From Candidatus Sungiibacteriota bacterium (GTDB taxonomy: Bacteria > Patescibacteriota > Minisyncoccia > Sungbacterales > HO2-52-23), in contig JACPBG010000002.1 of the NCBI GenBank assembly GCA_016180435.1, positions 60,342-124,341 of the forward strand: a stretch of 64,000 nucleotides of DNA, given 5' to 3'. Below the pieces are notes generated by a model, which worked only from the letters and a program-made list of their open reading frames with translations, did not search any database and had not been told where the DNA came from. How positions within the stretch are numbered: position 1 is the stretch's first letter; each line of letters opens with the position of its first letter. Shown here piece by piece: positions 1 through 64,000 of this stretch. The position numbers and the translations under genes are program-made.

Positions 1-2
1 TT

Positions 3-947
3 CCTAACCCGGATGTGATGTGTAACCGTCATATTAAGTTCGGGCTGTTTCTTAAACGTGCTCTGAAAGAGGGGGCGGATTTTATAGCGACCGGACACTA
101 TGTGCGCTTAAGCGCAAGAACTAAGAGCTTAGAACTTAGAACTAAGAAAAATCTGATGCTAAGTTCTAAGTCCTATATTCTAAGTTCTGCGGCCGATGCC
201 GCCAAGGACCAGTCCTATTTCCTTTGGACTCTTGCGCAAGACCAATTAAAACATTGTCTTTTTCCGATCGGGGAATACACTAAGCCCGCGGTACGGGAAA
301 TGGCGCGAAAATTCGGTTTGCCGGTTGCGGAAAAGCCGGATTCGCAAGGAGTGTGTTTTATCGGGGAATTTGACATGAAAGAATTTTTAAAAAAGCGGAT
401 TCCAGAATCGCGCGGACCGGTTGTGACAACCAGCGGCAAAAAAGTGGGGGAGCATGAGGGGCTTTCGTTTTATACCATTGGACAGCGACATGGGATGGGG
501 ATTGGGGGCCGCCCCGCAGAGCGGGGCGAGCCTCGCCCCAAAGGGGCGGGCGGGATTCCATATTATGTCGTGGCTAAGGATTTTAAAACCGACACGCTTA
601 TTGTCGGAGAGGGGCCTTATGACGAGAAATTATTCAAGAAAGAACTTATCGCCACAAATGTAAATTGGATTTTCGGGAAAGAGCCAAAATTACCTTTAAA
701 ATGCGAGGCGCGAATTAGGTATCGCCAGCCGTTACAACGCTGTCGCGTTGAAGCAAATAAAGAACTTAGAACTAAGAACTTAGAAAGAAAACTAAGTTCT
801 AAGTTCTATATGCTAAATGCTTGCCGCGTCAAAGTTATTTTTGATGCGGTACAACGCGCCGTAACTCCCGGCCAGTCAGTGGTATTTTATCAGGGAGATG
901 AAATGTTGGGGGGCGGAATTATTTACCCCGTTAGAGATGCGGAATAA
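3..947 (+). CDS. mnmA: tRNA-specific 2-thiouridylase MnmA, 5'-truncated by the window edge
   Basis: The frame is open from nt 3. It carries the motifs NPDVMCNRHIKF, ATGHY, KDQSYFL, GQRHGMGIGG and TPGQSVVFY. It contains four repeat-derived segments (see findings). Confidence 0.9.
   Translation, partial: PNPDVMCNRHIKFGLFLKRALKEGADFIATGHYVRLSARTKSLELRTKKNLMLSSKSYILSSAADAAKDQSYFLWTLAQDQLKHCLFPIGEYTKPAVREMARKFGLPVAEKPDSQGVCFIGEFDMKEFLKKRIPESRGPVVTTSGKKVGEHEGLSFYTIGQRHGMGIGGRPAERGEPRPKGAGGIPYYVVAKDFKTDTLIVGEGPYDEKLFKKELIATNVNWIFGKEPKLPLKCEARIRYRQPLQRCRVEANKELRTKNLERKLSSKFYMLNACRVKVIFDAVQRAVTPGQSVVFYQGDEMLGGGIIYPVRDAE
116..189. repeat. R1 heptamer palindrome (TTAGAAC)n ... (GTTCTAA)n, in-frame inside mnmA
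   Basis: The sequence is agcttagaacttagaactaag ... gctaagttctaagtcc..ctaagttct. Confidence 0.85.
508..557. repeat. R2 GC-rich palindromic element, in-frame inside mnmA
   Basis: gccgccccgcagagcggggcgagcctcgccccaaaggggcgggcgggattc. It is near-identical to 54571-54621. Confidence 0.85.
759..830. repeat. R1 heptamer palindrome, second in-frame copy inside mnmA
   Basis: agaacttagaactaagaacttagaa ... ctaagttctaagttcta. Confidence 0.85.
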
Positions 948-1029
948 AATAATGCTGGCGTGGATACATTTGATTGCGGAACAGATATTATTCAAAGTTT
1001 TATCTTGTACTAAATCTCTAACGACGGGG
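926..1029. repeat. R7 element with terminal inverted repeats CCCCGTTAGAG / TCTCTAACG(A)CGGGG, overlapping the mnmA stop
   Basis: The left end lies in the last mnmA codons (YPVRDAE*). The right end is at 1015-1029. Confidence 0.7.
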
Positions 1030-1096
1030 TTGACTCTTAAATCGGCTTATGCTACATTGCGTCCAGTACTTTAATTTATATACAGAGGATAAAGTC

Positions 1097-1723
1097 ATGG
1101 AAGAGAAGAAAAGCACTAACGTAAAGCGCGGAGAGTGGTTGAAATTTGCGTATGACGTCTTTCAGAAAGCTAAGGGGGAGGGCCTTCCTTTTATTTCTCC
1201 GTCCAGTTTTGTAACCAGGGTAACGGAGTTTGCGGGAAAGTCAGACCGGAATTATAAACATCTTTACCAGATTCCCGGGCTTAGGCGGGCTGTTGATTTT
1301 CTTTTGCAGTGCGGAGCAATTGAGCGCATAGAAATAGAAAAAGAAGAAGGTAATGCGCATGGTTTTCGTATTACCGCGAAAACTATTTTGCCTGAAGTGC
1401 TTGCGGCCGAGTTTAATTCTATACGGGTACAAAAGAAGACGCGAGCATCAGAGCAGACCGATTCTGAGGATGTTTCAACCTTAGAGCTTGTTGGTCAGGT
1501 GGTTCTGGAACTTGCAAAACTTGAAAAAGTAAGAGAAGAACGTCTTCAGGCGGCCGAAGATGCGGTTAGCAAGTTGCGTTCGGATGCGTCCGGTGCGCTG
1601 GCGTTATCTAGGCATGCCATGGAGCTCCGGCAGAATCTTGTTGACGCATTGCAGAAGTTGCGTGCGCAAAATTCATCCAGCCAACCCGTTGTAAAAATGC
1701 GGCGTGCGAGACAATCAGTATGA
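1097..1723 (+). CDS. hypothetical protein with a coiled-coil-like C-terminus
   Basis: ATG at 1097 follows GAGGA. The track start at 1049 has no RBS. The stop overlaps the sigma-factor start (ATGA at 1720-1723). I recognise no family. Confidence 0.5.
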
Positions 1724-3297
1724 GAATCAGATCACTTATCCGGGAGCCATCAGTTCAAGAACTAATCCGTCTTGCCGTACAGGACGGATTTATTACAAGA
1801 GAATATTTGTCCTATCTTCCTGTAAAAGTACTTTCTTGGGATGACGCACCCGGCGTTCTTGCTGATTTGCTTATTGGTGCGGCGTATCCATTCAAACTCT
1901 TGGATGTTAAAACAAATATACGGAAAGCGAGTGTTGATGTTTTTGACCGCGGGCCGTTACGCATACGAGATGATGATATATTGCCGGGCGGCGAAATTGA
2001 CTTTGAAGATGATGCAGAGGTTGAGCCGGAAGAAAATGATCTTCCAGGCAGTGCGGTTCCGAGCAAGAAGTCCGATGTTGAGTCCTATATTTTAATGCGA
2101 TATCTTACCGAGACCAGAAAAATTCCGCTTCTGAAAAGGGACGAAGAACTGCAAGGGTTTATGCAGTATGAAGAAGAAAAAGAGCGCCTGCTGCAGATCT
2201 TTCTGGAATTTGCGGAATTTCGCGAATGGGTGATTGGGCGAATTGAAAGTATTTATGTCCAAAGCGCGGTTCAAGACGAGGATGGCATTGAAACAGAGGA
2301 GGAAGAGGAACTCGACAAACCGGAGAAAAAATACGCCCCCATCCTTGATGCTTTTCGTTCCATTCATGATGAAATTATTCTTCTGGAATCAGGCGAACCA
2401 TATCCGGGCGCGCAAAAAAGCGTTTATGAAAATTTGCGTACTGCGGCAAAATTATTCGGGCAGTGCGGAATAAATCCGGATATGTTTGAGTTCGAAAATT
2501 GGGCGGTACGCCTTCCCGTGGATAAAGCGGCTTTTGACAGGGCCTATAAGGCCATGGTTTTGCGTAGAAATATGTTGGCCGAACCCAATGTCCGGCTGGT
2601 AATAAGTATTGCCAAGAAATACAAGCACGGAAGATTGTCGTTTCTGGATAGGATTCAGGAGGGAAATACGGGACTTTTGAAAGCCGTGGACAGGTTTGAA
2701 TATCAAAAGGGGTTTCGTTTTTCCACCTATGCTACCTGGTGGATTCGCCAGTCCGTTGATCGTGCGATTTACGATACCGGAAGCACCATCCGCATTCCCA
2801 TACATAGGCGGGAAGGCATGCGGAAAGTTTTTAAAGCCATAGAGAAACTTAAACGGCGCTACGGATATCAACATGAGCCGACCTTGAAAGATATAGCAAG
2901 ATTACTCGGATGGCCCGTTTGGGAAGTTCAGAAAAATATGAATATCGTCGGCGAGCCGTTAAGTCTGGATGTGGCCATAGGAGATTCGGGCGAAGATACG
3001 CTAGGGGATTTTCTGGCTGACGACAAAATTGATCGCCCGCATGATTCCGCAGATTGCGCAAACAGGAGGCAAAAACTGGACCGCTTTATTTCACGTCTTC
3101 CGCCGCGTGAAGAAATAATTGTGCGTTTGCGGTTTGGTTTCTCGTTTAGGGGCAAGCAGGAGCAGTGGACACTTGAGGAGCTGGGTAAAAAATTCGGAAT
3201 GACCCGTGAGCGCATCAGACAGCTTGAGGACAAAGGCATCCAGAAAATCAAAGATTTCATGCAAAAAGAAGGAATTCGCGAAGAAGATTTTTGGTAA
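1720..3297 (+). CDS. rpoD: RNA polymerase sigma factor, sigma-70 (RpoD-like) family
   Basis: Region 2 reads [17 protein letters not shown]. Region 4.2 reads [28 protein letters not shown]. It has a long acidic N-terminal region. Confidence 0.9.
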
Positions 3298-3407
3298 ATT
3301 TAAGACCGACAGTTCGGTCTTTTTTAATTGTCCTCGAGACGCCCTTGTATTTTATAGTAGATTATGGTAAGCTAATTTCAGTAAATTTCCAATCTGGGGA
3401 GATAAAA

Positions 3408-3914
3408 ATGCGCAGATCAAAGGTAAAGGTGGAGACGAAAAAGGTGAAGCACGAGTGGGGGAAAAATCGCATGGTGGTTTTGGAAGCTGGCGAGAATTTG
3501 GACCTCGGTAAGCTCTTTGAAAAGGACACTCTTGTGTCCCATGAGTATTGGGATTCGCTTAAAAGAAAAATGCAGCTTGATCCGGAAAAACAGCTTTTGT
3601 TTGCGGTGTTGGAAGACGCAGTGCATTGTTTTCAGAAATATATTAGTTTTTCCAGCCGGAGAGGCCGCACACTTTTTTTAGACGCCGATACCTGGATTCA
3701 GGAAAAAGACGCAAATGACCTGTTTTCGTTTGAGGGCGTTTGCGATCATCTCGGATTTGATGCGGATTATGTTCGGGAGGGTCTGAATCGTTGGAAAGAG
3801 CGGAATCGGTGTCCGGTAGAAATCCAGGTGAGCCGGAAAAGAAGAGGGCGTAAGCTGCGCGATCTTACGGTTTTTGAAGTATATGAAAAACCACCAAATG
3901 CGGCGGTTGTATAA
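3408..3914 (+). CDS. hypothetical protein
   Basis: ATG at 3408 follows GGGGAG. The 168-aa ORF matches no motif I recognise. Confidence 0.45.
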   Translation: MRRSKVKVETKKVKHEWGKNRMVVLEAGENLDLGKLFEKDTLVSHEYWDSLKRKMQLDPEKQLLFAVLEDAVHCFQKYISFSSRRGRTLFLDADTWIQEKDANDLFSFEGVCDHLGFDADYVREGLNRWKERNRCPVEIQVSRKRRGRKLRDLTVFEVYEKPPNAAVV

Positions 3915-3960
3915 TGCAGCCGTCTTTTTTTATCCCCGATTTTATGATATAGTGTGGACT

Positions 3961-5811
3961 ATGAATGCAGATGAATTACGTCAAAAATTCCTGGATTTTT
4001 TTGAGAAAAACGGACATACAGTTGTGCCGTCGTCCTCCCTGATTCCCGATGACCCGTCAGTTCTTTTAACAACCGCCGGCATGCAGCAATTCAAGCCATA
4101 TTATTCGGAGCTTGATCCGGAAAAAACTATACATCCGTCCCTTGGAAAACCGATTGGAAAAAATGTGGTATCCGTGCAAAAATCGTTTCGTACTTCGGAC
4201 ATTGACGAGGTGGGAGACGATTCCCATCTTACATTTTTTGAAATGTTGGGCAATTTTTCGTTTGGCGGATATTTTAAAAAAGAAGCGATTACATTTGCGT
4301 TTGATTTTATCACCAAGGAATTAAGAATTCCGATCTCTTTTGTAACTGTATTTGAGGGATCGCATGGTGTTGCCAAAGACGAAGAATCCCGCGCTATTTG
4401 GAAAAAACTTGGTGTTTCGGATGTGAGGGAGCAGGGGATTGAGGATGTGTTCTGGGGACCGACCGGATCAGCCGGACCATGCGGCCCCACCACCGAAATT
4501 TATTGCGAAAATGCGGCAGGCGGAAAAGCGGAAATTTGGAATATTGTTTTTAACGAATTTTATTTTCCCGGCTCGCGAGAGGAACTTTTGTCCGGTTCGT
4601 CCGGAAAATCGCTTGAGCGATTGAAAACTCCGGGCGTGGATACCGGCATGGGATTGGAACGCCTCGCGATGATTGCGCAGAACAAGAAAAATATCTTTGA
4701 GACGGATTTGTTTGTGCCTTTTTTCGAACTGTTGCCATCCGAATTGCCTGAACGCGAAAAAAGGATTATCGCGGATCATCTGCGCGGAGCCGTTTTTTTA
4801 ATAGCCGATGGTGTGCGTCCTTTGAATAAAGAAGCAGGATATATTTTGCGTCGTCTTATGCGACGAGCCTTAGTTTATGAATATAAATATAAAATTTCTC
4901 CGGAATTTTTCATCTCAATTATGGGTGAAACCATTTCTAATTATGGGAAATTTTATAGCCAACTTGTAAAGGAAAGTGAAAATATTCGGATAGAATTTGA
5001 AAATGAGCGAAAAAAATTTAGGAAATTATTACCTCACGGTTTGATACAAATAAATCATCACATTGCTTTAGATCAAGAGTTATTGAAAAAAGATTCTCCT
5101 AATATAAATAAGGAAAGGGCATTATCTGGTTTTCAGGCGGGTTTATTCGCATTTGATCTTTTTCAAGATTCCGGTTTTCCTACCGAAGTGAGTAAAGAGT
5201 TATTTGAACAAGCCAACTATGATCTTACTCGCTTTGAGGCGGGTGTCCTGGAGAAAGCTAAAAAACACCAAGAGATTTCGCGTCGGGGCACCGAAAAAAA
5301 ATTCGGGGGGCATGGATTATTGCTGGACACCGGGGAACTTAAAGCCGCGGATGAAAATGAATTAAAAATCGTAACGCGGCTCCATACCGCAACCCATATG
5401 CTCCAGCAGGCCTTGCGGGAGGTTTTAGGGCCGGACGTGCATCAGGCCGGATCGGACATTACCGTGGAGCGCACGCGGTTTGATTTCACGTTTCAGCGAA
5501 AACTGACTTCCGAGGAGATAAAGCAGGTGGAGGATTTGGTTAATCAAAAAATAAAAGAGGATTTGCCTATGCAAAAAAAAGTGCTTCCGAAGTCGGAAGC
5601 GGAAAAAACCGGCGCGCTTTATTTTTTCAAAGAAAAATATCCGGATCCGGTGAATGTTTATTTTATCGGGAAAGATTTGGAAAATGCTTGGAGCAAAGAA
5701 TTTTGCGGAGGTCCGCATGTAATGCATACCGGCGAGATCGGTAAATTTAGAATTGCTAAAGAAGAAGCAGTGGGGGCGGAAGTTCGTAGAATCCGTGCGG
5801 TTGTGGAATAA
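3961..5811 (+). CDS. alaS: alanine--tRNA ligase, short form (616 aa)
   Basis: The class II core shows FFEKNGH, LLTTAGMQQFKP, HLTFFEMLGNFSFGGYFK and GVDTGMGLERL. The editing domain shows HTATHML and CGGPH. The ORF ends right after the editing domain. Confidence 0.9.
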   Translation: MNADELRQKFLDFFEKNGHTVVPSSSLIPDDPSVLLTTAGMQQFKPYYSELDPEKTIHPSLGKPIGKNVVSVQKSFRTSDIDEVGDDSHLTFFEMLGNFSFGGYFKKEAITFAFDFITKELRIPISFVTVFEGSHGVAKDEESRAIWKKLGVSDVREQGIEDVFWGPTGSAGPCGPTTEIYCENAAGGKAEIWNIVFNEFYFPGSREELLSGSSGKSLERLKTPGVDTGMGLERLAMIAQNKKNIFETDLFVPFFELLPSELPEREKRIIADHLRGAVFLIADGVRPLNKEAGYILRRLMRRALVYEYKYKISPEFFISIMGETISNYGKFYSQLVKESENIRIEFENERKKFRKLLPHGLIQINHHIALDQELLKKDSPNINKERALSGFQAGLFAFDLFQDSGFPTEVSKELFEQANYDLTRFEAGVLEKAKKHQEISRRGTEKKFGGHGLLLDTGELKAADENELKIVTRLHTATHMLQQALREVLGPDVHQAGSDITVERTRFDFTFQRKLTSEEIKQVEDLVNQKIKEDLPMQKKVLPKSEAEKTGALYFFKEKYPDPVNVYFIGKDLENAWSKEFCGGPHVMHTGEIGKFRIAKEEAVGAEVRRIRAVVE

Positions 5812-5818
5812 AATATAA

Positions 5819-5843
5819 GCGTTGTCACGGACAGTGACAACGC
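5819..5843 (+). terminator. hairpin after alaS (10-bp stem, no clear U-run)
   Basis: GCGTTGTCAC-ggaca-GTGACAACGC. Confidence 0.35.
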
Positions 5844-6066
5844 GCAATCCTTTCGTAGCTTTCTTGACCTCCGAAGTTTTAACGAAGTAGGTAGCGAAGT
5901 CTGAATACGCCACCCGTCTGGCGTATTCAGAAAGAAACAAAAGCCCCGCGAATGCGAGACTTCTGCCTGATCTCAACGTAATACGAGATACAGGATTATC
6001 ACCTAATTGTATTGTAGCAGATCATAATATTCTGTCAATAGCGGGGCCTGTGGATATCCTTGAAGC

Positions 6067-6136
6067 GGTGGAGGTGCGGGGAATTGCACCCCGGAGATCA
6101 TGGGTGATAATCCTGAACTCGCACTACGCCACCCCC
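6067..6136 (-). other. tRNA(Ala)-acceptor-like element (not a canonical tRNA)
   Basis: The minus strand reads GGGGGTG...CGGGG-TGCAATT-CCCCG-CACCTCC-A-CC. This gives a 7-bp acceptor-like stem with a G3.U70 wobble, a T-arm-like hairpin and an A73-like base followed by CC. The D-arm region is aberrant. Confidence 0.3.
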
Positions 6137-6252
6137 ACCGCAGATTCAGAATATCAGGACGAGTGATTATTGTAAATAATTCCTGTGGCATTTCGAGTAG
6201 TGGGAAAAGTGTATGAAGTGTCATAGTGATTAAATGGTGTTAGAGTATACGT

Positions 6253-6597
6253 ATGTCTATAAAAATCATTAAAAACAAAATATTTAAATCCGAGCTTTCG
6301 GAAATTGCCCAAAATCAATTCGGCGATTTTGTGAAAGCTGTGGTGGACATAAAAAAAGGGATAATGGCAGTCGGCGGTGAACTTCATGCTGATGAAGAAG
6401 CCCTGCTTTTAGAAGATGGCTCCCGGCAAGAAAATTTGTGGGGCATAAATTTGTATCCGAATAAAACCGCCAAGGATCGGATTGAATTTAATTCCATGAT
6501 AAATGTCCGGCCGTCCCAGGGAAATCGTTCGCGAGGGGTGGAGAATCCGGATATTCAGGAGAAGATAAAAACAATAGTTAAAAAGTTAGTTTCTTGA
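6253..6597 (+). CDS. small conserved hypothetical protein (resembles DUF5674 as I recall that family)
   Basis: 114-aa ORF containing FVKAVVDIKKGIMAVGGELHADEEALLLEDGSRQENLWGINLYP. The family assignment is from memory only. Confidence 0.5.
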   Translation: MSIKIIKNKIFKSELSEIAQNQFGDFVKAVVDIKKGIMAVGGELHADEEALLLEDGSRQENLWGINLYPNKTAKDRIEFNSMINVRPSQGNRSRGVENPDIQEKIKTIVKKLVS

Positions 6598-6601
6598 TGC
6601 C

Positions 6602-6931
6602 ATGCCCTTAGTACATAAAAATTTAGCGCGCGGAGCATGGCATAAACTCTCTTTAATTGAGCAATTGGCAAATATAGGCAGTGAAATAAGCCGTGCCCGG
6701 AATTGGCAGAATAAGGATCAGGGTATTTTTGAAAATGCGGTGTTAAGGGCGCTTGAGCTTTTTGATCTGACCCTGGCTGATCCGCGCTGGCGCGGCCGGC
6801 TGCGAGAAATAGCGCGGACACGAGAAGTATTTTTGGATGCGTTATCCGGCGGCAAAGAATATCAAAGTTCGCTGGATGACCTGGATCGATATTTTCTAAG
6901 TTTTGCCTATTGCGCCCGTTTAAATTTATAA
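6602..6931 (+). CDS. hypothetical protein
   Basis: 109-aa ORF starting 4 nt after the previous stop. I recognise no motif. Confidence 0.4.
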   Translation: MPLVHKNLARGAWHKLSLIEQLANIGSEISRARNWQNKDQGIFENAVLRALELFDLTLADPRWRGRLREIARTREVFLDALSGGKEYQSSLDDLDRYFLSFAYCARLNL

Positions 6932-6957
6932 AAGAACGGCCATTTAATATAAAGCCA

Positions 6958-7491
6958 ATGATTCATTTCATCACCGGGAACAAGGATAAATTTGAGGAAA
7001 TAAAAGCGATTTTGCCCGAAATCGAGCGGATGAAAATTGATCTGCCGGAAATTCAGGAAATTGACGCCCATGAAATCATCCGGCAAAAATTAGAAAGCGC
7101 GCAAAAGCACGCCAAAGGCGAGTTTATGGTAGAGGACACCTCGCTTTATTTGGAATGTTTGAATGGTCTGCCCGGACCTCTGATAAAATGGTTTTTGAAA
7201 ACTATCGGCGTCGGGGGTTTAGCGGGCTTGGCAGAGAAATTGGAAAATACGAAAGCAGAAGCGAAGACCGTTATTGGATATATGAGTGGCAGTGGAGAAA
7301 TTAGATTTTTTGAAGGAATCGTAAAAGGACAGATTATTTCTCCGCGCGGGGAGAAACGTTTTGAGTGGGACCGGATTTTTAGGCCCGATGGTCATGATAA
7401 AACATTTGCCGAAATGGGAATGGAGGAGAAAAATAAGATCAGCATGCGCCGGATTGCGGTGAATAGATTAAAGAAGTTTTTGAAAGCGTAA
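6958..7491 (+). CDS. non-canonical purine NTP pyrophosphatase (HAM1/ITPase family)
   Basis: The N-terminus reads MIHFITGNKDKFEEI, followed by EDTSLYLECLNGLPGPLIKWF and the tail MRRIAVNRL. The ATG at 6958 avoids overlap with the upstream ORF. Confidence 0.8.
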   Translation: MIHFITGNKDKFEEIKAILPEIERMKIDLPEIQEIDAHEIIRQKLESAQKHAKGEFMVEDTSLYLECLNGLPGPLIKWFLKTIGVGGLAGLAEKLENTKAEAKTVIGYMSGSGEIRFFEGIVKGQIISPRGEKRFEWDRIFRPDGHDKTFAEMGMEEKNKISMRRIAVNRLKKFLKA

Positions 7492-7544
7492 GTGTACGAA
7501 TAATAAACGAATTACTTAACGAATTTGAACGAATCACGAATACA

Positions 7545-7595
7545 TAAATAATAAAAAGTGTAGAACCCCCGGGAGCACGAGGCTCGCGGGGGTTC
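7545..7595 (-). terminator. Rho-independent terminator (minus strand)
   Basis: GC-rich hairpin GAACCCCC...GGGGGTTC, followed on the minus strand by CTACACTTTTTATTATTT. Confidence 0.7.
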
Positions 7596-7746
7596 AACTT
7601 GGCTAGGCGTATTTCTACGCCGGCGCCGACGACCTAGGTTAACGCATTCAAATTAAACGCGTTTTTGGTCTTCACGTCATGGTTCCTCCTTTCTTTGGCC
7701 TCCACACGTCGTGTGGATAGGGTAACGATGACACTTCAAGAACCAT
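7596..7746 (-). ncRNA. candidate small RNA or leaderless micro-ORF transcript
   Basis: Consensus-like promoter upstream and terminator downstream. It contains AAAGAAAGGAGGAACC-ATG-ACG-TGA and several hairpins. No ORF of 60 aa or more. Confidence 0.35.
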
Positions 7747-7751
7747 TTTTA

Positions 7752-7779
7752 AGTATACTCTTCGTATATTTATTGTCAA
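7752..7779 (-). promoter_or_regulatory. sigma-70-like promoter (minus strand)
   Basis: TTGACA (7779-7774), 16-nt spacer, TATACT (7757-7752). Confidence 0.6.
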
Positions 7780-7844
7780 GTCGCATAAGAGGGGATAGCC
7801 CTGCTTTTTTGTTTACCCGCCTTACTATATAATAGAAATAAGCC

Positions 7845-9041
7845 ATGTTTTCTTTATTTAAAAACAGAAAAGCGCCCTTATACGCAGCTATAGACGTCGG
7901 ATCCCATGCGGTAAAAGCCGTTATTTTCGAGAAGACGCGGGATAAAAAAAATCCCAAGGTTTTGAAAAAAATAATCATGAAGCTGCCTCCGGCATTTGAG
8001 CCGATTCGAATGGTGCATAAGCTCCGGGAGATACTTTTCGTAGTGGTAAAGGAACTTGGGCGCATTCCGGAGAAATTGGTGATCGCGTTCGGGACATCTC
8101 TGGCCGCGCATACGTTTGAGGTCTGGAATGCGGGTACGCTGTCGGCGGAAGAGGTATCGGCCGAGGCACTTGGCCGTTTATTCAAAAGTATCGCCGATTC
8201 GCATATATCGGCCGGACGTTTTATTTTCGCCTATCCCATTGAGGCCTTGGTCAATGGATATACGGTTGCATATTTTAAAACCGGAAATTGGATTTCGGCG
8301 GGTCTTGGAAAAAACGGCGCGTCAGGCGAGATATTTAAAAAAATAGCATTGTATCCGGGCAGTGCCATAAGTTTTCGCGCCTTGATTCTCACTTGCGCTG
8401 AAGACGTGGGCGAGGGTCTGCTTAATTTAAAGAAAAGTTTCGGGGGCATGCCGATTGAGTTTATCCCCATATCTTTTGCGCATCAGCATGCCGCTACGCG
8501 GGTTTTGGGATATCGCGATGTCATGCTGATTGATATTGGCGGGGAAATGACGGTTTTGGCCGAGATTCAAGAATCCGTGATCGGCGAAATCGCTTCAATC
8601 GAGGTTGGCGGCAGGAATTTTGTACGCGGAATTGCGCGGGTAGCCGGGATTTCCTTTGATGAGGCCGAGGATTTGAAGCGCCAGTATGCCAGCGATCAAA
8701 TCAGCGAGGAGCGAAAAAAAATGATCCGCTCATTCATAGGGCAGGAAGCAGATTTTTGGAAAAAAAAGTTTTTGGAATCGCTGGATGCGTTTTATCGCCT
8801 CGGACCCCTGCCGCCCGAGGTCCTGCTTTTCGGAGGCGGCTCAAACCTGGAGGATATTGCCTCATATCTCCGCGAAGGCGGATGGCTGGAAGATTTTTCG
8901 TACGCGAAATCAGCTACGGTACGATTGATGCGCGGCTCCGATTTGTTCGATGGATCATCCCTGAAAGGTTTTTTACAGGGTCCGGATGAATTTGCTATAG
9001 GGTCGCTGATTCATTATGCGTTGGAAGAATCAAATCACTAA
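7845..9041 (+). CDS. actin-fold ATPase of the FtsA/PilM family
   Basis: Phosphate-1 motif AAIDVGSHAVKAV, then MLIDIGGEMTVLAEI and VGGRNFVRGIARVAGISFDEAEDLKRQY. No ftsZ gene is adjacent. Confidence 0.7.
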   Translation: MFSLFKNRKAPLYAAIDVGSHAVKAVIFEKTRDKKNPKVLKKIIMKLPPAFEPIRMVHKLREILFVVVKELGRIPEKLVIAFGTSLAAHTFEVWNAGTLSAEEVSAEALGRLFKSIADSHISAGRFIFAYPIEALVNGYTVAYFKTGNWISAGLGKNGASGEIFKKIALYPGSAISFRALILTCAEDVGEGLLNLKKSFGGMPIEFIPISFAHQHAATRVLGYRDVMLIDIGGEMTVLAEIQESVIGEIASIEVGGRNFVRGIARVAGISFDEAEDLKRQYASDQISEERKKMIRSFIGQEADFWKKKFLESLDAFYRLGPLPPEVLLFGGGSNLEDIASYLREGGWLEDFSYAKSATVRLMRGSDLFDGSSLKGFLQGPDEFAIGSLIHYALEESNH

Positions 9042-9052
9042 TTTTTGCGAAA

Positions 9053-10675
9053 ATGTATAAAAAAGTACCCACCGATGGAATTCGGAAAAAATCAAAACCC
9101 AATCGGCTGGAATCAATTCCGGTAGAGGATCCGTTTGTGGAGCCGTCCACCGAGTTGATACCCGCCGCCGTGCAGGAAAAAATCCAAGAAGGAGCGGAAG
9201 CGCTGGAGCGTTTTATGCGTAGAAAAAGCATGCCCGCTGCAGATATGGAGAGGGCCGAAGAAGAGGAGAATTCGGTTGCTCCGGAAGAGAATCCATCCGA
9301 AGGGATGGAAACCGTTTCCTCGCCCGAAGGAGAAATTTTGATCATTGAACCGCCCCCTGATCAGATAACTGTTACGGATGAAGATCAAGACGGCTGGAGA
9401 AAAATGCAGGTGATTCGCGGCTGGCTCGCGCGTGTCGCTATTTTGGTTTCTAAAAAATTCTTTACGCGCAGAAACGCCGAACCGGAAGAATCCCGGCCGA
9501 GCAATTTTATTTCCCAGTCCCGTAAGATAATGAGCATTAAGGGCGGGATAATAACGGGATTGGGGGCGGTAATAATTATTTTTATTCTTTTGTCCACGGT
9601 TTTTGCGCGGCTTACGGTGCATATATCGCCGCGGGCGGAGCAGATAAATATTCGCGATGTAACGGCTCTTTTTGATGCGTCAGTAGTCAAGCTTATGCCC
9701 GAAAAAAAAGTTATTCCGGCCGAACGGCTTGAATTCACCCGGAATATTTCCAAGGAATTTGAAACAACCGGCAAGGAACTTGTGGAAGAACGCGCCCGAG
9801 GAAAAGTAAAAATTTATAATCGTTTCAGTTCCTCACCCCAAGGGCTTATCGCCAATACAAGATTTCTAACCGATTCCGGAGTTTTGTATCGATTATCTTC
9901 GGCAGTTATTATTCCGGGCGCTAAAATAGAGAATGGATCAATTGTTCCGCAATTTATTGAGGCCGAACTGCTGGCGGATAGTGCGGGTACGGAGGCTAAT
10001 TTGGATGGCGAGATCCGTCTAAATATACCTGCTTTTAAAGGGGGGCCGAAGTATGATGGATTTTATGCTATGGCATCTGCCGGATTTTCCGGGGGGTTTG
10101 AGGGAGAGGCGCGGGTCATTTCGAAAGAAGATCTTTCGGCGGCTGAGAAAGCCGTTACCAAGACCGTTTTTGATGAACTGCGTGATGAGATGAAGCGGAA
10201 AATTCCACCAGAATTTAAATCTGTTGAGGAGTTTTCCGAAACAGAAATTACGAAAGTTGTCTCGCCGCAGGCGCGTATGCGGACCGAGAAGTTCGTAGTG
10301 GAAGCATCTGCCCGCGGGCGCGTACTTATTTTCCGCGAGCGCGACGTCCGTGATTTGGTGCGTTTCATTGTTATCGGAGATGATGCCTCCAAAAAATTGG
10401 TGGATCAATCCGCAGAATTAAATTATAGGATTCGCAGCGGAGATTTGAAGTCCGGTCGGGTTGAAGCCGTAATAAACGGAAAGGTTCGAACGGAATTTAT
10501 CATTCCGCGGGAATCTCTTGTACAGGATTTTCTGGCTAAAAAAGAGGGGACTATCGCCGAAATAATGAAGTCCCGAGCCGATATCGCCGGATTCCGTATA
10601 TCAATTTTCCCGCCGTGGCGGGCCAGCGCTCCCGGTAATCCGGATAAAATAAAGTTGATCGTGGAGGGACAATAG
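9053..10675 (+). CDS. membrane-anchored hypothetical protein (540 aa)
   Basis: The N-terminal region is acidic. There is one clear TM helix (IITGLGAVIIIFILLSTVFA) followed by a large extracytoplasmic domain. It starts 11 nt after the FtsA/PilM-like gene. Confidence 0.5.
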   Translation: MYKKVPTDGIRKKSKPNRLESIPVEDPFVEPSTELIPAAVQEKIQEGAEALERFMRRKSMPAADMERAEEEENSVAPEENPSEGMETVSSPEGEILIIEPPPDQITVTDEDQDGWRKMQVIRGWLARVAILVSKKFFTRRNAEPEESRPSNFISQSRKIMSIKGGIITGLGAVIIIFILLSTVFARLTVHISPRAEQINIRDVTALFDASVVKLMPEKKVIPAERLEFTRNISKEFETTGKELVEERARGKVKIYNRFSSSPQGLIANTRFLTDSGVLYRLSSAVIIPGAKIENGSIVPQFIEAELLADSAGTEANLDGEIRLNIPAFKGGPKYDGFYAMASAGFSGGFEGEARVISKEDLSAAEKAVTKTVFDELRDEMKRKIPPEFKSVEEFSETEITKVVSPQARMRTEKFVVEASARGRVLIFRERDVRDLVRFIVIGDDASKKLVDQSAELNYRIRSGDLKSGRVEAVINGKVRTEFIIPRESLVQDFLAKKEGTIAEIMKSRADIAGFRISIFPPWRASAPGNPDKIKLIVEGQ

Positions 10676-10736
10676 TTTGCCGCTTGACCTCCTAATATTT
10701 ATTTGTTAATATAGTTTATACGTTTTTATATACTGT

Positions 10737-10952
10737 ATGAAAAAAGAAAAAAATTATAAGGAGGGTATAGTCAATGAAAATTTACCGAACACGTTTTTTA
10801 AAGTTACGCTGGATGACGGCCGGGAAATTTTGGCCCACCTATCAGGAAAAATGCGCCTGAATTATATTAAAGTTCTTCCCGGGGACCGGGTGCGGATGGA
10901 AATGACGCCCTATGATGAGACTAAGGGGAGGATAGTACATCGCTTGAAATAA
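10737..10952 (+). CDS. infA: translation initiation factor IF-1
   Basis: 71 aa with [39 protein letters not shown]. Confidence 0.92.
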
Positions 10953-11080
10953 TTTCAATTTCAGACACGACTCAACCGCTCCGGCGGCGGTCTCGCTAAG
11001 GGTCGGACAAATTTTCGTCCCGATTGCGATCGGGATGATCCAAGCAAATTTGTCCTCCCATTGTCTGAAATTTAAATTAT
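10950..11080 (+). repeat. R3 structured intergenic element, copy 1 (infA-rpmJ spacer)
   Basis: Outer stem TTTCAGACA/TGTCTGAAA, P2 stem ACCGC/GCGGT, conserved CTAAGGGTCGG, P3 stem GGACAAATTT/AAATTTGTCC, conserved CCTCCCATTG. Confidence 0.8.
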
Positions 11081-11106
11081 TTCCTCGCTTATTTTTTAAA
11101 AAATGT

Positions 11107-11223
11107 ATGAAGGTACAAGCTTCCGTAAAACCAAGATGCGCCAAGTGTAAGACGGTCCGACGGAAAGGTCGGCTGTTTGTTATATGCCGCGTAAATAAGA
11201 AGCATAAGCAGAGGCAGGGATAA
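11107..11223 (+). CDS. rpmJ: 50S ribosomal protein L36
   Basis: [38 protein letters not shown]. The ATG at 11107 lies inside the longer track ORF. Confidence 0.92.
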
Positions 11224-11240
11224 GGCTCTTACGAGCCAGC

Positions 11241-11306
11241 ATCAAGAACTAAGATTTTAGAACTTAGCAAATTTTCTAAGTTCTAAGTTCTGGGTTCTAA
11301 GTTCTA
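11241..11306. repeat. R1 heptamer palindrome (rpmJ-rpsM spacer)
   Basis: aagaactaagattttagaacttag ... ctaagttctaagttctgggttctaagttct, then GTG. Confidence 0.85.
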
Positions 11307-11309
11307 TTT

Positions 11310-11696
11310 GTGAGAATTGTAGGTATTAACATTCCGGATAATAAAAAAATAGAATTTGCCCTCCCGTATATTTACGGGGTTGGTTTGCCGGCTGCGCGTA
11401 AAATTCTGCGCTCGTCCCAGGTTGATCCGCAAAAAACCGCAAAAGATCTGACTCCGCCGGAGATAAACCGCATTCGCGAGATTATTGAGCGAAATTATAA
11501 AATCGAGGGTGACTTGCGCCGCGATATCATGTTAAATATCAAGCGCTTGAAGGAGATTCAAACTTATCGCGGGGCGCGCCATATCCGCGGGCTCCCGGTA
11601 AGAGGCCAGCGAACCAAAACAAATTCCAGGACGCGCCGCGGCAATGTGCGTAAAACCATGGGATCGGGAAGAAAACCAGCAGCAAGCCCCACTTAA
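11310..11696 (+). CDS. rpsM: 30S ribosomal protein S13
   Basis: GTG start. The sequence shows RIVGINIPDNKKIEFALPYIYGVG and YRGARHIRGLPVRGQRTKTN. Confidence 0.92.
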   Translation: MRIVGINIPDNKKIEFALPYIYGVGLPAARKILRSSQVDPQKTAKDLTPPEINRIREIIERNYKIEGDLRRDIMLNIKRLKEIQTYRGARHIRGLPVRGQRTKTNSRTRRGNVRKTMGSGRKPAASPT

Positions 11697-11699
11697 AAT

Positions 11700-11786
11700 A
11701 AAGCACTTAGAACTTAGAACCTAGAACTTAGTAAATCTGCTAAGATCTAAGTTCTTGAATGCTAAGTTCTATGTTGCGAAGCAACA
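11700..11786. repeat. R1 heptamer palindrome plus GCGAAGC mini-hairpin (rpsM-rpsK spacer)
   Basis: agcacttagaacttagaacctagaacttag ... ctaagatctaagttcttgaatgctaagttct-atgttGCGAAGCaacat. Confidence 0.9.
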
Positions 11787-12230
11787 TTGGGTAAAAAGCG
11801 TATCATAACTAAATCTACCGAGTCATCCGAATCGAAAAAATCCGATAGCCAGCCGCCAGCCGGAATTTCGGTAACGCGGCGTGGCATACTGCGCGGTTGC
11901 GCTTATATTCAGGCAACTTATAATAACACCATTATTACCATAACCGACGAAAAGGGCGGCGTGATAGCGTGGTCTTCGGCCGGGTCCGTTGGATTTTCGG
12001 GAACCAAGAAAGCCACTCCGTTTGCAGCAGCGCGAGTCGCGGAATTCCTTGCTGAAAAAATGCGTAAAGCCGGTATTCAGGAGCTTATGGTTTTTGTAAA
12101 AGGGGTTGGATCAGGGCGTGATTCGGCGATTCGTGCGCTTGCCAATCAGGGGTTTGCCATTTCGCGCATCAAAGATATTACCCCCATCCCGCATAACGGG
12201 CCGAGACCCAGGAAACCAAGAAGAGTATAA
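11787..12230 (+). CDS. rpsK: 30S ribosomal protein S11
   Basis: TTG start directly after the GCGAAGC hairpin. The sequence shows [24 protein letters not shown] and [17 protein letters not shown]. Confidence 0.9.
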
Positions 12231-12323
12231 AGCACTTAGAACTTAGAACCTAGAACTTAGAATTTATAATTAAAGTATTTACTAAGTTCTAAATACTAAG
12301 ATCTAAGTTCTTTTGCGAAGCAA
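12231..12323. repeat. R1 heptamer palindrome plus GCGAAGC mini-hairpin (rpsK-rpsD spacer)
   Basis: agcacttagaacttagaacctagaacttagaa ... ctaagttctaaatactaagatctaagttct-tttGCGAAGCaa-ATG. Confidence 0.9.
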
Positions 12324-12944
12324 ATGCCAAAGGTATTAGAAAAAGTAGAAAGGCGTCTTGGCGAAAAACTCTTTTTAAAAGGGGATCGTTGCGCTGGGCC
12401 GAAGTGCGCGGCAGTTCGCCATCCGAGTCCTCCGGGGATTCACGGCAAAACCCGCCGTCGCGCTCCTTCGGAATTCGGACAATATCTGCAGGGAAAACAA
12501 AAGGTTCGTTTTCTGTACGGTCTTGACGATCGTGATTTAAATCGGTATGCTAAGAAAGCCGAATCAATGCGCGGCGCATTTGCCGCGAAATTTTTGCAAT
12601 TACTTGAGCGGCGTCTTGATAACGTGGTGTTTCGTTTGGGATTTACCGGGTCGCGCCGGTCAGCGCGCCAAGCCGTATCACACGGCCATATTAGGGTGAA
12701 TGGCCGGCGTGTCAGTGTGCCGTCGTATCAGGTTAAAATCGGTGAAGTTGTTTCCATAAATCCCGGCGCCCGGCAAAGTTCTCATTTTGCCGATTTGGAA
12801 CATCGCTTGAAAAAGTATACTCCGCCCGTTTGGCTCGCTTTGGAAAAGGATCAAGTTGCGGGCAAGGTTGTCGGGTCCGCCGAATCAGATATGTCCGGAA
12901 CGTCCGGCGAACTTATAAAAATAAAAGAGTTTTATTCGAGATAA
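12324..12944 (+). CDS. rpsD: 30S ribosomal protein S4
   Basis: The S4 domain reads LERRLDNVVFRLGFTGSRRSARQAVSHGHIRVNGRRVSVPSYQV. Confidence 0.92.
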   Translation: MPKVLEKVERRLGEKLFLKGDRCAGPKCAAVRHPSPPGIHGKTRRRAPSEFGQYLQGKQKVRFLYGLDDRDLNRYAKKAESMRGAFAAKFLQLLERRLDNVVFRLGFTGSRRSARQAVSHGHIRVNGRRVSVPSYQVKIGEVVSINPGARQSSHFADLEHRLKKYTPPVWLALEKDQVAGKVVGSAESDMSGTSGELIKIKEFYSR

Positions 12945-12954
12945 ACACTAGACA

Positions 12955-13074
12955 GTGATGCCAATCCGATGCGAATTTAATGCCAATTTGGCGAATTGCG
13001 AATGAATTTAAAGATTAGCAATTTGTAGATTAGCATTTTATTTGTAGATTTGCATCATTGCGTGCGAAGCATAT
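12955..13074. repeat. R4 palindromic element plus GCGAAGC mini-hairpin (rpsD-rpoA spacer)
   Basis: gtgatgccaatccgatgcgaatttaatgccaa...attagcaatttgtagattagca...tttgtagatttgcatcattgcgtGCGAAGCatat-ATG. Second copy at 29546-29671. Confidence 0.85.
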
Positions 13075-14043
13075 ATGAGTATTCCACTTCCTTTAGCACC
13101 GAAGGCCGTTAGCGAAGAAGGAAATCGCGCTGTTTTTGATATAGAGGGGCTTTATCCGGGTTACGGCCATACCATCGGCAACAGTATGCGCCGCGTTTTA
13201 TTGTCATCTTTGCGTGGCGCGGCTATAACGTCCGTAAAAATAGAAGGCGTTTCCCACGAATTTTCTACTATAGAAGGAATTATGGAAGATGCGGTGGAGA
13301 TCATTCTAAACTTGAAACAGCTTCGTTTTCGCTTATATCAGGAAGAACCGGTCATGATCTCTCTTTCGGTTAAAGGCGAGCGGGAAGTAATCGGCAAGGA
13401 CTTTAAACTCCCGTCACAGGTGGAATTAATCAATCCGGATTTGCATATAGCGACTATTTCGTCCAAAAAATCCGGTTTGAGCATGGAGGCCACTGTGGAG
13501 GCGGGCATGGGTTACATTCCGGTGGAGGAGCGCACCAAGGAAAAAGTTGAAATAGGCGTGATCGCTTTAGATGCCGCATTTTCTCCGGTTCGCTATGTAA
13601 ATTATGATGTAGAGAATATGCGAGTCGGAGATCGCACCGATTATAATCGTCTGCGCCTTACCGTTGAGACTGATGGCTCGATTACTCCGCGTGAGGCATT
13701 TTTGCAGGCGGCCAGTATATTGGTTGAACAATTTTCCGTTCTAATCAAGGAAATGGAATCAAGTTCGGTAGAAATTGCACCTTCCGAAGAATATGCGCGG
13801 GGCGTATCCGAAGAGGCGGAAAAATCCGCCGGAGGCGAGGAGGATACATCCAAAATGAAGCTGGATGATCTGAAGTTATCCGGGCGCACCTTGAATATTC
13901 TGAAAGAATCCGGTATCAAGACCGTGGGAGGCCTTTCGCGTAAAAAAGAATCGGCGCTTCGGGAACTTGAAGGGATGGGGGATAAAGGGATGCAGGAAAT
14001 AAAGAAAGCGCTTGGAAATTTTGGAATTACTTTGAAGCCGTAA
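13075..14043 (+). CDS. rpoA: DNA-directed RNA polymerase subunit alpha
   Basis: NTD motif GYGHTIGNSMRRVLLSS. CTD motif LSGRTLNILKESGIKTVGGL. It sits in the alpha-operon position. Confidence 0.92.
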   Translation: MSIPLPLAPKAVSEEGNRAVFDIEGLYPGYGHTIGNSMRRVLLSSLRGAAITSVKIEGVSHEFSTIEGIMEDAVEIILNLKQLRFRLYQEEPVMISLSVKGEREVIGKDFKLPSQVELINPDLHIATISSKKSGLSMEATVEAGMGYIPVEERTKEKVEIGVIALDAAFSPVRYVNYDVENMRVGDRTDYNRLRLTVETDGSITPREAFLQAASILVEQFSVLIKEMESSSVEIAPSEEYARGVSEEAEKSAGGEEDTSKMKLDDLKLSGRTLNILKESGIKTVGGLSRKKESALRELEGMGDKGMQEIKKALGNFGITLKP

Positions 14044-14054
14044 TATTATAAATC

Positions 14055-14194
14055 TTCGGCTAATTTGATTTCAGACACGACTCGGCGGCTCCGGCGGCCG
14101 CCTCGCTAAGGGTCGGACAAATTTTCGTCCCGATTGCGATCGGGACGATCCGAGCAAATTTGTCCTCCCATTGTCTGAAATCAAAATAGCCTCG
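14055..14194 (+). repeat. R3 structured intergenic element, copy 2 (rpoA-rplQ spacer)
   Basis: Same core as copy 1, but the P2 stem is changed to GGCGGC/GCCGCC. Confidence 0.8.
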
Positions 14195-14250
14195 ATTTAA
14201 TCCAAGCTAATTACGAATTCTAAAATTTCCAACGCTAACGATGAAAAAAT

Positions 14251-14595
14251 ATGAGGAAGTTGAAAAAAGGGAGAAAATTTGGGAGAGAACGGGATCAAAG
14301 GAGGGCGTTACTTAAAAGTCTCGCCTCCTCATTTTTTATTGCGGGACGAATGAAAACAACGGAAGCCAAAGCCAAAGAACTCCGCCCGTATGTCGAGAAA
14401 TTCATTACCCGAGCCAAGGATCCGACACTCGCAAATCGAAGATTCATGCTGCGTTTTTTTTCGAGCGCAATTGTTGATAAAATTATTAAGCGTGGTGAGG
14501 AAATGCGTGAGAGAGCCGGAGGATATACCAGGGTTATTAAATTGGGACAGAGAAAACGAGATAGCGCGAGGATGGCGATATTGGAATTTGTTTAA
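14251..14595 (+). CDS. rplQ: 50S ribosomal protein L17
   Basis: MRKLKKGRKFGRERDQRRALLKSL and GGYTRVIKLGQRKRDSARMAILE. Confidence 0.92.
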   Translation: MRKLKKGRKFGRERDQRRALLKSLASSFFIAGRMKTTEAKAKELRPYVEKFITRAKDPTLANRRFMLRFFSSAIVDKIIKRGEEMRERAGGYTRVIKLGQRKRDSARMAILEFV

Positions 14596-14667
14596 AGAAC
14601 TTAGAACTTAGAACTTAGAACTTAGATATCTACTAAGTTTTAAATGCTAAGTTCTAAATGCTATGCG
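14596..14667. repeat. R1 heptamer palindrome (rplQ-rplM spacer)
   Basis: agaacttagaacttagaacttagaacttag ... ctaagttttaaatgctaagttctaaatgct, then a hairpin around the ATG. Confidence 0.9.
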
Positions 14668-15009
14668 ATGGAGCATCGCATTGATGCAGCTAATCAAATA
14701 CTCGGACGTCTGGCAACTCGCGTTGCGGTTCTTTTGCGCGGTAAAGATCGGCCTGATTTTGATCCGGCGCGTTTTTCCGATAACAAGGTGGCGGTTCATA
14801 ATACCGATAAAATGCGCGTGACCGGAAAGAAGATGCCGCAAAAAAAATATCGGCGGCATTCCGGTTACCCCGGCGGCTTGAAAGAAGAAGCGCTTGAGCG
14901 CCTTTTCGCACGCGACTCGCGTGAGGTTTTGCGCCGCGCGGTTTTAGGGATGCTCCCGAAAAATCGCCTGCGCAGTAGATGGATAAAGAATCTGATACTA
15001 CGTAAATAA
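14668..15009 (+). CDS. rplM: 50S ribosomal protein L13
   Basis: IDAANQILGRLATRVAVLLRGK and YRRHSGYPGGLK. The in-frame ATG at 14668 is preferred because the track start at 14644 lies inside the repeat element. Confidence 0.85.
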   Translation: MEHRIDAANQILGRLATRVAVLLRGKDRPDFDPARFSDNKVAVHNTDKMRVTGKKMPQKKYRRHSGYPGGLKEEALERLFARDSREVLRRAVLGMLPKNRLRSRWIKNLILRK

Positions 15010-15027
15010 CAAATGGTAAATGGCAGA

Positions 15028-15062
15028 CAACTAACAACTAACAACTAACAACTAACAACTTA
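15028..15062 (+). repeat. tandem heptamer (CAACTAA) x5 in the rplM-rpsI spacer
   Basis: caactaacaactaacaactaacaactaacaactta. Confidence 0.85.
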
Positions 15063-15066
15063 GGGT

Positions 15067-15666
15067 ATGCCAAAGGCAATTAAGAAAAAAATAGAAAGTA
15101 AGCCCGTGGAAAAAGAAGCGGAAACGCCGAAAAAGAAAGTTGAAGAAAAAGAAAATAAGATTAAAACCGCGGTGAAAGTAAAAAAACCTTCTAAACAGGG
15201 GGCAGAAGTTCCGGCACAAGAAATCTCGTCAGGATTCTCGGAACATAAAACGGATAAAGCAGAAAAGCCCAAAAAACCGGAGCGTTATTTTGAGGCGGTG
15301 GGCAGAAGAAAAACCGCAGTGGCTCGCGTGCGGTTATTTACCCGGCCCGGGGACTTTACGGTAAATGGCAGGTTATACAGTTTATATTTTCCGACTTTAA
15401 CGCTCCAGCAAATTATTGAGGATTCGTTGAAGAAAATGAAGCTTTTGGGAAGATTCAGGGTGTCAATTAAGGTCTCCGGCGGAGGAACTCATGCCCAAGC
15501 CGAGGCCATTCGCCACGGACTCGCGCGCTGTTTGGTTAAATTCAATCCGGATTTTCGCAAGCGTTTGCGACGTGCCGGATACATTACACGCGACCCACGC
15601 GCCAAAGAAAGGAAGAAATTCGGCTTGAAAAAGGCGCGTAAAGCTCCGCAGTGGGCGAAGCGGTAA
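15067..15666 (+). CDS. rpsI: 30S ribosomal protein S9 with a Lys/Glu-rich N-terminal extension
   Basis: The S9 core starts at YFEAVGRRKTAVARVRLF and ends RDPRAKERKKFGLKKARKAPQWAKR. About 70 extra N-terminal residues are rich in K, E and P. Confidence 0.9.
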   Translation: MPKAIKKKIESKPVEKEAETPKKKVEEKENKIKTAVKVKKPSKQGAEVPAQEISSGFSEHKTDKAEKPKKPERYFEAVGRRKTAVARVRLFTRPGDFTVNGRLYSLYFPTLTLQQIIEDSLKKMKLLGRFRVSIKVSGGGTHAQAEAIRHGLARCLVKFNPDFRKRLRRAGYITRDPRAKERKKFGLKKARKAPQWAKR

Positions 15667-15807
15667 TTGCGCTCCCCAGACACGCTGTCTGCATCAATGT
15701 TTATGAGGATTTTTGAAAAACACGGGTTCACGACAAAAGTATGAGAAGCGCACAAATAGCACCGCATACGCGGCGTCTTCAGGGATTTGAAAATAACTGA
15801 ATTTGAA

Positions 15808-15845
15808 CAATAGCCGCGATGACCGCGGCTATTGTGTTATTATTA
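15808..15845 (+). terminator. Rho-independent terminator after rpsI
   Basis: CAATAGCCGCG-atgac-CGCGGCTATTG, followed by TGTTATTATT. Confidence 0.7.
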
Positions 15846-15897
15846 CTTCTATGTTACTATTATTTCGGTTCATTTTCATAAATTATGGAGGAAGCAA

Positions 15898-16932
15898 ATG
15901 AGTGATAGGAAAGCACCGTATGACACCAATGAAGGAATTCAGCGTGCCGTCAAAACGTTGCATAAACTTAACGAGTTGGTGGCGAATCGCCATAGGGCTG
16001 GGTATGAAAGACATGAACGACTCAAGGAATTCTATGTCCTTGGACGGTGGCGTACTGACTCTTGTGGCAATTTTGGAAAGATCATCTCTGAGTTTATCCC
16101 GAAATTAAAGTTCCCCCAGATCCCCGACGTTTTAACCAACGAAGAGTTTTGGGCATTCTTGGGGGCGCAAGGGCTTGATGTTGAGAAAACCTTTGTTTCA
16201 AGCGGAATGTCGAACGACCTACCGCCTGATGACATCGTATGTTGTGTTTGCCAGCAGTCGTGGACTATTGAAAATTGCCATGACGTAGTTATCACCCATC
16301 AGCATCAGGATTTTTCATTGTCAGAGTTCGTTGGGAGACAGCTTTGGGAGGTACAACGGGTATACGGTATGCGAATTGATGCTTGCTACCGTATGCAGCC
16401 AGACATTCTTATTCGTAACGATCGATTCATTGATCTACGTCCGGAGCCAGAATTTGAAACGCTCAAAAGGAATGAGCATGGATGGGTGGGCAAAGAAGAT
16501 GGAGTTACGGAAAACTATGTGATTCAGTCAGGTGATGATGGGTTTTTCAACGTCTGGCATTTTCATCATCATGCGTGTAGTCGGAAAAAGCTCGAAGCTG
16601 ATATGCGGCAGCAATTCCGTGATGTACTCACAAAAGCGGGTTTTGCTAACACAATCCTCAAGTCAATTCCGAATCAGTATTGCCCATGTGAGCATTGTGC
16701 TCCGTGGTTCGTGGTACGGACTGAACATGGTACATTTACGATCGGATGGCGAAAGCGCGTCATCAATATCGATTGGAAGGCGACTGGTAAGAACTTTCTG
16801 CCGCTTTTCGACGATCAGGACGTTACGAAAGACAACCACTTGATTCATGCATGGGGTTACGAAAAAGCTACTGAATATTTTACGAGGATTAAGGGGTTTC
16901 TCATTCAGTCCGAGGCGTTAACTCAACGTTAA
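15898..16932 (+). CDS. orphan Cys/His-rich hypothetical protein (344 aa)
   Basis: ATG at 15898 lies 7 nt after GGAGG. The protein has clustered Cys/His motifs (CCVCQQ, HFHHHAC, CPCEHC). The gene is bracketed by terminators at 15808-15845 and 16938-16968. Confidence 0.55.
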   Translation: MSDRKAPYDTNEGIQRAVKTLHKLNELVANRHRAGYERHERLKEFYVLGRWRTDSCGNFGKIISEFIPKLKFPQIPDVLTNEEFWAFLGAQGLDVEKTFVSSGMSNDLPPDDIVCCVCQQSWTIENCHDVVITHQHQDFSLSEFVGRQLWEVQRVYGMRIDACYRMQPDILIRNDRFIDLRPEPEFETLKRNEHGWVGKEDGVTENYVIQSGDDGFFNVWHFHHHACSRKKLEADMRQQFRDVLTKAGFANTILKSIPNQYCPCEHCAPWFVVRTEHGTFTIGWRKRVINIDWKATGKNFLPLFDDQDVTKDNHLIHAWGYEKATEYFTRIKGFLIQSEALTQR

Positions 16933-16937
16933 ACAAG

Positions 16938-16968
16938 ACTGCCTGGCTCTGCCAGCAGTTTTTATTTT
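16938..16968 (+). terminator. Rho-independent terminator after the Cys/His-rich ORF
   Basis: ACTGCCTGGC-tct-GCCAGCAGT, followed by TTTTATTTT. Confidence 0.7.
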
Positions 16969-17136
16969 CAAAAACCTAAAGTCCACCACGCCTCAAAGCA
17001 TTGCAGTGGGCGAAGAGATAGACTAGCTTTCGTATGTTGACCCCAAAGACCGAACTAAAAAGTTTGGTCTTTTGGGTGAGGGGTAGGCGGGGAAGACCGA
17101 AATATTCTTGAGTCTTGGGTGGGGAAAAGCCCCTAC

Positions 17137-17190
17137 TTGACAAATTACCGGGATTCCCGGTAAGATTAATTTAATATCTAATTCCCGGTA
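17137..17190 (+). promoter_or_regulatory. promoter with an embedded 19-bp perfect palindrome (operator-like) plus a third half-site
   Basis: TTGACA (17137-42), 18-nt spacer, TAAGAT (17161-66). The palindrome TTACCGGGA-T-TCCCGGTAA spans 17145-17163. A further TTCCCGGTA lies at 17182-17190, just before the ATG at 17194. Confidence 0.6.
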
Positions 17191-17193
17191 TTT

Positions 17194-18156
17194 ATGAAAA
17201 TATATCTTCCCCATAGTGCATTTTTAGGGAATATTGATCCATTCCTGGCGGCCTTTGACCCTAGCCATAAGGAAAAGCTCGAAATTACCGCTAATAAAAA
17301 TTGGATTTTTGTTCACCCCGTTGTATTAGCAATGGTAGCGGCGTTAGGTTTAACAGTTTATCGAAAAAATATTAAATGTGAAAAGATAGTGGCACGTTCG
17401 GGTCACTACCTTGAAAGGATGGGTTTATTCAAATTTCTTGATATTAAATCAGGGATGAAGATAACCGAACACGATCCATCGGGGCGATTCGTTCCACTAA
17501 CACAGATAAAAACCTCTGAACAACTCACAAAGTTTCTAACCGAAATGATTCCACTGCTTCATTTAGAACCTCGACATGCCGAACCAATCAAATATATTAT
17601 TAGTGAATTGGTGAGAAACGTGTTAGAGCACGCTCGTGCACCACAAGGAGCTATCGTATCTGCTCAATATCATGCAAAAAATAAAACAATTCGCATAGGA
17701 ATAGTTGATCGTGGTAGTGGTATAAAAAGCACAATTAATCAATCATGGGATGCAAGTAATGATCTTGAGGCTATTAAGTTGGCACTTATGCCGGGAGTTA
17801 CAGGAACTACAAAAAGAGAAGGCGGAACAGAACAAAATGCTGGAGCAGGTTTATTTTTTATTAAATCAATTGCTTATGTGAATCGTAATTTTTTTATGAT
17901 CTATAGCGGAAACGCAATGTATAAACTTCTGAAAAGAAGTGGCGCTAAAAAAATTATGCTTCATGCTAACCCCAATCTTGACAGACACTCAGAAAGAAAT
18001 AACTTACCTTATTGGGATGGTACGGCGGTGGGTGTAGATATTTCTTTAGATACTACACAAGAATTTACTGCACTTCTTGATCTTATAAGAGATACTTACT
18101 CGGAGGCAGTTAAAGAGCGTAAGCGTAATAGATATAAAAGGGCTAAATTTATTTAA
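17194..18156 (+). CDS. GHKL/Bergerat-fold ATPase (HATPase_c-like), with no DHp/HisKA domain
   Basis: N box is ELVRNVLEHA, G1 box is VDRGSGI and G2 box is GAGLFFIKS. The unrecognised N-terminal region is about 120 aa. It resembles anti-sigma serine kinases (SpoIIAB/RsbW type). Confidence 0.7.
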   Translation: MKIYLPHSAFLGNIDPFLAAFDPSHKEKLEITANKNWIFVHPVVLAMVAALGLTVYRKNIKCEKIVARSGHYLERMGLFKFLDIKSGMKITEHDPSGRFVPLTQIKTSEQLTKFLTEMIPLLHLEPRHAEPIKYIISELVRNVLEHARAPQGAIVSAQYHAKNKTIRIGIVDRGSGIKSTINQSWDASNDLEAIKLALMPGVTGTTKREGGTEQNAGAGLFFIKSIAYVNRNFFMIYSGNAMYKLLKRSGAKKIMLHANPNLDRHSERNNLPYWDGTAVGVDISLDTTQEFTALLDLIRDTYSEAVKERKRNRYKRAKFI

Positions 18157-18161
18157 ATATT

Positions 18162-18449
18162 ATGGTTACTATCGAACTTTTTCCCTTAGTGGGGGGCTTT
18201 GCGGAAAACAAGGATATTGCAAGAGACATAAGACGAGACCAAATTCTTCCAGCTCTGAAGAATGGAGAAAGTGTTGTCTTGGATTTTAGTGGCATAGAAT
18301 CTACAACACAATCTTTCGTTCACTCCTTAATTAGTGATGTAATGAGGGAATACGGGAGTGACGTTATGGATAAATTAGTATTTAAAAATTGCAGTGAAAC
18401 CATACAAAAAATCATCAGTATAGTTGTGGACTATATGCAGCAAACATAA
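18162..18449 (+). CDS. STAS-like small protein (DUF4325-like)
   Basis: 95 aa with VVLDFSGIESTTQSFVHSLISDV, resembling the STAS / anti-sigma-antagonist core. It starts 5 nt after the ATPase stop. Confidence 0.6.
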   Translation: MVTIELFPLVGGFAENKDIARDIRRDQILPALKNGESVVLDFSGIESTTQSFVHSLISDVMREYGSDVMDKLVFKNCSETIQKIISIVVDYMQQT

Positions 18450-18540
18450 TTTGTCTCAGTTAAAGACGTATTACGGTTCGCCCTGCGGAATTTTTTATAC
18501 GGACTTTTTATTTTCTCGCGTAAATTTTATTTGAAAAAAC

Positions 18541-18571
18541 GCGAAAATAAAATGTCATCCGAAAGGATGAC
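18541..18571 (-). terminator. Rho-independent terminator for 18591-19148 (minus strand)
   Basis: GTCATCC-tttc-GGATGAC, then ATTTTATTTT on the minus strand. Confidence 0.6.
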
Positions 18572-18590
18572 GTTTCTATATAGATACGCC

Positions 18591-19148
18591 CTAATGATAT
18601 GGAGAAAATGTCGCCTCTTTTAATCGCCAGTGTAATTTTATTCCCGCTTGATCTTCCGCAAAAATATCTTTCACGAAGTTGTCGAAACGAGCCGAGAATG
18701 GATACTTTTGCAAAGTAAGGTCGGCCAGAAGATGCAGCTTGTCTATCGGAAAGCGCTTCAGGCAAAATACATATGCCTCGGCAATGTCTGATCTTGAGCA
18801 TCCCTCGTCCCTTTCCCGCGGCCAGATACGATGCAGTACTGAAATCATCTTCAGTTTAAATTCGGAGTTTCCGAACCGCAAAAGAAAAAGAAGGAGCTGG
18901 CGGATTGTTCCTGCAAAAAAGATTTCCCAGCTCCTGCTTTTTCGTGCGGCTGAACCTTGTTTATAAAGACCCAATTTCCACCATAGTTCGGCGGGTCTGC
19001 TGTCCGGCATTTTCAGCACTTTCCATTGATATAACATCCAGTCAAGAACGCCGGGAACTGCAACCTCTTTTTGATAGCAGATTTTTTCTAAATCATGAAG
19101 CGCCAGTGGATACTTCTTTTTAAAAGTAGCACTTGTATGCCAAGGCAT
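18591..19148 (-). CDS. hypothetical protein (185 aa)
   Basis: Clean ORF followed by a terminator hairpin (18554-18571) and a T-run on the minus strand. I recognise no family. Confidence 0.5.
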   Translation of the reverse strand: MPWHTSATFKKKYPLALHDLEKICYQKEVAVPGVLDWMLYQWKVLKMPDSRPAELWWKLGLYKQGSAARKSRSWEIFFAGTIRQLLLFLLRFGNSEFKLKMISVLHRIWPRERDEGCSRSDIAEAYVFCLKRFPIDKLHLLADLTLQKYPFSARFDNFVKDIFAEDQAGIKLHWRLKEATFSPYH

Positions 19149-19274
19149 TTATTTATCTCCTATAGCTGGTATGAGCTTCACACAAGATAACAAAAAAACG
19201 TTATTTTGTCAATCTTGCAAAATAGTACAGATTATGCTATTTTAGTTTTAGTTCATTTTTCGCGTAGGTGCAAT

Positions 19275-19514
19275 ATGTCTAGTTGGCTGGATACGGAAAA
19301 AGGTCAAGAATTTTTCAAAAAAGCCTTTGAGGTTGCCGATTTGCCGGAGGTTGATGGAGATGTCTTGGAGCAAGGCACATACACCAACCGTCAAATCGCC
19401 GAAAAAGCCGGAAGCCCAGAAAAATTGCTGTCATTGCTTATGAATGTATCCGGTGATCGGGCGACGAAAAGATCGATCCTTAGTTTCGCCGTGGAAATGG
19501 ATTTAGAAGATTAA
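19275..19514 (+). CDS. small acidic hypothetical protein (79 aa)
   Basis: ATG at 19275 follows AGGTG. A terminator follows at 19530-19560. Confidence 0.35.
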   Translation: MSSWLDTEKGQEFFKKAFEVADLPEVDGDVLEQGTYTNRQIAEKAGSPEKLLSLLMNVSGDRATKRSILSFAVEMDLED

Positions 19515-19529
19515 GTTTAGTAAGTTTTA

Positions 19530-19560
19530 CCGCATGGTTTGCCCTGCGGCTTTTTTATTT
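19530..19560 (+). terminator. terminator hairpin between convergent genes
   Basis: CCGCATGG-tttg-CCCTGCGG (one mismatch), followed by CTTTTTTATTT. Confidence 0.6.
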
Positions 19561-21375
19561 AATAAACCGTTCCGCCTGCAGGGACCAAAGGCGTTTATAA
19601 ATTCCGCCGCGTGCGATTAAATCCAAATGTGTTCCTTCTTCCGCTATTTTTCCGCGGTCTATTACTATAATTCGATCCATCTGCATGATGGTGGAAAGGC
19701 GATGGGCAATTACGATCGCGGTTTTTTTCTTAAGCAAATTTTTTAAGGCATCCTGAATCAGCGCCTCTACTTCCGAGTCCAAACTTGAGGTTGCTTCGTC
19801 TAAAACCAAAATCGGCGTGTTGGCGAGGATGGCCCGCGCAATTGCTACTCTTTGCCGTTCTCCGCCGGAAAGTTTTACTCCGCGTTCTCCCACGTATGTG
19901 TCATAGCCATAAGGAAGCCGTGAAATAAATTCATGGCAGTGCGCTTTTTGGGCCGCATCCATGATCTCTTTTTCGGTCGCATTCAGGCGTCCGTAGCGTA
20001 TATTTTCGGTAAGGGTGCGGTGGAATAAAATGGTATCTTGCGGCACCAGCGCAACGGATGTGCGTATGCTGTCTTGCGTTACTTCGGCAATGTTTTGCCC
20101 GTCAATCATTATTTTTCCATTATTTATATCATGGAAACGCAAAAGAAGCGTTACCACCGTGGTTTTTCCGGCGCCGGATGATCCGACCAGCGCAATTTTT
20201 TCTCCGGGCTTGACGCGTAAACTGAAATTTTCAAGCACTTTGCGCTTATCATGAAATCCGAAAGTAACATTTTCAAATTCAACCATACCCCGGGAAACCG
20301 CAAGTTTTTTTGCGGAAGGCGCATCTTTTATATCCGGAGGTGTATTTAAAATTTCCACCATTTCAGCCGCATCGGCAAGCGACTCATAAACTCGGCGCAC
20401 CACCCGGCCAAAGTCCCAGATTCTGTGAAATAGCACGATCAAATACCCTTGAATCAGGGCAAAATCTCCGACGGTAACCTGGCCGCTTGACCAGAGCCGG
20501 ATCCAGGCATAAAACAAACCCACTTCAATTGCGATCATGAGAAGCGCTTGAATCCCGTCAGCTGCTTCTCCGATGCCCCATCCCCAAAAACGCAGGCGTT
20601 TTAATTCATTCATGACGTTACGGTAAATAGTTTTTTCATGATCATAATTGGAAAATAGTTTTATGGTAATGACGTTAGTCAGGGCGTCGGAAAGCGTTCC
20701 GGTTGCTTCCGAGTCCTTTTCGGCCCGGGCCCGGTCATATTTTAATTTCCAGCCCGCGATAAAATAATAGATGACTCCAAAGAGCAAAATCCAGATTGCC
20801 AAAGCAATTCCGAGGACGATGTGGCGTTTGAAAAGAACAATAAGTATCCCGGTAACTATGACAAAAAGCGGAATGATGCTGAATAAAATCTGATCGGTTA
20901 TCTCCTCAAACGAACGGGACAGGCGCGCCACCTTTCTTACCAGCGATCCGGTGAAATTGTTTGTAAAGAAGCGGTGCGAGTGCCCGAGTAGATTTGAGAA
21001 AGCGGTCAGGGACAGGTCATTCATCACGTTGGCCCGCATATATATATTTGCTATGCCGAACAGACGATGTATGGTCCAGCGCGATATTTCCAAAGCCGCG
21101 ATAATGCCGAGGATCCACATGAGTTGGCGGTTGATTTCTGCCGCTTGAAGCGCCGTATTCGTAACCGTGTCAAGAAACATTTTTAAGAACCAGGGCATGG
21201 TTACCGCAATAATCTGCATCGCGATTGCGGACAAGAAGACCACAATCGATGTCCCGGGATATTTTCGGGCGTGTTCCCAAAATACCCGCCATATCAGGCG
21301 AAGTGTATGGCGGTTTAATTCCGGCTTTTTTATTTTGGCGGATGCCAATTGCGTCATAACTCGATTTTTTTCCAT
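19555..21375 (-). CDS. ABC transporter, fused permease/ATP-binding protein (MsbA-like exporter)
   Basis: Walker A is GSSGAGKTT, the signature motif is LSGGERQRVAIARA and Walker B is ILVLDEATSSLD. The N-terminal half is a 6-TM-like domain. Confidence 0.9.
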   Translation of the reverse strand: MEKNRVMTQLASAKIKKPELNRHTLRLIWRVFWEHARKYPGTSIVVFLSAIAMQIIAVTMPWFLKMFLDTVTNTALQAAEINRQLMWILGIIAALEISRWTIHRLFGIANIYMRANVMNDLSLTAFSNLLGHSHRFFTNNFTGSLVRKVARLSRSFEEITDQILFSIIPLFVIVTGILIVLFKRHIVLGIALAIWILLFGVIYYFIAGWKLKYDRARAEKDSEATGTLSDALTNVITIKLFSNYDHEKTIYRNVMNELKRLRFWGWGIGEAADGIQALLMIAIEVGLFYAWIRLWSSGQVTVGDFALIQGYLIVLFHRIWDFGRVVRRVYESLADAAEMVEILNTPPDIKDAPSAKKLAVSRGMVEFENVTFGFHDKRKVLENFSLRVKPGEKIALVGSSGAGKTTVVTLLLRFHDINNGKIMIDGQNIAEVTQDSIRTSVALVPQDTILFHRTLTENIRYGRLNATEKEIMDAAQKAHCHEFISRLPYGYDTYVGERGVKLSGGERQRVAIARAILANTPILVLDEATSSLDSEVEALIQDALKNLLKKKTAIVIAHRLSTIMQMDRIIVIDRGKIAEEGTHLDLIARGGIYKRLWSLQAERFIK

Positions 21376-22460
21376 AATTTGTTTCTTCTTAAATATATGG
21401 ACCTTGGATAATCGGCGGCAGTCACCAGTTCATCAATTCTTTCACTGATCAGCTCGCCGGTATTTCTTCCTCCGCGTCCGTCAATCTCGGTAAAATATAC
21501 TCCGTCTTTGGTGAGCATGACAATATGAGCGTCGTCGTAATAATACCAGCGCGCATCCAGAATCGGTTCCTGCAGGGTTATAATCTGTTCTATTAGGCCC
21601 TTTTTTTGAAACGGCTGGTATTCATTATCCTGCAGCCATAATATTTCTATACTGTTTTCTTTTTTTAAGATAAGTTTTTCTCCTTCCGTATCAAATGAAA
21701 TTGCTTTAGCGCCTCCGGCCAGGGGTTTCAATTCATTGGTTTCACTTTCTATTATAAAAAGTCCTCCGCCGGCATCCAAAATCGCCAATTCGCTGCGCGG
21801 CGATATGAAAAATTGCGCCGGTATTTTGTCAGAAAGGAAAAATCCCGGTCGGCCCAGCGTTTCAATCATCCCGTTACTATTTAATTTTGCCGCAAAACCG
21901 GCTTCGGTAATAAAAAATATAGCGCCGTCGATATAGGCAAATGAATTCACTCCGGGTGTCAGCACGGTTGTCGTGGCGCGGCCGTTTAGCACGCGGTCTT
22001 CAACCAGATTGTTTTTTTTATCAAGCCGAATTTTACGCGCGGAAGTGGTAGTCGCCAATCCCAAAGATATGATTTCGTCGCGTGTTGCCGTGGCGGTCAT
22101 GACCGGTGAGGGGATCAGGATGACATTTCGTATTTCGGTTACGGCGGCTTTTTCCACGGTTACGGTTTTTGACCAAGGCCGGTAATTTTCCTTTTCCAGA
22201 CGTAGCAGATGTATGCCGGGCCTGATTTCGGTCAATAGCGCCCCGCCGGAAAAAATTGATGTCTCTTTCTGAAATTCGTTGTCCAGAAAAATTGAGATGC
22301 TTGCGATCGTGGATTTTATAAAAATACCGCCGCGCTGCTCCAGCGAGCGTGATGATAAATTGATCGTATAGCCGAGCGAATGAGCAATTACTATCGGCAA
22401 AAGCACGATAAATGCGGCCAGCAGGAGATAAAAAATTTTTTTTCTGGTTGCCAGCTTCAT
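21354..22460 (-). CDS. membrane-anchored protein with a PEGA-like domain
   Basis: N-terminal TM helix, then IFLDNEFQKETS...GIHLLRLEKENYRPWSKTVTVEKAAVTEI. The stop overlaps the ABC transporter start. Confidence 0.55.
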   Translation of the reverse strand: MKLATRKKIFYLLLAAFIVLLPIVIAHSLGYTINLSSRSLEQRGGIFIKSTIASISIFLDNEFQKETSIFSGGALLTEIRPGIHLLRLEKENYRPWSKTVTVEKAAVTEIRNVILIPSPVMTATATRDEIISLGLATTTSARKIRLDKKNNLVEDRVLNGRATTTVLTPGVNSFAYIDGAIFFITEAGFAAKLNSNGMIETLGRPGFFLSDKIPAQFFISPRSELAILDAGGGLFIIESETNELKPLAGGAKAISFDTEGEKLILKKENSIEILWLQDNEYQPFQKKGLIEQIITLQEPILDARWYYYDDAHIVMLTKDGVYFTEIDGRGGRNTGELISERIDELVTAADYPRSIYLRRNKLWKKIEL

Positions 22461-22517
22461 ACTTATATTGTAGCAATTTTGCGGGCGTTTGAAAATAACG
22501 CCTTTTCACGCTACGAT

Positions 22518-23831
22518 ATGTTTATGTCTGTAGATAAATTTATTATTAAGGGCGGTAAGCCGTTGGCGGGTGAGATTGAGGTACGCGGATCCAAAAATGC
22601 CGCGACCAAATTGATGATTGCCTCACTTCTTACGGATGAGCCCTGTGTTATTGAAAATGTCCCGCTGTCGCAGGATACGGATATTACTTCAGAACTTTGC
22701 GGGAAAATCGGAAGCAATGTGGAGCTTGATCGTGATTTACATGCGATTAAAATCCATACGCCGAAGGTCTTGCATCCGGTTGTGCCGGAATTATCGCGGA
22801 AAAATCGCATACCCGTACTGGCTATCGGGCCGCTTTTGCATCGTACGGGCATTGCGGAAGTACCGGTGCTGGGCGGGTGCCCGATCGGGCACCGTCCCAT
22901 AAATTTTCACGTCGAGGCATTGTCTAAAATGGGGGTAGAGGTTGAGCGCCGGCCGCAATCATATTTTGCCAAGACCTCGGAGATCCATGGAGCTGAAATA
23001 GACCTTCCGTTCCCGTCTGTCGGCGCTACCGAAAATATAATCTTATTTGCGGTACTTGCCCGCGGGAAAACATTGATCCGGAATGCGGCCGTGGAGCCGG
23101 AAATTTTCAATCTGGTTGAGATGCTTCGCGGGATGGGAGCTGAAATTCTTTGGAGATCTGACGAGAGGATCATAGAAATAGAGGGAGTAAGCCGGCTCCG
23201 CGGAGTTTCGATAGAAACAATTCCGGATAGGAATGAGGCGGTATCATTTGCCGTGGCCGCCCTGGCAACCGGCGGAGAGGTTTTTGTGCGCGGGGCGCGC
23301 GAGGATCATCTGAAATCATTTATTGCTAAAGCGGTTGATGCGGGGGGATCGGTCTTTGTGCAGGATGGCGGCATTAAGTTTAAAGCCGGTAAGCGGTATG
23401 GGCCGGTTAAAATTGAAACCTCGCCACACCCGGGATTTATGACTGATTGGCAGCAGCCGTTTTGCGTTCTCTTGACGAAGGCGGACGGAGAATCAATAAT
23501 ACATGAGACGGTTTATGAGGATAGATTTGGTTATGTAAAGGATTTGACCCGCATGGGGGCGCGGATTGAGGTATCGGATAAATGTTGGGGTGATATGAAA
23601 TGCCGGTTTGCGGGCGTCTCCGCCATGCATAGTATCAGTATTAACGGGCCATCCCGTCTTCATGGGACAGATATTACCATGATTGATATCCGCGCCGGCA
23701 TGGCGCATATCATTGCCGCGCTTTCCGCTGAAGGAGAGTCGGTTATTACGGGGATTGAACACATTGATAGGGGATATGAGAAGATTGAGGAGAGGTTAAG
23801 AAAATTAGGGGCGGAAATTAGGAGGGTGTGA
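22518..23831 (+). CDS. murA: UDP-N-acetylglucosamine 1-carboxyvinyltransferase
   Basis: FIIKGGKPLAGEIEVRGSKNAATK, then RAGMAHIIAALSAEGESVITGIEHIDRGYE. The in-frame ATG at 22518 is preferred over the longer track ORF. Confidence 0.9.
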   Translation: MFMSVDKFIIKGGKPLAGEIEVRGSKNAATKLMIASLLTDEPCVIENVPLSQDTDITSELCGKIGSNVELDRDLHAIKIHTPKVLHPVVPELSRKNRIPVLAIGPLLHRTGIAEVPVLGGCPIGHRPINFHVEALSKMGVEVERRPQSYFAKTSEIHGAEIDLPFPSVGATENIILFAVLARGKTLIRNAAVEPEIFNLVEMLRGMGAEILWRSDERIIEIEGVSRLRGVSIETIPDRNEAVSFAVAALATGGEVFVRGAREDHLKSFIAKAVDAGGSVFVQDGGIKFKAGKRYGPVKIETSPHPGFMTDWQQPFCVLLTKADGESIIHETVYEDRFGYVKDLTRMGARIEVSDKCWGDMKCRFAGVSAMHSISINGPSRLHGTDITMIDIRAGMAHIIAALSAEGESVITGIEHIDRGYEKIEERLRKLGAEIRRV

Positions 23832-23841
23832 TTATCGCTCG

Positions 23842-23964
23842 GCATTTCGTTTTCAAGACACGCAAATTTTTGCCAGCGCAAAAATTTGCTAAGGGTCGGC
23901 GAAGTTTTCCGCCAAAGGCGGAACCATGCAAACTTCGCCTCCCATTGTCTTGAAAACAAAATGC
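23842..23964 (+). repeat. R3 structured intergenic element, copy 3 (murA-mreB spacer), with compensatory changes
   Basis: Outer stem TTTTCAAGACA/TGTCTTGAAAA, P2 stem GCAAATTTTTGC/GCAAAAATTTGC, conserved CTAAGGGTCGG, P3 stem GGCGAAGTTT/AAACTTCGCC, conserved CCTCCCATTG. Confidence 0.8.
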
Positions 23965-24014
23965 TTCGCATAATTTCAATCTTTTGGTGAGAGGAGAGGA
24001 AAAGGAGCAATTTT

Positions 24015-25025
24015 ATGTTTATTAGAAAAATAGGAATTGATCTTGGCACTGCCAACACCTTGGTGTTTGTGCCCAAAAAAGGGGTGGTGGTGAATGAGCC
24101 ATCCGTGGTTGCGGTTTCCAAATACGAGAACGCGGTTTTGGCCGTGGGAAATGAAGCGCGGGATATGATCGGCAGAACACCCGAAACCATTGTGGCGTAC
24201 CGTCCTTTGCGGGATGGAGTTATTGCGGATTATCGCGTGACCGAGGCCATGTTGCGCTATTTTATTTCCAAAGCCAGCGGCCGGGTTCGGCTTTTTCGTC
24301 CGGAAGTAATGGTTTCGGTGCCGGCCGGAGTCACATCCACCGAGCGTCGGGCCGTGATTGAAGCTACGGTGCAGGCCGGGGCCAAGGCCGCTTATGTGGT
24401 AAAAGAGCCGGTGTTGGCCGCCATCGGCGCCGGAATCCCTATTAATGAGCCGGCCGGACATATGGTGGTGGATATTGGCGGAGGCACATCGGATGTGGCG
24501 GTTATTTCACTTGGCGGAATAGTGGCATCCACTTCGGTAAAAGTTGCCGGAAACAAATTGGATCAGGCCATTGCCGATTATATCAAGCGCCATTATAATC
24601 TTGCGATCGGCGACCGGACTGCGGAAAATATGAAAATAAAAATTGGGTCAGCCGTGCCTATGGATGATCCAAAAATGAAAATGGAAATCAAGGGGCGCGA
24701 TTTGATGTCCGGTTTGCCGCGCACCATAGAGATCCATTCTATGGAAGTTACCGAGGCGATTTCGGATGAGTTGGATGAGATAATCCATGCGGTAAAATCC
24801 GTTTTGCATGATACTCCGCCCGAACTCGCGGCAGATATAATGGACCGGGGAATTGTAATGACCGGAGGCGGATCGCTTCTGCGAAATATTGACGAGCTGG
24901 TATTTCAGGAAACCGGCGTGCCGGCGCATGTGGCGGATGAGGCGCTTTTATGCGTGGCCAAGGGCACCGGAATCGCTTTGGAGCATTTGGATGTTTATAA
25001 ACGCAGTATCATGTCTAAGCGGTAA
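24015..25025 (+). CDS. mreB: rod-shape protein MreB, paralog 1 (orphan, next to murA)
   Basis: IGIDLGTANTLVFV, VVDIGGGTSDVAVISLGG and IVMTGGGSLLRNIDELV. Confidence 0.85.
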   Translation: MFIRKIGIDLGTANTLVFVPKKGVVVNEPSVVAVSKYENAVLAVGNEARDMIGRTPETIVAYRPLRDGVIADYRVTEAMLRYFISKASGRVRLFRPEVMVSVPAGVTSTERRAVIEATVQAGAKAAYVVKEPVLAAIGAGIPINEPAGHMVVDIGGGTSDVAVISLGGIVASTSVKVAGNKLDQAIADYIKRHYNLAIGDRTAENMKIKIGSAVPMDDPKMKMEIKGRDLMSGLPRTIEIHSMEVTEAISDELDEIIHAVKSVLHDTPPELAADIMDRGIVMTGGGSLLRNIDELVFQETGVPAHVADEALLCVAKGTGIALEHLDVYKRSIMSKR

Positions 25026-25161
25026 AGCGCGGCTCCCTTGGTATATTACAGAAAAAAGACGCTCGCAGGGTGTTAAATCTTTAAATTCTTAAATTTTAGC
25101 GATCCCATTACTTACTGTTATAAAAAATAGTTCCCGAGTTAAGTTAAGGGACTACCCTTGA

Positions 25162-25812
25162 ATGATAATAAAAAAATTTTTACATTCCTGTATTTTACTT
25201 GAGGAACAAGGGCGAAGACTCCTTATTGACCCCGGTGATATGTCGTTTTTCGAGAAGAAAATATCACCCGAAGATATCGGTGGGGCGGATGTTATAGTTT
25301 TTACTCATAGGCATAGTGACCATTTAGATCTAGACATATTAAAAAAATTTTTAAGTTTGAAACAAGCTAAAATTTTGGCTCATGAAGAAATTGGTAAAAA
25401 ACTAAAGGAGTCGGATATTCCATACACATCGATATCTGCGGGTGAGACGAAAATAGTTGAAGGATTTACTATCGAAACAATTGAGGCGCCGCATGGACAT
25501 GGTTTAAGTGTGCCCTCGCCGTATAATCTCGGCTTTAAAATAGACAATGCATTTTTTCATCCCGGCGACTGTGTCTCGTTAGAAAACATTGAAACTAAAG
25601 TTTTGGCACTTCCCGTTATGGGTTCTTGGATGCGTTTTCCGGAGGCAGTATTATTTGCTAAACGAGTAAAGCCACAGTATGTAATTCCTATTCATGATGC
25701 ACTTATTGGGGACGTATTCATTGATAGGGTTTACGACTATTATCGAGGGCCATTAGAAAAAGACGGCATTTCCTTTTATCAGCTTGGATTAGATAATTCG
25801 CTTGAGATATAA
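25162..25812 (+). CDS. MBL-fold metallo-hydrolase
   Basis: HxHxDH motif (THRHSDHLD), with downstream His/Asp ligand positions. Confidence 0.75.
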   Translation: MIIKKFLHSCILLEEQGRRLLIDPGDMSFFEKKISPEDIGGADVIVFTHRHSDHLDLDILKKFLSLKQAKILAHEEIGKKLKESDIPYTSISAGETKIVEGFTIETIEAPHGHGLSVPSPYNLGFKIDNAFFHPGDCVSLENIETKVLALPVMGSWMRFPEAVLFAKRVKPQYVIPIHDALIGDVFIDRVYDYYRGPLEKDGISFYQLGLDNSLEI

Positions 25813-25909
25813 CCCCATGTCGCTAACATTAAATTGAATACTTGGAGAAAAGAATGGTTTGCTGAAGACAGCCGTCTTCGGTGGGTAGTATTAAAATATT
25901 TTAAATTTT

Positions 25910-26302
25910 ATGTCGCGTGAAGGATTACAACCAATTGTTCCGGAATCCAATCCGGCGGTTAAGAAATTAAGCCCGCATGAGATAAGTGCGCAAAAAGTGC
26001 GTAAAGAATTTAATGAGAACGTGCAAGATGTTTTACCGCTGGTTAAACGTGCGCACTCTTTGAAAGAGCTTTGGCAAGCAGTTGATACCATAGAAAAATG
26101 GAGGAGTGACGTAGATCTTGCCAAAGATCAGGGCCAAGATATACCAGATCCGCGCGAGGACGAACAAGTAATGAAAGAATATTTGCTTCGATATACGTCA
26201 GGACCGCATCGGGATATTTCTCCGATTTTTAAAGAAGGAAGAAATATATTAAAAGACGAAGTCGCGAAAAAAATTAAAGAACTGGGATTATCTGAGAAAT
26301 AG
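25910..26302 (+). CDS. hypothetical protein
   Basis: 130-aa ORF. I recognise no motif. Confidence 0.4.
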   Translation: MSREGLQPIVPESNPAVKKLSPHEISAQKVRKEFNENVQDVLPLVKRAHSLKELWQAVDTIEKWRSDVDLAKDQGQDIPDPREDEQVMKEYLLRYTSGPHRDISPIFKEGRNILKDEVAKKIKELGLSEK

Positions 26303-26322
26303 TCAAAGAATTCCTCAATTTT

Positions 26323-26703
26323 ATGTCTGGAGGAAATCCATTTAAAGGATTAAAACTTAAACCAGCGCAGGAGAAAGAAGAAGTTAAAGAACAACCGGCT
26401 CCGGCGCCGCGGATTATCACCAAGCCAAAAAAATATTTGGAATCCGTGGGCATTACTGATTATACCTACGAAGAAAAAGCGGACGGAGTGCATTTTTATA
26501 TTAAGTTGTCCCCGGAAGACATGGAGGAAAAAATAAAACAAGCTCGATATGTTATTAATGCGCCGCCGTTAACTCCATTTCAAAGAGAAAAGTTGTTGCC
26601 ATTTGTAAAATTGATGAAACAGGATAGGAAGCTTGATTGTAAAGTTTTAGACGGAAATGCGTCCCGTCCCAATTTATTGGAGGTAGTTGTCTTTAAAAAG
26701 TAA
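26323..26703 (+). CDS. hypothetical protein
   Basis: 126-aa ORF. I recognise no motif. Confidence 0.4.
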   Translation: MSGGNPFKGLKLKPAQEKEEVKEQPAPAPRIITKPKKYLESVGITDYTYEEKADGVHFYIKLSPEDMEEKIKQARYVINAPPLTPFQREKLLPFVKLMKQDRKLDCKVLDGNASRPNLLEVVVFKK

Positions 26704-26760
26704 ACCACCCGACTGGATGTCGGGCGGCGATATGATGGGAAAGGATGGCGGGTTTTGTGA

Positions 26761-27153
26761 TCACGAGGCGGTGATATTTAGAAAAAATCCGTCGGGATGA
26801 TGCGTGATAGAAAGACCCGGGCCAGTGGTGCGAAGGAAAAGGTTTCCTTCAAGATCGGGATTCTCGGCAAACGTTTTACGCGTTTTCCGTTCAAGCACTG
26901 GCAACCTGCATAGGTCTGGAATATCCAGGCCGGTAGCGCCATCTATCACGCTTAGATAGAAATCCGCACCATCCCTTTCTATCCGTATGTTCGCATCTCC
27001 ATCGGTAAAAATAGTGACTGCGTCTATACCTATTGTAGGAGAGAGCACGCGATGGAGTGATGTTGCGACCGCATCCGTTCCTCCCATCAAAACCAGTTGT
27101 CCGTCCTCGTCCTTAAACTGGGATAATATAGCCCTGAGATTTGTGAGATCCAT
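26761..27153 (-). CDS. hypothetical protein, paralog of 31390-31875
   Basis: ATG at 27153 follows AGGAGG. A consensus promoter lies upstream and a terminator downstream. It shares the motif TDGDAxIxIxR..FYxxVxD with the other paralog. Confidence 0.55.
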   Translation of the reverse strand: MDLTNLRAILSQFKDEDGQLVLMGGTDAVATSLHRVLSPTIGIDAVTIFTDGDANIRIERDGADFYLSVIDGATGLDIPDLCRLPVLERKTRKTFAENPDLEGNLFLRTTGPGLSITHHPDGFFLNITAS

Positions 27154-27186
27154 ATGTAAAAGTCCTCCTCTGACTAAGATACCCAA

Positions 27187-27215
27187 ATTATACTATAATA
27201 GTATTTAAAAGTCAA
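27187..27215 (-). promoter_or_regulatory. near-consensus sigma-70 promoter for 26761-27153
   Basis: Minus strand: TTGACT (27215-27210), 17 nt, TATAAT (27192-27187). It abuts the holB GTG start. Confidence 0.7.
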
Positions 27216-28199
27216 GTGATTATCGGGCACGAACGGCAAATTGAATATCTGGAAAAAATCATAAGACGCGGGCGCATGTCCCACGCCTATTTATTTTTTG
27301 GTCCGGAACATGTAGGAAAATTCGCATTAGCCAAGGAAATTGCGCGTGTTTTAATGTGCCCGAATAAGAATAAGATCGGCGATGCCGGAGACGGATGCGC
27401 GGATTGCCGTCAAATTGAACAGGATATTCATCCCGGCGTAATAATTCTTGATATTGAACACACTCTTGTCTCCAAGAAAGAAATTCGTAAAGACATTCCG
27501 ATTGAAGATATACGGGAACTGAAACGCCGATTTTCTTTTGCTCCGGAGCAAGGAAAGTGGCGGATCGCTATAATTAATGAAGCGGAGAAATTAAGTGCCG
27601 AGGCCGCCAATGCGTTTTTGAAATTATTGGAAGAGCCGGGAGCGCGGACTCTTTTTTTGCTGGTAAGTTCGACGTATGATTCGGTTTTGCCGACCATTGT
27701 TTCGCGCGCCGAGCCGCTTAGATTTTCTTTGGTGTCAGATGCGATTTTGCGTGAATTTTTAGAACAAAAAAAGATAAGTCAAGATCAACGGGAATCTATT
27801 TTGAAACTTGCGGCCGGGCGCTCCGGGATTGCCATAAGATCCGTCGAGGATCCGTCTTATTTCATAAAACAGAAAAAAATACGGGATGAAATTGAATCAA
27901 TCCTCTCGTGCAAAGATATTCCGTCGGCTCTGGCCCTTACCGAGCGGGTTGCCAAAGACAAGGAGATGTTGAAAACCGCGGCTGATTTTTTGATCCGTTC
28001 ATTGCGCGATAACATCATCGCAACCATTCTGGAGTCCAAGACGTATCATACCAAAGTGGGACGGCTTAAAGAGATCCACCGCATTCTTTCCATAATAGAG
28101 TCCACCAACGTCAATCCGCGTCTGGCTATGGATGTGATGTTGATGGAGGCGTTAACCACTAACAGCACGAACAGCTTTGTCTATGGGTTTAGGTTGTAG
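27216..28199 (+). CDS. holB: DNA polymerase III subunit delta'
   Basis: HAYLFFGPEHVGK, a Zn-module-like CPNK..C..C, and SRAEPLRF. The last ~14 codons and the stop lie inside a repeat element. Confidence 0.8.
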   Translation: MIIGHERQIEYLEKIIRRGRMSHAYLFFGPEHVGKFALAKEIARVLMCPNKNKIGDAGDGCADCRQIEQDIHPGVIILDIEHTLVSKKEIRKDIPIEDIRELKRRFSFAPEQGKWRIAIINEAEKLSAEAANAFLKLLEEPGARTLFLLVSSTYDSVLPTIVSRAEPLRFSLVSDAILREFLEQKKISQDQRESILKLAAGRSGIAIRSVEDPSYFIKQKKIRDEIESILSCKDIPSALALTERVAKDKEMLKTAADFLIRSLRDNIIATILESKTYHTKVGRLKEIHRILSIIESTNVNPRLAMDVMLMEALTTNSTNSFVYGFRL

Positions 28200-28274
28200 A
28201 TGCCGGTATGGCGGGAGGGTTTTAGGCATAAGGCCCTAAAACTAATACCCTAAAACCGGACCGGCTTCTAAAAC
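28157..28274 (+). repeat. R6 element, copy 1, overlapping the holB 3' end
   Basis: cactaacagcacgaacag...gggtttaggttgtagatgcc...gggttttaggcataaggccctaaaac...cttctaaaac. An inverted copy lies at 43143-43264. Confidence 0.85.
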
Positions 28275-28292
28275 ATACACCTCATAACAGTT

Positions 28293-29543
28293 TTGTTGGT
28301 GTTGTTTGCGAAATTGAGAATTTTACTTGCTATTTTAGTTGTTATACTTGTAATTGTCGTTGTCTTCCCGTTTGTTTTGAATATGGCAGGTTTATCTGCG
28401 CCGCAGTTTGCTTTCGTAGGAGATGCGGCAAGCGAACGCGCCGGTGAAGCCGGCATATGGCGTTCGGAAAACGGCGGCATATCCTGGAAAGAAATAAGAT
28501 TTCAAACCGGAGGCAACCCATTGCCGTTATCCATCCATGATTTGACGTTCCATCCCCATTATCGCGATACAGTATTGATGGGAACGCGGGGAAATGGACT
28601 TTGGAAAAGCGATAATAACGGCATGTCATGGAAAAGAATCAATGACCGCGCGGGTATTTTGCAAAATAATGCGGATATTTACGGGGCGGCAGTAAGTCCG
28701 GCAAGCCCCGCGGTTTGGTATGTGGCTGCATATCAAAACGGCCGCGGGGAAGTATTGAAGAGTTTGGACGGCGGATCAAGTTTTGCAAAGATATATCATT
28801 TAAACGGGGGCGGAATTCCGATTGTCGGCCTATTCGCATATGCCGATAATTCTGAGCGGGTTCTTATTGCTACGGCCAATGGCGGTTTTTTGCAGACAAG
28901 CGACGGAGGCGCAAGTTGGGGATCCGTTTCATGGAGTTCCGGAAATATTACAGCCATACGCGTGAACCCGGCAAACCCGGACGAAATAATTATTTGGATA
29001 GCCGGAGGTAAAATAATGCGCTCGCAAGATGGCGGCCTGACTTGGCGTAGTGTTAATTCACCGGACCGGGGCGAAACTTCCGGGATGTTTTCGTATAATG
29101 GTCCGCGCGTGGGACAAGAATCCGCCGGTTTGAGTACTGATTCCTTGCCGCCGGATAATTCATCCAAGCCGGGTTTTCAATTTGATCTTGGAGCGATTTT
29201 TTCACCCTTGAATAAGGGATCCGATGATTTTATAATAAGTCCATCGGATAGGAGAGCGCGTTATTTAAAATCCGGAAGTAATATTTATCGTTCGGGAGAC
29301 GGCGGCGGCTCATGGAATCCGGTCCACACCTCGCTTTCTCCGCGTACGCGTTTGGATGCGGTTGCCGTTGATCCGTTCAATGCTGATAATGTTTTTTTTA
29401 CAGCGTCCGGGGAATTTCATAAGAGTACGGATGGCGGCGCTACGTGGGAAATGCGCGATTTGCCGCCCAATATGAAGGGAAGAATTAGAATATTACGGAT
29501 AAGTACGCATAATCCAGAGATAATGTTTGCGGTGACACAATAA
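28293..29543 (+). CDS. membrane-anchored BNR/Asp-box repeat protein (beta-propeller-like)
   Basis: N-terminal TM helix plus at least 7 SxDxGxxW-type boxes (SENGGISW, SDNNGMSW, SLDGGSSF, TSDGGASW, SQDGGLTW, SGDGGGSW, STDGGATW). The start codon is uncertain. Confidence 0.7.
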   Translation: MLVLFAKLRILLAILVVILVIVVVFPFVLNMAGLSAPQFAFVGDAASERAGEAGIWRSENGGISWKEIRFQTGGNPLPLSIHDLTFHPHYRDTVLMGTRGNGLWKSDNNGMSWKRINDRAGILQNNADIYGAAVSPASPAVWYVAAYQNGRGEVLKSLDGGSSFAKIYHLNGGGIPIVGLFAYADNSERVLIATANGGFLQTSDGGASWGSVSWSSGNITAIRVNPANPDEIIIWIAGGKIMRSQDGGLTWRSVNSPDRGETSGMFSYNGPRVGQESAGLSTDSLPPDNSSKPGFQFDLGAIFSPLNKGSDDFIISPSDRRARYLKSGSNIYRSGDGGGSWNPVHTSLSPRTRLDAVAVDPFNADNVFFTASGEFHKSTDGGATWEMRDLPPNMKGRIRILRISTHNPEIMFAVTQ

Positions 29544-29545
29544 AA

Positions 29546-29671
29546 GCAGTGATGCCAATCCTATGCGAATTTAATGCCAAGCTGGCGAATTGCGAATAAT
29601 TATTAGCATAATTAGCAATTTGTAGATTAGCATAAGATTTGTAGATTTGCATCATTGCGGTGCGAAGCACA
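29546..29671. repeat. R4 palindromic element plus GCGAAGC mini-hairpin, directly upstream of frr
   Basis: Near-identical to 12955-13074. It ends ...catcattgcggtGCGAAGCaca-ATG. Confidence 0.85.
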
Positions 29672-30214
29672 ATGCTGGAGTTTAAAGTAAAACTTGAAAA
29701 AATAATTGAGCATCTCAAAACCGAGATCGCGTCTTTGCGCACCGGACGGGCAAGTCCGGCGCTGGTGGAGGATTTGGAAGTGGATTATTACGGCGCCAAG
29801 ACCCCGTTAAAAGCCGTGGCAGCAATTTCCTCTCCCGATGCTCGCCAGATTTTAATTCAGCCCTGGGATAAAAATGCGGTTCAGCCCATTGAGCGCGCGA
29901 TTCAGTCCTCGTCACTCGGGTTAAATCCTATTACGGATAAGGATTCCATCCGCCTTTCAATTCCTTCGCTTACCGAGGAGCGCAGAAGAGAGCTCACCAA
30001 AATTTTGGGGAAACACCTGGAAGAAGCGCGGATTGCGGTGCGGCGCGATCGGGAAGAAATGTTGAGAGAAATTGATAAACAGGAGAAAGACAAAAAAATT
30101 TCTGAAGATGAAAAATTCAGGCAGAAGCATGAAGCGCAGAAGATAATTGATGAGATAAATAAAAAAATAGAGGATATGGGGAAGGCGAAAGAGAAGGAGA
30201 TTATGACGGTATGA
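29672..30214 (+). CDS. frr: ribosome recycling factor
   Basis: LRTGRASPALVEDLEVDYYG, LGLNPITDKDSIRLSIPSLTEERRREL and RRDREEM. ATG at 29672. Confidence 0.9.
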   Translation: MLEFKVKLEKIIEHLKTEIASLRTGRASPALVEDLEVDYYGAKTPLKAVAAISSPDARQILIQPWDKNAVQPIERAIQSSSLGLNPITDKDSIRLSIPSLTEERRRELTKILGKHLEEARIAVRRDREEMLREIDKQEKDKKISEDEKFRQKHEAQKIIDEINKKIEDMGKAKEKEIMTV

Positions 30215-30229
30215 TGTATTTGCTTAGAT

Positions 30230-30410
30230 ATTTCAATTTTCAAACACGATTTGCTCGGAAACTACTTTTAAAAAACTTCGCGCCGACCCACCGTGTCGGC
30301 GCTCATCACGGGTCGGCCTCACTCGTTTCGCTTCGCTCAACACCGTGGCCGTTCGGCCTCCCAGTGTTTTTAAAAGCAGTTTTCCTCGCCTGCTGTATTG
30401 TTTCAGTTAA
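30230..30410 (+). repeat. R3-related element, expanded variant (after frr)
   Basis: Outer stem TTTTCAAACAC/GTGTTTTTAAAA, P2 stem GCGCCGAC/GTCGGCGC, core GGGTCGGCC...GGCCTCCCAGTG. Confidence 0.6.
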
Positions 30411-30532
30411 TTTTATTCAAGGGAGGTAGATGGGTTTGCTGAATGTAGCCGCCTGCGGCTTGTTTGTAATATTCAATAAATTATGATATTATATTTAGGT
30501 TGCCGCTATATGGGCGCAAAAGAGGAGGTTCT

Positions 30533-30961
30533 ATGTTAGGAACCGTATTTCTGCTTTTGGCTATTTATCAGATTAAGCACTTTCTTGCCGATTTCCCTTT
30601 ACAAACGGAATATATGTTGGGCAAATTTAAGGATGGCTGGGGGTTTCTGCCGCCTCTCTTGGCACATGCAGGCGTTCACGCGGTCTTTACCATAATTATC
30701 GTGGCATACTTTAGTGGATCATTATATTTGGCGTTCGCGTTGGGGGTATTTGACTTTGTCATACACTTTTTTATGGATAGAATCAAAGCCGGCGGTAAAT
30801 ATCTTGGCCGATATAAAGCGCTTACTGCCAAAGAATATATATTGGCAACTCCAAAACAAAAGCAACATAACAAATTCTTCTGGTGGTCATTGGGTTTGGA
30901 TCAAATGGTTCACCACTTTACACATTACACGATAATTGTTTGTATAATCACATTGCCATAA
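30533..30961 (+). CDS. small multi-pass membrane protein (DUF3307-like)
   Basis: ATG at 30533 follows GGAGG. The sequence shows QIKHFLADFPLQ and IHFFMDRIK. Confidence 0.5.
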   Translation: MLGTVFLLLAIYQIKHFLADFPLQTEYMLGKFKDGWGFLPPLLAHAGVHAVFTIIIVAYFSGSLYLAFALGVFDFVIHFFMDRIKAGGKYLGRYKALTAKEYILATPKQKQHNKFFWWSLGLDQMVHHFTHYTIIVCIITLP

Positions 30962-31004
30962 GCAATATGGTTTCTATTTTTTGTGTCGAATCAGATTCGG
31001 CACA

Positions 31005-31196
31005 TTTCATTTTAAAACACGTTCGGTTCGTTCAGCGACGAACCTCACTAAGCATCCGGCGATTCGCCGAGCACTCAATTTATCCCAAAATAGTTCCCGA
31101 GCCAGTCGAGGGACTACCTTTAGGGAAGTAAGTGTTGTAACAATAGGTTGAGTGTTCGGACCATGCCGAATCGCTTTCTGATTGTTTTAAAATCAT
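31005..31196 (+). repeat. degenerate R3-like element with an internal insert
   Basis: Outer stem TTTTAAAACAC/..TTGTTTTAAAA and a CTAAG box. The internal segment aaaatagttcccgag..gggactacc is also seen at 25124-25158. Confidence 0.45.
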
Positions 31197-31389
31197 ATTG
31201 CCTCAGACCGCATCGCTCGCTTAAAATTTTTACTCAATGAAGAAAAAAGGGGGTTTGCTGAATGTAGCCGCCTGCTTGTCTATCCGAAGTCGAAAGGCAT
31301 AGGAGGGCGGCGGCCTCTTATATAAAAATTCCACCCGACTGGATGCCGGGTGGCACATATTGATTGCGGCGGCGGAGGCGGGGAAACTA

Positions 31390-31875
31390 TTACTTCCAAG
31401 ACACGCTTGCGTTACAGCCGTAGCCAATCGCGCAACTGTAGGCCATCGCGGTTTTTGTATGGCTGAGAGAAATACTGTAATCTCTGGTGGCAAGTAGAAG
31501 AGAAATACCACGATCGTTAAGGAAGATTTTGAATGCATTCTCGACGTCCTCTGCTCCGCCTATATATGATTCTTTAAACGGGTGCTGTGTGCGGGCCGTA
31601 GAAATAACAGGCGGTTGGTCAAGGGGGAATATAGATTTTCCGTCTTCCTTGTTATCCACGGTTACATAGAAGAGCTCATCATCCCTGCGGATGATAGTGA
31701 TGTCGGCATCGCCATCCGTTACTAACTTTATTTTTGGCCTACGGAATCTGTTGTCGAGGAATTGCCTCAATTCCATCTGGCAGTTACCCCCAAATTGTGT
31801 CGGTTGATGACTGTTGTCACTGGTTATGGCCTCCAAAACGCGCATATTATTCAATCGCATGGCATCTAAATTCAT
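31390..31875 (-). CDS. hypothetical protein, paralog of 26761-27153
   Basis: AGGAGG lies 7 nt upstream of the ATG. It contains VTDGDADITIIRRDDELFYVTVDN and shares a near-identical terminator hairpin with its paralog. Confidence 0.55.
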   Translation of the reverse strand: MNLDAMRLNNMRVLEAITSDNSHQPTQFGGNCQMELRQFLDNRFRRPKIKLVTDGDADITIIRRDDELFYVTVDNKEDGKSIFPLDQPPVISTARTQHPFKESYIGGAEDVENAFKIFLNDRGISLLLATRDYSISLSHTKTAMAYSCAIGYGCNASVSWK

Positions 31876-31925
31876 AAAAGAACCTCCTAAATTTGATTAC
31901 ATCATCATAACAAATTTTAAATCAA

Positions 31926-32666
31926 ATGTCAATAGTTCGGAAAAAACAGCGGTTGGAGGAGATACTTATAGAAAAAGGATTGGCAACGGATAAAAAAGAG
32001 GCGTTTATTATGGTTACCGAAGGGAACGTGTTGGTGGACGGCGTTAAAATGGTTTCTCCGGCGCAGATGGTGAAGCCGGATGCGGAAATTAAAATTCGCG
32101 GCCATTTGCAATACGTGGGAAGGGGAGCGCTGAAACTTGCAGGCGCGCTGGAAAAATTCGGGAAAGACGTTTCCGGTAAAATTTGTGCGGACATCGGGTC
32201 GGCCACCGGAGGATTTACGGAGGTTTTGCTGCAGCATGGAGCAAAAAATGTCTATGCCATTGATACTGCCCAGGGAAAACTTGCGCCGAAACTTCGGGAT
32301 GATCCGCGTGTTTTCGTAATGGAGGGAATGGATGTGCGCGACATAAAAGAATTGCCTGAAAAAATTGATATCGCTGTAATAGATATATCGCTTATTCCGC
32401 TTGAAGGTATTTTGCCGTCAATCAAGAAATTTCTAAAGGAAGGCGGAGAAGTGATTGCGCTTTTCAAGCCGCAATATCAGACCCGCAACCCGAAATTATT
32501 GCGTCACGGTATCATAAAGGATGATGCGGCGCGGCAAGGGCTGCTGGATGATTTTGTCGTATGGGCAAAAGACAGCGGATGGGATATAATTGGACAAATG
32601 GTGTCGCCGATTAAAGGAGGAGAAGGAAATACGGAATTTTTGCTTCACCTAAAGCAAAAATTATAG
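31926..32666 (+). CDS. tlyA: TlyA-family rRNA 2'-O-methyltransferase
   Basis: An S4-like N-terminus (RLEEILIEKGLATDKKEAFIMVTEGNVLVDG) and a SAM-binding DIGSATGGFTEVLLQHGA. Confidence 0.85.
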   Translation: MSIVRKKQRLEEILIEKGLATDKKEAFIMVTEGNVLVDGVKMVSPAQMVKPDAEIKIRGHLQYVGRGALKLAGALEKFGKDVSGKICADIGSATGGFTEVLLQHGAKNVYAIDTAQGKLAPKLRDDPRVFVMEGMDVRDIKELPEKIDIAVIDISLIPLEGILPSIKKFLKEGGEVIALFKPQYQTRNPKLLRHGIIKDDAARQGLLDDFVVWAKDSGWDIIGQMVSPIKGGEGNTEFLLHLKQKL

Positions 32667-32738
32667 AATATTTAATTGCTCTAATTATTTTACTTGACCT
32701 GATAATTTTAAATTTTATGATTCTTAAAAACAATTTAT

Positions 32739-33056
32739 ATGCCTAAAGAAAATAAATTCAACAAGCCTTCAGAAGAAATCTTTCCCCGGCCTGAGAAGAA
32801 AGTGGTTTTTCTTATGAAACTAAGAAAAGAACTAAAAGTGTTTAGTGATTCGGTATTAGTAATCGATATGGCGAAATATAACGAAGAAAATAACCCACAC
32901 GGGGAAAGAGCAGACATAGCTGTATTGGTAAAGAAAAATCTTAAAGATGTAAAAGATTATCTTGAGGGCGAAGCTGGATTTAAAATAATAAGGGAAGGCC
33001 CAAGCCCAATATTTAGTAAAGATGATACTGCGTTTTGGCTCAAGATAACCGATTGA
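32739..33056 (+). CDS. hypothetical protein
   Basis: 105-aa ORF with AT-rich codons. I recognise no motif. Confidence 0.4.
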   Translation: MPKENKFNKPSEEIFPRPEKKVVFLMKLRKELKVFSDSVLVIDMAKYNEENNPHGERADIAVLVKKNLKDVKDYLEGEAGFKIIREGPSPIFSKDDTAFWLKITD

Positions 33057-33095
33057 AGTGCCGTATGGGCGGCTTCTATTTTAGTCGAAGTAATT

Positions 33096-34166
33096 ATGAT
33101 TACACTTATTCTTATTATTGTCGTAATTAGTATCCTCATTTTGGTCCACGAATGGGGTCATTTTTATTCGGCGCGGCGCCTGGGCATTAAAGTCGAGGAA
33201 TTCGGATTCGGGTTTCCGCCCAAAGTTTTTTCCCGTGTTAAAAACGGCATTACTTATTCTTTCAATCTTCTGCCTTTCGGCGGTTTCGTAAGGATTTTCG
33301 GGGAACACGGAGAAGGCGAAGGAGAAACGGATAGTTTTATTTCCCGCCCGCCCTGGCAAAGATTCATTATTCTGGGCGCGGGAGTATTTATGAATTTGGT
33401 GCTTGCCTGGGTATTTTTTAGCGCAGGCAGCGTTGCCGGGGTTCCGCGTCTTAGCGATGATGAAAATTTATCCGGCGTACCCGTGTCTATTATAGGGGTT
33501 ATGCCCGATTCTCCGGCTATGCAGGCCGGCATAAGATTTGGGGATGCGATTTTTGAACTGCGCTCGCGTGATATCTCGCTTCGGGTTGAGACGGAGGATG
33601 ATGTGCGGGATTTTGTTGCGGCATATCGCGGCGAGGAAATAACCATGGTACTTAAGCGGGGGAGCGAAATCCGCGAGGTATTTCTTAGGCCGAGGGTAAA
33701 TGTTCCGGAGGGAGAGGGGCCAATCGGAGTGGCGCTGGGCAGGATTGAATTTATAAAGACATCTTGGTATCTGGCGCCGATTGAAGGCGGGAGGGTTTTG
33801 GTCAGGACAGTGAGCGCGACTGTATCGGGTTTTTGGGAATTAATCAGGGAGCTTGCGGTATCCGGCCGGGCTCCGGTTGCGGTTTCGGGTCCGGTTGGGA
33901 TTTTTTTTGTGGCTGATGATACGCGCTCGCTCGGTGTTACTTACTTTCTGCAATTTATCGGGATTTTGTCGGTGAATTTGGCGATTTTGAATTTTTTGCC
34001 TATTCCGGCGCTGGATGGAGGCAGGGTGCTGTTTTTGGTGATAGAAAAAATAAAAGGCAGCCGCGTGGATCCCCGTGTTGAGAATATGATCCATGCCGCG
34101 GGATTTGTGCTTTTGGTGGTTCTTATGATTTTGGTGACGTATCGGGATGTTGTAAAGATTTTGTGA
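33096..34166 (+). CDS. rseP: site-2 (M50) zinc metalloprotease RseP-like
   Basis: HEWGHF (HExxH), a central PDZ-like segment and NFLPIPALDGG. Confidence 0.85.
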   Translation: MITLILIIVVISILILVHEWGHFYSARRLGIKVEEFGFGFPPKVFSRVKNGITYSFNLLPFGGFVRIFGEHGEGEGETDSFISRPPWQRFIILGAGVFMNLVLAWVFFSAGSVAGVPRLSDDENLSGVPVSIIGVMPDSPAMQAGIRFGDAIFELRSRDISLRVETEDDVRDFVAAYRGEEITMVLKRGSEIREVFLRPRVNVPEGEGPIGVALGRIEFIKTSWYLAPIEGGRVLVRTVSATVSGFWELIRELAVSGRAPVAVSGPVGIFFVADDTRSLGVTYFLQFIGILSVNLAILNFLPIPALDGGRVLFLVIEKIKGSRVDPRVENMIHAAGFVLLVVLMILVTYRDVVKIL

Positions 34167-34194
34167 TGGGAAAAATTGTATTTTGCTCGGCAAC

Positions 34195-34400
34195 ATTATT
34201 TTGAAACATTTTTATTCGCCCTGCAGCCATAAATTTTCCAGAACTCCTATTCGGACAAAAATAATCGCTTCATACCCCGCATTTTTTAACGGGCTTCGGC
34301 CGCTCCGGCGGCGGCCTGCAGGGTCGGCGACTCGCTCATGCGTAATCATACCGAACCTACGTTAATGGAAAATTTCCGGCAAACAGGGCTCGCTTTATTT
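34195..34400 (+). repeat. degenerate R3-like element (after rseP)
   Basis: It contains GGCCGCTCCGGCGGCGGCC-TGCAGGGTCGGCGA, matching the P2 stem and core of R3. Confidence 0.4.
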
Positions 34401-34467
34401 GATTTTTAGAATCAAATTGTCTCGTTGTAATTTTTCCTCATTGTGGAGTAGGGAGTTTGCTGAATGT

Positions 34468-34490
34468 AGCCGCGTTGCGCGGCTTTTTTA
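34468..34490 (+). terminator. Rho-independent terminator at the end of the GTTTGCTGAATGTAGCCGC box
   Basis: AGCCGCG-ttg-CGCGGCT, followed by TTTTTTA. Confidence 0.65.
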
Positions 34491-34500
34491 TTGATTTTTA

Positions 34501-34544
34501 AACTGTATCTAAAATTACGCTTAAGCGTAATTTTAGATACAGTT
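34501..34544. repeat. 44-bp perfect palindrome with no loop
   Basis: AACTGTATCTAAAATTACGCTT is immediately followed by its exact reverse complement. Confidence 0.9.
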
Positions 34545-34621
34545 ATTTCTGTGGAAAACTTTGGTTGAAAGTATTATGGGTGCGTGCTATTATCCTTTTC
34601 AGATCGTTGAGGAGTATTGAT

Positions 34622-34876
34622 ATGAAAGAACAGCCGAAGCAAATTCCGCATCCGAGAGACGGAAAAGTGTGGGTTAATGAGACAACCGAGGCTTGGCGTA
34701 AAGATGAGTGTTTGTGTCTGAACGGGTGTGCGAATATGAAACCCGGTCAGCCGGATCATTGCCAGATCGCCCAGCGTCTTTTTGATGCGTGCGTAGATGG
34801 GCGAGCGGCGCTTATGGTTACGCGCTGCGGTCTCTATAAGCCGGTCAAGGCGGACCCCGTGTTAACTTGTTCATAA
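34622..34876 (+). CDS. small Cys-rich hypothetical protein (84 aa)
   Basis: ATG at 34622 follows GAGGAG. The protein has 8 Cys by my count. Confidence 0.4.
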   Translation: MKEQPKQIPHPRDGKVWVNETTEAWRKDECLCLNGCANMKPGQPDHCQIAQRLFDACVDGRAALMVTRCGLYKPVKADPVLTCS

Positions 34877-34908
34877 AAAAAGCGGGCAGAAAATTCTGTC
34901 CGCTATTA

Positions 34909-35439
34909 TTATTTTACTTCAATTTGGATTTCATAAGAGAAGAGCACTTCCTCGCTCTTCACGACTCGGAAACGGATGACAGCATCTCCGAATGCCATCT
35001 TTTTGGAAATGTCGCCGGGTATCGAGATTGAATAATGGTTTTTTCCTCCATCGGTTTGAAAATCATCCCAAAGTATTCGCACTCGGTTTTCGTCGTTCTC
35101 TCCCTTTTCGATAACCTCGTGGAGAAATGTACATTTTTTTTCACTCCGGCGCGAACAAGGACTTTTTAAGCCGTCTCGGAGTGTGATTGCTATCCATACT
35201 CTGTATTCATCGCCGAGATATAAATATGTTTTGGGAAGTGGGGCGTGAATGAGGTGGATGGGTTGACTATTGCGGACTTGAAAATACCCATCCATCATCT
35301 GGAAAATGTATTGCTCTTGCGGTTTTTCTTGCGCAAGTGCTAAACGGAGTGTTAATTGTCCTGCAAACGCGAAGAGCGTAGAAATAAAGGCAAGTGCGAT
35401 TGAAAACCGATGCCATCGTAGAGTCAATTTTGTTTTCAT
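34909..35439 (-). CDS. secreted or membrane-anchored hypothetical protein
   Basis: The internal ATG gives MKTKLTLRWHRFSIALAFISTLFAFAG, which looks like a signal or anchor sequence. Confidence 0.45.
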   Translation of the reverse strand: MKTKLTLRWHRFSIALAFISTLFAFAGQLTLRLALAQEKPQEQYIFQMMDGYFQVRNSQPIHLIHAPLPKTYLYLGDEYRVWIAITLRDGLKSPCSRRSEKKCTFLHEVIEKGENDENRVRILWDDFQTDGGKNHYSISIPGDISKKMAFGDAVIRFRVVKSEEVLFSYEIQIEVK

Positions 35440-35603
35440 CTTTTTTCCGCCACGTGAAGGTACTATTGAAATGGTATGGCTGGGGATAAATAAAGTCAAA
35501 TACAAATACTTGCATTGTTAGTACAGTTATGCTATACTGTAATGTATAAGCTTAGTATTAAAACAATATAGGTCTTAGATATCAACATTTCTGTTGATGT
35601 TGA

Positions 35604-35705
35604 CCCCGTTAGAAAGAAACAAACATAGTAGTTCCAAAATTCCAAGCAATTTTTAACACAAGCCACGAATACGGCAATTAAAAACCTTTGTTTTTTTCTA
35701 ACGGG
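35604..35705. repeat. R7 element (CCCCGTTAGAAAG...TTTCTAACGGGG)
   Basis: About 20-bp terminal inverted repeats enclose an unrelated AT-rich core. Confidence 0.75.
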
Positions 35706-35723
35706 GTTGAAAGGCCATCCATA

Positions 35724-35834
35724 CTCCCAACTTTTTGCATCCGGAGTTTCAGCTTATGATTCAGCAATGAATTAAGACGCTAAAGGTATACGAAATCCTA
35801 CAGCAAATAGAGCACGGCTGCAAAAAGTTGGGAG
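35724..35834. repeat. 16-bp perfect inverted repeat enclosing 79 nt
   Basis: CTCCCAACTTTTTGCA (35724-39) pairs with TGCAAAAAGTTGGGAG (35819-34). Confidence 0.85.
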
Positions 35835-35869
35835 GACAAGTTTTAAGAGGAGCGAGGTCGTTAATAGTC

Positions 35870-35998
35870 AGAAAATTCGAAATTCGAATAATGAAATTCG
35901 AAACAAATCCCAAATCATAAATTCAAATGTTTCAAACGTTTAGAATTTAGAATTTTGATATTGTTTAGAATTTAGAATTTAGAGTTTCGGATTTAGTA
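35870..35998. repeat. R8 heptamer palindrome (GAAATTC)n ... (TTAGAAT)n
   Basis: gaaaattcgaaattcgaataatgaaattcgaaac ... gtttagaatttagaatttt..gtttagaatttagaatttagagtttcgg. Confidence 0.8.
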
Positions 35999-36003
35999 TT
36001 ATA

Positions 36004-36204
36004 GTGGCTTTTCAAGATCAACAGGGAGGATTCCAGGATGATCGCCCGAAATACGACATCACCTGTTCCAAATGTGGTAATCAAGGAACGGTTCCGTTCC
36101 CGCCCACACCGGGACGCGATGTCTTCTGCCGCGATTGTTTCCGTCAGAATAATCCGAATCCCCGCCGCGAATTTCGCGGACGCGGAGGATACGGATCAAG
36201 ATAA
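36004..36204 (+). CDS. small zinc-ribbon protein with a CxxC-x17-CxxC motif
   Basis: GTG start. The motif is CSKC-17 residues-CRDC, followed by an Arg/Gly-rich tail. Confidence 0.5.
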   Translation: MAFQDQQGGFQDDRPKYDITCSKCGNQGTVPFPPTPGRDVFCRDCFRQNNPNPRREFRGRGGYGSR

Positions 36205-36301
36205 ATCTAAAGGCCGGGCATTGTCCGGCTTTTAGATTTATCAATCTCTAAGTTCTAATCTCTAATTTCTAATAAAACACTAAAAATGTTATTATAGCAG
36301 A

Positions 36302-37531
36302 ATGCGTTACGATTATCTCATTATAGGCGGAGGCATTGCCGGAGTTACTGCGGCCGAAACTATCCGGGAGGAAGACGCCCAAGCCACTATTGCCCTTGTT
36401 TCGGAAGAAACGCATCCTTTGTATTCAAGAGTCATGCTGCCGCGCTATCTAAAAAGAAAAATCCAGCGTGAGCAGCTTTTTTTGCGGACCGAGCATCAAT
36501 TTACCCAAAAAAGCATTGATTTACGGCTGGCGCAGGAGGTTTCATTTGTTGATACTAAGCGCGGGGAGATCGGATTGGTGAACCGCGCGATTCTTGGTTT
36601 TAAAAAACTTTTGATCGCAAGCGGAGGCCGGGTAAAAAGCATTCCGGAGAATTTGCGCGGCGAATTTTCATACCGCCTGCAAACTCTTGAGGATGCCGAC
36701 CGGCTTTTTAAGAATTTATATAAAATCACAAGCCCGATCGTAGTCGGATCGTCTTTGATCAGCTTGGAATTATTGGAAATTTTTGCCGTTCACAAAACCC
36801 CTCCCGTAGTTTTGGTGCGCGGCCCGCATTTTTTTCGGGAATTTTTGGACGCATCCGGCGCTGAAATTCTTCATGCCAATTTCCGGGCACACGGCATTGA
36901 CGCGCAATATAATACGACCGTAACGTCGGCCGAACCGAAGGATAACATGCTTAAAGTGCTGACCAGCCGGTATAGTGAAATAATTTGCGATGCCATGGCG
37001 TTTGGCATAGGCATTGAGCGAAATATTGGATTTCTGCATGGATCAGGAATAGAATGCGGGAAGGCCGGCGTCAAAACCAATGAGTTTTTGGAAACAAATG
37101 CCGAGGGAGTTTTTGCCGCCGGGGATGTTGCGGAATTTCAGGATGTTATTTCGGGCAAGCAACACGTTGTCGGCACCTGGACCAATGCGTTTTTACAGGG
37201 CAAGTGTGCGGGCTTGAATATGGTCGGAAAGCGGGAAATATTCAAGCGTGTTTCCTCGTATTCCATAACCAATCTCGGATTTCACATTACGATACTGGGC
37301 GAATGCGATGGTGAAGGAGTAGAGGATATTATTCGGATTGATTCGGCGCACAGGCAATATGAGCGTTTTTTTCTCAAAGATGGAATTATCTGCGGCACGG
37401 CGCTTATCAATCGTTTTCCGGATAAGCCCATTTTGGCAAAACTTATTGAAACCAGAACTCCGGTTGGTGAATACGCGGAACAATTGCGTGATTTCAGATT
37501 TGACATCGGGAGTATTCCGGTGATACAATAG
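36302..37531 (+). CDS. FAD/NAD(P)-dependent pyridine nucleotide-disulfide oxidoreductase family protein
   Basis: The N-terminal dinucleotide fold is YDYLIIGGGIAGVTAAE, with a second Rossmann segment and AAGDVAEF. Confidence 0.8.
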   Translation: MRYDYLIIGGGIAGVTAAETIREEDAQATIALVSEETHPLYSRVMLPRYLKRKIQREQLFLRTEHQFTQKSIDLRLAQEVSFVDTKRGEIGLVNRAILGFKKLLIASGGRVKSIPENLRGEFSYRLQTLEDADRLFKNLYKITSPIVVGSSLISLELLEIFAVHKTPPVVLVRGPHFFREFLDASGAEILHANFRAHGIDAQYNTTVTSAEPKDNMLKVLTSRYSEIICDAMAFGIGIERNIGFLHGSGIECGKAGVKTNEFLETNAEGVFAAGDVAEFQDVISGKQHVVGTWTNAFLQGKCAGLNMVGKREIFKRVSSYSITNLGFHITILGECDGEGVEDIIRIDSAHRQYERFFLKDGIICGTALINRFPDKPILAKLIETRTPVGEYAEQLRDFRFDIGSIPVIQ

Positions 37532-37611
37532 TTTTAAATTCACGAATCTAGCCCGAATTTTATTCGCGAATATTCGCGAATTTAATTCGTGATTGATTAG
37601 CGAAAAATTTT

Positions 37612-38352
37612 ATGGACGACATTGAATCACAAAACGAAGTAAAAACAGATGATAAAAAAGAAAATACATTTTTAATTCCGGCGTCAATCATTGTGGCCGG
37701 TGTTCTGATTGCGTTTGCGGTCTTTTATTCCGGACGCGGAGGAAATATGGCACCGTCGCGTCAGCCATCCGCGGCAAATAACACAGCACCCGCGGCTCCG
37801 GTTATCTCGGGAGATTTGGCTGATGACGATCCCACGCTTGGCAATCCGGACGCCCCGGTTACCATGGTTGAATTTAGTGATTTTCAGTGTCCGTTTTGCC
37901 GTTCCATGTGGCGCAATATCCTGCCGCAAATAAAAGAAAATTACATAAAAACCGGAAAAGTTAAATTTGTATACCGTGATTTTCCGTTAACATCCATTCA
38001 TCCCGGAGCAGAACCAGCGGCTTTGGCCGGCGAGTGTGCGGATGAGCAGGGAAAATTCTGGACTTTTCACGATAAAGTTTTCGAGGAACAGGATAAAAAA
38101 GGGCAGGGAACAGTGGAATTTGGCGCAGCGGATCTGAAACAATGGGCGCGCGCGGCAGGTTTGGATGGAGTTCAATTTGATTCTTGTCTGGGTTCGCGCA
38201 AATATGCGGATGAGGTTGCAAAGGACTTGCAGGACGGGGTAGCCGCCGGAGTTACCGGCACGCCCGCGACCTTTGTGAACGGCCGTTTGATTTCCGGCGC
38301 CCTTCCGTATGCGCAGTTTGAAGCGATAATTGAGGAGGCGTTCAAGAGATAG
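37612..38352 (+). CDS. membrane-anchored DsbA-family thiol:disulfide oxidoreductase
   Basis: TM helix, then FSDFQCPFC (the CxxC active site) and GTPATFVNG. Confidence 0.75.
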   Translation: MDDIESQNEVKTDDKKENTFLIPASIIVAGVLIAFAVFYSGRGGNMAPSRQPSAANNTAPAAPVISGDLADDDPTLGNPDAPVTMVEFSDFQCPFCRSMWRNILPQIKENYIKTGKVKFVYRDFPLTSIHPGAEPAALAGECADEQGKFWTFHDKVFEEQDKKGQGTVEFGAADLKQWARAAGLDGVQFDSCLGSRKYADEVAKDLQDGVAAGVTGTPATFVNGRLISGALPYAQFEAIIEEAFKR

Positions 38353-38386
38353 AATTAATTGGGCAATGGTAATTTATCTGGTAACG

Positions 38387-38395
38387 TGATATAAT
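38387..38395 (+). promoter_or_regulatory. extended -10 promoter for hicBA, with leaderless geometry
   Basis: TG-a-TATAAT, then 6 nt (gggttt), then the hicB ATG at 38402. Confidence 0.5.
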
Positions 38396-38401
38396 GGGTT
38401 T

Positions 38402-38617
38402 ATGAAGAAAACATATTTTACATCAGTTATATGGAAAGAAGGAAAATATTATGTTGCCCAGTGTCTTAATATTGATGTATCAAGTTTTGGTAAAACCAAA
38501 CGTGAAGCTCTAAAAAATCTGGAAGAGGCAGTGGAACTTTATTTGGAAGATAAACCGATTCGCGTTCAACGTGTTGTTTCGCCGTCTATTGTGGTGAGAG
38601 AATTGCAATATGCCTAA
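38402..38617 (+). CDS. hicB: HicB-like antitoxin (N-terminal domain only)
   Basis: 71 aa with WKEGKYYVAQCLNIDVSSFGKTKREALKNLEEAVELYLE. It overlaps hicA by 8 nt. Confidence 0.7.
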   Translation: MKKTYFTSVIWKEGKYYVAQCLNIDVSSFGKTKREALKNLEEAVELYLEDKPIRVQRVVSPSIVVRELQYA

Positions 38618-38822
38618 GTTGTTTTCATCGCGGCGTGTCATTCAGGTCCTGGAGCGCCAGGGCTTTGTTTTTATTTCTCAACGGGGAAGTCACGCCAAAT
38701 ATCGCAAAACCGGTCCGCATACATTTACCGCGATTGTCCCTGTTGGGAAAAAGGAGATTCCACACGGAACTTTTCGTTCTATTGTACGCCAATCAGGATT
38801 ACAGGAGGAGAATTTTGAATAA
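38610..38822 (+). CDS. hicA: HicA mRNA-interferase toxin
   Basis: VIQVLERQGFVFISQRGSHAKYRK and KKEIPHGTFRSIVRQSGL. Confidence 0.8.
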   Translation: MPKLFSSRRVIQVLERQGFVFISQRGSHAKYRKTGPHTFTAIVPVGKKEIPHGTFRSIVRQSGLQEENFE

Positions 38823-40593
38823 AATTATAAGCAATCAAGAAACAAAAATCTGTCAAAATTGTAAAAACGAGTTCACCATTGAATCGGTTGACTTTGCATT
38901 CTACGAAAAAATCCGTGTGCCGCCGCCCACCTGGTGTCCGGAGTGTAGGATGGTGCGGAGGATGGTGTTTAGAAACGAGCGCAAACTTTTTCGCATAAAA
39001 AGCGCGAAATCCGGCAAAGAAATTTTATCGTTAAATCCGCCGGAAGCCGGTGTTGCGGTTTATGATGAAAAAGAATGGTGGTCGGATGATTGGGATGCCC
39101 GAGAATACGGGAGAGAATATGATTTCTCGCGGCCGTTTTTTGATCAGTTTTTCGAGTTGTCGAGGGTTGTTCCGCGTTACAGCCGCGATGTCCTGAATAT
39201 GGTCAATAGCGATTATTCCGCCAATGCCGCTGATCTAAAAAATTGTTACCTTTTGTTTAACTCAAATTACAGCGAGGATTCTTCATACGGAAACGCCGTG
39301 GATAAATCACATTTTTGTTTTGATAATTCGCATATTCAAAAATGTGAAAGATGTTACGAGTCATTTTGGCTGGCAAATTGTTACCAGACCCATTTTTCCT
39401 CCAAGTGCGAGGATTGCCAGAGTGTATGGTTCTCAAAAAATTTACGCGGATGCAGCAATTGTTTCGGATGCGTGAATCTGCGCGGGAAAAATTACTGCAT
39501 TTTCAACAAGCAATATTCCAAAGAAGATTATATCAAAAAGTTGGAATCGTTTTCTTTGCATACTTTTTCCGGAATCACGGCAGTAAAGAAAACGGCGCTG
39601 GATTTTTGGTTAAAATTTCCCAACAAATATATTGAGGGCGTTAAAAATCTAAATTCATCCGGGGAATATGTTACGCATTCCAAAAATGTGCATCATGGTT
39701 ATTTGGTGCGTGAAGGGGAAGATTTGCGCTATGTCCAGTATGTGCAGCTGCCGCCCTCTAAAGATCTGATGGATATAACTGTCGGAGGGAACGGCATGGA
39801 ATTATCATATGAAAATGCGACAAGCGGTTGGGGCAGGGTTTATAACTTGAAATTTTGTGCGGAATGCTGGCCGGAGGTTCGGGATATGGAATATTCAATG
39901 TTTTGTACCTCATCCTCCAATCTTTTCGGGTGCGTGGGTCTTCATAAAAAAGAATTTTGCATTTTAAATAGGCAATATACGAAAGAATCCTTTGACCAGC
40001 TCAAGATAAAGATTATTAAACATATGGATGAAATGCCATATGTTGATTCGCGCGGCCGGGCGTATAAATATGGGGAGTTTTTTCCGCCGGAATTGTCGCC
40101 GTTTGCCTATAATCAAACTATTGCCATTGAGCATTTTCCTTTAACCAAAGAAGAAGCCGAGAAAGCGGGGTACAGATGGCAGGAGCCGACAAGGCGCGAA
40201 TATGAAATAACCATGACTGTGGATGAAATTCCGGATTCGATCAGGGATATCCGCGAAGACATTCTAAAAGAAGTTATTCAATGCGCGAGTTGCAAACGGG
40301 CGTATCGCCTGATACGTTCCGAATTGGAATTTTTGAAGAAAGAAGGCATTCCGGCGCCCAGAGTTTGCATTGACTGCCGGCATGACGAGCGTATCAGCCA
40401 AAGAAACAAAGCAATTTTTTATTCGCGCCGATGCGCGTGCAGCGGCCAAAATTCCGGGAACGGGGCGTATAAAAATACTGCTACTCATTTCCATGGTCCA
40501 AATCAGTGCCTTAATGAATTTAAAACAAGTTATGCGCCGGACAGGCCGGAGATAGTGTATTGCGAAGCGTGCTACAATTCTGAAGTTGTATAA
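38815..40593 (+). CDS. large Cys-rich multi-zinc-ribbon protein, paralog P1 (592 aa)
   Basis: TTG at 38815 lies 4 nt after AGGAGGAG and overlaps the hicA stop by 8 nt. The N-terminus reads CQNC...FYEKIRVPPPTWCPECR, and the C-terminus has CASC...CIDCR and YCEACYNSEVV. Colinear with P2. Confidence 0.7.
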   Translation: MNKIISNQETKICQNCKNEFTIESVDFAFYEKIRVPPPTWCPECRMVRRMVFRNERKLFRIKSAKSGKEILSLNPPEAGVAVYDEKEWWSDDWDAREYGREYDFSRPFFDQFFELSRVVPRYSRDVLNMVNSDYSANAADLKNCYLLFNSNYSEDSSYGNAVDKSHFCFDNSHIQKCERCYESFWLANCYQTHFSSKCEDCQSVWFSKNLRGCSNCFGCVNLRGKNYCIFNKQYSKEDYIKKLESFSLHTFSGITAVKKTALDFWLKFPNKYIEGVKNLNSSGEYVTHSKNVHHGYLVREGEDLRYVQYVQLPPSKDLMDITVGGNGMELSYENATSGWGRVYNLKFCAECWPEVRDMEYSMFCTSSSNLFGCVGLHKKEFCILNRQYTKESFDQLKIKIIKHMDEMPYVDSRGRAYKYGEFFPPELSPFAYNQTIAIEHFPLTKEEAEKAGYRWQEPTRREYEITMTVDEIPDSIRDIREDILKEVIQCASCKRAYRLIRSELEFLKKEGIPAPRVCIDCRHDERISQRNKAIFYSRRCACSGQNSGNGAYKNTATHFHGPNQCLNEFKTSYAPDRPEIVYCEACYNSEVV

Positions 40594-40596
40594 TGA

Positions 40597-40723
40597 AAGC
40601 ACGCGGAGTCCCGCCTCAATTCAAGAATTGATTTTGTATATAGATGTAGTAAGCCGAAGGCGTTGCTGCGCTATGATCCTAATTTTACTGCTGACTTCGC
40701 ACGGAATTGAGGCGGACGAAAAT
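40597..40723. repeat. hairpin insert flanked by an imperfect 26-nt duplication of the P1 3' coding end
   Basis: Arms CCGCCTCAATTC (40611-22) and GAATTGAGGCGG (40704-15). The flanks are tgctacaattctgaagttgtataatga and tgctacaataatgaagtggtatgatg. Confidence 0.75.
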
Positions 40724-40750
40724 TGCTACAATAATGAAGTGGTATGATGT

Positions 40751-40779
40751 TTGACCGTTATATCTATGTTTGTTATTAT
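40751..40779 (+). promoter_or_regulatory. sigma-70-like promoter for the DUF2283/DUF4258 pair, with leaderless geometry
   Basis: TTGACC, 17 nt, TATTAT, 6 nt, ATG (40786). Confidence 0.6.
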
Positions 40780-40785
40780 TGAACC

Positions 40786-41013
40786 ATGGCTAATCATAAG
40801 CGACAATTTGTACATTATGATCCGGAGGCTGACGTTATTGCCATGTATAACGGTAAGGGGCGTGAAGAGGAGTTCGTGGAAGTGGCGCCCAATGTTTCTT
40901 TAGAATTAGACAAAAAAGGGTCGGTAATCGGTATTGAAATTTTGAACGCATCTAAAGTGTTGCGTCCTTTTTGGAACTCATTGCGTAAACGGCAATCTTC
41001 TTACATAAAGTAA
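40786..41013 (+). CDS. DUF2283-like small protein (putative antitoxin)
   Basis: YDPEADVIAMY and GSVIGIEILNASKVL. The next gene starts at the following nucleotide. Confidence 0.6.
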   Translation: MANHKRQFVHYDPEADVIAMYNGKGREEEFVEVAPNVSLELDKKGSVIGIEILNASKVLRPFWNSLRKRQSSYIK

Positions 41014-41304
41014 ATGGAAGTTCGCTACAGTCAACATCTTGAAATTCGTCTCACAATGCGCGGCATACCACACGAGTTGCCGCGCATTGTATATGAAAAT
41101 GCCAAGCGGCGGTTTCATGATACTGACTCGGATCTTGACATTGCGGTGCTGCGTACCGCTTTTTACGGACGGCAACGGGATGTTGTGGTTGCCTATCGTA
41201 TATATTCAGATTATGTTTTGCTGATTACTATCCACCCACTTAAAGAAGGACAATTCGAAAACCGGATTCGCTCTGGACGTTGGACGGAGATTCCATCGTT
41301 ATGA
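41014..41304 (+). CDS. DUF4258-like small protein (putative toxin)
   Basis: 96 aa with YSQHLEIRLTMRGIP and VVVAYRIYSDYVLLITIHP. Family recall is from memory. Confidence 0.55.
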   Translation: MEVRYSQHLEIRLTMRGIPHELPRIVYENAKRRFHDTDSDLDIAVLRTAFYGRQRDVVVAYRIYSDYVLLITIHPLKEGQFENRIRSGRWTEIPSL

Positions 41305-41376
41305 GTTGTGATGTAAAAGAATATTTACCCTCCCAAATTTTACAAAGTAAAACTTGGGAGGGCGGGCGAAAAAAAT

Positions 41377-43101
41377 ATGACACGACAATGCCAAAATTGT
41401 AACCAGAGCTTTGAAATTGCCCCCGAGGACCTTTCGTTTTACGACCGCATTCATGTCCCGCCGCCCACCTGGTGTCCAAGATGCCGGTTTCAGAGACGGC
41501 TCGCATTTTTTAATTTAACCGCGCTTTACAAGCGAAAATGCGATCTTTGCGGCGAGGAAAAAATTTCCATTTATCGTCCGGATGCGCCTTATAGAGTTTA
41601 TTGTCCGCCCTGCTGGTGGTCGGATAAGTGGGACCCTATGCAATATGGACGTGATTACGATTTTTCACGATCGTTTTTTGAGCAATACGCTGATCTTGTG
41701 CATGAGGTCCCGCACTGCGGCTTGGCAACTGACCATACGACGGTCATCAATTCAACCTATACCAATCACGCCGGAAATCTCAAAAATTGCTATTTGTTAT
41801 TCCAGGCGGATTTTAATGAGGACTGCGCGCACGGAGTATATGTTAAAAATTCAAGGTCCACGCTTGATTCCTCATTGATATTGAAATCCGAACTCTGCTA
41901 TGACTCCATGCACTCATATAAAAATAGCCATTGTGCGGGACTGCGAAGCCAGGTGACCAATTCGCTTGATTGTTACTTTCTCAAGGACTCATTTAATTGC
42001 CAGTATTGTTTTGCATCCGCCAATTTGCGAAATCGGAAGCATGTTATTTTTAATAAGCAATATTCTCCGGAAGATTATTTTAAGGAAATCGCGAGATGGG
42101 ATTTAGGTTCGTACGCCAAGTATCAAGAGATCAAATGTCTTGCCGAGGCGCACTGGAAAACTTTGCCGCCCAAGCCGCATATGGATGATTTTTCCGTAAA
42201 TTCATCGGGCAGCCATTACTTCCAGTGCAAAAACTGCAAGGATTGTTTTGAGGTGTGGGGCGAGGCCGAAGACAGTAAGTTTCTTTTTATGCTTTCCATT
42301 CCTCCGTTGAAAGATTGTTACGACGTATCAACCTGGGGCAATAATTTGCAGTTATCGTATGAATCATATGCAGTGGGCGAGCAGGGCGCCAATCTTAAAT
42401 TTTGTGCGGAGTCGGGTATCAATGCGCATTTACTGGAATATTGCAAGTTTACATTCGGAGGGGTGGAGGATTTCGGATGCGTTGGGTTGCGAAAGAAACA
42501 ATACTGTATCTTGAATAAACAATATACGAAAGAGGAGTATGAGAAAATGGTGCCAAAAATCAAGAAGCATATGGATGAAATGCCGTATATTTCAGAAATC
42601 CGAAATCCGAAGCACGAAATCCGAAAGATAATATATAAATACGGGGAATTTTTTCCGATAGAATTGAGTCCGTTTCCTTATAACGATACTGTGGCGCATA
42701 ATTTTTTCCCGCTTACCAAAGAAGATGCGTTGGCACGGGGATATAAATGGGGCGATAAAGAAAAAAGAGCTTATCCCATCACAATAAAGGCAAGCGATCT
42801 GCCGGATCATATCAAAGATGCGCCAGGTACCATTTTACAGGAAGTGATAGAATGTGTTGCATGCGGCCGGGGATTTAGAATCATTCCGATGGAGTTTAAA
42901 TTTTTACGAAAAATGAATTTGCCTTTGCCTCGGCAATGCCCGTTTTGCCGGATTGATGAGAAATTCACACTGTGGGTTAAAGATTTACGGGTTATCCCGC
43001 GGACGTGCGATAAGTGCGGCACATCGCTCACGACCAATTACACGCAAGAGGAAGCCCCTGTGATTTATTGCAAAGCATGCTATAATAATGAAGTAATATA
43101 A
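41377..43101 (+). CDS. large Cys-rich multi-zinc-ribbon protein, paralog P2 (574 aa)
   Basis: CQNC...FYDRIHVPPPTWCPRCR, a second knuckle CDLC...CPPC, central Cys-containing repeats, then C-terminal CVAC...CPFCR, CDKC and YCKACYNNEVI. About 33 Cys by manual count. Confidence 0.75.
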   Translation: MTRQCQNCNQSFEIAPEDLSFYDRIHVPPPTWCPRCRFQRRLAFFNLTALYKRKCDLCGEEKISIYRPDAPYRVYCPPCWWSDKWDPMQYGRDYDFSRSFFEQYADLVHEVPHCGLATDHTTVINSTYTNHAGNLKNCYLLFQADFNEDCAHGVYVKNSRSTLDSSLILKSELCYDSMHSYKNSHCAGLRSQVTNSLDCYFLKDSFNCQYCFASANLRNRKHVIFNKQYSPEDYFKEIARWDLGSYAKYQEIKCLAEAHWKTLPPKPHMDDFSVNSSGSHYFQCKNCKDCFEVWGEAEDSKFLFMLSIPPLKDCYDVSTWGNNLQLSYESYAVGEQGANLKFCAESGINAHLLEYCKFTFGGVEDFGCVGLRKKQYCILNKQYTKEEYEKMVPKIKKHMDEMPYISEIRNPKHEIRKIIYKYGEFFPIELSPFPYNDTVAHNFFPLTKEDALARGYKWGDKEKRAYPITIKASDLPDHIKDAPGTILQEVIECVACGRGFRIIPMEFKFLRKMNLPLPRQCPFCRIDEKFTLWVKDLRVIPRTCDKCGTSLTTNYTQEEAPVIYCKACYNNEVI

Positions 43102-43142
43102 ATAATTGCGAACAGCGCGAACCGAATTGTTATAGAGTGTAA

Positions 43143-43264
43143 GTTTTAGAAGCCAGTCTGGTTTTGGGGTATTAGTTTTAAGGCCTTATACCTAAAACCC
43201 CATGACTATACGGGCATCTACAACCTAAACCCATAGACAATTCAGATGTTAGTGCTGTTAGTGT
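43143..43264 (-). repeat. R6 element, copy 2 (inverted relative to copy 1)
   Basis: The reverse complement aligns along its whole length with 28157-28274, with scattered substitutions. Confidence 0.85.
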
Positions 43265-43276
43265 TTCATTAAATAT

Positions 43277-43510
43277 ATGGCTAATGTAAAAATCTATACC
43301 ACTCCATCCTGCGTTTACTGCAAAATGGCCAAGGAGTTTTTCAAAAATAATAATGTCGCGTATGAGGAAAAAAACGTGGCCCAAGATGCGGCGGCGCGGG
43401 ATGAGATGATTCAAAAATCCGGCCAGCTCGGGGTACCGGTCATAGACATTGACGGGAAAATTATCGTGGGATTTGATCAGCCGGAGTTAAAAGAAGCGCT
43501 TCATATATGA
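43277..43510 (+). CDS. glutaredoxin/NrdH-like small redoxin
   Basis: 77 aa with IYTTPSCVYCKMAKEFF (CxxC) and GVPVIDIDG. Confidence 0.7.
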   Translation: MANVKIYTTPSCVYCKMAKEFFKNNNVAYEEKNVAQDAAARDEMIQKSGQLGVPVIDIDGKIIVGFDQPELKEALHI

Positions 43511-44058
43511 GCGGCAAGATATTTTGGTTTATTATAGCGATTGTTATGGCCGCGGGGGTTGTTTATTATATTTTAAGCTGGCGCGGAGCGGTTGATATGC
43601 CTGTCCCTCCGACGGCTAAGCCAATGCCGGAATTAATCTTTAGCGATTATGAGGGGAAGATTGTTAATTTATCCGAATTTCGAGGCCCGCTTCGCTCTCG
43701 CGAAAGCGAGGCGAGCAAGCCGTTGATAATAAACGTCTGGGCTTCATGGTGTTCATATTGTAAAAAAGAATTATCGGATTTTGCCGTAATCCAGCAGGAA
43801 TTCGGTGAAAAAATCACGGTGATTGCGATTGATCGCAGAGAAACGCCCGAGGCCGTTAAAAAGTATTCCGATGATCTGGGCGTGACCGGAAAAATTATTT
43901 TACTGCTTGATCCGGATGATTCTTTATATAAAGCCATCAGTGGTTTTTCCATGCCCGAAACCTTATTTGTGGACCGTGAAGGATCTATTCGTTATCATAA
44001 GCGCGGCCCCATGGAGTTAGAAGAAATTAGAAGGAGGGCGCAGAAAATTTTATTATAA
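43507..44058 (+). CDS. membrane-anchored TlpA/ResA-like thioredoxin-fold protein
   Basis: TM helix, then NVWASWCSYCKKE (WCxxC). It overlaps the upstream gene by ATGA and contains a 30-nt in-frame repeat insert. Confidence 0.75.
   Translation: MSGKIFWFIIAIVMAAGVVYYILSWRGAVDMPVPPTAKPMPELIFSDYEGKIVNLSEFRGPLRSRESEASKPLIINVWASWCSYCKKELSDFAVIQQEFGEKITVIAIDRRETPEAVKKYSDDLGVTGKIILLLDPDDSLYKAISGFSMPETLFVDREGSIRYHKRGPMELEEIRRRAQKILL
43686..43720. repeat. R2b 30-nt mini-palindrome, in-frame in the TlpA-like gene
   Basis: ccgcttcgctctcgc-gaaa-gcgaggcgagc, translated PLRSRESEAS. The same arms occur at 63738-63767. Confidence 0.8.
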
Positions 44059-44076
44059 AAAGTAAGTATTAATGTT

Positions 44077-44835
44077 ATGGAAATAATTCGATGTCAAAAT
44101 AATATGGATGCGTTGCGGCGCGCTGGTAATGTGATCAATCTTTCTTTTGAATCCTGCGAGCCGAGTCCGGCGCTTTTTCTCGTATCCGGCGGGTCTGCTT
44201 TCCACTTGCTCAAAGGAATAAATATCGGGCATTTCGGCGCTCGTATAACCATAAGCGTTTTGGATGAGCGCTACAGTCCGGACATTTCTGCCAGTAATTT
44301 TTTGTCTCTGCAAAGTTCTTCATTTTATCTTCAAGCCCAGCAGGCCGGCGCCGTCTTTTTGCATCCCTGGGGCGGAAAGACCAATGATGTTATCGCTGAA
44401 GAATGGCGTCAGGGCAAGGTACTTGAGGGATTGCAGGAAAGCGTCCGTTCGTACGAATCAGAGCTTCGCGCTTGGAAAGAGGCGCATCCGGACGGGAAAA
44501 TTTTTGCAACGCAAGGCATTGGAAACGATGGACATACTGCTGGCATTCTGCCGTATCCGGAAAATCCGGCGTTATTTCATAAAATATTTGAGGACGGAGA
44601 AAAATGGGTGGCGGGGTATGATACCACGCCGCAAAAAAGTTTGACTCCTTTGCGTATCACTTTGCGCTTGCCTTTTTTGCGCAACGAAATTCACCAATCA
44701 ATCGTATATGTTGCAGGCGAGGACAAAAGAATTGCGCTTGAAAGAGTATTGCAAGATTCCGGATCGCTGGCTGAAACACCGGCGCGTATTTTGCGTGAGA
44801 TGAAAGATGCCCGCATATTCACCGATATTGCCTAA
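44077..44835 (+). CDS. 6-phosphogluconolactonase-like (NagB/Pgl sugar-phosphate isomerase fold)
   Basis: LVSGGSA, VLDERY, GIGNDGHTAGILP, RITLRLPFL and AGEDKRIALERVL. Confidence 0.6.
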   Translation: MEIIRCQNNMDALRRAGNVINLSFESCEPSPALFLVSGGSAFHLLKGINIGHFGARITISVLDERYSPDISASNFLSLQSSSFYLQAQQAGAVFLHPWGGKTNDVIAEEWRQGKVLEGLQESVRSYESELRAWKEAHPDGKIFATQGIGNDGHTAGILPYPENPALFHKIFEDGEKWVAGYDTTPQKSLTPLRITLRLPFLRNEIHQSIVYVAGEDKRIALERVLQDSGSLAETPARILREMKDARIFTDIA

Positions 44836-44838
44836 ATT

Positions 44839-46032
44839 ATGTCTAAAATATCCACTCCGGGGCTTATTATTTTAGGGATTGCGCTTATTGCTGGAAGCGC
44901 GTACTGGTTTTGGCTTGATGATATTAAGCCACGGCTTGCGGATAATGATAAAATTGTCTGTATTCAAGACGCTAAACTCTGCCCCGACGGTTCAAAAGTC
45001 GGCCGCACCGGCCCGAGTTGCGAGTTTGCGTCTTGCCCGCCGCCACCCGTAGACCCGTCAAAAATTAAGGTTGATGATCATCAAGATGATATTTCGTATC
45101 TGCCAAGTTCCATATCCGGCTGGAAAAAATATAAGAACGGCAAATATGGTTTTGAATTTGATCTGCCTGAAGAATGGAGTGTCAAAGATGCCACCGGTGG
45201 TTTGCTGTCAAAAGGTAGCACGGAAAAATTTTATACCGCTTCGCCCGTACCTTATGACCATATTTTCGCCGTTTTAATTAAAACGAAATCCGTAGAAGAA
45301 TTAATTCAGCCGTATAAAAATAATTTAAACGCCGATCTCAATCAAAAAATTTTAGGAATTGAAAATATCGAAAAATTCGGACACCATACCGTGAGATTAA
45401 GATTGCAAAATATAACTACGGGACAGAAATTTTCTGAATATTTCGTTCGGCCATTCGGGCATAATTGGACATTCATTATAATCGGCGAAGGTGACGTTAC
45501 GCATCCTTATCATGATGTCGGCAACGAAATTGTTAATACTTTTAAATTTGTTGAACCGATAGATACCTCAACCTGGAAAACCTATCGTAACGAAAAATAC
45601 GGGTTTGAGGTGAAGTATCCAAGAGAGTGGGGAGAGGTTAAATTTCAAGCATTTGATCGGCTTTCCGGAAGTTGTATTGCACAAGGGATTGTTATTCGCG
45701 GTTCATTTACAAATAAAAAATTAAATTATTTTTGTAGCGAGTCTTTAGATTACAAACCGTGCGGCGATAGAGGCGGCTCTGTTTGTGATATCAAGAACTT
45801 CACTATCGAGAACGGTCAAATAGCAGATAACTCAGGAGGTAAGTATGACATTCTAAAAAGCGTAAAAACCAGTTCCGCGGGCATTGAAGGATATATTTTT
45901 GTAGATCCATATGGAGATATAGTAGGAATCATTAAATTTACGCATGGCGAGCTAGGCACCATTTCTTTCGGTTCTTACGAAGATGTTTTAATTTTAGAAC
46001 AAATCCTTTCCACTTTTAAATTTTTGAAATAA
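44839..46032 (+). CDS. membrane-anchored hypothetical protein with an internal duplication
   Basis: N-terminal TM helix, then a Cys-containing linker. The module WKKYKNGKYGFEFDLPEEW recurs as WKTYRNEKYGFEVKYPREW. Confidence 0.5.
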   Translation: MSKISTPGLIILGIALIAGSAYWFWLDDIKPRLADNDKIVCIQDAKLCPDGSKVGRTGPSCEFASCPPPPVDPSKIKVDDHQDDISYLPSSISGWKKYKNGKYGFEFDLPEEWSVKDATGGLLSKGSTEKFYTASPVPYDHIFAVLIKTKSVEELIQPYKNNLNADLNQKILGIENIEKFGHHTVRLRLQNITTGQKFSEYFVRPFGHNWTFIIIGEGDVTHPYHDVGNEIVNTFKFVEPIDTSTWKTYRNEKYGFEVKYPREWGEVKFQAFDRLSGSCIAQGIVIRGSFTNKKLNYFCSESLDYKPCGDRGGSVCDIKNFTIENGQIADNSGGKYDILKSVKTSSAGIEGYIFVDPYGDIVGIIKFTHGELGTISFGSYEDVLILEQILSTFKFLK

Positions 46033-46041
46033 AGCGTCGGT

Positions 46042-46070
46042 TTGACGGAGAGCATTAAATTGTCTATTAT
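46042..46070 (+). promoter_or_regulatory. sigma-70-like promoter with leaderless geometry
   Basis: TTGACG, 17 nt, TATTAT, 6 nt, ATG (46077). Confidence 0.6.
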
Positions 46071-46076
46071 AAATAT

Positions 46077-46286
46077 ATGAATACGGTTACTATACCTAAA
46101 AAAGAATACTATACTCTTGTGAGTCGTCAGGAAAAGATGGAAGAAGAGCTGGACATTCTGAAGACAATGGTTCGCGCCGAAATAGATGAGGGATATATAC
46201 GTCCTACAATATTGCGCCGCTGGGAGCGAATCAGCCGTGACCTTGACCGTGGAAAAGGGCGCGTATTTAATTTTCATGATGTATGA
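46077..46286 (+). CDS. small hypothetical protein (69 aa), apparently leaderless
   Basis: The upstream geometry is TTGACG, 17 nt, TATTAT, 6 nt, then ATG. The 3' end overlaps the next gene by 11 nt. Confidence 0.45.
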   Translation: MNTVTIPKKEYYTLVSRQEKMEEELDILKTMVRAEIDEGYIRPTILRRWERISRDLDRGKGRVFNFHDV

Positions 46287-47247
46287 CTCCATTAAAAATT
46301 TTAATCAGCAGTTTCTGTTTGAGCCGAAAATTGAGAATAAGGCCTGTTTGGGAAAATATGGGTATTTTGTGATTGCCGGAATGGGCGGATCTGGTCTTGC
46401 GGCAGAACTTCTTTTAACTTATGATCCGGCATTGCCTGTTATCATCCATAAAGATTATGGCCTGCCGGAAATTGCAATTCGAGACAGAAAAAAAACCCTT
46501 GTTATCGTTGATTCTTATTCGGGCAATACCGAGGAGGCGCTGGATGCTTTTAGGACGGCTCGAGCGCGTGGTTTTCCACTTGCCGCAATCTCTATCGGCG
46601 GCAAGCTTTTGGATCTGGCGCGTAAATATAACGTGCCGTACGTGCAGATGCCGGATATCGGGATACAGCCGCGGATGGGCCTCGGATTTAATTTTGGGGC
46701 GCTTCTTAAAATAATACGAAAAGAGCAGGCACTGGCTGCAACCAATAAATTATATAATTTTATTAATGCGTCGTTTTATCGTACAAAGGGGATTGTCTTG
46801 GCAAAAAAATTACGAAAAAACGTTCCGATTATTTACGCTTCAATGCGTAACCGCGCAATAGGATATGCCTGGAAAATAAAACTTAATGAAACCGGGAAAA
46901 TTCCGGCATTTGCGAATGTTTTGCCGGAACTTAATCATAATGAAATGAATGGTTTTGACTCGGTTTCAAAAACGCGGGAACTCTCCAGTAATTTTCATTT
47001 TATTTTCTTAAAAGACACGAAGGATCATCCGCGGATTCAATTGCGTATGAAAGTGCTTGAGAAGCTTTATCGTAGCCGTAAGCTTCCGGTGGAAATAGTT
47101 CAGCTGGCCGGGCGCAACCGCGCCCATGCCGTTTTCTCATCATTGCTTCTGGCGGATTGGACCGCGCTTTTCTTGGCCGAATACTATGGCGTTGAACCGG
47201 AACAGGTGCCCATGGTGGAGGAATTCAAGATTTTAATCAGCGAATAA
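46276..47247 (+). CDS. bifunctional phosphoglucose/phosphomannose isomerase (SIS domain)
   Basis: GMGGSG, SYSGNTEE and PELNHNEMNG. The in-frame ATG at 46276 is preferred over the track start. Confidence 0.75.
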   Translation: MMYDSIKNFNQQFLFEPKIENKACLGKYGYFVIAGMGGSGLAAELLLTYDPALPVIIHKDYGLPEIAIRDRKKTLVIVDSYSGNTEEALDAFRTARARGFPLAAISIGGKLLDLARKYNVPYVQMPDIGIQPRMGLGFNFGALLKIIRKEQALAATNKLYNFINASFYRTKGIVLAKKLRKNVPIIYASMRNRAIGYAWKIKLNETGKIPAFANVLPELNHNEMNGFDSVSKTRELSSNFHFIFLKDTKDHPRIQLRMKVLEKLYRSRKLPVEIVQLAGRNRAHAVFSSLLLADWTALFLAEYYGVEPEQVPMVEEFKILISE

Positions 47248-47249
47248 CG

Positions 47250-47411
47250 AATTTTTAACTTGATAATTTCGATCAGCTTGCTGGTCGGTCATCATCGGTA
47301 GGTTCTCGACAGGCTCGAACAATATTTATAGTGAGCCGCGTCGAACTATTCTTCGAGCGAAGTCGAGAAGATACCTTTGATACCGACCTGCTTGCAGGTC
47401 GGAGGTTCATT
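47250..47411 (+). repeat. R5 long hairpin element, copy 1 (upstream of glgA)
   Basis: ttttaacttg.taatt.cga..agcttgctggtcggt...ggtaggttctcgac-aggctcgaacaatattt...ttcgagcgaagtcgagaagatacctttgataccgacctgcttgcaggtcggaggttcatt. Confidence 0.85.
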
Positions 47412-47425
47412 ACGGGAATAATTTT

Positions 47426-49030
47426 ATGAAATTTACCGATGATTTTATGGGATTTTTTGGGAAAAGACCTCGTTTAAAGGTTCTTTTTGTAACTTCCGAG
47501 GAAACGCCATTTGCCAAAGTCGGGGGTCTGGGCGAGATAATGTTTTCTTTGCCGAGAGCTTTAAATAAATTGGGGCATGATGCGCGGGTCATGATTCCGC
47601 GTTATGGCACGATTGAACGGCCTTTTCCCCCGTTTAGCATGGAATATGAAGGTCTGGATGTGCCTACGGCTCCGGAACAAAGCGGTACGCGCTTGATTTG
47701 TAATGTGCTTCGTTATGATCCGACGGATGATCCGCATGCTCCAGCCATCACTTATTTTTTGGAAAATAAAGAATATTACGAATTACGCTCCAATATTTAC
47801 GGATACAAAGACGATGCGGTGCGTTTTGCGCTTCTTGCGCGCGGTTGTCTGGAATTTTTAAATTCCGGAGGCGGCTGGCTGCCGGATGTTTTGGTGGCTA
47901 CCGACTGGATGACAGGTTTTTTGCCCAATTTTTTGGCGACGGATTACCGCGAATACAAAAAATTGCGGAAAATTGCCAGCGTATTTTCTATCCATAATTT
48001 GAATTCGCAGGGGCCGCAGGGCGATCATAGATTCGTTCCGGAATCCGATCTGGATAACGGCTATGGATCCATGCCGGATTTTTTTGATCCGCGCATGGAA
48101 AATATCAATGCGATGCGTCGCGGCATTCTGTATGCCGATGCCATCAATACGGTTTCGCAGAAATACGCGCAAGAGATTATGACCGAAGAATTCGGTGAGG
48201 GTCTGGATGGAATTTTGCGCGAACGGCGTGATCGCATTTTCGGAATTTTAAACGGGATTGATTACGAAACCAATAATCCGGCCTCCGATAATTATTTGGC
48301 CGCTAATTTTTCCGTAAAAAATCTGGAACGAAGAGGCGAAAATAAAATATATCTGCAGAAACATTTTGGTTTGCCGCAGGGTCAGCAGATTTTTTTATCC
48401 GGAATTGTCTCGCGGTTAACAAGGCAAAAAGGGTTCTCGTTATTTCCGCAGGTCATAGAATCTTTTCTCAAAGAAACTCGGTCGCAGATAATAATCATGG
48501 GTACGGGCGAGATTGAAATCATGACCTATTTTCAGGATCTTGAGAAAAAATTTCCGGATCAAGTAAGGGTGCGTTTGCAATTTGACGGAATATTGCCCCA
48601 TTTGATTTTTGCGGGAGCGGATGTGGTGTTGGTGCCTTCTAATTTTGAGCCCTCGGGTCTTACCCAGATGGAGGCCATGCGTTACGGAGCTATTCCGGTG
48701 GCGCGTCGCGTCGGGGGACTGGCCGATACAATTGAAGATTTTAATCCGGAAACCCTGGAAGGAACCGGTTTCCTTTTCGATGAATTTAATCCCATGGCAT
48801 TTTTGATCGCGCTTATACGTTCATTCGTAAATTGGAAGCATCATGCATCCTGGCGAAAGCTCCAATGTTCGGCCATGGAGAAAGATTTTTCCTGGGAAAG
48901 ATCGGCTAAGGAATACGAACGTCTTTTCTATCTTGCCGCGGATTTTCATGCCAGAAACGGCATAAAACCGCGTTATATTCCTTCGGATACTTCGCATCAC
49001 TTGACTCATGGCTTGAAGCCGGATTTATGA
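47426..49030 (+). CDS. glgA: glycogen/starch synthase (GT5)
   Basis: SEETPFAKVGGLGE (KxGGL), SRLTRQKG and PSNFEPSGLTQMEAMRYG. The exact start codon is uncertain. Confidence 0.85.
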   Translation: MKFTDDFMGFFGKRPRLKVLFVTSEETPFAKVGGLGEIMFSLPRALNKLGHDARVMIPRYGTIERPFPPFSMEYEGLDVPTAPEQSGTRLICNVLRYDPTDDPHAPAITYFLENKEYYELRSNIYGYKDDAVRFALLARGCLEFLNSGGGWLPDVLVATDWMTGFLPNFLATDYREYKKLRKIASVFSIHNLNSQGPQGDHRFVPESDLDNGYGSMPDFFDPRMENINAMRRGILYADAINTVSQKYAQEIMTEEFGEGLDGILRERRDRIFGILNGIDYETNNPASDNYLAANFSVKNLERRGENKIYLQKHFGLPQGQQIFLSGIVSRLTRQKGFSLFPQVIESFLKETRSQIIIMGTGEIEIMTYFQDLEKKFPDQVRVRLQFDGILPHLIFAGADVVLVPSNFEPSGLTQMEAMRYGAIPVARRVGGLADTIEDFNPETLEGTGFLFDEFNPMAFLIALIRSFVNWKHHASWRKLQCSAMEKDFSWERSAKEYERLFYLAADFHARNGIKPRYIPSDTSHHLTHGLKPDL

Positions 49031-49140
49031 TTCCTGATTGTACGTTAATAAAAATCACTCGAGCTTTCACGCGCGAGTGGATTTTGTTACCCAACATTAA
49101 TTTCGTATTTTTTACCCCGTCTCGATCGAGTCCGTTCTTT

Positions 49141-49398
49141 CTAAAACTTCTTTTTCTTATGAATAATTAGTTTCTGCTGGTGGGACAATTCTTGACGTAA
49201 AAGGGAATATTCCGATTCATCACTTAGCTGGCAAGTTGTATAAAATGCCCGCCATAGTTCGTCAATTGTAAACCCCACCAAAGGTGCTAGGCAAGAATAA
49301 ACAGTAGAGAATTTGCCTCGCTTTAATGCTTTTTCTGCTTTTCTCAGTGTTCTATTCGCTTGACTAGAAAATAGCCAGAAACGCACGGAATTCCACAT
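49141..49398 (-). CDS. small hypothetical protein
   Basis: 85-aa ORF. I recognise no motif and the RBS is weak. Confidence 0.3.
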   Translation of the reverse strand: MWNSVRFWLFSSQANRTLRKAEKALKRGKFSTVYSCLAPLVGFTIDELWRAFYTTCQLSDESEYSLLRQELSHQQKLIIHKKKKF

Positions 49399-49454
49399 AT
49401 GTACCTTGGGTGAAATATTGTACTACCTTTAATATACATAGCCATGTGTCATAG

Positions 49455-50735
49455 TCAAGTTTTTTTCTTCTCGAGGATGCGTTTCTTGATAAAACTCAAC
49501 AATGAATCCGGATTTTTTTGCTGAATCTCCGCAAGATCCCAATCAAATTTTCCGCGTACATGGCGTCTCGTATCGCGCGGTACTCCGATCGTGGTATCAT
49601 TTTTCATTCCAATCTCGTCTCCGTAGTAAATAATCTGGCACCCAGGCAGATTAAACAGAATATCGAATGCGGTTTTGATTTTTTCCGGATTTTTTTTGAA
49701 AATATCTGCGATCCGCATGGATATTCCGTTTTCTCCGCTTTTAAATACGAATTTCCGTTCCGGATCGCAATATGCCAAAAATTCCTTTTGTTCCGTTTCG
49801 GTCATGGAGCCGAAGGATAGCTGGTCGTGACTGCGCAAGAAAACCGCCCAGCGGCAGTTCATCGGAATATTTTCGGATGCATTTACGATATCTTTAATCA
49901 AAGAAGCGTCGTTTTTTAATGCGGCCAGAAAAATCCGTTCCGCCAGGGGAAAATTATACGCCAAGTGGCATTCGTCCCCGGTTCCGTCGCCGAAATATTT
50001 TTTAATTTCATATATGGAGTCATGCGCTTCTGCCAGAAGTATCGTGTGGGGAGCGATTTTTTCAAGATGCGCCCGGATTTGTTTCAAGACCGCATGCGTT
50101 TCGGGAAGTCCTTTAGCGGCGGCATTCTCCTTTTTGATAAGATATGGAGCGGCATCTAATCTGAATCCGCTAACGCCTAAATTGATCCAAAAGTCCATAA
50201 TTCCCGATATTTCCGAAAATACTTTTGGATTGTTCCAATTTAAGTCCGGTTCTTCTCCGTAAAATGTGGCAAAATAGTAATCATTTGTTGCCGGATTGTA
50301 TACCCAATTCCTGGATTTTAGATGCGGAAATGTGTTAATAGAATTTTTTAGTTCTTCTCCGGTGTCGGACCAAAGAAAAAAATCGCGTTTTGGGCCGATT
50401 TTTGAATCTCGCGCAGCTTTGAACCAGGGGTGTTCCTGCGATACATGGTTCAGCACCAAATCAAGAATTACGTGAATTCCGCGCTGTTTCGCTTCGCGTA
50501 TGAATAGTTCAAAATCCCGTAAGGTTCCGAGTCCCGGCCGGATATTCCGATAATCAGAAACATCATATCCGTCATCTACCATGGGAGACGGGTAATGGGG
50601 AAGAATATGGATAGCGGTTATGCCCAGGGTCTGAAGATAATCAAGGCGTTCAGCCAGGCCGCGGAAATTATCCGCGAATTTATCCACATATAGTTCATAG
50701 AAAATGGCCGATTGCCACCATTTTGTTGCCTTCAT
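49455..50735 (-). CDS. GH13 alpha-amylase-family glycoside hydrolase (catalytic domain only)
   Basis: DLVLNH, GFRLDAAPYL, LLAEAHD and FLRSHDQ, corresponding to conserved regions I-IV. Confidence 0.8.
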   Translation of the reverse strand: MKATKWWQSAIFYELYVDKFADNFRGLAERLDYLQTLGITAIHILPHYPSPMVDDGYDVSDYRNIRPGLGTLRDFELFIREAKQRGIHVILDLVLNHVSQEHPWFKAARDSKIGPKRDFFLWSDTGEELKNSINTFPHLKSRNWVYNPATNDYYFATFYGEEPDLNWNNPKVFSEISGIMDFWINLGVSGFRLDAAPYLIKKENAAAKGLPETHAVLKQIRAHLEKIAPHTILLAEAHDSIYEIKKYFGDGTGDECHLAYNFPLAERIFLAALKNDASLIKDIVNASENIPMNCRWAVFLRSHDQLSFGSMTETEQKEFLAYCDPERKFVFKSGENGISMRIADIFKKNPEKIKTAFDILFNLPGCQIIYYGDEIGMKNDTTIGVPRDTRRHVRGKFDWDLAEIQQKNPDSLLSFIKKRILEKKKT

Positions 50736-50783
50736 AATTCCATAGTATCACTATTTCAAAGTCCGCAAAATTAGGTGTATAAT

Positions 50784-50948
50784 AAAGACCTCCTGCATAA
50801 TAAGCTTTCGTGACGAAATTTCAGAATTTTGTGCGAAAACGGCGAAGCGCGAGGCGGCGTATATGGCATATATACGCCAACGAGCGATGAGCCGTTTGCA
50901 GCCAAAATTCTGAAATTGCAGTAGAAATGTTATTTTGCAGGAGGTCTT
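50784..50948. repeat. 165-nt imperfect palindrome between divergent GH13 and ROK-kinase genes; the right arm contains the ROK SD
   Basis: AAGACCTCCTGCA (50784-96) pairs with TGCAGGAGGTCTT (50936-48). Inner arms are aaatttcagaatttt/aaaattctgaaatt, aaacggc/gccgttt and ggcgtatat-ggc-atatacgcc. Confidence 0.85.
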
Positions 50949-51800
50949 ATGATTATGGCATATATTTTTTTTGATCTTGGAGGCACTAAAACCCGGATAG
51001 CTATATCTTCCGACGGAAAACGGCTTGGGAAAGTTAAAGTTATACCAACACCGCGCGATGCGAAGAGCGGTATTACGGTTTTAAAATCGGTCGCGGAAGA
51101 GCTTGCGGCCGGAAAGAGAATCAAAGCGATCTGCGGGGGAATCGCCGGCTCTTTTGACCGAAGAAAATCGGTAATCGTGGGCGGGGGACCGAATATCAAG
51201 GGGTGGATGGGCGCGCATTTGAAAGAAAAATTTGAGAAAGCATTTCATGCGCCGGTGTATCTGGAAAATGATGCGGCTTTGGCGGGTTTGGGAGAGGTAA
51301 AATTCGGAGCGGGTCAAGGAAAAGAAATCGTTGCATATATTACGGTAAGCACGGGTTATGGCGGGGCTAAGATTATAAACGGAATTATTGATCCGCATGC
51401 CCGAGGATACGAACCCTCATATGAAATTGTGAATGCCATGGCGTATCGTAAAAGTTGGGATGATACGCGCCTTCGTATTTATCTTTCCGGCAGCGGCATA
51501 AAAAAACGTTTTCATAAAGACCCCGCATTAATAAAAAGCCGGGCTATACAAGACGAGTTGGCGTGCTGGCTTGCGGTTGCTTTGAATAACGTAATTGTGT
51601 TCTGGTCGCCGGATGTTATTGTGGTCGGAGGGTCGGTGATGAATATTATTCCTATGGCGCGTGTACGGGCGCATTTGGATAAAATCTATCAGCGCATCTT
51701 GCCTCCGCCGCCTATAAAAAAAGCCGCTTTAGGCGACCTTGGAGGGCTTTATGGCGCGCTTATATATCTGCAGCAGCAACGTATGAAGAAAAATTTGTAA
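50949..51800 (+). CDS. ROK-family sugar kinase
   Basis: FDLGGTKTRIA, YLENDAALAGLGE and VVGGSV. Confidence 0.75.
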   Translation: MIMAYIFFDLGGTKTRIAISSDGKRLGKVKVIPTPRDAKSGITVLKSVAEELAAGKRIKAICGGIAGSFDRRKSVIVGGGPNIKGWMGAHLKEKFEKAFHAPVYLENDAALAGLGEVKFGAGQGKEIVAYITVSTGYGGAKIINGIIDPHARGYEPSYEIVNAMAYRKSWDDTRLRIYLSGSGIKKRFHKDPALIKSRAIQDELACWLAVALNNVIVFWSPDVIVVGGSVMNIIPMARVRAHLDKIYQRILPPPPIKKAALGDLGGLYGALIYLQQQRMKKNL

Positions 51801-51829
51801 AAAAAGATAACCCGTGATATTTTATATAT

Positions 51830-52465
51830 ATGGCAGACACTAACTTTTCAAAAGGAGAATTAAAGAAAATACGCGCCACAGACGCACTTAAAAGAAAGAA
51901 ACTAAAGCGAATTATTTGGATTATCGCGGTTGTGGTTGTATTGGCGGGCGGAATCTATTGGATTGTGCGTTATAATAAAGAAAAAAAGGCGAACCTTCCG
52001 GGTATATTTTATACAGATGTGGGGCAAGACCATATTGGATTAAATGATGCGCCGCCCAAGCCCTATAGTTCCAATCCACCCTCATCCGGCGGGCACTACG
52101 GCCAGTGGGCCAATTGGGGCGTGTATGATTATGAAGTGAATGATAAGATATTTATGCATAACCTTGAGCATGGGGGAATTTGGATCGCGTACCGGCCGAC
52201 CGTATCACCGCCAATTATTGATGATTTGAAGGGAATCGTAAAAGAGTTCGGCGGATCAAAATTAGTTATGGCGCCGCGCTCGGCTAATGATGCGGATATC
52301 GCAATTGTATCGTGGGCCAGAGTTTTTAAATTTGATGTATCAGGGAAAAATTTGACCGATTCGGAAAAAGAGCAAATTCGCGCATTTTATCGGGGATTTA
52401 AAAATCGAGGTTTGGAATTTGTGCCCGACACCATGCCGGGAGTTGATCCGAAGAGTATTCAATAA
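51830..52465 (+). CDS. membrane-anchored DUF3105-like protein
   Basis: TM helix, then PPSSGGHY and HNLEHGGIWIAY. Family recall is from memory. Confidence 0.5.
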   Translation: MADTNFSKGELKKIRATDALKRKKLKRIIWIIAVVVVLAGGIYWIVRYNKEKKANLPGIFYTDVGQDHIGLNDAPPKPYSSNPPSSGGHYGQWANWGVYDYEVNDKIFMHNLEHGGIWIAYRPTVSPPIIDDLKGIVKEFGGSKLVMAPRSANDADIAIVSWARVFKFDVSGKNLTDSEKEQIRAFYRGFKNRGLEFVPDTMPGVDPKSIQ

Positions 52466-52553
52466 AAGCACTTAGAACTTAGAACTTAGAACTTAGAAAA
52501 ATAACTAAGATCTAAGTTCTTAATGCTAAGTTCTACGTTGCCGAGCAACGTTG
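52466..52553. repeat. R1 heptamer palindrome plus terminal mini-hairpin (upstream of trxB)
   Basis: agcacttagaacttagaacttagaacttagaa ... ctaagatctaagttcttaatgctaagttct-acgttgccgagcaacgt. Confidence 0.9.
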
Positions 52554-52637
52554 TTGTATGACGTTATCATCATCGGCGGCCCGCCCCGATTTCTGTCGGG
52601 GCGAGGCTCGCCCACAACCTTATGTTATATGATGTAA
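52554..52637 (+). pseudogene. relic 5' end of trxB (LYDVIIIGG...) disrupted by a GC-rich element
   Basis: TTG-TTG-tat-gac-gtt-atc-atc-atc-ggc-ggc runs into the R2-like ccgccccgatttctgtcggggcgaggctcgccc and stops at 52635-37. It is out of frame with the real trxB start at 52622. Confidence 0.6.
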
Positions 52638-53593
52638 TAGTGGTGGGCGGCGGACCGGCCGCAGTTGCGGCGGCGGTTTATTGCGCGCGCAAACGCCTAA
52701 AGACCGTATTGATTACCGAATCATTCGGCGGGCAATCTATTGTTTCGGATGATATTCAGAATTGGATCGGCGAGCCGCATATTTCCGGTTTTGATTTGGC
52801 TAAAAAATTTGAAGATCATGTGCGAACATATCCTGATGTGGTTGATATTAAGATGCCGGAAAGGGCGATGGAAGTAAAATCAATTAAATGTACGGACGAC
52901 ACCCGCAACTGCGATTTTCAGGTAAAAACCGAGCAAGGGAATATATATGAAGGAAAAGCGGTAATTCTTACTGCTGGCGCGAGCCGCCGAAAACTTGGCA
53001 TACCCGGAGAGGAAAGGTTAAACGGCAAAGGAGTGGCGTATTGTTCAACCTGTGATGCTCCGTTATTCTCCGGCAAAAAAGTCGCGGTGGTGGGTGGAGG
53101 AAATGCCGGGCTGGAAGCGGTGATTGATCTTTTCCCTTATGCCGAGGAAGTTTATCTGGTGGAATACGGGGAGGCATTGAAAGGCGATCCGGTTACGCAG
53201 GAGGAAATTAAGAAAAATCCGAAATTAAAAGCAGTTATTTTGAACGCGCAAACATTAGAAGTGCTCGGTGATAAATTCGTGGCCGGATTAAAATATAAGG
53301 ATCGCATAACCAATGAAGAAAAGATTTTGGAGGTTGACGGGATATTTGTTGAAATCGGCTCGGTTCCTAACTCCGAAATGGTTAAAGGTTTGGTGGACTT
53401 GGATAAATACGGGCAGGTGGTTATTGATTCCAAGCACGCCTCCACCTCGCATCCGGGAATTTTTGCCGCCGGAGACATTACGGATGATCCGTATAAGCAA
53501 AATAACATCTCGGCCGGGGATGCGGTAAAAGCCGCTTTGGGCGCGTATAATTATTTATTGCAGAGAAAAAAAGAGAGTCCGGCGAGCGAATAA
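52622..53593 (+). CDS. trxB: thioredoxin-disulfide reductase
   Basis: YDVIVVGGGPAAVAAAVY, the redox-active CSTCDA, VVGGGNAGLEA and AAGDITD. Confidence 0.9.
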   Translation: MLYDVIVVGGGPAAVAAAVYCARKRLKTVLITESFGGQSIVSDDIQNWIGEPHISGFDLAKKFEDHVRTYPDVVDIKMPERAMEVKSIKCTDDTRNCDFQVKTEQGNIYEGKAVILTAGASRRKLGIPGEERLNGKGVAYCSTCDAPLFSGKKVAVVGGGNAGLEAVIDLFPYAEEVYLVEYGEALKGDPVTQEEIKKNPKLKAVILNAQTLEVLGDKFVAGLKYKDRITNEEKILEVDGIFVEIGSVPNSEMVKGLVDLDKYGQVVIDSKHASTSHPGIFAAGDITDDPYKQNNISAGDAVKAALGAYNYLLQRKKESPASE

Positions 53594-53612
53594 AAAATGG
53601 CATCAAGTGATG

Positions 53613-53966
53613 TTATTGATGCCGTATAGCCTTTTTTATCATTCGTTTATATCGCCAATACATTTTTGGTAGCTCATGGATATTAAACCAGTTAGGAGAT
53701 AGTCCTACCCTTTTTTGTTTTTGCTTAAGTAGCCCGCCTATAATTCTTACGACAAAACAGAATTCCTGGTCAGTTACATGGTCCACCCTATTAGATGTTT
53801 TAACTATTAATTCGGTTTCTTCTGCAAATTCTCTACAAGTTGCTGCATTGGCGTCTTCCCCGATTTTTAATTTACCGCCGGGCGGCCTCCATGATCCATT
53901 TTCGTAAATGAGCAAAACGTATTTTTTTTCTTTATCAAGGCAGATTCCTCTCGAACTGTTTTTCAA
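53613..53966 (-). CDS. NUDIX hydrolase
   Basis: The Nudix box reads GGKLKIGEDANAATCREFAEETEL. Confidence 0.75.
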   Translation of the reverse strand: MKNSSRGICLDKEKKYVLLIYENGSWRPPGGKLKIGEDANAATCREFAEETELIVKTSNRVDHVTDQEFCFVVRIIGGLLKQKQKRVGLSPNWFNIHELPKMYWRYKRMIKKAIRHQ

Positions 53967-54015
53967 TCCGGTCTCCTAGATGAACTGATAATAATTTTAT
54001 CATATTCATTGATTT

Positions 54016-55410
54016 ATGTCAACATTCTTCGAAAACACTAAAAAATTTATTGAAGACGCCGTGCGTATCGCCTATATTCCGGGCGATATTTTAGGACGTT
54101 TGGAAAAACCGGATAAAGTATTAGAATTTGAAATTGCGGTTGGTGATAACCCCGTTAGAGACCCGATGCCTATGGCATCGGCAGACGCCGAAGGGCGTCT
54201 TGTCTCTAACGGGGCGAGAAAATTTCAAGCATGGCGTGTCCAACATAATAACATCCTTGGTCCTTACAAAGGTGGAATCCGCTATCATCCGGATTCAAAT
54301 TTGGATGAGGTAAAAGCGCTGGCCTCTTTGATGACTTTGAAAACCTCCCTTGCCGGGATTCTTTTTGGCGGAGCTAAAGGCGCGGTAAGAGTTGATCCGC
54401 GTAAATTATCCCTGCAGGAATTGGAAGAATTATCGCGCATGTACGTCCGTGCAATTTGGCAAGAAATCGGGCCGGAAAAAGATGTTCCGGCGCCGGATGT
54501 CGGCACTACCCCGCAAATTATGGATTGGATGACGGACGAATATTCGAAACTCATCGGAAAATTGAGTCCGGCCGCCCAGCAGAGTGGGGCGAGCCTCGCC
54601 CAAAATGGGCGGGCGGGATTCACTGGAAAATCTATAGAAAAAGGCGGTTCCCGCGGCCGCGATATTGCCACCGGTTTTGGCGGGTATGTAATTTTGAGAG
54701 AATTTTTAAATCTAAGTTCTAAGTTCTTAGTTCTAAGTTCTGAATCGCAACTAGTGGTTGCGATTCAAGGTTTCGGTAATGTCGGCGCAAATATCGCTAA
54801 AATCTTATATGAAAAAGGATTTAAAATCGTGGCCATTTCCGATTCCAAGGGGGCGCTTTATGAGGAAGATGGCATTGATATTAAAAAAGTTTTGGATGTA
54901 AAAGAAAAAACCGGCATTATAGATCGCAACAAGTGCTATGCGGTTTCCGAGGAGCGGCTGGCATCCGGTACTCCCTGTCGCGAATTTACCAACGATGATT
55001 TATTGCAAATGCCGGTGGATATTTTGATTCCGGCTGCGCTTGAAAATGTTATCAATGAAGCGAACGCGGAAAAAATTAGAGCTAAAGTAATTTTGGAAAT
55101 GGCCAATGGTCCGGTTACTCCCGAAGCTGAAAAAATATTCACTAAGCGAGGAATTGAGGTGCTACCTGATATTTTAGCCAATAGCGGGGGAGTGGTTGGA
55201 TCGTATTTTGAATGGGTGCAAAATCGTAAAGGAGAGCAATGGAGCGAGGAGGAGGTGCTTGCGAAAATTGATGAAAAATTGACCGAGGCGTTTCAGAGTG
55301 TACAAAAAATTAAGGAGGAATGCAATGTTTCGTGGCGTATGGCATCATACGTACGGGCGATTAAGAGGGTTGCGGAAGGGAATAAAAATCCGCCTTTTGG
55401 GGCGGTATAA
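54016..55410 (+). CDS. gdhA: Glu/Leu/Phe/Val-family glutamate dehydrogenase
   Basis: GPYKGGIRYHP, GGAKGAV, QGFGNVG and ANGPVTPEA. It contains three repeat-derived in-frame inserts. Confidence 0.9.
   Translation: MSTFFENTKKFIEDAVRIAYIPGDILGRLEKPDKVLEFEIAVGDNPVRDPMPMASADAEGRLVSNGARKFQAWRVQHNNILGPYKGGIRYHPDSNLDEVKALASLMTLKTSLAGILFGGAKGAVRVDPRKLSLQELEELSRMYVRAIWQEIGPEKDVPAPDVGTTPQIMDWMTDEYSKLIGKLSPAAQQSGASLAQNGRAGFTGKSIEKGGSRGRDIATGFGGYVILREFLNLSSKFLVLSSESQLVVAIQGFGNVGANIAKILYEKGFKIVAISDSKGALYEEDGIDIKKVLDVKEKTGIIDRNKCYAVSEERLASGTPCREFTNDDLLQMPVDILIPAALENVINEANAEKIRAKVILEMANGPVTPEAEKIFTKRGIEVLPDILANSGGVVGSYFEWVQNRKGEQWSEEEVLAKIDEKLTEAFQSVQKIKEECNVSWRMASYVRAIKRVAEGNKNPPFGAV
54150..54214. repeat. 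R7-type element in-frame inside gdhA
   Basis: CCCCGTTAGAGAC-ccgatgcctatggcatcgg-cagacgccgaagggcgtct-TGTCTCTAACGGGG. Confidence 0.8.
54571..54621. repeat. R2 GC-rich element in-frame inside gdhA
   Basis: gccgcccagcagagtggggcgagcctcgcccaaaatgggcgggcgggattc. Compare 508-557. Confidence 0.85.
54709..54766. repeat. R1 right arm plus terminal hairpin, in-frame inside gdhA
   Basis: aatctaagttctaagttcttagttctaagttct-GAATCGCAAC-tagt-GGTTGCGATTC. Confidence 0.8.
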
Positions 55411-55415
55411 AAAAT

Positions 55416-55646
55416 TCAGAAAATCATGAGTATGACAACGGTCATAAGCGTGGCGATAAATGAAATTATAGCGCCATCTAAGGTGTAGTGAAAAAGATAG
55501 GGACGGGAAGGATCATAGGAAAGTAAATAGAAAAAATCTCCATGGAACCAAAGATAGGCATAAGCACCCCACATAAGGATGAATAGTACTGTTTCGCCCA
55601 CGGCTGCTGTTTGTTCTGAGTTAAATCTTTCTCCTTTTTCTTGCAT
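55416..55646 (-). CDS. small membrane protein
   Basis: 76 aa with two hydrophobic helices. Confidence 0.35.
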   Translation of the reverse strand: MQEKGERFNSEQTAAVGETVLFILMWGAYAYLWFHGDFFYLLSYDPSRPYLFHYTLDGAIISFIATLMTVVILMIF

Positions 55647-55749
55647 ATTCCAATTCTCTATTTTAGTGTGCTATAATTAAGAGTATATGAAACCTGTAAA
55701 AATTGCAATGTAATAAAATAATCCCGACTTTTCGGGATTTATATGCATA

Positions 55750-55986
55750 TTAATCTGGAGAAGGAGGATTTTTTGGATAGTATATATTGTCAGCCGAAAT
55801 GTGATCGATCAAAGCGATTAATCCGACCAGGATAAGGGCGACAATCAATGGAGAAATCCAGTCAAAATAAAACTCAATGTTTGCTGCAGCTTTTGCCCGG
55901 GAGAGTGCCGTAACGAAACCCTCTAATTTCTCGGTAGTTAAGCCCAAGAATATAAAAGTTCCAATCACAGTATATTTTGCTAACAT
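55750..55986 (-). CDS. small membrane protein
   Basis: The internal ATG (MLAKYTVIGTF...) avoids overlap with gap. It has two hydrophobic helices. Confidence 0.35.
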   Translation of the reverse strand: MLAKYTVIGTFIFLGLTTEKLEGFVTALSRAKAAANIEFYFDWISPLIVALILVGLIALIDHISADNIYYPKNPPSPD

Positions 55987-56023
55987 TGTGATACCTCTAA
56001 ATAAAGTGCTATAATTAGCATAT

Positions 56024-57034
56024 ATGAAACCCACAAAAATTGCAATAAATGGTTTTGGTCGCATCGGCCGCTCGTTTTTCCGGGATACGTTTGAATTGCC
56101 TGGATTGGATGTGGTTGCGGTAAATGATCTTACTGATCCAAAGACATTGGCATATCTTTTAAAATACGACAGCGTTTACGGCCGTTATTCCAAGTCCGTT
56201 GAGGCTAAAGATGGTCATTTTACCGTGGATGGGCAGGAGATAAAAGTATATGCGGAAAAAGATCCCGCGCGCCTGCCGTGGAAAGAACTCGGCATTGATA
56301 TCGTGGTAGAATCCACCGGTTTTTTTGCCGATGGCGCCAAAGCCAAAGCTCATTTGGATGCCGGAGCCAAACGCGTGGTTATAACAGCTCCGGCTAAAGG
56401 AGATGTGGTAACCGCGCTTGTAGGAGTTAATGATGACCGGTTTGACGGCAAAAATCCGATTACTTGCAATGCATCCTGCACCACTAATTCCGTGGCTCCG
56501 GTTATGCAGATTATGCTGGATAATTTCGGAGTGAAGCGCGCAGTAATGACCACGGTTCACGGATACACCGCGACCCAAAAATTGGTTGATGGGCCGGATG
56601 AAAAAGATCCTCGTCGGGGACGCGCAGCCGCGGCAAATATCGTGCCATCCACAACCGGTGCTGCCGAGGCGGTGATTAAATCAATTCCAGAATTGGAAGG
56701 AAAATTCCAAGCAGAATCTGTGCGCGTGCCGACAATTACGGGGTCCTTGAGCATTATGACGGTAATGACCGAGAAAAAGGCATCAGAAAAAGAAGTAAAT
56801 GACGTTTTTCGGAAATCCGCCCAAGACCCGCGCTGGTCAAAAATCTTGAAAGTTATCGAAGACCCGATTGTATCATCTGACATTATAGGCGAGCCGTATG
56901 GAGCGATTGTGGATTTGACACTTACTCGTACTCTCGGTGACGATCTTGTCAAAGTTTTTTCATGGTACGACAACGAAGCTGGCTACACCGCGACATTGGT
57001 GGAGCATGTGAGGAGGATTGCGGAAAATTTATAA
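56024..57034 (+). CDS. gap: type I glyceraldehyde-3-phosphate dehydrogenase
   Basis: INGFGRIGR, the active site ASCTTN and WYDNEAGY. Confidence 0.92.
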   Translation: MKPTKIAINGFGRIGRSFFRDTFELPGLDVVAVNDLTDPKTLAYLLKYDSVYGRYSKSVEAKDGHFTVDGQEIKVYAEKDPARLPWKELGIDIVVESTGFFADGAKAKAHLDAGAKRVVITAPAKGDVVTALVGVNDDRFDGKNPITCNASCTTNSVAPVMQIMLDNFGVKRAVMTTVHGYTATQKLVDGPDEKDPRRGRAAAANIVPSTTGAAEAVIKSIPELEGKFQAESVRVPTITGSLSIMTVMTEKKASEKEVNDVFRKSAQDPRWSKILKVIEDPIVSSDIIGEPYGAIVDLTLTRTLGDDLVKVFSWYDNEAGYTATLVEHVRRIAENL

Positions 57035-57081
57035 TTTTATGATTTATCGGAATAAAAATAGCTCCCGGGCGGGAGCTTTCG

Positions 57082-57471
57082 TTATGAAATTAGTTTCGGC
57101 TTAATGAGGCAGAAATGTCCTCCAATGCCGAAATATATAAATTCTTCTCCAAGTAGACGCGCAAGTTCGCTCAATTTTTGCCTAAGCGGCTCGACCCTAT
57201 CTTTGTTAACAAGATAAACCTCAAATAGGATAGAGGAGCGATTATAGTCGAGAATCGTCTCTTTGTTCATCCACACGTAAAATTCGCTGATTTTTGACTC
57301 TGAAAAGCAGCCAAAATTTAATGTGAGGTATTCTCTTAAGTCGTCTTCGACGTCTCTTCCATTCGGTAAAACTGCGCTAAGACAGAGAGTCGGAATAAGA
57401 AAAGTAGCAGTCCGACCGAGGTCTATAATCGTATATTCGTCATATTCAAATTCTCTCCAAGTGTTTTTCAT
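57082..57471 (-). CDS. hypothetical protein (129 aa)
   Basis: ATG at 57471 overlaps the stop of the upstream 66-aa ORF (ATGA). I recognise no motif. Confidence 0.4.
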   Translation of the reverse strand: MKNTWREFEYDEYTIIDLGRTATFLIPTLCLSAVLPNGRDVEDDLREYLTLNFGCFSESKISEFYVWMNKETILDYNRSSILFEVYLVNKDRVEPLRQKLSELARLLGEEFIYFGIGGHFCLIKPKLIS

Positions 57472-57668
57472 ATTAACCCCCCCCCGCATTCATTGAATAT
57501 GTGATTATTGTTGCACAGAAACGATCGAGCAAAATCCTCGCTTTCGGATAGATGGATGCTATGCAGTGCCGCTTCTGCAGCAAGTGCCCGAACTAGTGCT
57601 GGAAAAACTTTGGAATACAGCGCCAATTCGATCTTGTCGGCCTTTTTCTCTATTTCTTCAGGTTCCAT
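57468..57668 (-). CDS. small hypothetical protein (66 aa)
   Basis: Translationally coupled to 57082-57471. Helical, Ala-rich core. Confidence 0.35.
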   Translation of the reverse strand: MEPEEIEKKADKIELALYSKVFPALVRALAAEAALHSIHLSESEDFARSFLCNNNHIFNECGGGLI

Positions 57669-57785
57669 TATGCCTCCGATCTTTAATGGGTATTCGTGTA
57701 AAGGTTCAATTGTTGTACACTATATAATATATATTCTATTATGTCAATAGATTTAGATGTTTGGATATAATATAATCTTTATTAT

Positions 57786-59060
57786 ATGCGTCAGTCCATA
57801 TTATTTGGAAAAACGCTCCGTAAGGGGCCCAAAGACGAGATTTCAAAAAATGCCAACCTTTTGGTTCGCGGCGGTTTTGTGGCCAAAGAAATTGCCGGAA
57901 TATATTCTTTTTTACCGCTAGGTCTCCGGGTGCTTGATAAGATAGCCAGGATTATACGCGGAGAAATGAATGATGTTTTGGGAGCACAGGAGATTCTGAT
58001 GCCCGCACTCCACCCGATCGAGAATTACCAAAAAACCGGACGCGAAAAAATCGATGTGCTTTTTCACACGGAACTTGCATCAGGCGGCAAGTTGGTGCTT
58101 GGCCAAAGCCATGAGGAGATCGTGGTGCCCCTGGCAAAGCATTTTATTTCATCCTACCGCGATCTGCCGCTTGGGCTTTATCAAATTCAGACCAAATTTC
58201 GCAATGAACTTCGCGCTAAATCAGGCATGCTCCGCGGCCGCGAATTTATGATGAAAGATCTTTATTCATTTCATGCGGATGAAAATGATTTTGAAAAATA
58301 TTATGAGCGGGCGAAGATCGCATATAAAGATATTTTTGAAAAAGCCGGTTTAGGCGGACAAACCTATCTTACATTTGCCTCCGGCGGGACATTTTCCAAG
58401 TACTCCCATGAATTTCAGACCATAACCGAGGCCGGAGAAGACACCATTTATCTTTGTAAAGAATGTAAAATTGCGATAAATGACGAAATTATCGGGGAAC
58501 AGAAAAATTGCCCGCAATGCAATGCGCCTATAGCCAAATTATTGCAAGAAAAAGCAATCGAGGTCGGGAATATTTTTCCCTTAAAAACCAGATTTTCGGA
58601 CGCCTTTGGCTTGTCTTATATCGACAAATCAGGCCAGACGCATCCTGTGGTAATGGGATGCTACGGGATAGGATTGGGACGCGTTTTGGGCGCGATTGTA
58701 GAGGTACATAACGATAAAAACGGCATTATTTGGCCGGAAAGTGTGGCGCCGTATAAAGTGCATCTGATAGAACTTAGAACTAAGAATTTAGAACTTAGTG
58801 ATGATCCGGTACGCGGGGCAGCCGAAAAGTTATATAACCATCTGCTTGCTAAAGGAATTGAAGTGTTATACGATGACCGCGACGATAAAACAGCCGGAGA
58901 GAAATTCACGGATGCGGATTTGATAGGAATCCCGTGGAGAGTGGTTATTTCGGAGAAAACCGTTCAGCGAAATGCAATAGAAGTTAAAAAGCGTGATTCA
59001 CCCGGGAGTGAGTTGATGTCTGTGGTAAGTTTTCTCCAGAATTTAAAAGTAAAAATGTAA
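57786..59060 (+). CDS. proS: proline--tRNA ligase (no INS editing domain)
   Basis: Class II motifs RNELRAKSGMLRGREFMMKD and GCYGIGLGR, plus an anticodon-binding C-terminus. It contains a heptamer-repeat insert. Confidence 0.9.
   Translation: MRQSILFGKTLRKGPKDEISKNANLLVRGGFVAKEIAGIYSFLPLGLRVLDKIARIIRGEMNDVLGAQEILMPALHPIENYQKTGREKIDVLFHTELASGGKLVLGQSHEEIVVPLAKHFISSYRDLPLGLYQIQTKFRNELRAKSGMLRGREFMMKDLYSFHADENDFEKYYERAKIAYKDIFEKAGLGGQTYLTFASGGTFSKYSHEFQTITEAGEDTIYLCKECKIAINDEIIGEQKNCPQCNAPIAKLLQEKAIEVGNIFPLKTRFSDAFGLSYIDKSGQTHPVVMGCYGIGLGRVLGAIVEVHNDKNGIIWPESVAPYKVHLIELRTKNLELSDDPVRGAAEKLYNHLLAKGIEVLYDDRDDKTAGEKFTDADLIGIPWRVVISEKTVQRNAIEVKKRDSPGSELMSVVSFLQNLKVKM
58768..58800. repeat. R1 left arm in-frame inside proS
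   Basis: atagaacttagaactaagaatttagaacttag, translated IELRTKNLELS. Confidence 0.8.
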
Positions 59061-59147
59061 AAATAAAAATAACAATGTAAAATGACAAAATTTTAACATT
59101 TTGAACTTTCATTTTATATTTTAATATTTGTATTTTGTATTTGACAG

Positions 59148-60200
59148 ATGCTAAATAAATTATTCGGAAAATTTTCTCAAGATATTGGGATAGATCTCGG
59201 AACCGCTAACACCCTTGTTTATACCAAAGGGCGCGGGATTGTCATTAATGAGCCGTCAGTAGTCGCTGTTAACCAAAAAACCGGACAGATCGTGGCTATC
59301 GGAGAGGAGGCCAAACGTATGGTGGGACGCACTCCGGCGCATATTGTGGCAACCCGGCCATTGGTTGCCGGAGTTGTTTCGGATTTTGAGGTGACCGAGG
59401 AGATGCTTAAATATTTTATTCGCAAAGTTCATGAGAAAGTTTTTTCCGTATTCGCCCGTCCGCGGGTGGTTATAGGGATTCCGTCGGGCGTAACCGAGGT
59501 TGAGAAGCGCGCGGTTGAGGATGCGGCTAAAAACGCCGGCGCGCGCGAAGTATATTTGGTTGAGGAGCCGATGGCAGCGGCCATTGGTGTGCGGCTCCCC
59601 GTGCAGGAAGCGGTGGGTTCCATGATCGTGGATATCGGCGGCGGCACTTCGGATATTGCGGTAATTTCGTTGGGTGGGATCGTGGTATCCAAAGATTTGA
59701 AAATCGCCGGCGATAAGCTAAACGAAGATATAATCCGTTTTGCCCGGGATGAATATAAATTACTTTTGGGCGAGCGTACGGCCGAGGACATCAAGATTGC
59801 CATAGGATCAGCGCACGAACTTGAAGATGCGTTGGAAGCTCCCATGCGGGGCCGCGATTTGGTTACGGGCCTTCCGCGCGAAGTGATTGTGGATGATTCT
59901 GAAATACGCCGCGCCATACGCCACTCCATAAATATTTTAGTCAATTCCATCAAAGCTGCGGTGGAAGCAACTCCTCCGGAGCTTGTTGCCGATATCATGC
60001 ATCGCGGAATTTTGTTGGTGGGCGGGGGAGCGCTTTTGCGCGGACTGGACCGCCTGATACAGGATGAAACGCGAATTCCTGTGAAAGTTGCGGACGATCC
60101 GCTGACCGCAGTTGCGCGGGGCACTGGGATCATTCTTGAAGATATTGATGCCTTGCGCGAGGTTCTTGTCAGCACGGGTTATGAATCCGTACCGATATAA
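59148..60200 (+). CDS. mreB: rod-shape protein MreB, paralog 2 (in the mreBCD-mrdA operon)
   Basis: IGIDLGTANTLVY, IVDIGGGTSDIAVISLGG and ILLVGGGALLRGLDRLI. Confidence 0.9.
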   Translation: MLNKLFGKFSQDIGIDLGTANTLVYTKGRGIVINEPSVVAVNQKTGQIVAIGEEAKRMVGRTPAHIVATRPLVAGVVSDFEVTEEMLKYFIRKVHEKVFSVFARPRVVIGIPSGVTEVEKRAVEDAAKNAGAREVYLVEEPMAAAIGVRLPVQEAVGSMIVDIGGGTSDIAVISLGGIVVSKDLKIAGDKLNEDIIRFARDEYKLLLGERTAEDIKIAIGSAHELEDALEAPMRGRDLVTGLPREVIVDDSEIRRAIRHSINILVNSIKAAVEATPPELVADIMHRGILLVGGGALLRGLDRLIQDETRIPVKVADDPLTAVARGTGIILEDIDALREVLVSTGYESVPI

Positions 60201-60212
60201 AGTTTCTAAAAT

Positions 60213-60998
60213 ATGCATCGCAATACTTTATTGTTAAGATTCTTCGCGGCAGCCATCCTTATCGGGATGTTTATTTTTTTAGGGTGGACTTCAATCGGAG
60301 GATCTGTACGCGGCGGAATTATTTATATTCTCTCTCCTTTATTGCGCTTATCGCAAGAAATAGGGATAAGCGCCGGCTTTTCCTCTTATAGAATTTCTGA
60401 AGATATGGCCAAGGAACTGGCCGGAGAAAATCAGGAATTATCGTCGTTGCGCGTCGAGGTTGAGTTTTTGCGCAAAGAAAATGAGGATTTGCGTTCGGCA
60501 CTTGGATTTAAGAAAGAATCCGGCCTCAATCTTTTTCCGGCAGATGTTGTCAGTTTTGCCAATGAATTAGGGCGCGAATTTTTGATCATAGCTGCGGGTG
60601 GGGAGTTCGGCATCCGCGAAGGAGACATGGCAGTGACGGCTGACCGCGTATTGGTTGGCATGGTGCGCGAGGCGGATCAGGGGTTTTCAAAAATAGAGAT
60701 CGCTTCCAATCCGCTGATTTCGTATGAAGTTAGATTAGTTCCGCTCGGAATTCCGGCCATCGCCAAAGGCATGGGAGGACGCACGTTTTCGCTTGAACTC
60801 ATTCCGCAGGATGCCGCGGTTAAAAAAGGCGATCTGGTTGCAGTTTCGGTTCCGGGAACGGATGAGCAGCTGCTTTTGGCGGAAATTGCCTCTGAAAAGA
60901 TCCTATCCGGTTCTATTTTTCAGGAGGCGCGCGCAGTTATGCTTTTGCGCCCCGAATTTCTTGAATCCGTTTTAATCATTCGGTCTAAGAAACCATAA
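60213..60998 (+). CDS. mreC: rod-shape protein MreC
   Basis: N-terminal TM helix, a coiled-coil (ELSSLRVEVEFLRKENEDLR) and a beta-rich C-terminus. It sits after mreB. Confidence 0.65.
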   Translation: MHRNTLLLRFFAAAILIGMFIFLGWTSIGGSVRGGIIYILSPLLRLSQEIGISAGFSSYRISEDMAKELAGENQELSSLRVEVEFLRKENEDLRSALGFKKESGLNLFPADVVSFANELGREFLIIAAGGEFGIREGDMAVTADRVLVGMVREADQGFSKIEIASNPLISYEVRLVPLGIPAIAKGMGGRTFSLELIPQDAAVKKGDLVAVSVPGTDEQLLLAEIASEKILSGSIFQEARAVMLLRPEFLESVLIIRSKKP

Positions 60999-60999
60999 A

Positions 61000-61105
61000 C
61001 CCCGTTAGAACGGGCGTTCCGCGACCAGCTTATGTGAGCATTATATTACTCCCATCAGCTATTGCTATTTCCACCACTGACAGAGTCAGCGGTGTTCTAA
61101 CGGGG
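61000..61105. repeat. R7 element in the mreC-mreD spacer
   Basis: CCCCGTTAGAAC ... GTTCTAACGGGG, enclosing an unrelated core. Confidence 0.8.
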
Positions 61106-61114
61106 TAAAATAAC

Positions 61115-61702
61115 ATGAAGTCATCGCGTATAGTATTTATCATATTGAGTATTTTTGCGGCCGTGGTTATTGAACGGTCTATCGCCGGGAAAATCGCGCT
61201 ATTCGGAGTTCCGATTCCGCTTTCGGTATTTACAGTCGTTCTTTTGCTCTGGGGGTCTCGTGCCGCATTCCGGATTTGGCTTGCGGTGCTGGCCGGCATT
61301 TTTTTTGATGTGCTATCTATTTATCCCTGGGGGATGTTCACAATAAGTTTTTGTATTGCGGCGCTTGTAATAGGATTCTTGCAGCGCATTTTTGCTCCGG
61401 CATATATTTATCACACCGGGTTTTCGCTGCCGCTTTTTGGCGGATTCGGACCTGCCGGCGCCAATTCTGTTTTGCCGCAAATCATAGGAGCTTGCGTCGG
61501 GATTTTCATTGTTTTATTTTTTGTTTTTTGGGGAGGGATTTGGGTAGAATATGGCGTATCCGGTATTGCGCAAATTCATACAGGATTTTTACAGAGCGTT
61601 TTATCCGGAATTATCCTTTGGTCGGTTTTTATGCCCTTTTTTTCGATAGGCGGTCTGGCGATGGCGAGAAAATTTAGGAAATATTTATGGCGCACAAATT
61701 AA
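61115..61702 (+). CDS. mreD: polytopic membrane protein in the MreD position
   Basis: About 5 hydrophobic helices. It lies between mreC and the PBP2 gene and overlaps the PBP2 start by 16 nt. Confidence 0.45.
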   Translation: MKSSRIVFIILSIFAAVVIERSIAGKIALFGVPIPLSVFTVVLLLWGSRAAFRIWLAVLAGIFFDVLSIYPWGMFTISFCIAALVIGFLQRIFAPAYIYHTGFSLPLFGGFGPAGANSVLPQIIGACVGIFIVLFFVFWGGIWVEYGVSGIAQIHTGFLQSVLSGIILWSVFMPFFSIGGLAMARKFRKYLWRTN

Positions 61703-63606
61703 AAGACATAGACCCCGATGAAATTTTCGTGGATTCGGTCAGCGTTTTGCGCAGCGATGCGGTTGGCGAGGGGAGGTTGGAGCATCCCATAACGCATTTG
61801 GGGCAGCTTTTTTTTATCTTGACGGCCGGAGCTGTTTTGGGATGGATTTTGCTTCGTGCCTGGCAGATAGGGATTGTTCAGGGGGATGAATTTTTGAAAA
61901 AATCCAGGGAGAATAGGTTTTTTGCCCGTTCGGTCCTTTCTCCGCGCGGCGTAATTTTTGACAGATTTGATCGGCCGCTAGCGGAAAATCAGCCGTCTTT
62001 CGGGATATTTTTTAACCGCGATGAATTTTTGCGTTCCGGCGCTTCGCTTGACGATATATTGGAGCGCCTTGCCAATATTTTGGAATTGCCTAAAGATTTT
62101 TTTTATGAATCAGGTTTTCCGCGCGGCGGACAGAATTTTGTGTTTCCGCCCCGGATATTTTTCGGCAGTGAATTTTCTTCGGAAAGAATACTTTCCCGTG
62201 CGGTTTTGCTTGAAGATATTCCGGGGGTTGAAATTGCCGAAGGATATAAAAGGGCCTATGGAGATTCTCCGGCGTATTCTCATGTATTGGGTTTTGTGGG
62301 AAGCGTATCTCCGTCCGATCTTGCCGCTCGTCCGGAATTAAAAGGCGCCGCCATGGTGGGCAGGGGCGGCATTGAGGCGTTTTACGACCGGGAACTTCGG
62401 GGAAAAGACGGGAAAAAGATCATTGAAGTGGATTCTGCCGGCCGCGAGACGCGTTTTCGTTTGACCGAAAATGCGGTTGCGGGATCGGGTATTTCTCTTA
62501 CGCTTGACGGGGCGCTGCAGTCCTTTATTTACGACACTCTTATGCGCTATACCCTCCGTCAAAACGGGGCGGCTGTGGCGGCCTTGAATCCTAAAAACGG
62601 GGAAATTTACGCATTGGTAAGTTTTCCGGGTTTTGACTCAAACCGGATCGGGAACTCTATTTCGCAGAAAGAATTTAATGAGATAGCCGCCGACCCCTTA
62701 AAACCCTTCTTTAATCGGGCGATTTCCGGGGAATTTCCTTCCGGATCAGTCATAAAACCGATCATAGGAGCAGCGGCATTGAGTGAAAAAATCATAGATC
62801 CGCAAAAAAAAATTTATGACGAGGGTTTTATTGCAATCCCTAATCCTTATAAACCCGGCGAGCGGTCTATATTCGTCGATTGGCGGCCCCACGGCTGGAT
62901 AAATTTTTATGATGCGATCGCGCAATCCGCCAACGTTTATTTTTATATGATCGGCGGCGGATTTGAAAGTCAGCCCGGACTTGGCATTGAGCGGATAAAA
63001 AAATATGCAGAAATGTTTGGTTTCGGATCGCGGTTGGGTATTGATCTTCCCGGAGAGAAGAATGGTTTGATTCCGGATCCCGAATGGAAAAAGTTTAATG
63101 AGCCGGTAAATCCTATTTGGCGGGTGGGAGATACATATAACGTATCCATAGGACAGGGCGGAGTCCGGGTGACTCCTCTGCAGCTTACCTCCGCAATTTC
63201 CGCTATCGCCAACGGAGGCACTCTTTGGAGGCCGTTCCTTTTGAAGAAAATTTTTAATCAGGACGGAAGCGTTTTGGAAGAAAAAAGCCCCGAAATTATA
63301 CGTGATGAAATCGTGCCGGAAGATGTTTTGCGCGAAGTGCGTCGCGCCATGCGCCAAACCGTAACTTCCGGTACCGGGAGGATTTTACAGGAAGTTCCGG
63401 TTGCGGTTTCCGCCAAAACAGGCACTGCGCAATCGGGCGAAGGCAAAGTGCCTCACGCTTGGTTTACGGCTTATGCCCCTGCGGATGACCCGGAAATCGC
63501 CATTACCGTTATGGTGGAGCATGCTGGGGAAGGATCAACGGTGGCAGCTCCGATTACCAGGGATATTTTGAGGTGGTATTTTGAGAATAGGAAACAGGGA
63601 AACTAA
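61687..63606 (+). CDS. mrdA: penicillin-binding protein 2 (elongasome transpeptidase)
   Basis: N-terminal TM helix plus the motifs SGSVIKP (SxxK), VSIGQG and KTGTA. Confidence 0.85.
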   Translation: MAHKLKDIDPDEIFVDSVSVLRSDAVGEGRLEHPITHLGQLFFILTAGAVLGWILLRAWQIGIVQGDEFLKKSRENRFFARSVLSPRGVIFDRFDRPLAENQPSFGIFFNRDEFLRSGASLDDILERLANILELPKDFFYESGFPRGGQNFVFPPRIFFGSEFSSERILSRAVLLEDIPGVEIAEGYKRAYGDSPAYSHVLGFVGSVSPSDLAARPELKGAAMVGRGGIEAFYDRELRGKDGKKIIEVDSAGRETRFRLTENAVAGSGISLTLDGALQSFIYDTLMRYTLRQNGAAVAALNPKNGEIYALVSFPGFDSNRIGNSISQKEFNEIAADPLKPFFNRAISGEFPSGSVIKPIIGAAALSEKIIDPQKKIYDEGFIAIPNPYKPGERSIFVDWRPHGWINFYDAIAQSANVYFYMIGGGFESQPGLGIERIKKYAEMFGFGSRLGIDLPGEKNGLIPDPEWKKFNEPVNPIWRVGDTYNVSIGQGGVRVTPLQLTSAISAIANGGTLWRPFLLKKIFNQDGSVLEEKSPEIIRDEIVPEDVLREVRRAMRQTVTSGTGRILQEVPVAVSAKTGTAQSGEGKVPHAWFTAYAPADDPEIAITVMVEHAGEGSTVAAPITRDILRWYFENRKQGN

Positions 63607-63676
63607 AACACAAAACCCGTTAAGATAAATTCCTAATTATCTAATTGTCTAATTTCTAATAAAATGCCAAATTATA

Positions 63677-63847
63677 AAATTTTAACTTGCTAATTCCGAC
63701 TAGCTTGCTGGTTGGTTACAATTGGTAGGTTCTCGACCCGCTTCGCTCTCGCTCCAGCGAGGCGAGCAGGCTCGAACAATATTTTTCGAGCGAAGTCGAG
63801 AAGATACCTTTGATGATACCGACCTGCTTGCAGGTCGGAGGTTCATT
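63677..63847 (+). repeat. R5 long hairpin element, copy 2, carrying a nested R2b insert, itself nested in a (CTAATTT)-type hairpin
   Basis: Same sequence as 47250-47411, plus 30 extra nt (63738-63767). It is flanked by cctaattatctaattgtctaatttctaataaaat and attttattagatgaattagaaattagg. Confidence 0.85.
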
Positions 63848-63941
63848 TTAGGCCTTAGAAATTTTATTAGATGAATTAGAAATTAGGTGAATTTTGATTT
63901 ATTGGTTTTATAAGTATTTTATGTATTGTGTATATTACATA

Positions 63942-63970
63942 TTGACTTAAGATATGTCATAAGTTAGTAT
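63942..63970 (+). promoter_or_regulatory. sigma-70-like promoter for a gene starting at 63981 (cut by the window end)
   Basis: TTGACT, 17 nt, TAGTAT. An ATG lies at 63981 and the frame is open to the end of the window. Confidence 0.45.
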
Positions 63971-64000
63971 TATTTCTATCATGTCCGAATACCTTTCAGA

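What the first reader, a model, noticed from the sequence alone, without database searches (positions are those of the whole stretch)
52551..52651. trxB 5' end duplicated around a GC-rich element; the copies differ mostly at synonymous positions
- Right after the R1 element and its terminal hairpin (where rpsK and rpsD start) comes TTG-TTG-TAT-GAC-GTT-ATC-ATC-ATC-GGC-GGC (LYDVIIIGG).
- This runs into ccgccccgatttctgtcggggcgaggctcgccc and stops at 52635-37.
- The functional trxB starts at 52622 in another frame with ATG-TTA-TAT-GAT-GTA-ATA-GTG-GTG-GGC-GGC (MLYDVIVVGG) and has no SD.
- Eight of 27 nt differ. Four are third-position synonymous changes and the rest give Ile to Val.
- A decaying relic should not preserve the peptide this way.
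- Options: the 5' end was replaced by recombination with a foreign trxB allele carrying the element; both starts were functional for a time; or, least likely, some recoding event joins GGC-GGC to GGC-GGC.
Basis: seen in the sequence. Interest (0 to 1): 0.55.

Follow-up and report, generated by a model that had tools for sequence, protein, structure and literature searches.

The report
Restart module splitting a flavoenzyme gene start
A small GC-rich hairpin element sits inside the first codons of a thioredoxin-reductase-like gene, and the gene stays intact because a second start codon and a second copy of the first ten codons follow the element; the same arrangement recurs in at least 12 unrelated uncultured bacteria and appears undescribed.

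Summary
Window 52551-52580 and 52622-52651 are two copies of the gene's first 10 codons, 71 nt apart, and four independent assemblies reproduce the region exactly.

It is not a one-off. The same module occurs in 12 distinct loci: copy 1, then CCGCC..GGCGAG-S-CTCGCC, a short AT-rich spacer, ATG and copy 2. The host genes fall into at least four FAD-oxidoreductase lineages of CPR bacteria, and one locus has five tandem copies.

The GC-rich part belongs to a mobile repeat family. Two other copies lie in frame in the window's mnmA and gdh genes. The gdh copy is a 42-nt insertion that about 20 orthologues lack.

The module has two conserved helices with compensatory changes. The second helix encloses the real ATG. 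Copy 1 is always out of frame with copy 2. The short upstream ORF always stops between 3 nt before and 16 nt after the real ATG.

Best reading: a mobile palindromic element sits in the Rossmann P-loop codons, and a restart (new ATG plus a duplicated first beta-strand) makes it harmless. Copy 1 survives as an upstream ORF that probably couples translation.

Unresolved: how the duplicate arises, and whether copy 1 is selected. Two loci (L011, L106) appear to retain only a degraded element, with no copy 1. Ribosome hopping is unlikely.

The parts
52466..52539 (+). R1 heptamer-repeat hairpin, (AACTTAG)n arms; context only, probably the end of the upstream transcription unit
   Evidence: Inverted repeat I1/I2. 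The heptamer gives 41 matches in clusters across the window against 0.28 expected.
52535..52551 (+). Small hairpin ACGTTGC-CGA-GCAACGT directly before copy 1
   Evidence: Terminator-like hit; folded.
52551..52580 (+). Copy 1: displaced original 5' end (TTG TTG TAT GAC GTT ATC ATC ATC GGC GGC = (M)LYDVIIIGG)
   Evidence: It is closest to the N-termini of module-free relatives L002 (1/24 differences) and L001 (3/24).
52551..52637 (+). Upstream ORF of 28 codons (MLYDVIIIGGPPRFLSGRGSPTTLCYMM*). It reads through the element and stops 14-16 nt after the real ATG.
   Evidence: The stop position relative to ATG2 is -3 to +16 in the 11 loci and +2 to +4 in L103.
52581..52615 (+). GC-rich palindromic element: CCGCCCCGA-TTTCTG-TCGGGGCG-AG-G-CT-CGCCCAC
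   Evidence: The core GGCGAG-NN-TCGCCC occurs at three sites in the window against 0.23 matches expected. It is homologous to the elements in the 11 other module-bearing loci.
52578..52608 (+). Helix I: 52578-52586 (last Gly codon of copy 1 plus CCGCCC) pairs with 52599-52608 (GGGCG-A-GGCT)
   Evidence: RNAalifold consensus. Pair 36:62 changes C:G to G:C in L063, L091 and L092.
52609..52649 (+). Helix II: 52609-52615 (CGCCCAC) pairs with 52643-52649 (GTGGGCG, the Val-Gly-Gly codons of copy 2). The 27-nt loop holds the spacer and ATG2.
   Evidence: (I12). Compensatory C:G to U:A change in L092 and in L090 unit 3.
52616..52621 (+). AT-rich spacer AACCTT before ATG2
52622..52651 (+). Copy 2: working start, ATG TTA TAT GAT GTA ATA GTG GTG GGC GGC (MLYDVIVVGG), continuous with GGA CCG GCC (GPA) of the GxGxxG motif
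   Evidence: The 100%-identical protein P0001 in public databases starts at this ATG.
52622..53593 (+). TrxR/AhpF-like FAD-dependent pyridine nucleotide-disulfide oxidoreductase, 323 aa
506..560 (+). Second copy of the element family, in frame inside the mnmA ORF (GIGG[RPAERGEPRPKGAG]GIPYYV)
   Evidence: Covariance model hit of 32.8 bits. MnmA assignment.
54577..54618 (+). Third copy of the element family: a 42-nt in-frame insertion in gdh (SPAA[QQSGASLAQNGRAG]FTGK); boundaries uncertain by a few nt
   Evidence: About 20 GDH orthologues, including the closest relative L001, lack exactly these 14 residues.

Best explanation
The window holds one instance of a recurrent 'restart module'.

What it is. 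A short GC-rich multi-palindromic element lies after codon 10 of a TrxR/AhpF-like gene. That position is inside the codons of the Rossmann GxGxxG FAD-binding loop. The element belongs to a mobile family that elsewhere inserts in frame into coding regions, always directly 5' of a GG(G)CGGC sequence.

Why the gene survives. An in-frame insertion would separate strand beta-1 from the glycine loop. The enzyme is preserved instead because the loop of the element's last hairpin carries a new ATG and a second copy of the beta-1 codons, joined directly to the rest of the gene. The enzyme is made from ATG 52622.

What happens to the old start. It remains as a 28-codon ORF in another frame. This ORF reads through the element and stops 14-16 nt past the new ATG.

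Likely mechanism. The new ATG sits in an AT-rich loop clamped by a GC-rich helix. Ribosomes translating the upstream ORF probably open that helix and terminate beside the ATG. That would promote initiation there by translational coupling, through unfolding, reinitiation or both. Direct initiation in the loop is also possible.

Shown: the anatomy; recurrence in 12 loci; membership of a repeat family; a true insertion at gdh; the conserved helices; the out-of-frame rule; the stop positions; scattered presence and absence among close relatives.

Inferred: that in-frame insertion at this site is lethal to function; coupling; how the duplicate is created or carried; how the module spreads.
For: Recurrence
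- 2 of 80 genome loci carry the same order of parts at the same codon. So do 10 true metagenome hits out of 12, which make 8 distinct loci, and L103/L104, found without requiring copy 1.
- L090 has five N-terminal copies and four elements in tandem.
- Host genes are 27-81% identical. They belong to the TrxR/AhpF-like families and the aminoacetone-oxidase family.

Mobile family
- The core occurs at three sites in the window against 0.23 matches expected.
- The gdh copy is a 42-nt insertion absent from about 20 orthologues.
- Further in-frame copies occur in L036 and at the 3' end of the L026 gene, each next to GG(G)CGGC.

Structure
- RNAalifold finds two helices. 96% of cells are paired, against 37-52% when partners are slid. 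Seven cells have double-sided changes, and 0 of 500 shuffles reach that.
- Single-sequence folds reproduce the helices, with ATG2 mostly unpaired in the loop.

Frame and stops
- Spacing is never a multiple of 3 in 12 of 12 loci ((2/3)^12 = 0.008). The upstream ORF stop lies -3 to +16 from ATG2 in all.

Gain and loss
- The nearest relatives of WIN, L023 and L063 (92%, 88% and 84% identical) lack the module.
- Cassette similarity is uncorrelated with host similarity (Spearman 0.04). The L088 and L098 cassettes are 89% identical while their hosts are 55% identical.

Other
- Independent assemblies agree.
- None of the homologues whose N-termini were read has residues inserted between beta-1 and GGG.
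Against: - No transposase or nuclease was identified, and no direct evidence shows that the composite (element plus copy 2) moves as a unit.
- The in-frame family copies carry no duplicated flank, so the origin of the duplicate is unexplained.
- Copy 1 and copy 2 are saturated at synonymous sites within loci (third-position identity about 0.45). That fits neither a recent target duplication nor simple decay.
- Coupling is not proven and may be dispensable. The window's copy 1 starts with TTG, L097 lost the ATG, and L011 and L106 keep a degraded element with no recognisable copy 1 in front of an apparently intact gene.
- Out-of-frame stops in AT-rich codons are expected by chance, so the stop positions are weak evidence.
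- The cassette-versus-host correlation test has low power, because most element positions are invariant.
Confidence: 0.55

Rival explanations
1. Host-selected regulatory leader. The duplicated start and the two helices form a riboregulator kept for the cell's benefit. It would be a leader-peptide switch in which translation, or stalling at the Gly-Gly-Pro-Pro codons of the upstream ORF, decides whether helix II closes over the real start and so tunes a redox enzyme. The similarity to a repeat family would be secondary.
For: - Conserved helices with compensatory changes.
- The element's 3' arm can pair either with the end of copy 1 or with the end of copy 2. The window's MFE uses the first option and the consensus uses the second.
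- Every upstream ORF reads GG-PP.
- Copy 1 shows no excess divergence from the functional N-termini of relatives.
- L090's upstream copies, which my pattern did not select, differ only at codon positions 1 and 3 (10, 0, 22).
Against: - The same element family sits in frame in unrelated genes (mnmA, gdh, L036, L026), where it cannot be a leader.
- The module is rare and scattered: 2-3 of 80 orthologous loci. The closest relatives do without it.
- It occurs in two enzyme families with no shared function beyond FAD binding.
- Decayed versions exist.
- No ligand- or signal-sensing feature was identified, and there is no Rfam match.
Confidence: 0.15
2. Inert scar. A single or occasional recombination with a foreign allele, or a slippage event at the GC-rich hairpin, left a dead copy of the 5' end. 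Neither copy 1 nor the element does anything now. Intact copies look common only because young scars are the ones that can be recognised.
For: - Both of my searches required an intact copy 1, so the codon-position pattern is circular for it.
- Start-codon erosion is seen in WIN (TTG), L093 (TTG) and L097 (AAC).
- L103 has D-to-E in copy 1, a mismatched final Gly codon and a mutated 3' arm.
- L011 and L106 have lost copy 1.
- Window copy 1 matches the relatives' functional N-termini, as expected if it was functional until recently.
Against: - A scar does not explain homologous elements at the identical codon in 12 loci and two enzyme families.
- It does not explain the compensatory changes in both helices, the complete avoidance of in-frame spacing, or the five-unit array whose upstream copies all keep ATG and an open beta-1-like reading frame.
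- Elements differ between loci as much as the hosts do, so the scars are not all young copies of one source.
Confidence: 0.2
3. Programmed translational bypassing. Ribosomes start at copy 1, take off at the last Gly codon, slide over the element and copy 2 (61-71 nt), land on the matching Gly codon and continue. Copy 1 would then be the real N-terminus of part of the protein pool.
For: - The last Gly codon of copy 1 equals that of copy 2 in 10 of 12 loci (GGC/GGC seven times, GGG/GGG three times). One further pair, GGC/GGT, is readable by one tRNA. The penultimate Gly codon differs in 5 of 11.
- The take-off codon lies in the 5' side of a conserved stem, as in T4 gene 60 (bioRxiv 10.1101/2022.08.31.505936).
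- The element is a GC-rich mobile insert, like the mitochondrial byps described in the same paper.
Against: - The codon after the take-off site is CCG. It is not a stop, and it is the same Pro codon used in the P-loop of these genes, so it is not 'hungry'.
- The nascent chain would be only 10 residues, far short of the exit-tunnel signal of gene 60.
- The gap contains cognate GGC/GGG triplets before the landing site.
- Copy 2 always has its own ATG in frame, so bypass is unnecessary.
- The codon match is equally explained by both codons pairing with the same central base of the element.
- L103 has GGA against GGG, and L011 has no take-off copy at all.
Confidence: 0.04
4. Assembly or sequencing artefact (collapsed or chimeric repeat).
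For: Contigs of the independent assemblies break inside the nearby R1 repeat, which shows the region is repeat-rich.
Against: - Four assemblies from four runs are identical across the whole module.
- Eleven other loci from unrelated samples have the same architecture with different sequences.
Confidence: 0.01

Closest known systems
Rickettsia palindromic elements (RPEs) and other intragenic MITE-like repeats
   Same: These are short palindromic repeats present in many copies. They insert into protein-coding genes in frame and add a peptide segment tolerated by the host protein (review PMC10969869). The window's mnmA and gdh copies, and those in L036 and L026, behave exactly this way.
   Different: This family is much shorter: 42-50 nt against the ~150 bp given for RPEs in PMC10969869. 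It is GC-rich and sits in CPR bacteria. No sequence relationship to RPEs was shown. At the P-loop site the element is not in frame, and it comes with a second start and a duplicated 5' coding end, which is not mentioned for RPEs in the review read here (PMC10969869).
REP/REPIN-RAYT and IS200/IS605-type hairpin elements (single-strand 'peel and paste' transposition)
   Same: They are built from GC-rich hairpins. They insert beside a short specific sequence. For IS608, the cleavage sites are recognised by base pairing with a sequence inside the element (PMC3201880). Absence of a target duplication in that family is from my own knowledge. Here every in-frame copy abuts GG(G)CGGC. The central base of the element also covaries with the last base of the flanking Gly codons on both sides.
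   Different: No Y1 transposase or RAYT was sought or found. The geometry of the putative guide differs from IS608. REPs are typically extragenic. The covariation is equally explained by RNA or DNA hairpin stability.
T4 gene 60 / MobA cassette and mitochondrial byp elements
   Same: A mobile insert in an essential coding region is made harmless at the level of translation. Both have matched Gly codons at the two ends and a hairpin that contains the first of them. The MobA element also brings new ORF ends to the split gene (bioRxiv 10.1101/2022.08.31.505936).
   Different: Here the solution appears to be re-initiation at a duplicated start, not hopping. There is no stop or hungry codon after the first Gly codon, no long nascent-peptide signal, and no endonuclease gene in or next to the insert.
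Integrative elements that carry a replacement end for their target gene (phage 21 and e14 in icd; tRNA-gene integrators) - from my own knowledge, not checked in papers here
   Same: The insertion displaces the native gene end, which stays beside the element as a relic. The element supplies a functional copy that differs mostly at synonymous positions.
   Different: The scale is 60-70 nt against 10-40 kb. The 5' end is replaced rather than the 3' end. No integrase or att system is present, and there are tandem arrays of up to five units.
Translationally coupled gene pairs with an inhibitory hairpin at the downstream start (rpmI-rplT, MS2 coat-lysis)
   Same: The upstream reading frame ends within a few nucleotides of the downstream start, and that start lies in a structure the upstream ribosome must unfold (review PMC12548453). 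The stop positions and helix II fit this.
   Different: The upstream 'gene' is a relic of the downstream gene's own start. Dependence of downstream translation on it has not been tested, and two loci (L011, L106) appear to lack the upstream ORF.

Membership tests
Intragenic palindromic repeat elements (RPE / MITE-like) | Several related copies in one genome | tested here: met
   The core GGCGAG-NN-TCGCCC occurs at three sites in 64 kb against 0.23 matches expected. The model R1 hits both other copies.
Intragenic palindromic repeat elements (RPE / MITE-like) | Presence/absence polymorphism at orthologous sites | tested here: met
   The gdh copy is absent from about 20 orthologues. The module is absent from the closest relatives L001 and L086.
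Intragenic palindromic repeat elements (RPE / MITE-like) | Insertion keeps the host reading frame open (in-frame fusion) | tested here: not met
   Met for the mnmA, gdh, L036 and L026 copies. Not met for the copy under study: the copy-1 frame ends at 52637 and the spacing is 71 nt.
Intragenic palindromic repeat elements (RPE / MITE-like) | Terminal inverted repeats with a short target-site duplication | tested here: inconclusive
   Arms of CCGCCC/GGGCGG type are present. No duplication is visible at the gdh filled versus empty site.
IS200/IS605-type or REP/RAYT hairpin elements | Hairpins at the element ends and insertion beside a fixed short target without duplication | tested here: met
   The four in-frame copies (window mnmA and gdh, L036, L026) abut GG(G)CGGC, and the modules abut GGNGG(C/G). 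This is a resemblance only.
IS200/IS605-type or REP/RAYT hairpin elements | Flanking cleavage sites recognised by pairing with an internal guide | tested here: inconclusive
   The central base S covaries with the last base of both flanking Gly codons: C:G in 11 units and G:C in 3. Hairpin stability explains this equally well.
IS200/IS605-type or REP/RAYT hairpin elements | A cognate Y1/HUH transposase in the genome | not tested
   Only 64 kb of this genome is available and its ORFs were not screened.
Programmed translational bypassing (gene 60 / byp type) | Matched take-off and landing codons | tested here: met
   Identical in 10 of 12 loci; GGC/GGT in L098 and GGA/GGG in L103.
Programmed translational bypassing (gene 60 / byp type) | Take-off codon in the 5' side of a stem-loop | tested here: met
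   Helix I starts at the last Gly codon of copy 1.
Programmed translational bypassing (gene 60 / byp type) | Stop or 'hungry' codon right after the take-off codon | tested here: not met
   The next codon is CCG in all loci, and the same genes commonly use CCG for the P-loop proline. The feature is defined.
Programmed translational bypassing (gene 60 / byp type) | Nascent-peptide signal in the exit tunnel | tested here: not met
   Only 9-13 residues precede the take-off codon. The feature is defined.
Translational coupling (unfolding / termination-reinitiation) | Upstream stop close to the downstream start | tested here: met
   The stop lies -3 to +16 nt from ATG2 in 12 of 12 loci, including three ATGA overlaps.
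Translational coupling (unfolding / termination-reinitiation) | Structure at the downstream start that the upstream ribosome traverses | tested here: met
   Helix II encloses ATG2, and its 5' arm lies inside the upstream ORF.
Translational coupling (unfolding / termination-reinitiation) | Downstream translation depends on upstream translation | not testable with these tools
   This needs reporters or ribosome profiling. L011 and L106, which have no recognisable upstream ORF, argue that it is not obligatory.
Thioredoxin-disulfide reductase TrxB (NCBIfam TIGR01292) | Score above the curated equivalog cut-off | tested here: not met
   271 bits against a cut-off of 343.45. The best hit is the AhpF C-terminal half, 340 bits against 502.9. 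Pfam Pyr_redox_2 passes.

The most novel reading that the evidence does not exclude
The module is a self-compensating mobile cassette, a fourth way for a selfish insert to live inside an essential coding motif, after introns, inteins and bypass elements. The hairpin element targets the GGCGG(C/G) codons of the Rossmann FAD-binding loop. It carries, in its last loop, a spare start codon and beta-1 strand for whatever flavoenzyme gene it enters. Its own central base would be matched by pairing to the flanking Gly codons on both sides, which would be a guide-type target choice. It would spread between genes and lineages by single-strand transposition or by break-repair homing, leaving the old start as an upstream ORF that then drives re-initiation.
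Probability: 0.3. Interest if true: 0.85.

Novelty: new variant of a known kind. Interest (0 to 1): 0.66.

Why it matters
If the reading is right, it shows a simple and previously unnoticed way for a mobile element to occupy one of the most conserved coding motifs in biology without killing the gene. The element supplies a new start and a duplicate of the few codons upstream.

Practical consequences:
- Gene callers silently start at copy 2 and hide the structure.
- The same GC-rich family, and the heptamer R1 repeats, add peptide segments inside housekeeping proteins of CPR bacteria. This matters for annotating and modelling those proteomes.

The module also offers a natural test system for start selection and re-initiation in bacteria that rarely use Shine-Dalgarno sequences. 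In addition, the covariation between the element's central base and its flanks gives a testable handle on how the family chooses its target.

Tried and rejected
- **Rfam** scan of 51800-53700 at permissive threshold. It gave only sub-threshold microRNA-like hits on the R1 hairpin and nothing on the module.
- **Promoter scan** of 52300-52800. No sigma-70-like site was found, so the transcription start is unknown.
- **Viral contig scan** for element plus copy 2. Zero hits.
- **In-frame fusion check.** I looked for longer homologues with a copy 1-element-copy 2 fusion and found none. The extra length lies elsewhere.
- **Codon-position statistic** for copy 1 against copy 2 (14, 0, 48). I rejected it as evidence of selection on copy 1, because both search patterns fixed the second codon positions.
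- **Native 5'-UTR motif.** I considered whether CCCACAAY before ATG2 is a native motif. It occurs in only 4 of 71 module-free genes, so it belongs to the element. The distal AT-rich part of the spacer, however, is shared with the module-free relative L101.
- **Cassette versus host similarity.** No correlation was found, but the test has low power.
- **Frameshift fusion** of the two frames. Rejected, because loci need different shifts: spacing mod 3 is 1 in some loci and 2 in others.
- **SD role for the GAGG** in the element centre. Rejected, because it lies 15 nt or more from ATG2, is paired in helix I, and reads GAGC in four loci.
- **CRISPR-like or integron-like reading** of the L090 array. 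Rejected, because the 'spacers' are near-identical while the 'repeats' diverge, and the core sites do not match.
- **Literature searches** for a described equivalent in CPR bacteria found nothing.
Full report
**1. The observation**

From 52551 the sequence TTG TTG TAT GAC GTT ATC ATC ATC GGC GGC encodes (M)LYDVIIIGG. It runs into CCGCCCCGATTTCTGTCGGGGCGAGGCTCGCCC and stops at TAA 52635-52637, giving a 28-codon ORF.

At 52622, 71 nt after the first copy and so in another frame, ATG TTA TAT GAT GTA ATA GVG-type codons (ATG TTA TAT GAT GTA ATA GTG GTG GGC GGC) open a 323-codon ORF. The repeat finder reports the pair as a 29-nt direct repeat of 72% identity. A degenerate pattern for the encoded peptide matches only these two places in 64 kb, with none expected by chance.

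Four Logan assemblies from four sequencing runs are identical to the window from 52472 to 52700. Misassembly is therefore excluded.

Two details need adjusting:
- The lack of a Shine-Dalgarno motif is normal for this genome. Only 12 of 49 long ORFs have one.
- The protein is a TrxR/AhpF-like pyridine nucleotide-disulfide oxidoreductase that falls below the TrxB equivalog cut-off.

The organism is a Parcubacteria/Sungbacteria-type CPR bacterium.

**2. It is a recurrent module**

Among 80 genome loci encoding relatives of the protein, L023 and L063 have the same layout. The layout is an N-terminal copy ending in GGN GGN, then CCGCC...GGCGAG-NN-TCGCCC, then 6-13 nt of AT-rich spacer, then ATG and a second N-terminal copy continuous with the gene.

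A metagenome scan for 'copy 1 + CCGCC' returned 12 stretches. Ten of them, making eight distinct loci, show the full architecture. A later sample chosen without reference to copy 1 added L103/L104. That makes 12 distinct loci.

Their genes are 27-81% identical at the protein level. They belong to several TrxR/AhpF-like lineages and, in L090, to the unrelated aminoacetone-oxidase/HI0933 family. L090 carries five N-terminal copies separated by four nearly identical elements, and only the last copy continues into the gene.

**3. The GC-rich part is a mobile repeat**

The 15-nt palindrome GGGCGAG-S-CTCGCCC occurs at three sites in the window, against 0.23 matches expected. The other two copies lie in frame inside mnmA (about 506-560) and gdh (54577-54618).

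About 20 GDH orthologues in the fetched loci, including the closest relative L001, lack exactly the 14 residues encoded by the gdh copy. That copy is therefore a true insertion. Further in-frame copies lie in an ORF of L036 and at the 3' end of the L026 homologue, where the element adds a C-terminal extension.

Read in one orientation, every copy lies directly 5' of GG(G)CGGC, which forms the last arm of the element. In the modules, that last arm is the Val-Gly-Gly-Gly coding sequence of copy 2. The loop before it, 3-8 nt in the in-frame copies, is expanded to about 27-30 nt and contains the spacer, ATG2 and the first codons of copy 2.

**4. Conserved structure**

On a MAFFT alignment of 14 units, RNAalifold predicts two helices:
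- Helix I pairs the last Gly codon of copy 1 plus CCGCCC with GGGCG-AG-S-CT.
- Helix II pairs CGCCCAC with GTGGGCG of copy 2 and encloses ATG2.

In the pair-count test, 96% of cells are paired, against 37-52% when partners are slid by 1-3 columns. Four pairs carry changes on both sides (4 of 500 shuffles reach this). Seven cells carry such changes (0 of 500).

The compensatory changes are:
- C:G to G:C at the last base of copy 1 against the central base S, in L063, L091 and L092.
- C:G to U:A in helix II, in L092 and in one L090 unit.

The last base of copy 2 follows the same rule, so S and both flanking Gly codons covary three ways. Single-sequence folds reproduce the helices and leave ATG2 largely unpaired in the loop. 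Whether the pairing matters in RNA or in single-stranded DNA cannot be decided. The G.U-compatible changes in L103 hint at RNA.

**5. Reading-frame rules**

- In all 12 loci, and in the inner units of L090, the spacing is not a multiple of three ((2/3)^12 = 0.008).
- The copy-1 frame always ends between 3 nt before and 16 nt after ATG2, with three ATGA overlaps.
- Copy 1 begins with ATG in 9 loci and with TTG in 2 (the window and L093). In L097 the homologous codon is AAC, with another ATG four codons upstream.
- ATG2 is present in every locus, and the metagenome pattern did not require it.

**6. Is copy 1 maintained?**

I cannot take that at face value, because both of my searches fixed the second codon positions of copy 1. 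The 14/0/48 split by codon position is therefore circular.

Evidence free of that bias points both ways.

For maintenance:
- L090's upstream copies all keep ATG and differ only at codon positions 1 and 3 (10, 0, 22).
- Window copy 1 differs from the functional N-termini of L002 and L001 at only 1 and 3 of 24 nt.
- Both genome loci with an intact element have an intact copy 1.

Against maintenance:
- L103 has Asp-to-Glu in copy 1, a mismatched last Gly codon and a mutated 3' arm.
- L011 scores 38.7 bits with the copy-1-free covariance model but has no recognisable copy 1.
- L106 shows a degraded 3' half of the element only.

Within loci, the two copies are as different at third positions as unrelated homologues (identity about 0.45). 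L092 is the exception. The copies are therefore not recent duplicates of each other.

**7. Gain and loss**

The nearest relatives of the window gene (L001 and L086, 92%), of L023 (L015, 88%) and of L063 (L032, 84%) lack the module.

Module-free relatives keep either type of start. L001 and L002 resemble window copy 1. L101 shares the distal spacer and a copy-2-type N-terminus with its close relative L103.

Cassette similarity does not follow host similarity (Spearman 0.04). The most similar cassettes, L088 and L098 at 89%, sit in hosts that are 55% identical. This fits repeated spread or repeated loss, but the test has little power.

**8. Explanation**

The best-supported account is that a mobile palindromic element occupies the Rossmann P-loop codons. 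An in-frame insertion there would separate strand beta-1 from the GxGxxG turn, which follows from established knowledge of dinucleotide-binding folds. None of the homologues whose N-termini were read has residues inserted at that position.

The gene survives because a second start and a second beta-1 copy follow the element. The old start persists as an out-of-frame upstream ORF. Its ribosomes cross both helices and terminate beside ATG2. This is the geometry of translational coupling by unfolding or re-initiation (PMC12548453).

How the duplicate is produced or carried is not resolved. The candidates are:
- transposition of a composite that uses the P-loop codons as a pseudo-end, in the manner of IS200/IS605 elements whose cleavage sites are read by base pairing (PMC3201880);
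- break-repair homing with co-conversion, as for the T4 MobA cassette;
- ancient in-situ duplication with differential loss.

**9. Rivals**

- **Host-selected leader switch.** Possible, but it fits poorly with the element's in-frame copies in unrelated genes and with the module's rarity.
- **Inert scar.** It explains the decayed cases. It does not explain the helices, the frame rule or the arrays.
- **Bypassing.** It has matched codons and a take-off stem. It lacks the stop or hungry codon and the nascent-peptide signal that define the known systems, and it is unnecessary given ATG2.
- **Assembly error.** Excluded.

**10. Novelty**

Searches of the held literature found no description of such a module or of this element family in CPR bacteria. 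There is no Rfam family for it. I rate it a new variant of known kinds: an RPE-like intragenic repeat combined with an upstream-ORF restart. A substantial chance remains that it is a new type of self-compensating mobile cassette.

Noticed in passing
window 119-186 and 763-805 (inside the mnmA ORF 15-947); window 54712-54739 (inside gdh): The R1 heptamer repeats, (AACTTAG)n hairpins, are not only intergenic. They also lie in frame inside mnmA (translated as ...ARTKSLELRTKKNLMLSSKSYILSS... and ...NKELRTKNLERKLSSKFYMLN...) and inside gdh (...NLSSKFLVLSSES...). MnmA has about 50 residues more than the family profile.
   Followed up: partly
window 506-560 and 54577-54618: There are two in-frame copies of the GC-rich palindromic element, in mnmA and in gdh, about 90% alike by eye. 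The gdh copy is a 42-nt insertion absent from all the roughly 20 orthologues examined.
   Followed up: yes
L090 875-1155: Five tandem N-terminal copies and four near-identical elements sit in front of an aminoacetone-oxidase-family gene. Copies 3 and 5 and their spacers are identical, which indicates recent unit duplication by unequal exchange.
   Followed up: partly
L026 3975-4030; L036 1790-1845: The same element family adds a C-terminal extension (SEPRPAGRAAEK) to a homologue of the oxidoreductase. There it again sits next to AGTCCGGCCGCC, the same flank as in gdh. It also lies in frame in an unrelated ORF of a Giovannonibacteria contig.
   Followed up: partly
L011 1622-1696; L106 60-150: Degraded versions of the element lie directly upstream of intact oxidoreductase genes, with no recognisable copy 1. 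These are probably decayed modules.
   Followed up: partly
Loci L001-L080: This oxidoreductase is 65-92% identical across contigs labelled as many different CPR lineages (Giovannoni-, Sung-, Niyogi-, Davies-, Uhr-, Wolfebacteria). Several TPA assemblies are labelled 'Saccharibacteria' or 'Gammaproteobacteria'. This suggests either frequent transfer of the gene or unreliable bin labels.
   Followed up: no
window 51830-55410 and loci L001, L063, L085: The gene order is conserved: DUF3105 protein, then the oxidoreductase, then a variable small gene on the opposite strand (NUDIX in the window), then glutamate dehydrogenase. The upstream gene's C-terminal coding sequence, GGGCCGGAATTCGTGCCATAA in L013, resembles the element's centre and 3' arm enough to score 33 bits with the model. 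This is probably coincidence.
   Followed up: no
L106 40-105: A long hairpin with CCCGCC/GGCGGG arms and a loop of about 37 nt lies upstream of the degraded element. It is possibly another member of the GC-rich repeat family.
   Followed up: no
Homologues P0003, P0079, P0119: Several homologues carry 10-20-residue inserts at one internal site, around ...KC(T/V)... before CDF. Examples are EPASAEASAGKAR and ENGVSENLPMLGKR. This may be a second hotspot for small insertions in this gene.
   Followed up: no

What the first reader, a model, noticed from the sequence alone, without database searches (positions are those of the whole stretch)
54150..54766. gdhA carries three in-frame inserts from three different repeat families
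- Segment 54150-54214 is a complete R7-type element (CCCCGTTAGAGAC...GTCTCTAACGGGG with two inner hairpins), giving PVRDPMPMASADAEGRLVSNGA.
- Segment 54571-54621 is the R2 GC-rich element, almost identical to the one in mnmA, giving AAQQSGASLAQNGRAGF.
- Segment 54709-54766 is the right arm of an R1 heptamer palindrome with its terminal hairpin. It gives LNLSSKFLVLSSESQLVV immediately before the QGFGNVG dinucleotide-binding motif.
- The catalytic motifs remain intact.
- Together with mnmA, proS, holB and the redoxin, this shows systematic tolerance or selection of element-encoded peptides in core enzymes.
Basis: seen in the sequence. Interest (0 to 1): 0.6.

Follow-up and report, generated by a model that had tools for sequence, protein, structure and literature searches.

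The report
Mobile palindromes translated inside glutamate dehydrogenase
An intact glutamate dehydrogenase gene of an uncultured Sungbacteria (CPR) bacterium carries three small repeated DNA elements inserted in frame, probably translated as extra loops; this resembles the palindromic elements of Rickettsia, but with new element families in a different bacterial group.

Summary
The ORF at 54016-55410 encodes a 464-aa glutamate dehydrogenase, identical to a protein of a 'Candidatus Sungbacteria' metagenome-assembled genome. It holds three segments that recur elsewhere in the window.

- **A (54150-54214):** a 65-nt palindrome with a perfect 13-bp terminal inverted repeat. It adds 22 codons that the closest orthologues lack.
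- **B (54570-54621):** 92% identical to a copy in mnmA. It adds 14 codons.
- **C (54709-54766):** four CTAAGTT heptamers plus a 10-bp hairpin. It is not a fresh insertion. In 7 of 8 orthologues examined, the strongest period-7 signal falls at this site, each with a different unit, and the net gain is 3 codons.

A belongs to a large family of small mobile elements. In 120 metagenome contigs, 80 of 131 copies have a perfect 4-bp target-site duplication of the form TNNA. Sixty percent have a frame-preserving length, and copies sit in frame inside genes such as uvrA and cinA.

The gene is under purifying selection (dN/dS 0.11), its catalytic residues are intact, and A and B are modelled as low-confidence loops. 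No transposase was found and translation was not shown.

The closest analogue is the Rickettsia palindromic elements. I file this as a new member of a known kind, apparently undescribed in CPR bacteria.

The parts
54016..55410 (+). gdh ORF (464 aa), the host gene
   Evidence: - ORF listed.
- Pfam domains ELFV_dehydrog_N and ELFV_dehydrog.
- E = 2.5e-93 to Thermotoga GDH 2tmg.
- 100% identical to an NCBI 'Candidatus Sungbacteria' MAG protein.
- dN/dS = 0.11 against L001.
54150..54214 (.). Element A: a 65-nt palindromic MITE-like element. Inserted codons are N45-G66 (54148-54213).
   Evidence: - Found.
- Absent from L001.
- Belongs to a family with a 4-bp target-site duplication in metagenomes.
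- Its orientation is opposite to the copies in L004 and L086.
54150..54162 (+). Left terminal inverted repeat of A (CCCCGTTAGAGAC)
   Evidence: - Exact match.
- Across the family the terminal repeat is 13 bp, and positions 11-13 covary.
54163..54181 (+). Inner hairpin 1 of A (CCGATGCC-TAT-GGCATCGG)
   Evidence: - Predicted in the fold.
- The same stem is present in L004 and L086 in inverted order.
54183..54200 (+). Inner hairpin 2 of A (AGACGCC-GAAG-GGCGTCT)
   Evidence: - Predicted in the fold.
- Also seen in the element comparison.
54202..54214 (+). Right terminal inverted repeat of A (GTCTCTAACGGGG)
   Evidence: Exact reverse-complement match.
54570..54621 (+). Element B: a GC-rich palindromic repeat. 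Net insertion is Q188-G201 (54577-54618).
   Evidence: - 92% identical to 507-558.
- +14 codons against L001 and L004.
- Fold energy -32.5 kcal/mol, z = -2.7.
- Lies between the two Pfam domain envelopes, which cover residues 66-178 and 210-457.
54709..54741 (+). Element C, heptamer array (CTAAGTT x4): the right-arm type of the window's heptamer palindromes
   Evidence: - Found.
- T at 54728 turns the TAA expected in a perfect repeat into TTA (Leu238), read directly from the sequence.
- It is the strongest period-7 window of the gene.
54742..54766 (+). Element C, terminal hairpin GAATCGCAAC-TAGTG-GTTGCGATTC. The 3' arm encodes the conserved V-A-I-Q strand before GFGNVG.
   Evidence: - Predicted.
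- Codon alignment.
- No comparable hairpin is present in six of the seven other orthologues; L088 has a different long palindrome at this site.
507..558 (+). Second copy of element B, inside mnmA and read in a different frame (GRPAERGEPRPKGAGG)
   Evidence: - Repeat match.
- It is an insertion relative to PDB MnmA 9hln.
35603..35708 (.). Intergenic A-family element (106 nt) with target-site duplication TTGA
   Evidence: Seen.
60998..61106 (.). Intergenic A-family element (109 nt) with target-site duplication TAAA, between mreC and the next ORF
   Evidence: Seen.
52466..52552 (.). Complete heptamer palindrome (R1 type) with its small terminal hairpin, intergenic, right after the stop codon of the DUF3105 gene. 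It serves as the reference copy for C.
   Evidence: - Seen.
- Fold energy -33.2 kcal/mol, z = -7.3.

Best explanation
gdh is a functional gene that has been colonised by small, non-autonomous palindromic mobile elements. These most likely stay in the mRNA and are translated as extra loops.

**Element A.** A is a 65-nt member of a large MITE-like family. The family has a 13-bp terminal inverted repeat, CCCCGTTAGAnnn, and duplicates a 4-bp TNNA target on insertion. A transposase supplied in trans, not identified, presumably moves it (inferred). An insertion survives inside a gene only if three conditions hold:
- Element length plus the 4-bp duplication is a multiple of 3.
- The frame is one of the two that are open through the terminal repeats. 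These read xPVR...SNGx or xPLE...LTGx, and the same holds in either orientation. The third frame has a TAG in the repeat.
- The insertion falls in a loop that tolerates extra residues.

In the window, A sits in the turn of the N-terminal beta-hairpin.

**Element B.** B is a second, GC-rich palindromic repeat. It sits in the linker between the two GDH domains, at a TTCA/TTTA site that other palindromes with CCCCGC...GCGGGG ends have hit in other lineages.

**Element C.** C occupies an old heptamer-array slot just before the Rossmann beta-A strand. The window's array carries the unit of the genome's own heptamer palindromes, through replacement, conversion or re-insertion (inferred). One A-to-T change removes the stop codon.

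**Shown:**
- The repeats themselves.
- Insertion relative to orthologues.
- Target-site duplications across the family.
- The bias in frame and length.
- Purifying selection on the gene.

**Inferred:**
- Translation of the inserts.
- The transposition enzyme.
- The origin of C.
For: **A and B are lineage-specific gains.**
- Empty versus filled sites appear in the codon alignment of eight gdh genes.
- The window protein nests inside the insert-free clade P0002, P0003 and P0004.

**Independent hits in the same loop.**
- L086 has the same element 4 codons upstream with a clean TGGA duplication. The empty site in L087 reads ATGGATGAC.
- The window copy is inverted relative to L004 and L086. Interior identity is 34/41 in reverse complement against 23/39 in the same orientation.
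- L087 has a palindrome at site B flanked by a TTCA duplication.

**The A family behaves as a mobile element.**
- 131 copies were found in 120 metagenome contigs.
- 80 have a perfect 4-bp duplication, against 3 in a shifted control. 70 of the 80 are TNNA.
- 78 of 131 have length = 2 mod 3, against about 44 expected.

**In-gene copies are mostly open.**
- 23 copies are open with at least 40 codons on each side, against 9 mostly weak cases of disruption.
- Hosts include UvrA, CinA, MurG, RtcB and pilin-like genes.

**The gene is alive.**
- dN/dS is 0.11 and the catalytic residues are invariant.
- The AlphaFold2 core matches hexameric GDH structures at TM 0.90-0.93. Inserts A and B are low-confidence loops.
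- No terminator-like site is created on the + strand.

**The same families are true insertions in mnmA**.
Against: - No transcript or peptide data exist, so translation of the inserts is only inferred.
- No transposase was found in the 64-kb window or next to any copy.
- The window's A copy has no target-site duplication (ATAA on the left, CGAG on the right) and adds 66 nt, not 69. Yet its stems are perfect, which is not what simple ageing predicts.
- The left end of B overlaps native codons and shows no duplication, so its mode of insertion is unclear. No other B copy was found outside the window.
- C can also be explained without any insertion (see rivals).
- A -49 kcal/mol hairpin inside an mRNA could have effects on expression that were not examined.
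Confidence: 0.78

Rival explanations
1. Segment C is not an insertion at all. It is an ancestral heptanucleotide microsatellite in the linker before the Rossmann strand. It evolves in place by slippage and unit homogenisation. Its identity with the dispersed CTAAGTT palindromes is then convergence, or gene conversion from them.
For: - In 7 of 8 orthologues the gene's strongest period-7 window falls at this site. The units are in register (CTA at the same positions in the window, L001, L004 and L085) but differ in sequence.
- The net length difference from L001 is only 3 codons.
- Other heptamer arrays with other units are common in these genomes.
Against: - The window's unit is exactly that of at least 8 dispersed palindromes in the same window.
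- As in the intergenic copies, it is followed by a small hairpin. Such a hairpin is absent from six of the seven other orthologues.
Confidence: 0.4
2. The inserts are adaptive. The element-encoded peptides were selected because they give GDH a new property, such as regulation, partner binding or stability, rather than merely being tolerated.
For: - The same loops are occupied repeatedly in different lineages.
- A 35-aa A-family insert at a fourth site is kept across a clade, and its pN/pS is below 1 (0.48).
- The A peptide keeps ASADA in both orientations.
Against: - The closest relatives do without A and B.
- B is read in different frames in gdh and mnmA.
- The interiors of A-family copies are nearly all different.
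- The inserts are predicted to be disordered.
- The ASADA symmetry follows from the palindrome itself.
Confidence: 0.1
3. The inserts are removed before the protein is made or matured, by RNA processing at the hairpins, DNA excision or protein splicing. In that case they are never part of the enzyme.
For: - A and C form very stable hairpins that could be processing sites.
- CPR genomes encode RtcB-type RNA ligases. One such gene is itself a host of the element.
Against: - Removal would not require a frame-preserving length or the absence of stop codons. Yet 35 of 36 copies in long open frames have length = 2 mod 3. Open-through copies outnumber disrupting ones by 23 to 9.
- A stop codon in C is removed by a point change.
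- There are no intein motifs, and the inserts are far too short for inteins or known introns.
- There is no Rfam match.
Confidence: 0.04
4. The gene is a decaying pseudogene, or the inserts are assembly artefacts of a repeat-rich MAG.
For: - The protein is known from a single contig.
- The genome is crowded with repeats.
Against: - The 464-codon ORF is intact, dN/dS is 0.11 and catalytic residues are invariant.
- The inserts are shorter than a sequencing read.
- Equivalent inserts occur in independent assemblies from other samples.
Confidence: 0.03

Closest known systems
Rickettsia palindromic elements (RPE; Ogata et al. 2000 Science 290:347, as summarised in PMC10969869)
   Same: - Short palindromic repeats dispersed through a small genome.
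- Many are inserted in frame into unrelated housekeeping genes.
- They encode a peptide and are compatible with the host protein's fold.
   Different: - RPEs are about 100-150 bp and are confined to Rickettsia.
- From my own knowledge, they have no reported target-site duplication and no defined transposition mechanism.
- The elements here are 56-85 nt (up to about 109 nt) with a 13-bp terminal inverted repeat and a 4-bp TNNA duplication.
- They occur in CPR/Patescibacteria and in many metagenomes.
- No sequence relationship to RPEs was tested.
Bacterial MITEs in general (Correia/NEMIS, ERIC, RUP, BOX, Nezha, cyanobacterial MITEs; review PMC10969869)
   Same: - Small size and no coding capacity for a transposase.
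- Terminal inverted repeats and target-site duplications.
- Many copies, with filled and empty sites among relatives.
- Occasional in-frame fusion with host ORFs.
   Different: - The share of in-gene, in-frame copies is much higher here. About a quarter of copies lie in long open frames.
- The length distribution is quantised to 3n+2.
- The partner transposase family is unknown.
- A TNNA 4-bp duplication with CCCC...GGGG ends was not matched to any named IS family here.
REP/BIME elements and their RAYT (Y1/HUH) transposases
   Same: - Short GC-rich palindromes at high copy number, often directly after stop codons. The window's heptamer palindromes between ribosomal protein genes look like this.
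- A weak Y1_Tnp-like ORF lies in the related locus L086.
   Different: - From my own knowledge, REPs are extragenic, are not translated and make no target-site duplication.
- The A family makes 4-bp duplications and sits inside genes.
- No RAYT gene was found in the window.
Cyanobacterial STRR heptanucleotide repeats (own knowledge; mentioned in papers listed)
   Same: Tandem heptamer arrays, with several different units per genome, dispersed through the chromosome.
   Different: - From my own knowledge, STRRs are described mainly as intergenic.
- Here the arrays form two-armed palindromes.
- One array sits in frame at a fixed site of gdh across a whole clade, and another in proS.
PARCELs (palindromic amphipathic repeat coding elements; PMC2996958)
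   Same: A palindromic DNA repeat whose two orientations encode similar peptides inside ORFs.
   Different: - By its title and abstract, that paper describes a palindromic amphipathic repeat coding sequence, in the context of intragenic tandem repeats and surface repeat proteins of Mollicutes and of diverse bacterial and eukaryotic microbes.
- They are not single-copy insertions with target-site duplications in core enzymes.
- Only the title and the start of the abstract were read here.

Membership tests
MITE (miniature inverted-repeat transposable element) | Small size with no transposase gene inside | tested here: met
   - A is 65 nt and family copies are 56-85 nt.
- B is 52 nt.
MITE (miniature inverted-repeat transposable element) | Terminal inverted repeats | tested here: met
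   - For A: a perfect 13-bp repeat in the window.
- For the A family: 13 bp, with covariation at positions 11-13.
- For B: an imperfect 9-12 nt GC-rich repeat.
MITE (miniature inverted-repeat transposable element) | Target-site duplication | tested here: inconclusive
   - Met for the family: 80 of 131 copies are perfect at 4 bp, against 3 in the control.
- Met for the two intergenic window copies, TTGA and TAAA.
- Met for the gdh copy in L086, TGGA.
- Not met for the window's own gdh copy of A (ATAA versus CGAG) or for B.
MITE (miniature inverted-repeat transposable element) | Multiple copies, with filled and empty sites among related genomes | tested here: met
MITE (miniature inverted-repeat transposable element) | A cognate autonomous element with matching ends | tested here: not met
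   - No transposase domain was found in about 50 window ORFs.
- No solo pair of terminal repeats enclosing an ORF was found in 215 loci.
- Absence in this limited sequence is not proof of absence.
Rickettsia palindromic elements (RPE) | Sequence membership in one of the RPE families of Rickettsia | not tested
   - No RPE consensus sequences were available in the tools.
- The host is a CPR bacterium, not Rickettsia, so membership is not claimed.
Rickettsia palindromic elements (RPE) | In-frame insertion into unrelated housekeeping genes, compatible with the protein fold | tested here: met
   - gdh.
- mnmA.
- UvrA and CinA in metagenome loci.
REP / RAYT system | Extragenic location and an associated Y1 transposase gene | tested here: not met
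   - The elements lie inside genes.
- There is no Y1_Tnp hit in the window.
- Only a weak Y1_Tnp ORF was seen, in L086.
Intron or intein | Self-splicing RNA structure or intein motifs | tested here: not met
   - No Rfam family reaches its gathering score in the window.
- The inserts are 14-22 aa, too short for an intein.
- Pfam finds only the two GDH domains.

The most novel reading that the evidence does not exclude
CPR/Patescibacteria harbour a previously undescribed superfamily of 'coding-compatible' miniature transposons. They have CCCCG...CGGGG ends and a 4-bp TNNA duplication. Their lengths are quantised to 3n+2, and their terminal repeats read as turn-forming residues in either orientation. 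On this reading they have evolved to survive inside genes. Together with lineage-specific heptamer cassettes, they would be a major and recurrent source of the extra loops seen in CPR core enzymes. One 420-aa enzyme family was hit at four separate sites, several times independently.
Probability: 0.4. Interest if true: 0.75.

Novelty: new member of a known kind. Interest (0 to 1): 0.6.

Why it matters
In-frame palindromic 'selfish DNA' inside essential genes has been treated mainly as a peculiarity of Rickettsia.

This case adds several things:
- The same phenomenon appears in a distant, reduced-genome lineage.
- The element families have clear transposition footprints, with filled and empty sites.
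- There is a simple length and frame rule for survival inside genes.
- That gives a tractable system for asking how mobile DNA creates new protein loops, and why CPR proteins so often carry lineage-specific insertions.

It also matters for practice:
- Such inserts inflate the apparent divergence of marker proteins.
- They can mislead gene callers and structure predictors on CPR MAGs.

Tried and rejected
- **Genome-contig scan with the GDH alignment.** Only L005 was a Sungbacteria locus, so the taxonomic spread of the elements could not be read from it.
- **Rfam at gathering thresholds.** No hits.
- **Search for a mobilising enzyme.** Pfam scans of about 50 window ORFs found no transposase. A scan of all fetched loci found no solo terminal-repeat pairs enclosing an ORF.
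- **Copies of B and of the heptamer palindrome in other loci.** The only hit was the shared proS heptamer array of L001 and L002.
- **Idea that the small hairpins next to heptamer palindromes are inverted duplications of the target.** Rejected as a general rule, because several copies share a TTGC-GAA-GCAA core. It remains possible for the gdh copy.
- **Idea of a conserved RNA hairpin at site C across orthologues.** Rejected. Only the window and L088 have a strong structure there.
- **Literature searches.** Searches for the terminal-repeat string, and for MITEs in CPR bacteria, found nothing relevant.
- **Mapping the inserts onto the hexamer interfaces.** Not possible, because the tools do not expose atomic coordinates.
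Full report
**1. What is in the sequence**

The ORF at 54016-55410 (+) encodes a 464-aa protein.
- It has both GDH Pfam domains: PF02812 at residues 66-178 and PF00208 at 210-457.
- It matches hexameric GDHs in the PDB, with E = 2.5e-93 to Thermotoga 2tmg.
- It is identical to a protein of an NCBI 'Candidatus Sungbacteria bacterium' MAG on a 209,783-bp contig.

*Segment A.*
- A has a perfect 13-bp inverted repeat, CCCCGTTAGAGAC, at 54150-54162 and 54202-54214. There are 3 window matches against 0.04 expected.
- It folds as a three-way junction at -49.2 kcal/mol, z = -9.6.

*Segment B.*
- B (54570-54621) is 92% identical to 507-558, inside mnmA.

*Segment C.*
- C is (CTAAGTT)x4 at 54712-54739, followed by the hairpin GAATCGCAAC-TAGTG-GTTGCGATTC at 54742-54766.
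- The same heptamer builds at least eight two-armed palindromes elsewhere in the window.

**2. Are they insertions?**

I compared eight gdh genes at codon level: the window, L001, L004, L005 and L085-L088. L001 is a 21-kb locus of Parcubacteria GW2011_GWA2_45_30 that is syntenic with the window.

Against L001:
- A is +22 codons (N45-G66).
- B is +14 codons (Q188-G201).
- C is +3 codons.

In a neighbour-joining tree of 25 Sungbacteria GDHs with the insert columns removed, the window protein nests inside the insert-free clade P0002, P0003 and P0004. A and B are therefore gains in the window's own lineage.

The host gene is under purifying selection, with dN/dS 0.11 and dS 0.92 against L001. The catalytic and cofactor residues are invariant: K85, K109, K121, D161, N364, S396 and the GFGNVG motif.

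**3. What A is**

Other Sungbacteria GDHs carry the same kind of element in the same beta-hairpin loop.
- **L086.** It lies 4 codons upstream and is flanked by a clean TGGA duplication. The empty site in L087 reads ATGGATGAC.
- **L004.** It is at the window's site but in the opposite orientation. The window interior matches L004 at 34/41 in reverse complement and only 23/39 in the same orientation.
- **L085.** It has a shortened copy whose terminal repeat, TCCCATTAGAAAT/ATTTCTAATGGGA, differs by three compensated pairs.

At least three independent acquisitions are needed to explain this pattern.

These hold 131 copies, of which 129 are distinct sequences.
- 80 have a perfect 4-bp flanking duplication, against 3 in a shifted control. 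70 of the 80 fit TNNA; the commonest are TTTA, TAAA, TTCA, TTGA, TGAA and TCAA.
- The terminal repeat is 13 bp. Positions 11-13 covary, and complementarity drops to chance from position 14.

Both intergenic window copies also have duplications. The copy at 35603-35708 has TTGA and the copy at 60998-61106 has TAAA.

This is the signature of a transposed, non-autonomous element.

**4. Why it can sit in genes**

With a 4-bp duplication, an element of length 3n+2 preserves the reading frame.
- 78 of 131 copies have such a length, against about 44 expected.
- 36 copies lie in open frames of at least 200 aa, and 35 of these have a 3n+2 length.
- They use only two frames: xPVR...SNGx (24 copies) and xPLE...LTGx (12 copies).
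- The third frame contains TAG in the terminal repeat, in either orientation.

I also tested what happens if the element is removed.
- 23 copies are open with at least 40 codons on each side.
- In 9 cases, mostly short ORFs, a frame is restored only by deleting the element.
- 93 copies are intergenic.

Hosts include UvrA, CinA (inside the MoCF domain), MurG, RtcB and polyprenyl synthase. Hosts also include pilin-like genes, where the insertion falls at the G|FT cleavage motif.

A 35-aa insert, APLEN...SLTG, present in several other Sungbacteria GDHs is a fourth-site copy of the same family. Between L086 and L087 its pN/pS is 0.48, against 0.24 for the rest of the gene.

**5. What B is**

B is a GC-rich palindrome with ends GCCGCCC/GGGCGGGC and a central hairpin GGGGCGAG-CC-TCGCCC.
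- It is read as AAQQSGASLAQNGRAG in gdh and as GRPAERGEPRPKGAGG in mnmA, so the two copies use different frames.
- It lies in the linker between the two Pfam domains.
- In other lineages the same TTCA/TTTA site holds different palindromes. L087 has a 65-nt element, CCCCGCCCTTGCA...TGCAAGAGCGGGG, with a TTCA duplication. L085 and L088 have a 26-nt mini-palindrome made of just those ends.
- The window's B has no recognisable duplication, and its left end overlaps native P-A-A codons. Its insertion history is less clear than that of A.

**6. What C is**

In 7 of 8 orthologues the strongest period-7 window of the whole gene lies 25-55 nt upstream of the QGFG codons. The units differ:

| Locus | Heptamer unit at site C |
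|---|---|
| window | CTAAGTT |
| L001 | CTACAAC |
| L004 | CTAAnnC |
| L085 | CTAnACC |
| L086 | G[CA]GACAA |
| L087 | GCGACAA |
| L005 | AGCTAAA |

L088 has a 41-nt perfect palindrome at this site instead.

So the site is an old heptamer slot.
- The window's version carries the unit of its own genome's palindromes.
- It also has a hairpin that is absent from six of the seven other orthologues.
- The 3' arm of that hairpin is the conserved V-A-I-Q coding sequence.
- A perfect heptamer run has a stop codon in every frame. Here T at 54728 turns TAA into TTA.

I cannot decide between replacement or conversion by a dispersed copy and homogenisation in place.

**7. Structure**

AlphaFold2 run on the 25-sequence alignment gives mean pLDDT 86.
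- Residues 45-58 (in A) and 183-187 (at B) fall below 50.
- The block containing C scores 70-79 and is modelled as an extension of the helix that leads into strand 247-251.
- The core superposes on hexameric GDHs at target-normalised TM 0.90-0.93.

No intrinsic-terminator-like site appears on the + strand inside the gene. I could not measure distances to the hexamer interfaces.

**8. Wider context in the window**

The partial mnmA ORF (15-947) carries two heptamer palindromes, one B copy and a solo A terminal repeat. The solo repeat supplies its last residues, YPVRDAE*. The first three are insertions relative to solved MnmA structures, of +13, +20 and +9 aa respectively.

No transposase domain was found in about 50 window ORFs. 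No autonomous copy was found in any fetched locus.

**9. Comparison with what is known**

The closest analogue is the Rickettsia palindromic elements, which are in-frame and compatible with the host fold (review PMC10969869). The differences are:
- much smaller size,
- a defined terminal repeat,
- a 4-bp duplication,
- and a different host phylum.

By structure, A qualifies as a MITE, apart from the missing autonomous partner.

Full-text searches found no description of these elements or of MITEs in CPR bacteria. That library is incomplete, so novelty is probable rather than proven.

**10. Verdict**

- The word 'selection' also needs correction. The data show tolerance plus a frame and stop-codon filter.
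- This is a new member of a known kind of phenomenon, and of moderate to good interest.

Noticed in passing
window 15-947 (mnmA, partial ORF): One gene carries four element-derived segments:
- heptamer palindromes at 116-188 and 761-808;
- a copy of element B at 507-558;
- a solo A-family terminal repeat at 926-938 after a TTTA, which supplies the C-terminal residues YPVRDAE and then the stop.

The first three are insertions relative to PDB MnmA.
   Followed up: partly
window 52553-52621, upstream of trxB (52622-53593): - A dead copy of the first 9 codons of trxB (TTG TAT GAC GTT ATC ATC ATC GGC GG) lies upstream of the live start.
- A GC-rich palindrome at 52581-52615 separates the two.
- The dead copy is closer to the L001 orthologue than the live N-terminus is.
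- It looks as if an insertion displaced the N-terminus and it was then rebuilt.
   Followed up: partly
window 11245-11306, 11705-11788, 12234-12323, 14596-14680 (between rpsM, rpsK, rpsD, and upstream of rplM): - Two-armed heptamer palindromes fill the spacers of the ribosomal protein operon and start right after the stop codon.
- Each is followed by a small hairpin, several with a TTGC-GAA-GCAA core (the GCGAAGC type), which overlaps or abuts the next start codon.
- They may affect mRNA processing or translation initiation.
   Followed up: no
window 14061-14187 / 10950-11077; 29547-29669 / 12953-13071; 43108-43266 / 28154-28309; 63677-63847 / 47250-47411: - Four further two-copy repeat families of 120-170 bp, 79-91% identical, mostly intergenic.
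- There are also long perfect or near-perfect palindromes at 34501-34544, 36200-36242, 37539-37604 and 50785-50948.
- This is an unusually repeat-rich stretch for a small CPR genome.
   Followed up: no
window 15027-15060, 35873-35903, 35939-36000, 42595-42626: Heptamer arrays with other units: (ACAACTA)5, (AAATTCG)4, (TTTAGAA)9 and (GAAATCC)4-5. The genome therefore holds several heptamer 'flavours', as cyanobacterial STRR repeats do.
   Followed up: no
window 58768-58798 (proS) and L001 14616-14646: The in-frame TAGAACT heptamer array in proS is shared by the window and the L001 orthologue at the same site. It therefore predates their split.
   Followed up: partly
L086 11169-11269 and L087 1280-1380 (gdh of other Sungbacteria): A 101-nt A-family element (CCCCGTTAGAGAAT...CTTCTCTAACGGGG) gives the 35-aa insert APLEN...SLTG after EWVQS. 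It is conserved in a clade of GDHs and absent from the window.
   Followed up: yes
L101, L112, L138, L142, L152 (metagenome loci): - A-family elements are inserted at the TTTA/TTCA within the GFT codons of type IV pilin-like N-termini.
- This gives GFT-PLE...LTG-FTLIELL, so the cleavage motif is duplicated.
- The insert would be removed with the leader peptide.
   Followed up: partly
L086 4586-5278 (- strand): A 230-aa ORF with a weak Y1_Tnp (PF01797) hit lies 5 kb upstream of the gdh gene that carries the elements. It was not examined as a possible mobilising enzyme.
   Followed up: no
L088 about 5430-5475 (gdh site C): In place of a heptamer array, this orthologue has a near-perfect 41-nt palindrome in frame, CTTGGAGACTCCGTCTCCAAG/TTGGAGACGGAGTCTCCAAG, at -47.8 kcal/mol.
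   Followed up: partly
L210 5697-5725, L164 1245-1277 and 3834-3862, L118 9738-9769, L189 1086-1120; L085 3331-3356, L088 5265-5290: These are mini-palindromes of about 26-35 nt, made of just the two terminal repeats. They occur for both the CCCCGTTAGA and the CCCCGC families. They could be internal-deletion derivatives or excision footprints.
   Followed up: no
L209-L214 (IMG/VR viral contigs): Six contigs classed as viral contain a complete A-family element. This hints at a vehicle for spread, or at misclassified CPR contigs.
   Followed up: no
L096 114-200 and L099 (metagenome loci): An A-family element sits exactly inside a CCCCGCTGCTCG...CGAGCAGCGGGG palindrome. The two palindrome families therefore nest or form composites.
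   Followed up: no
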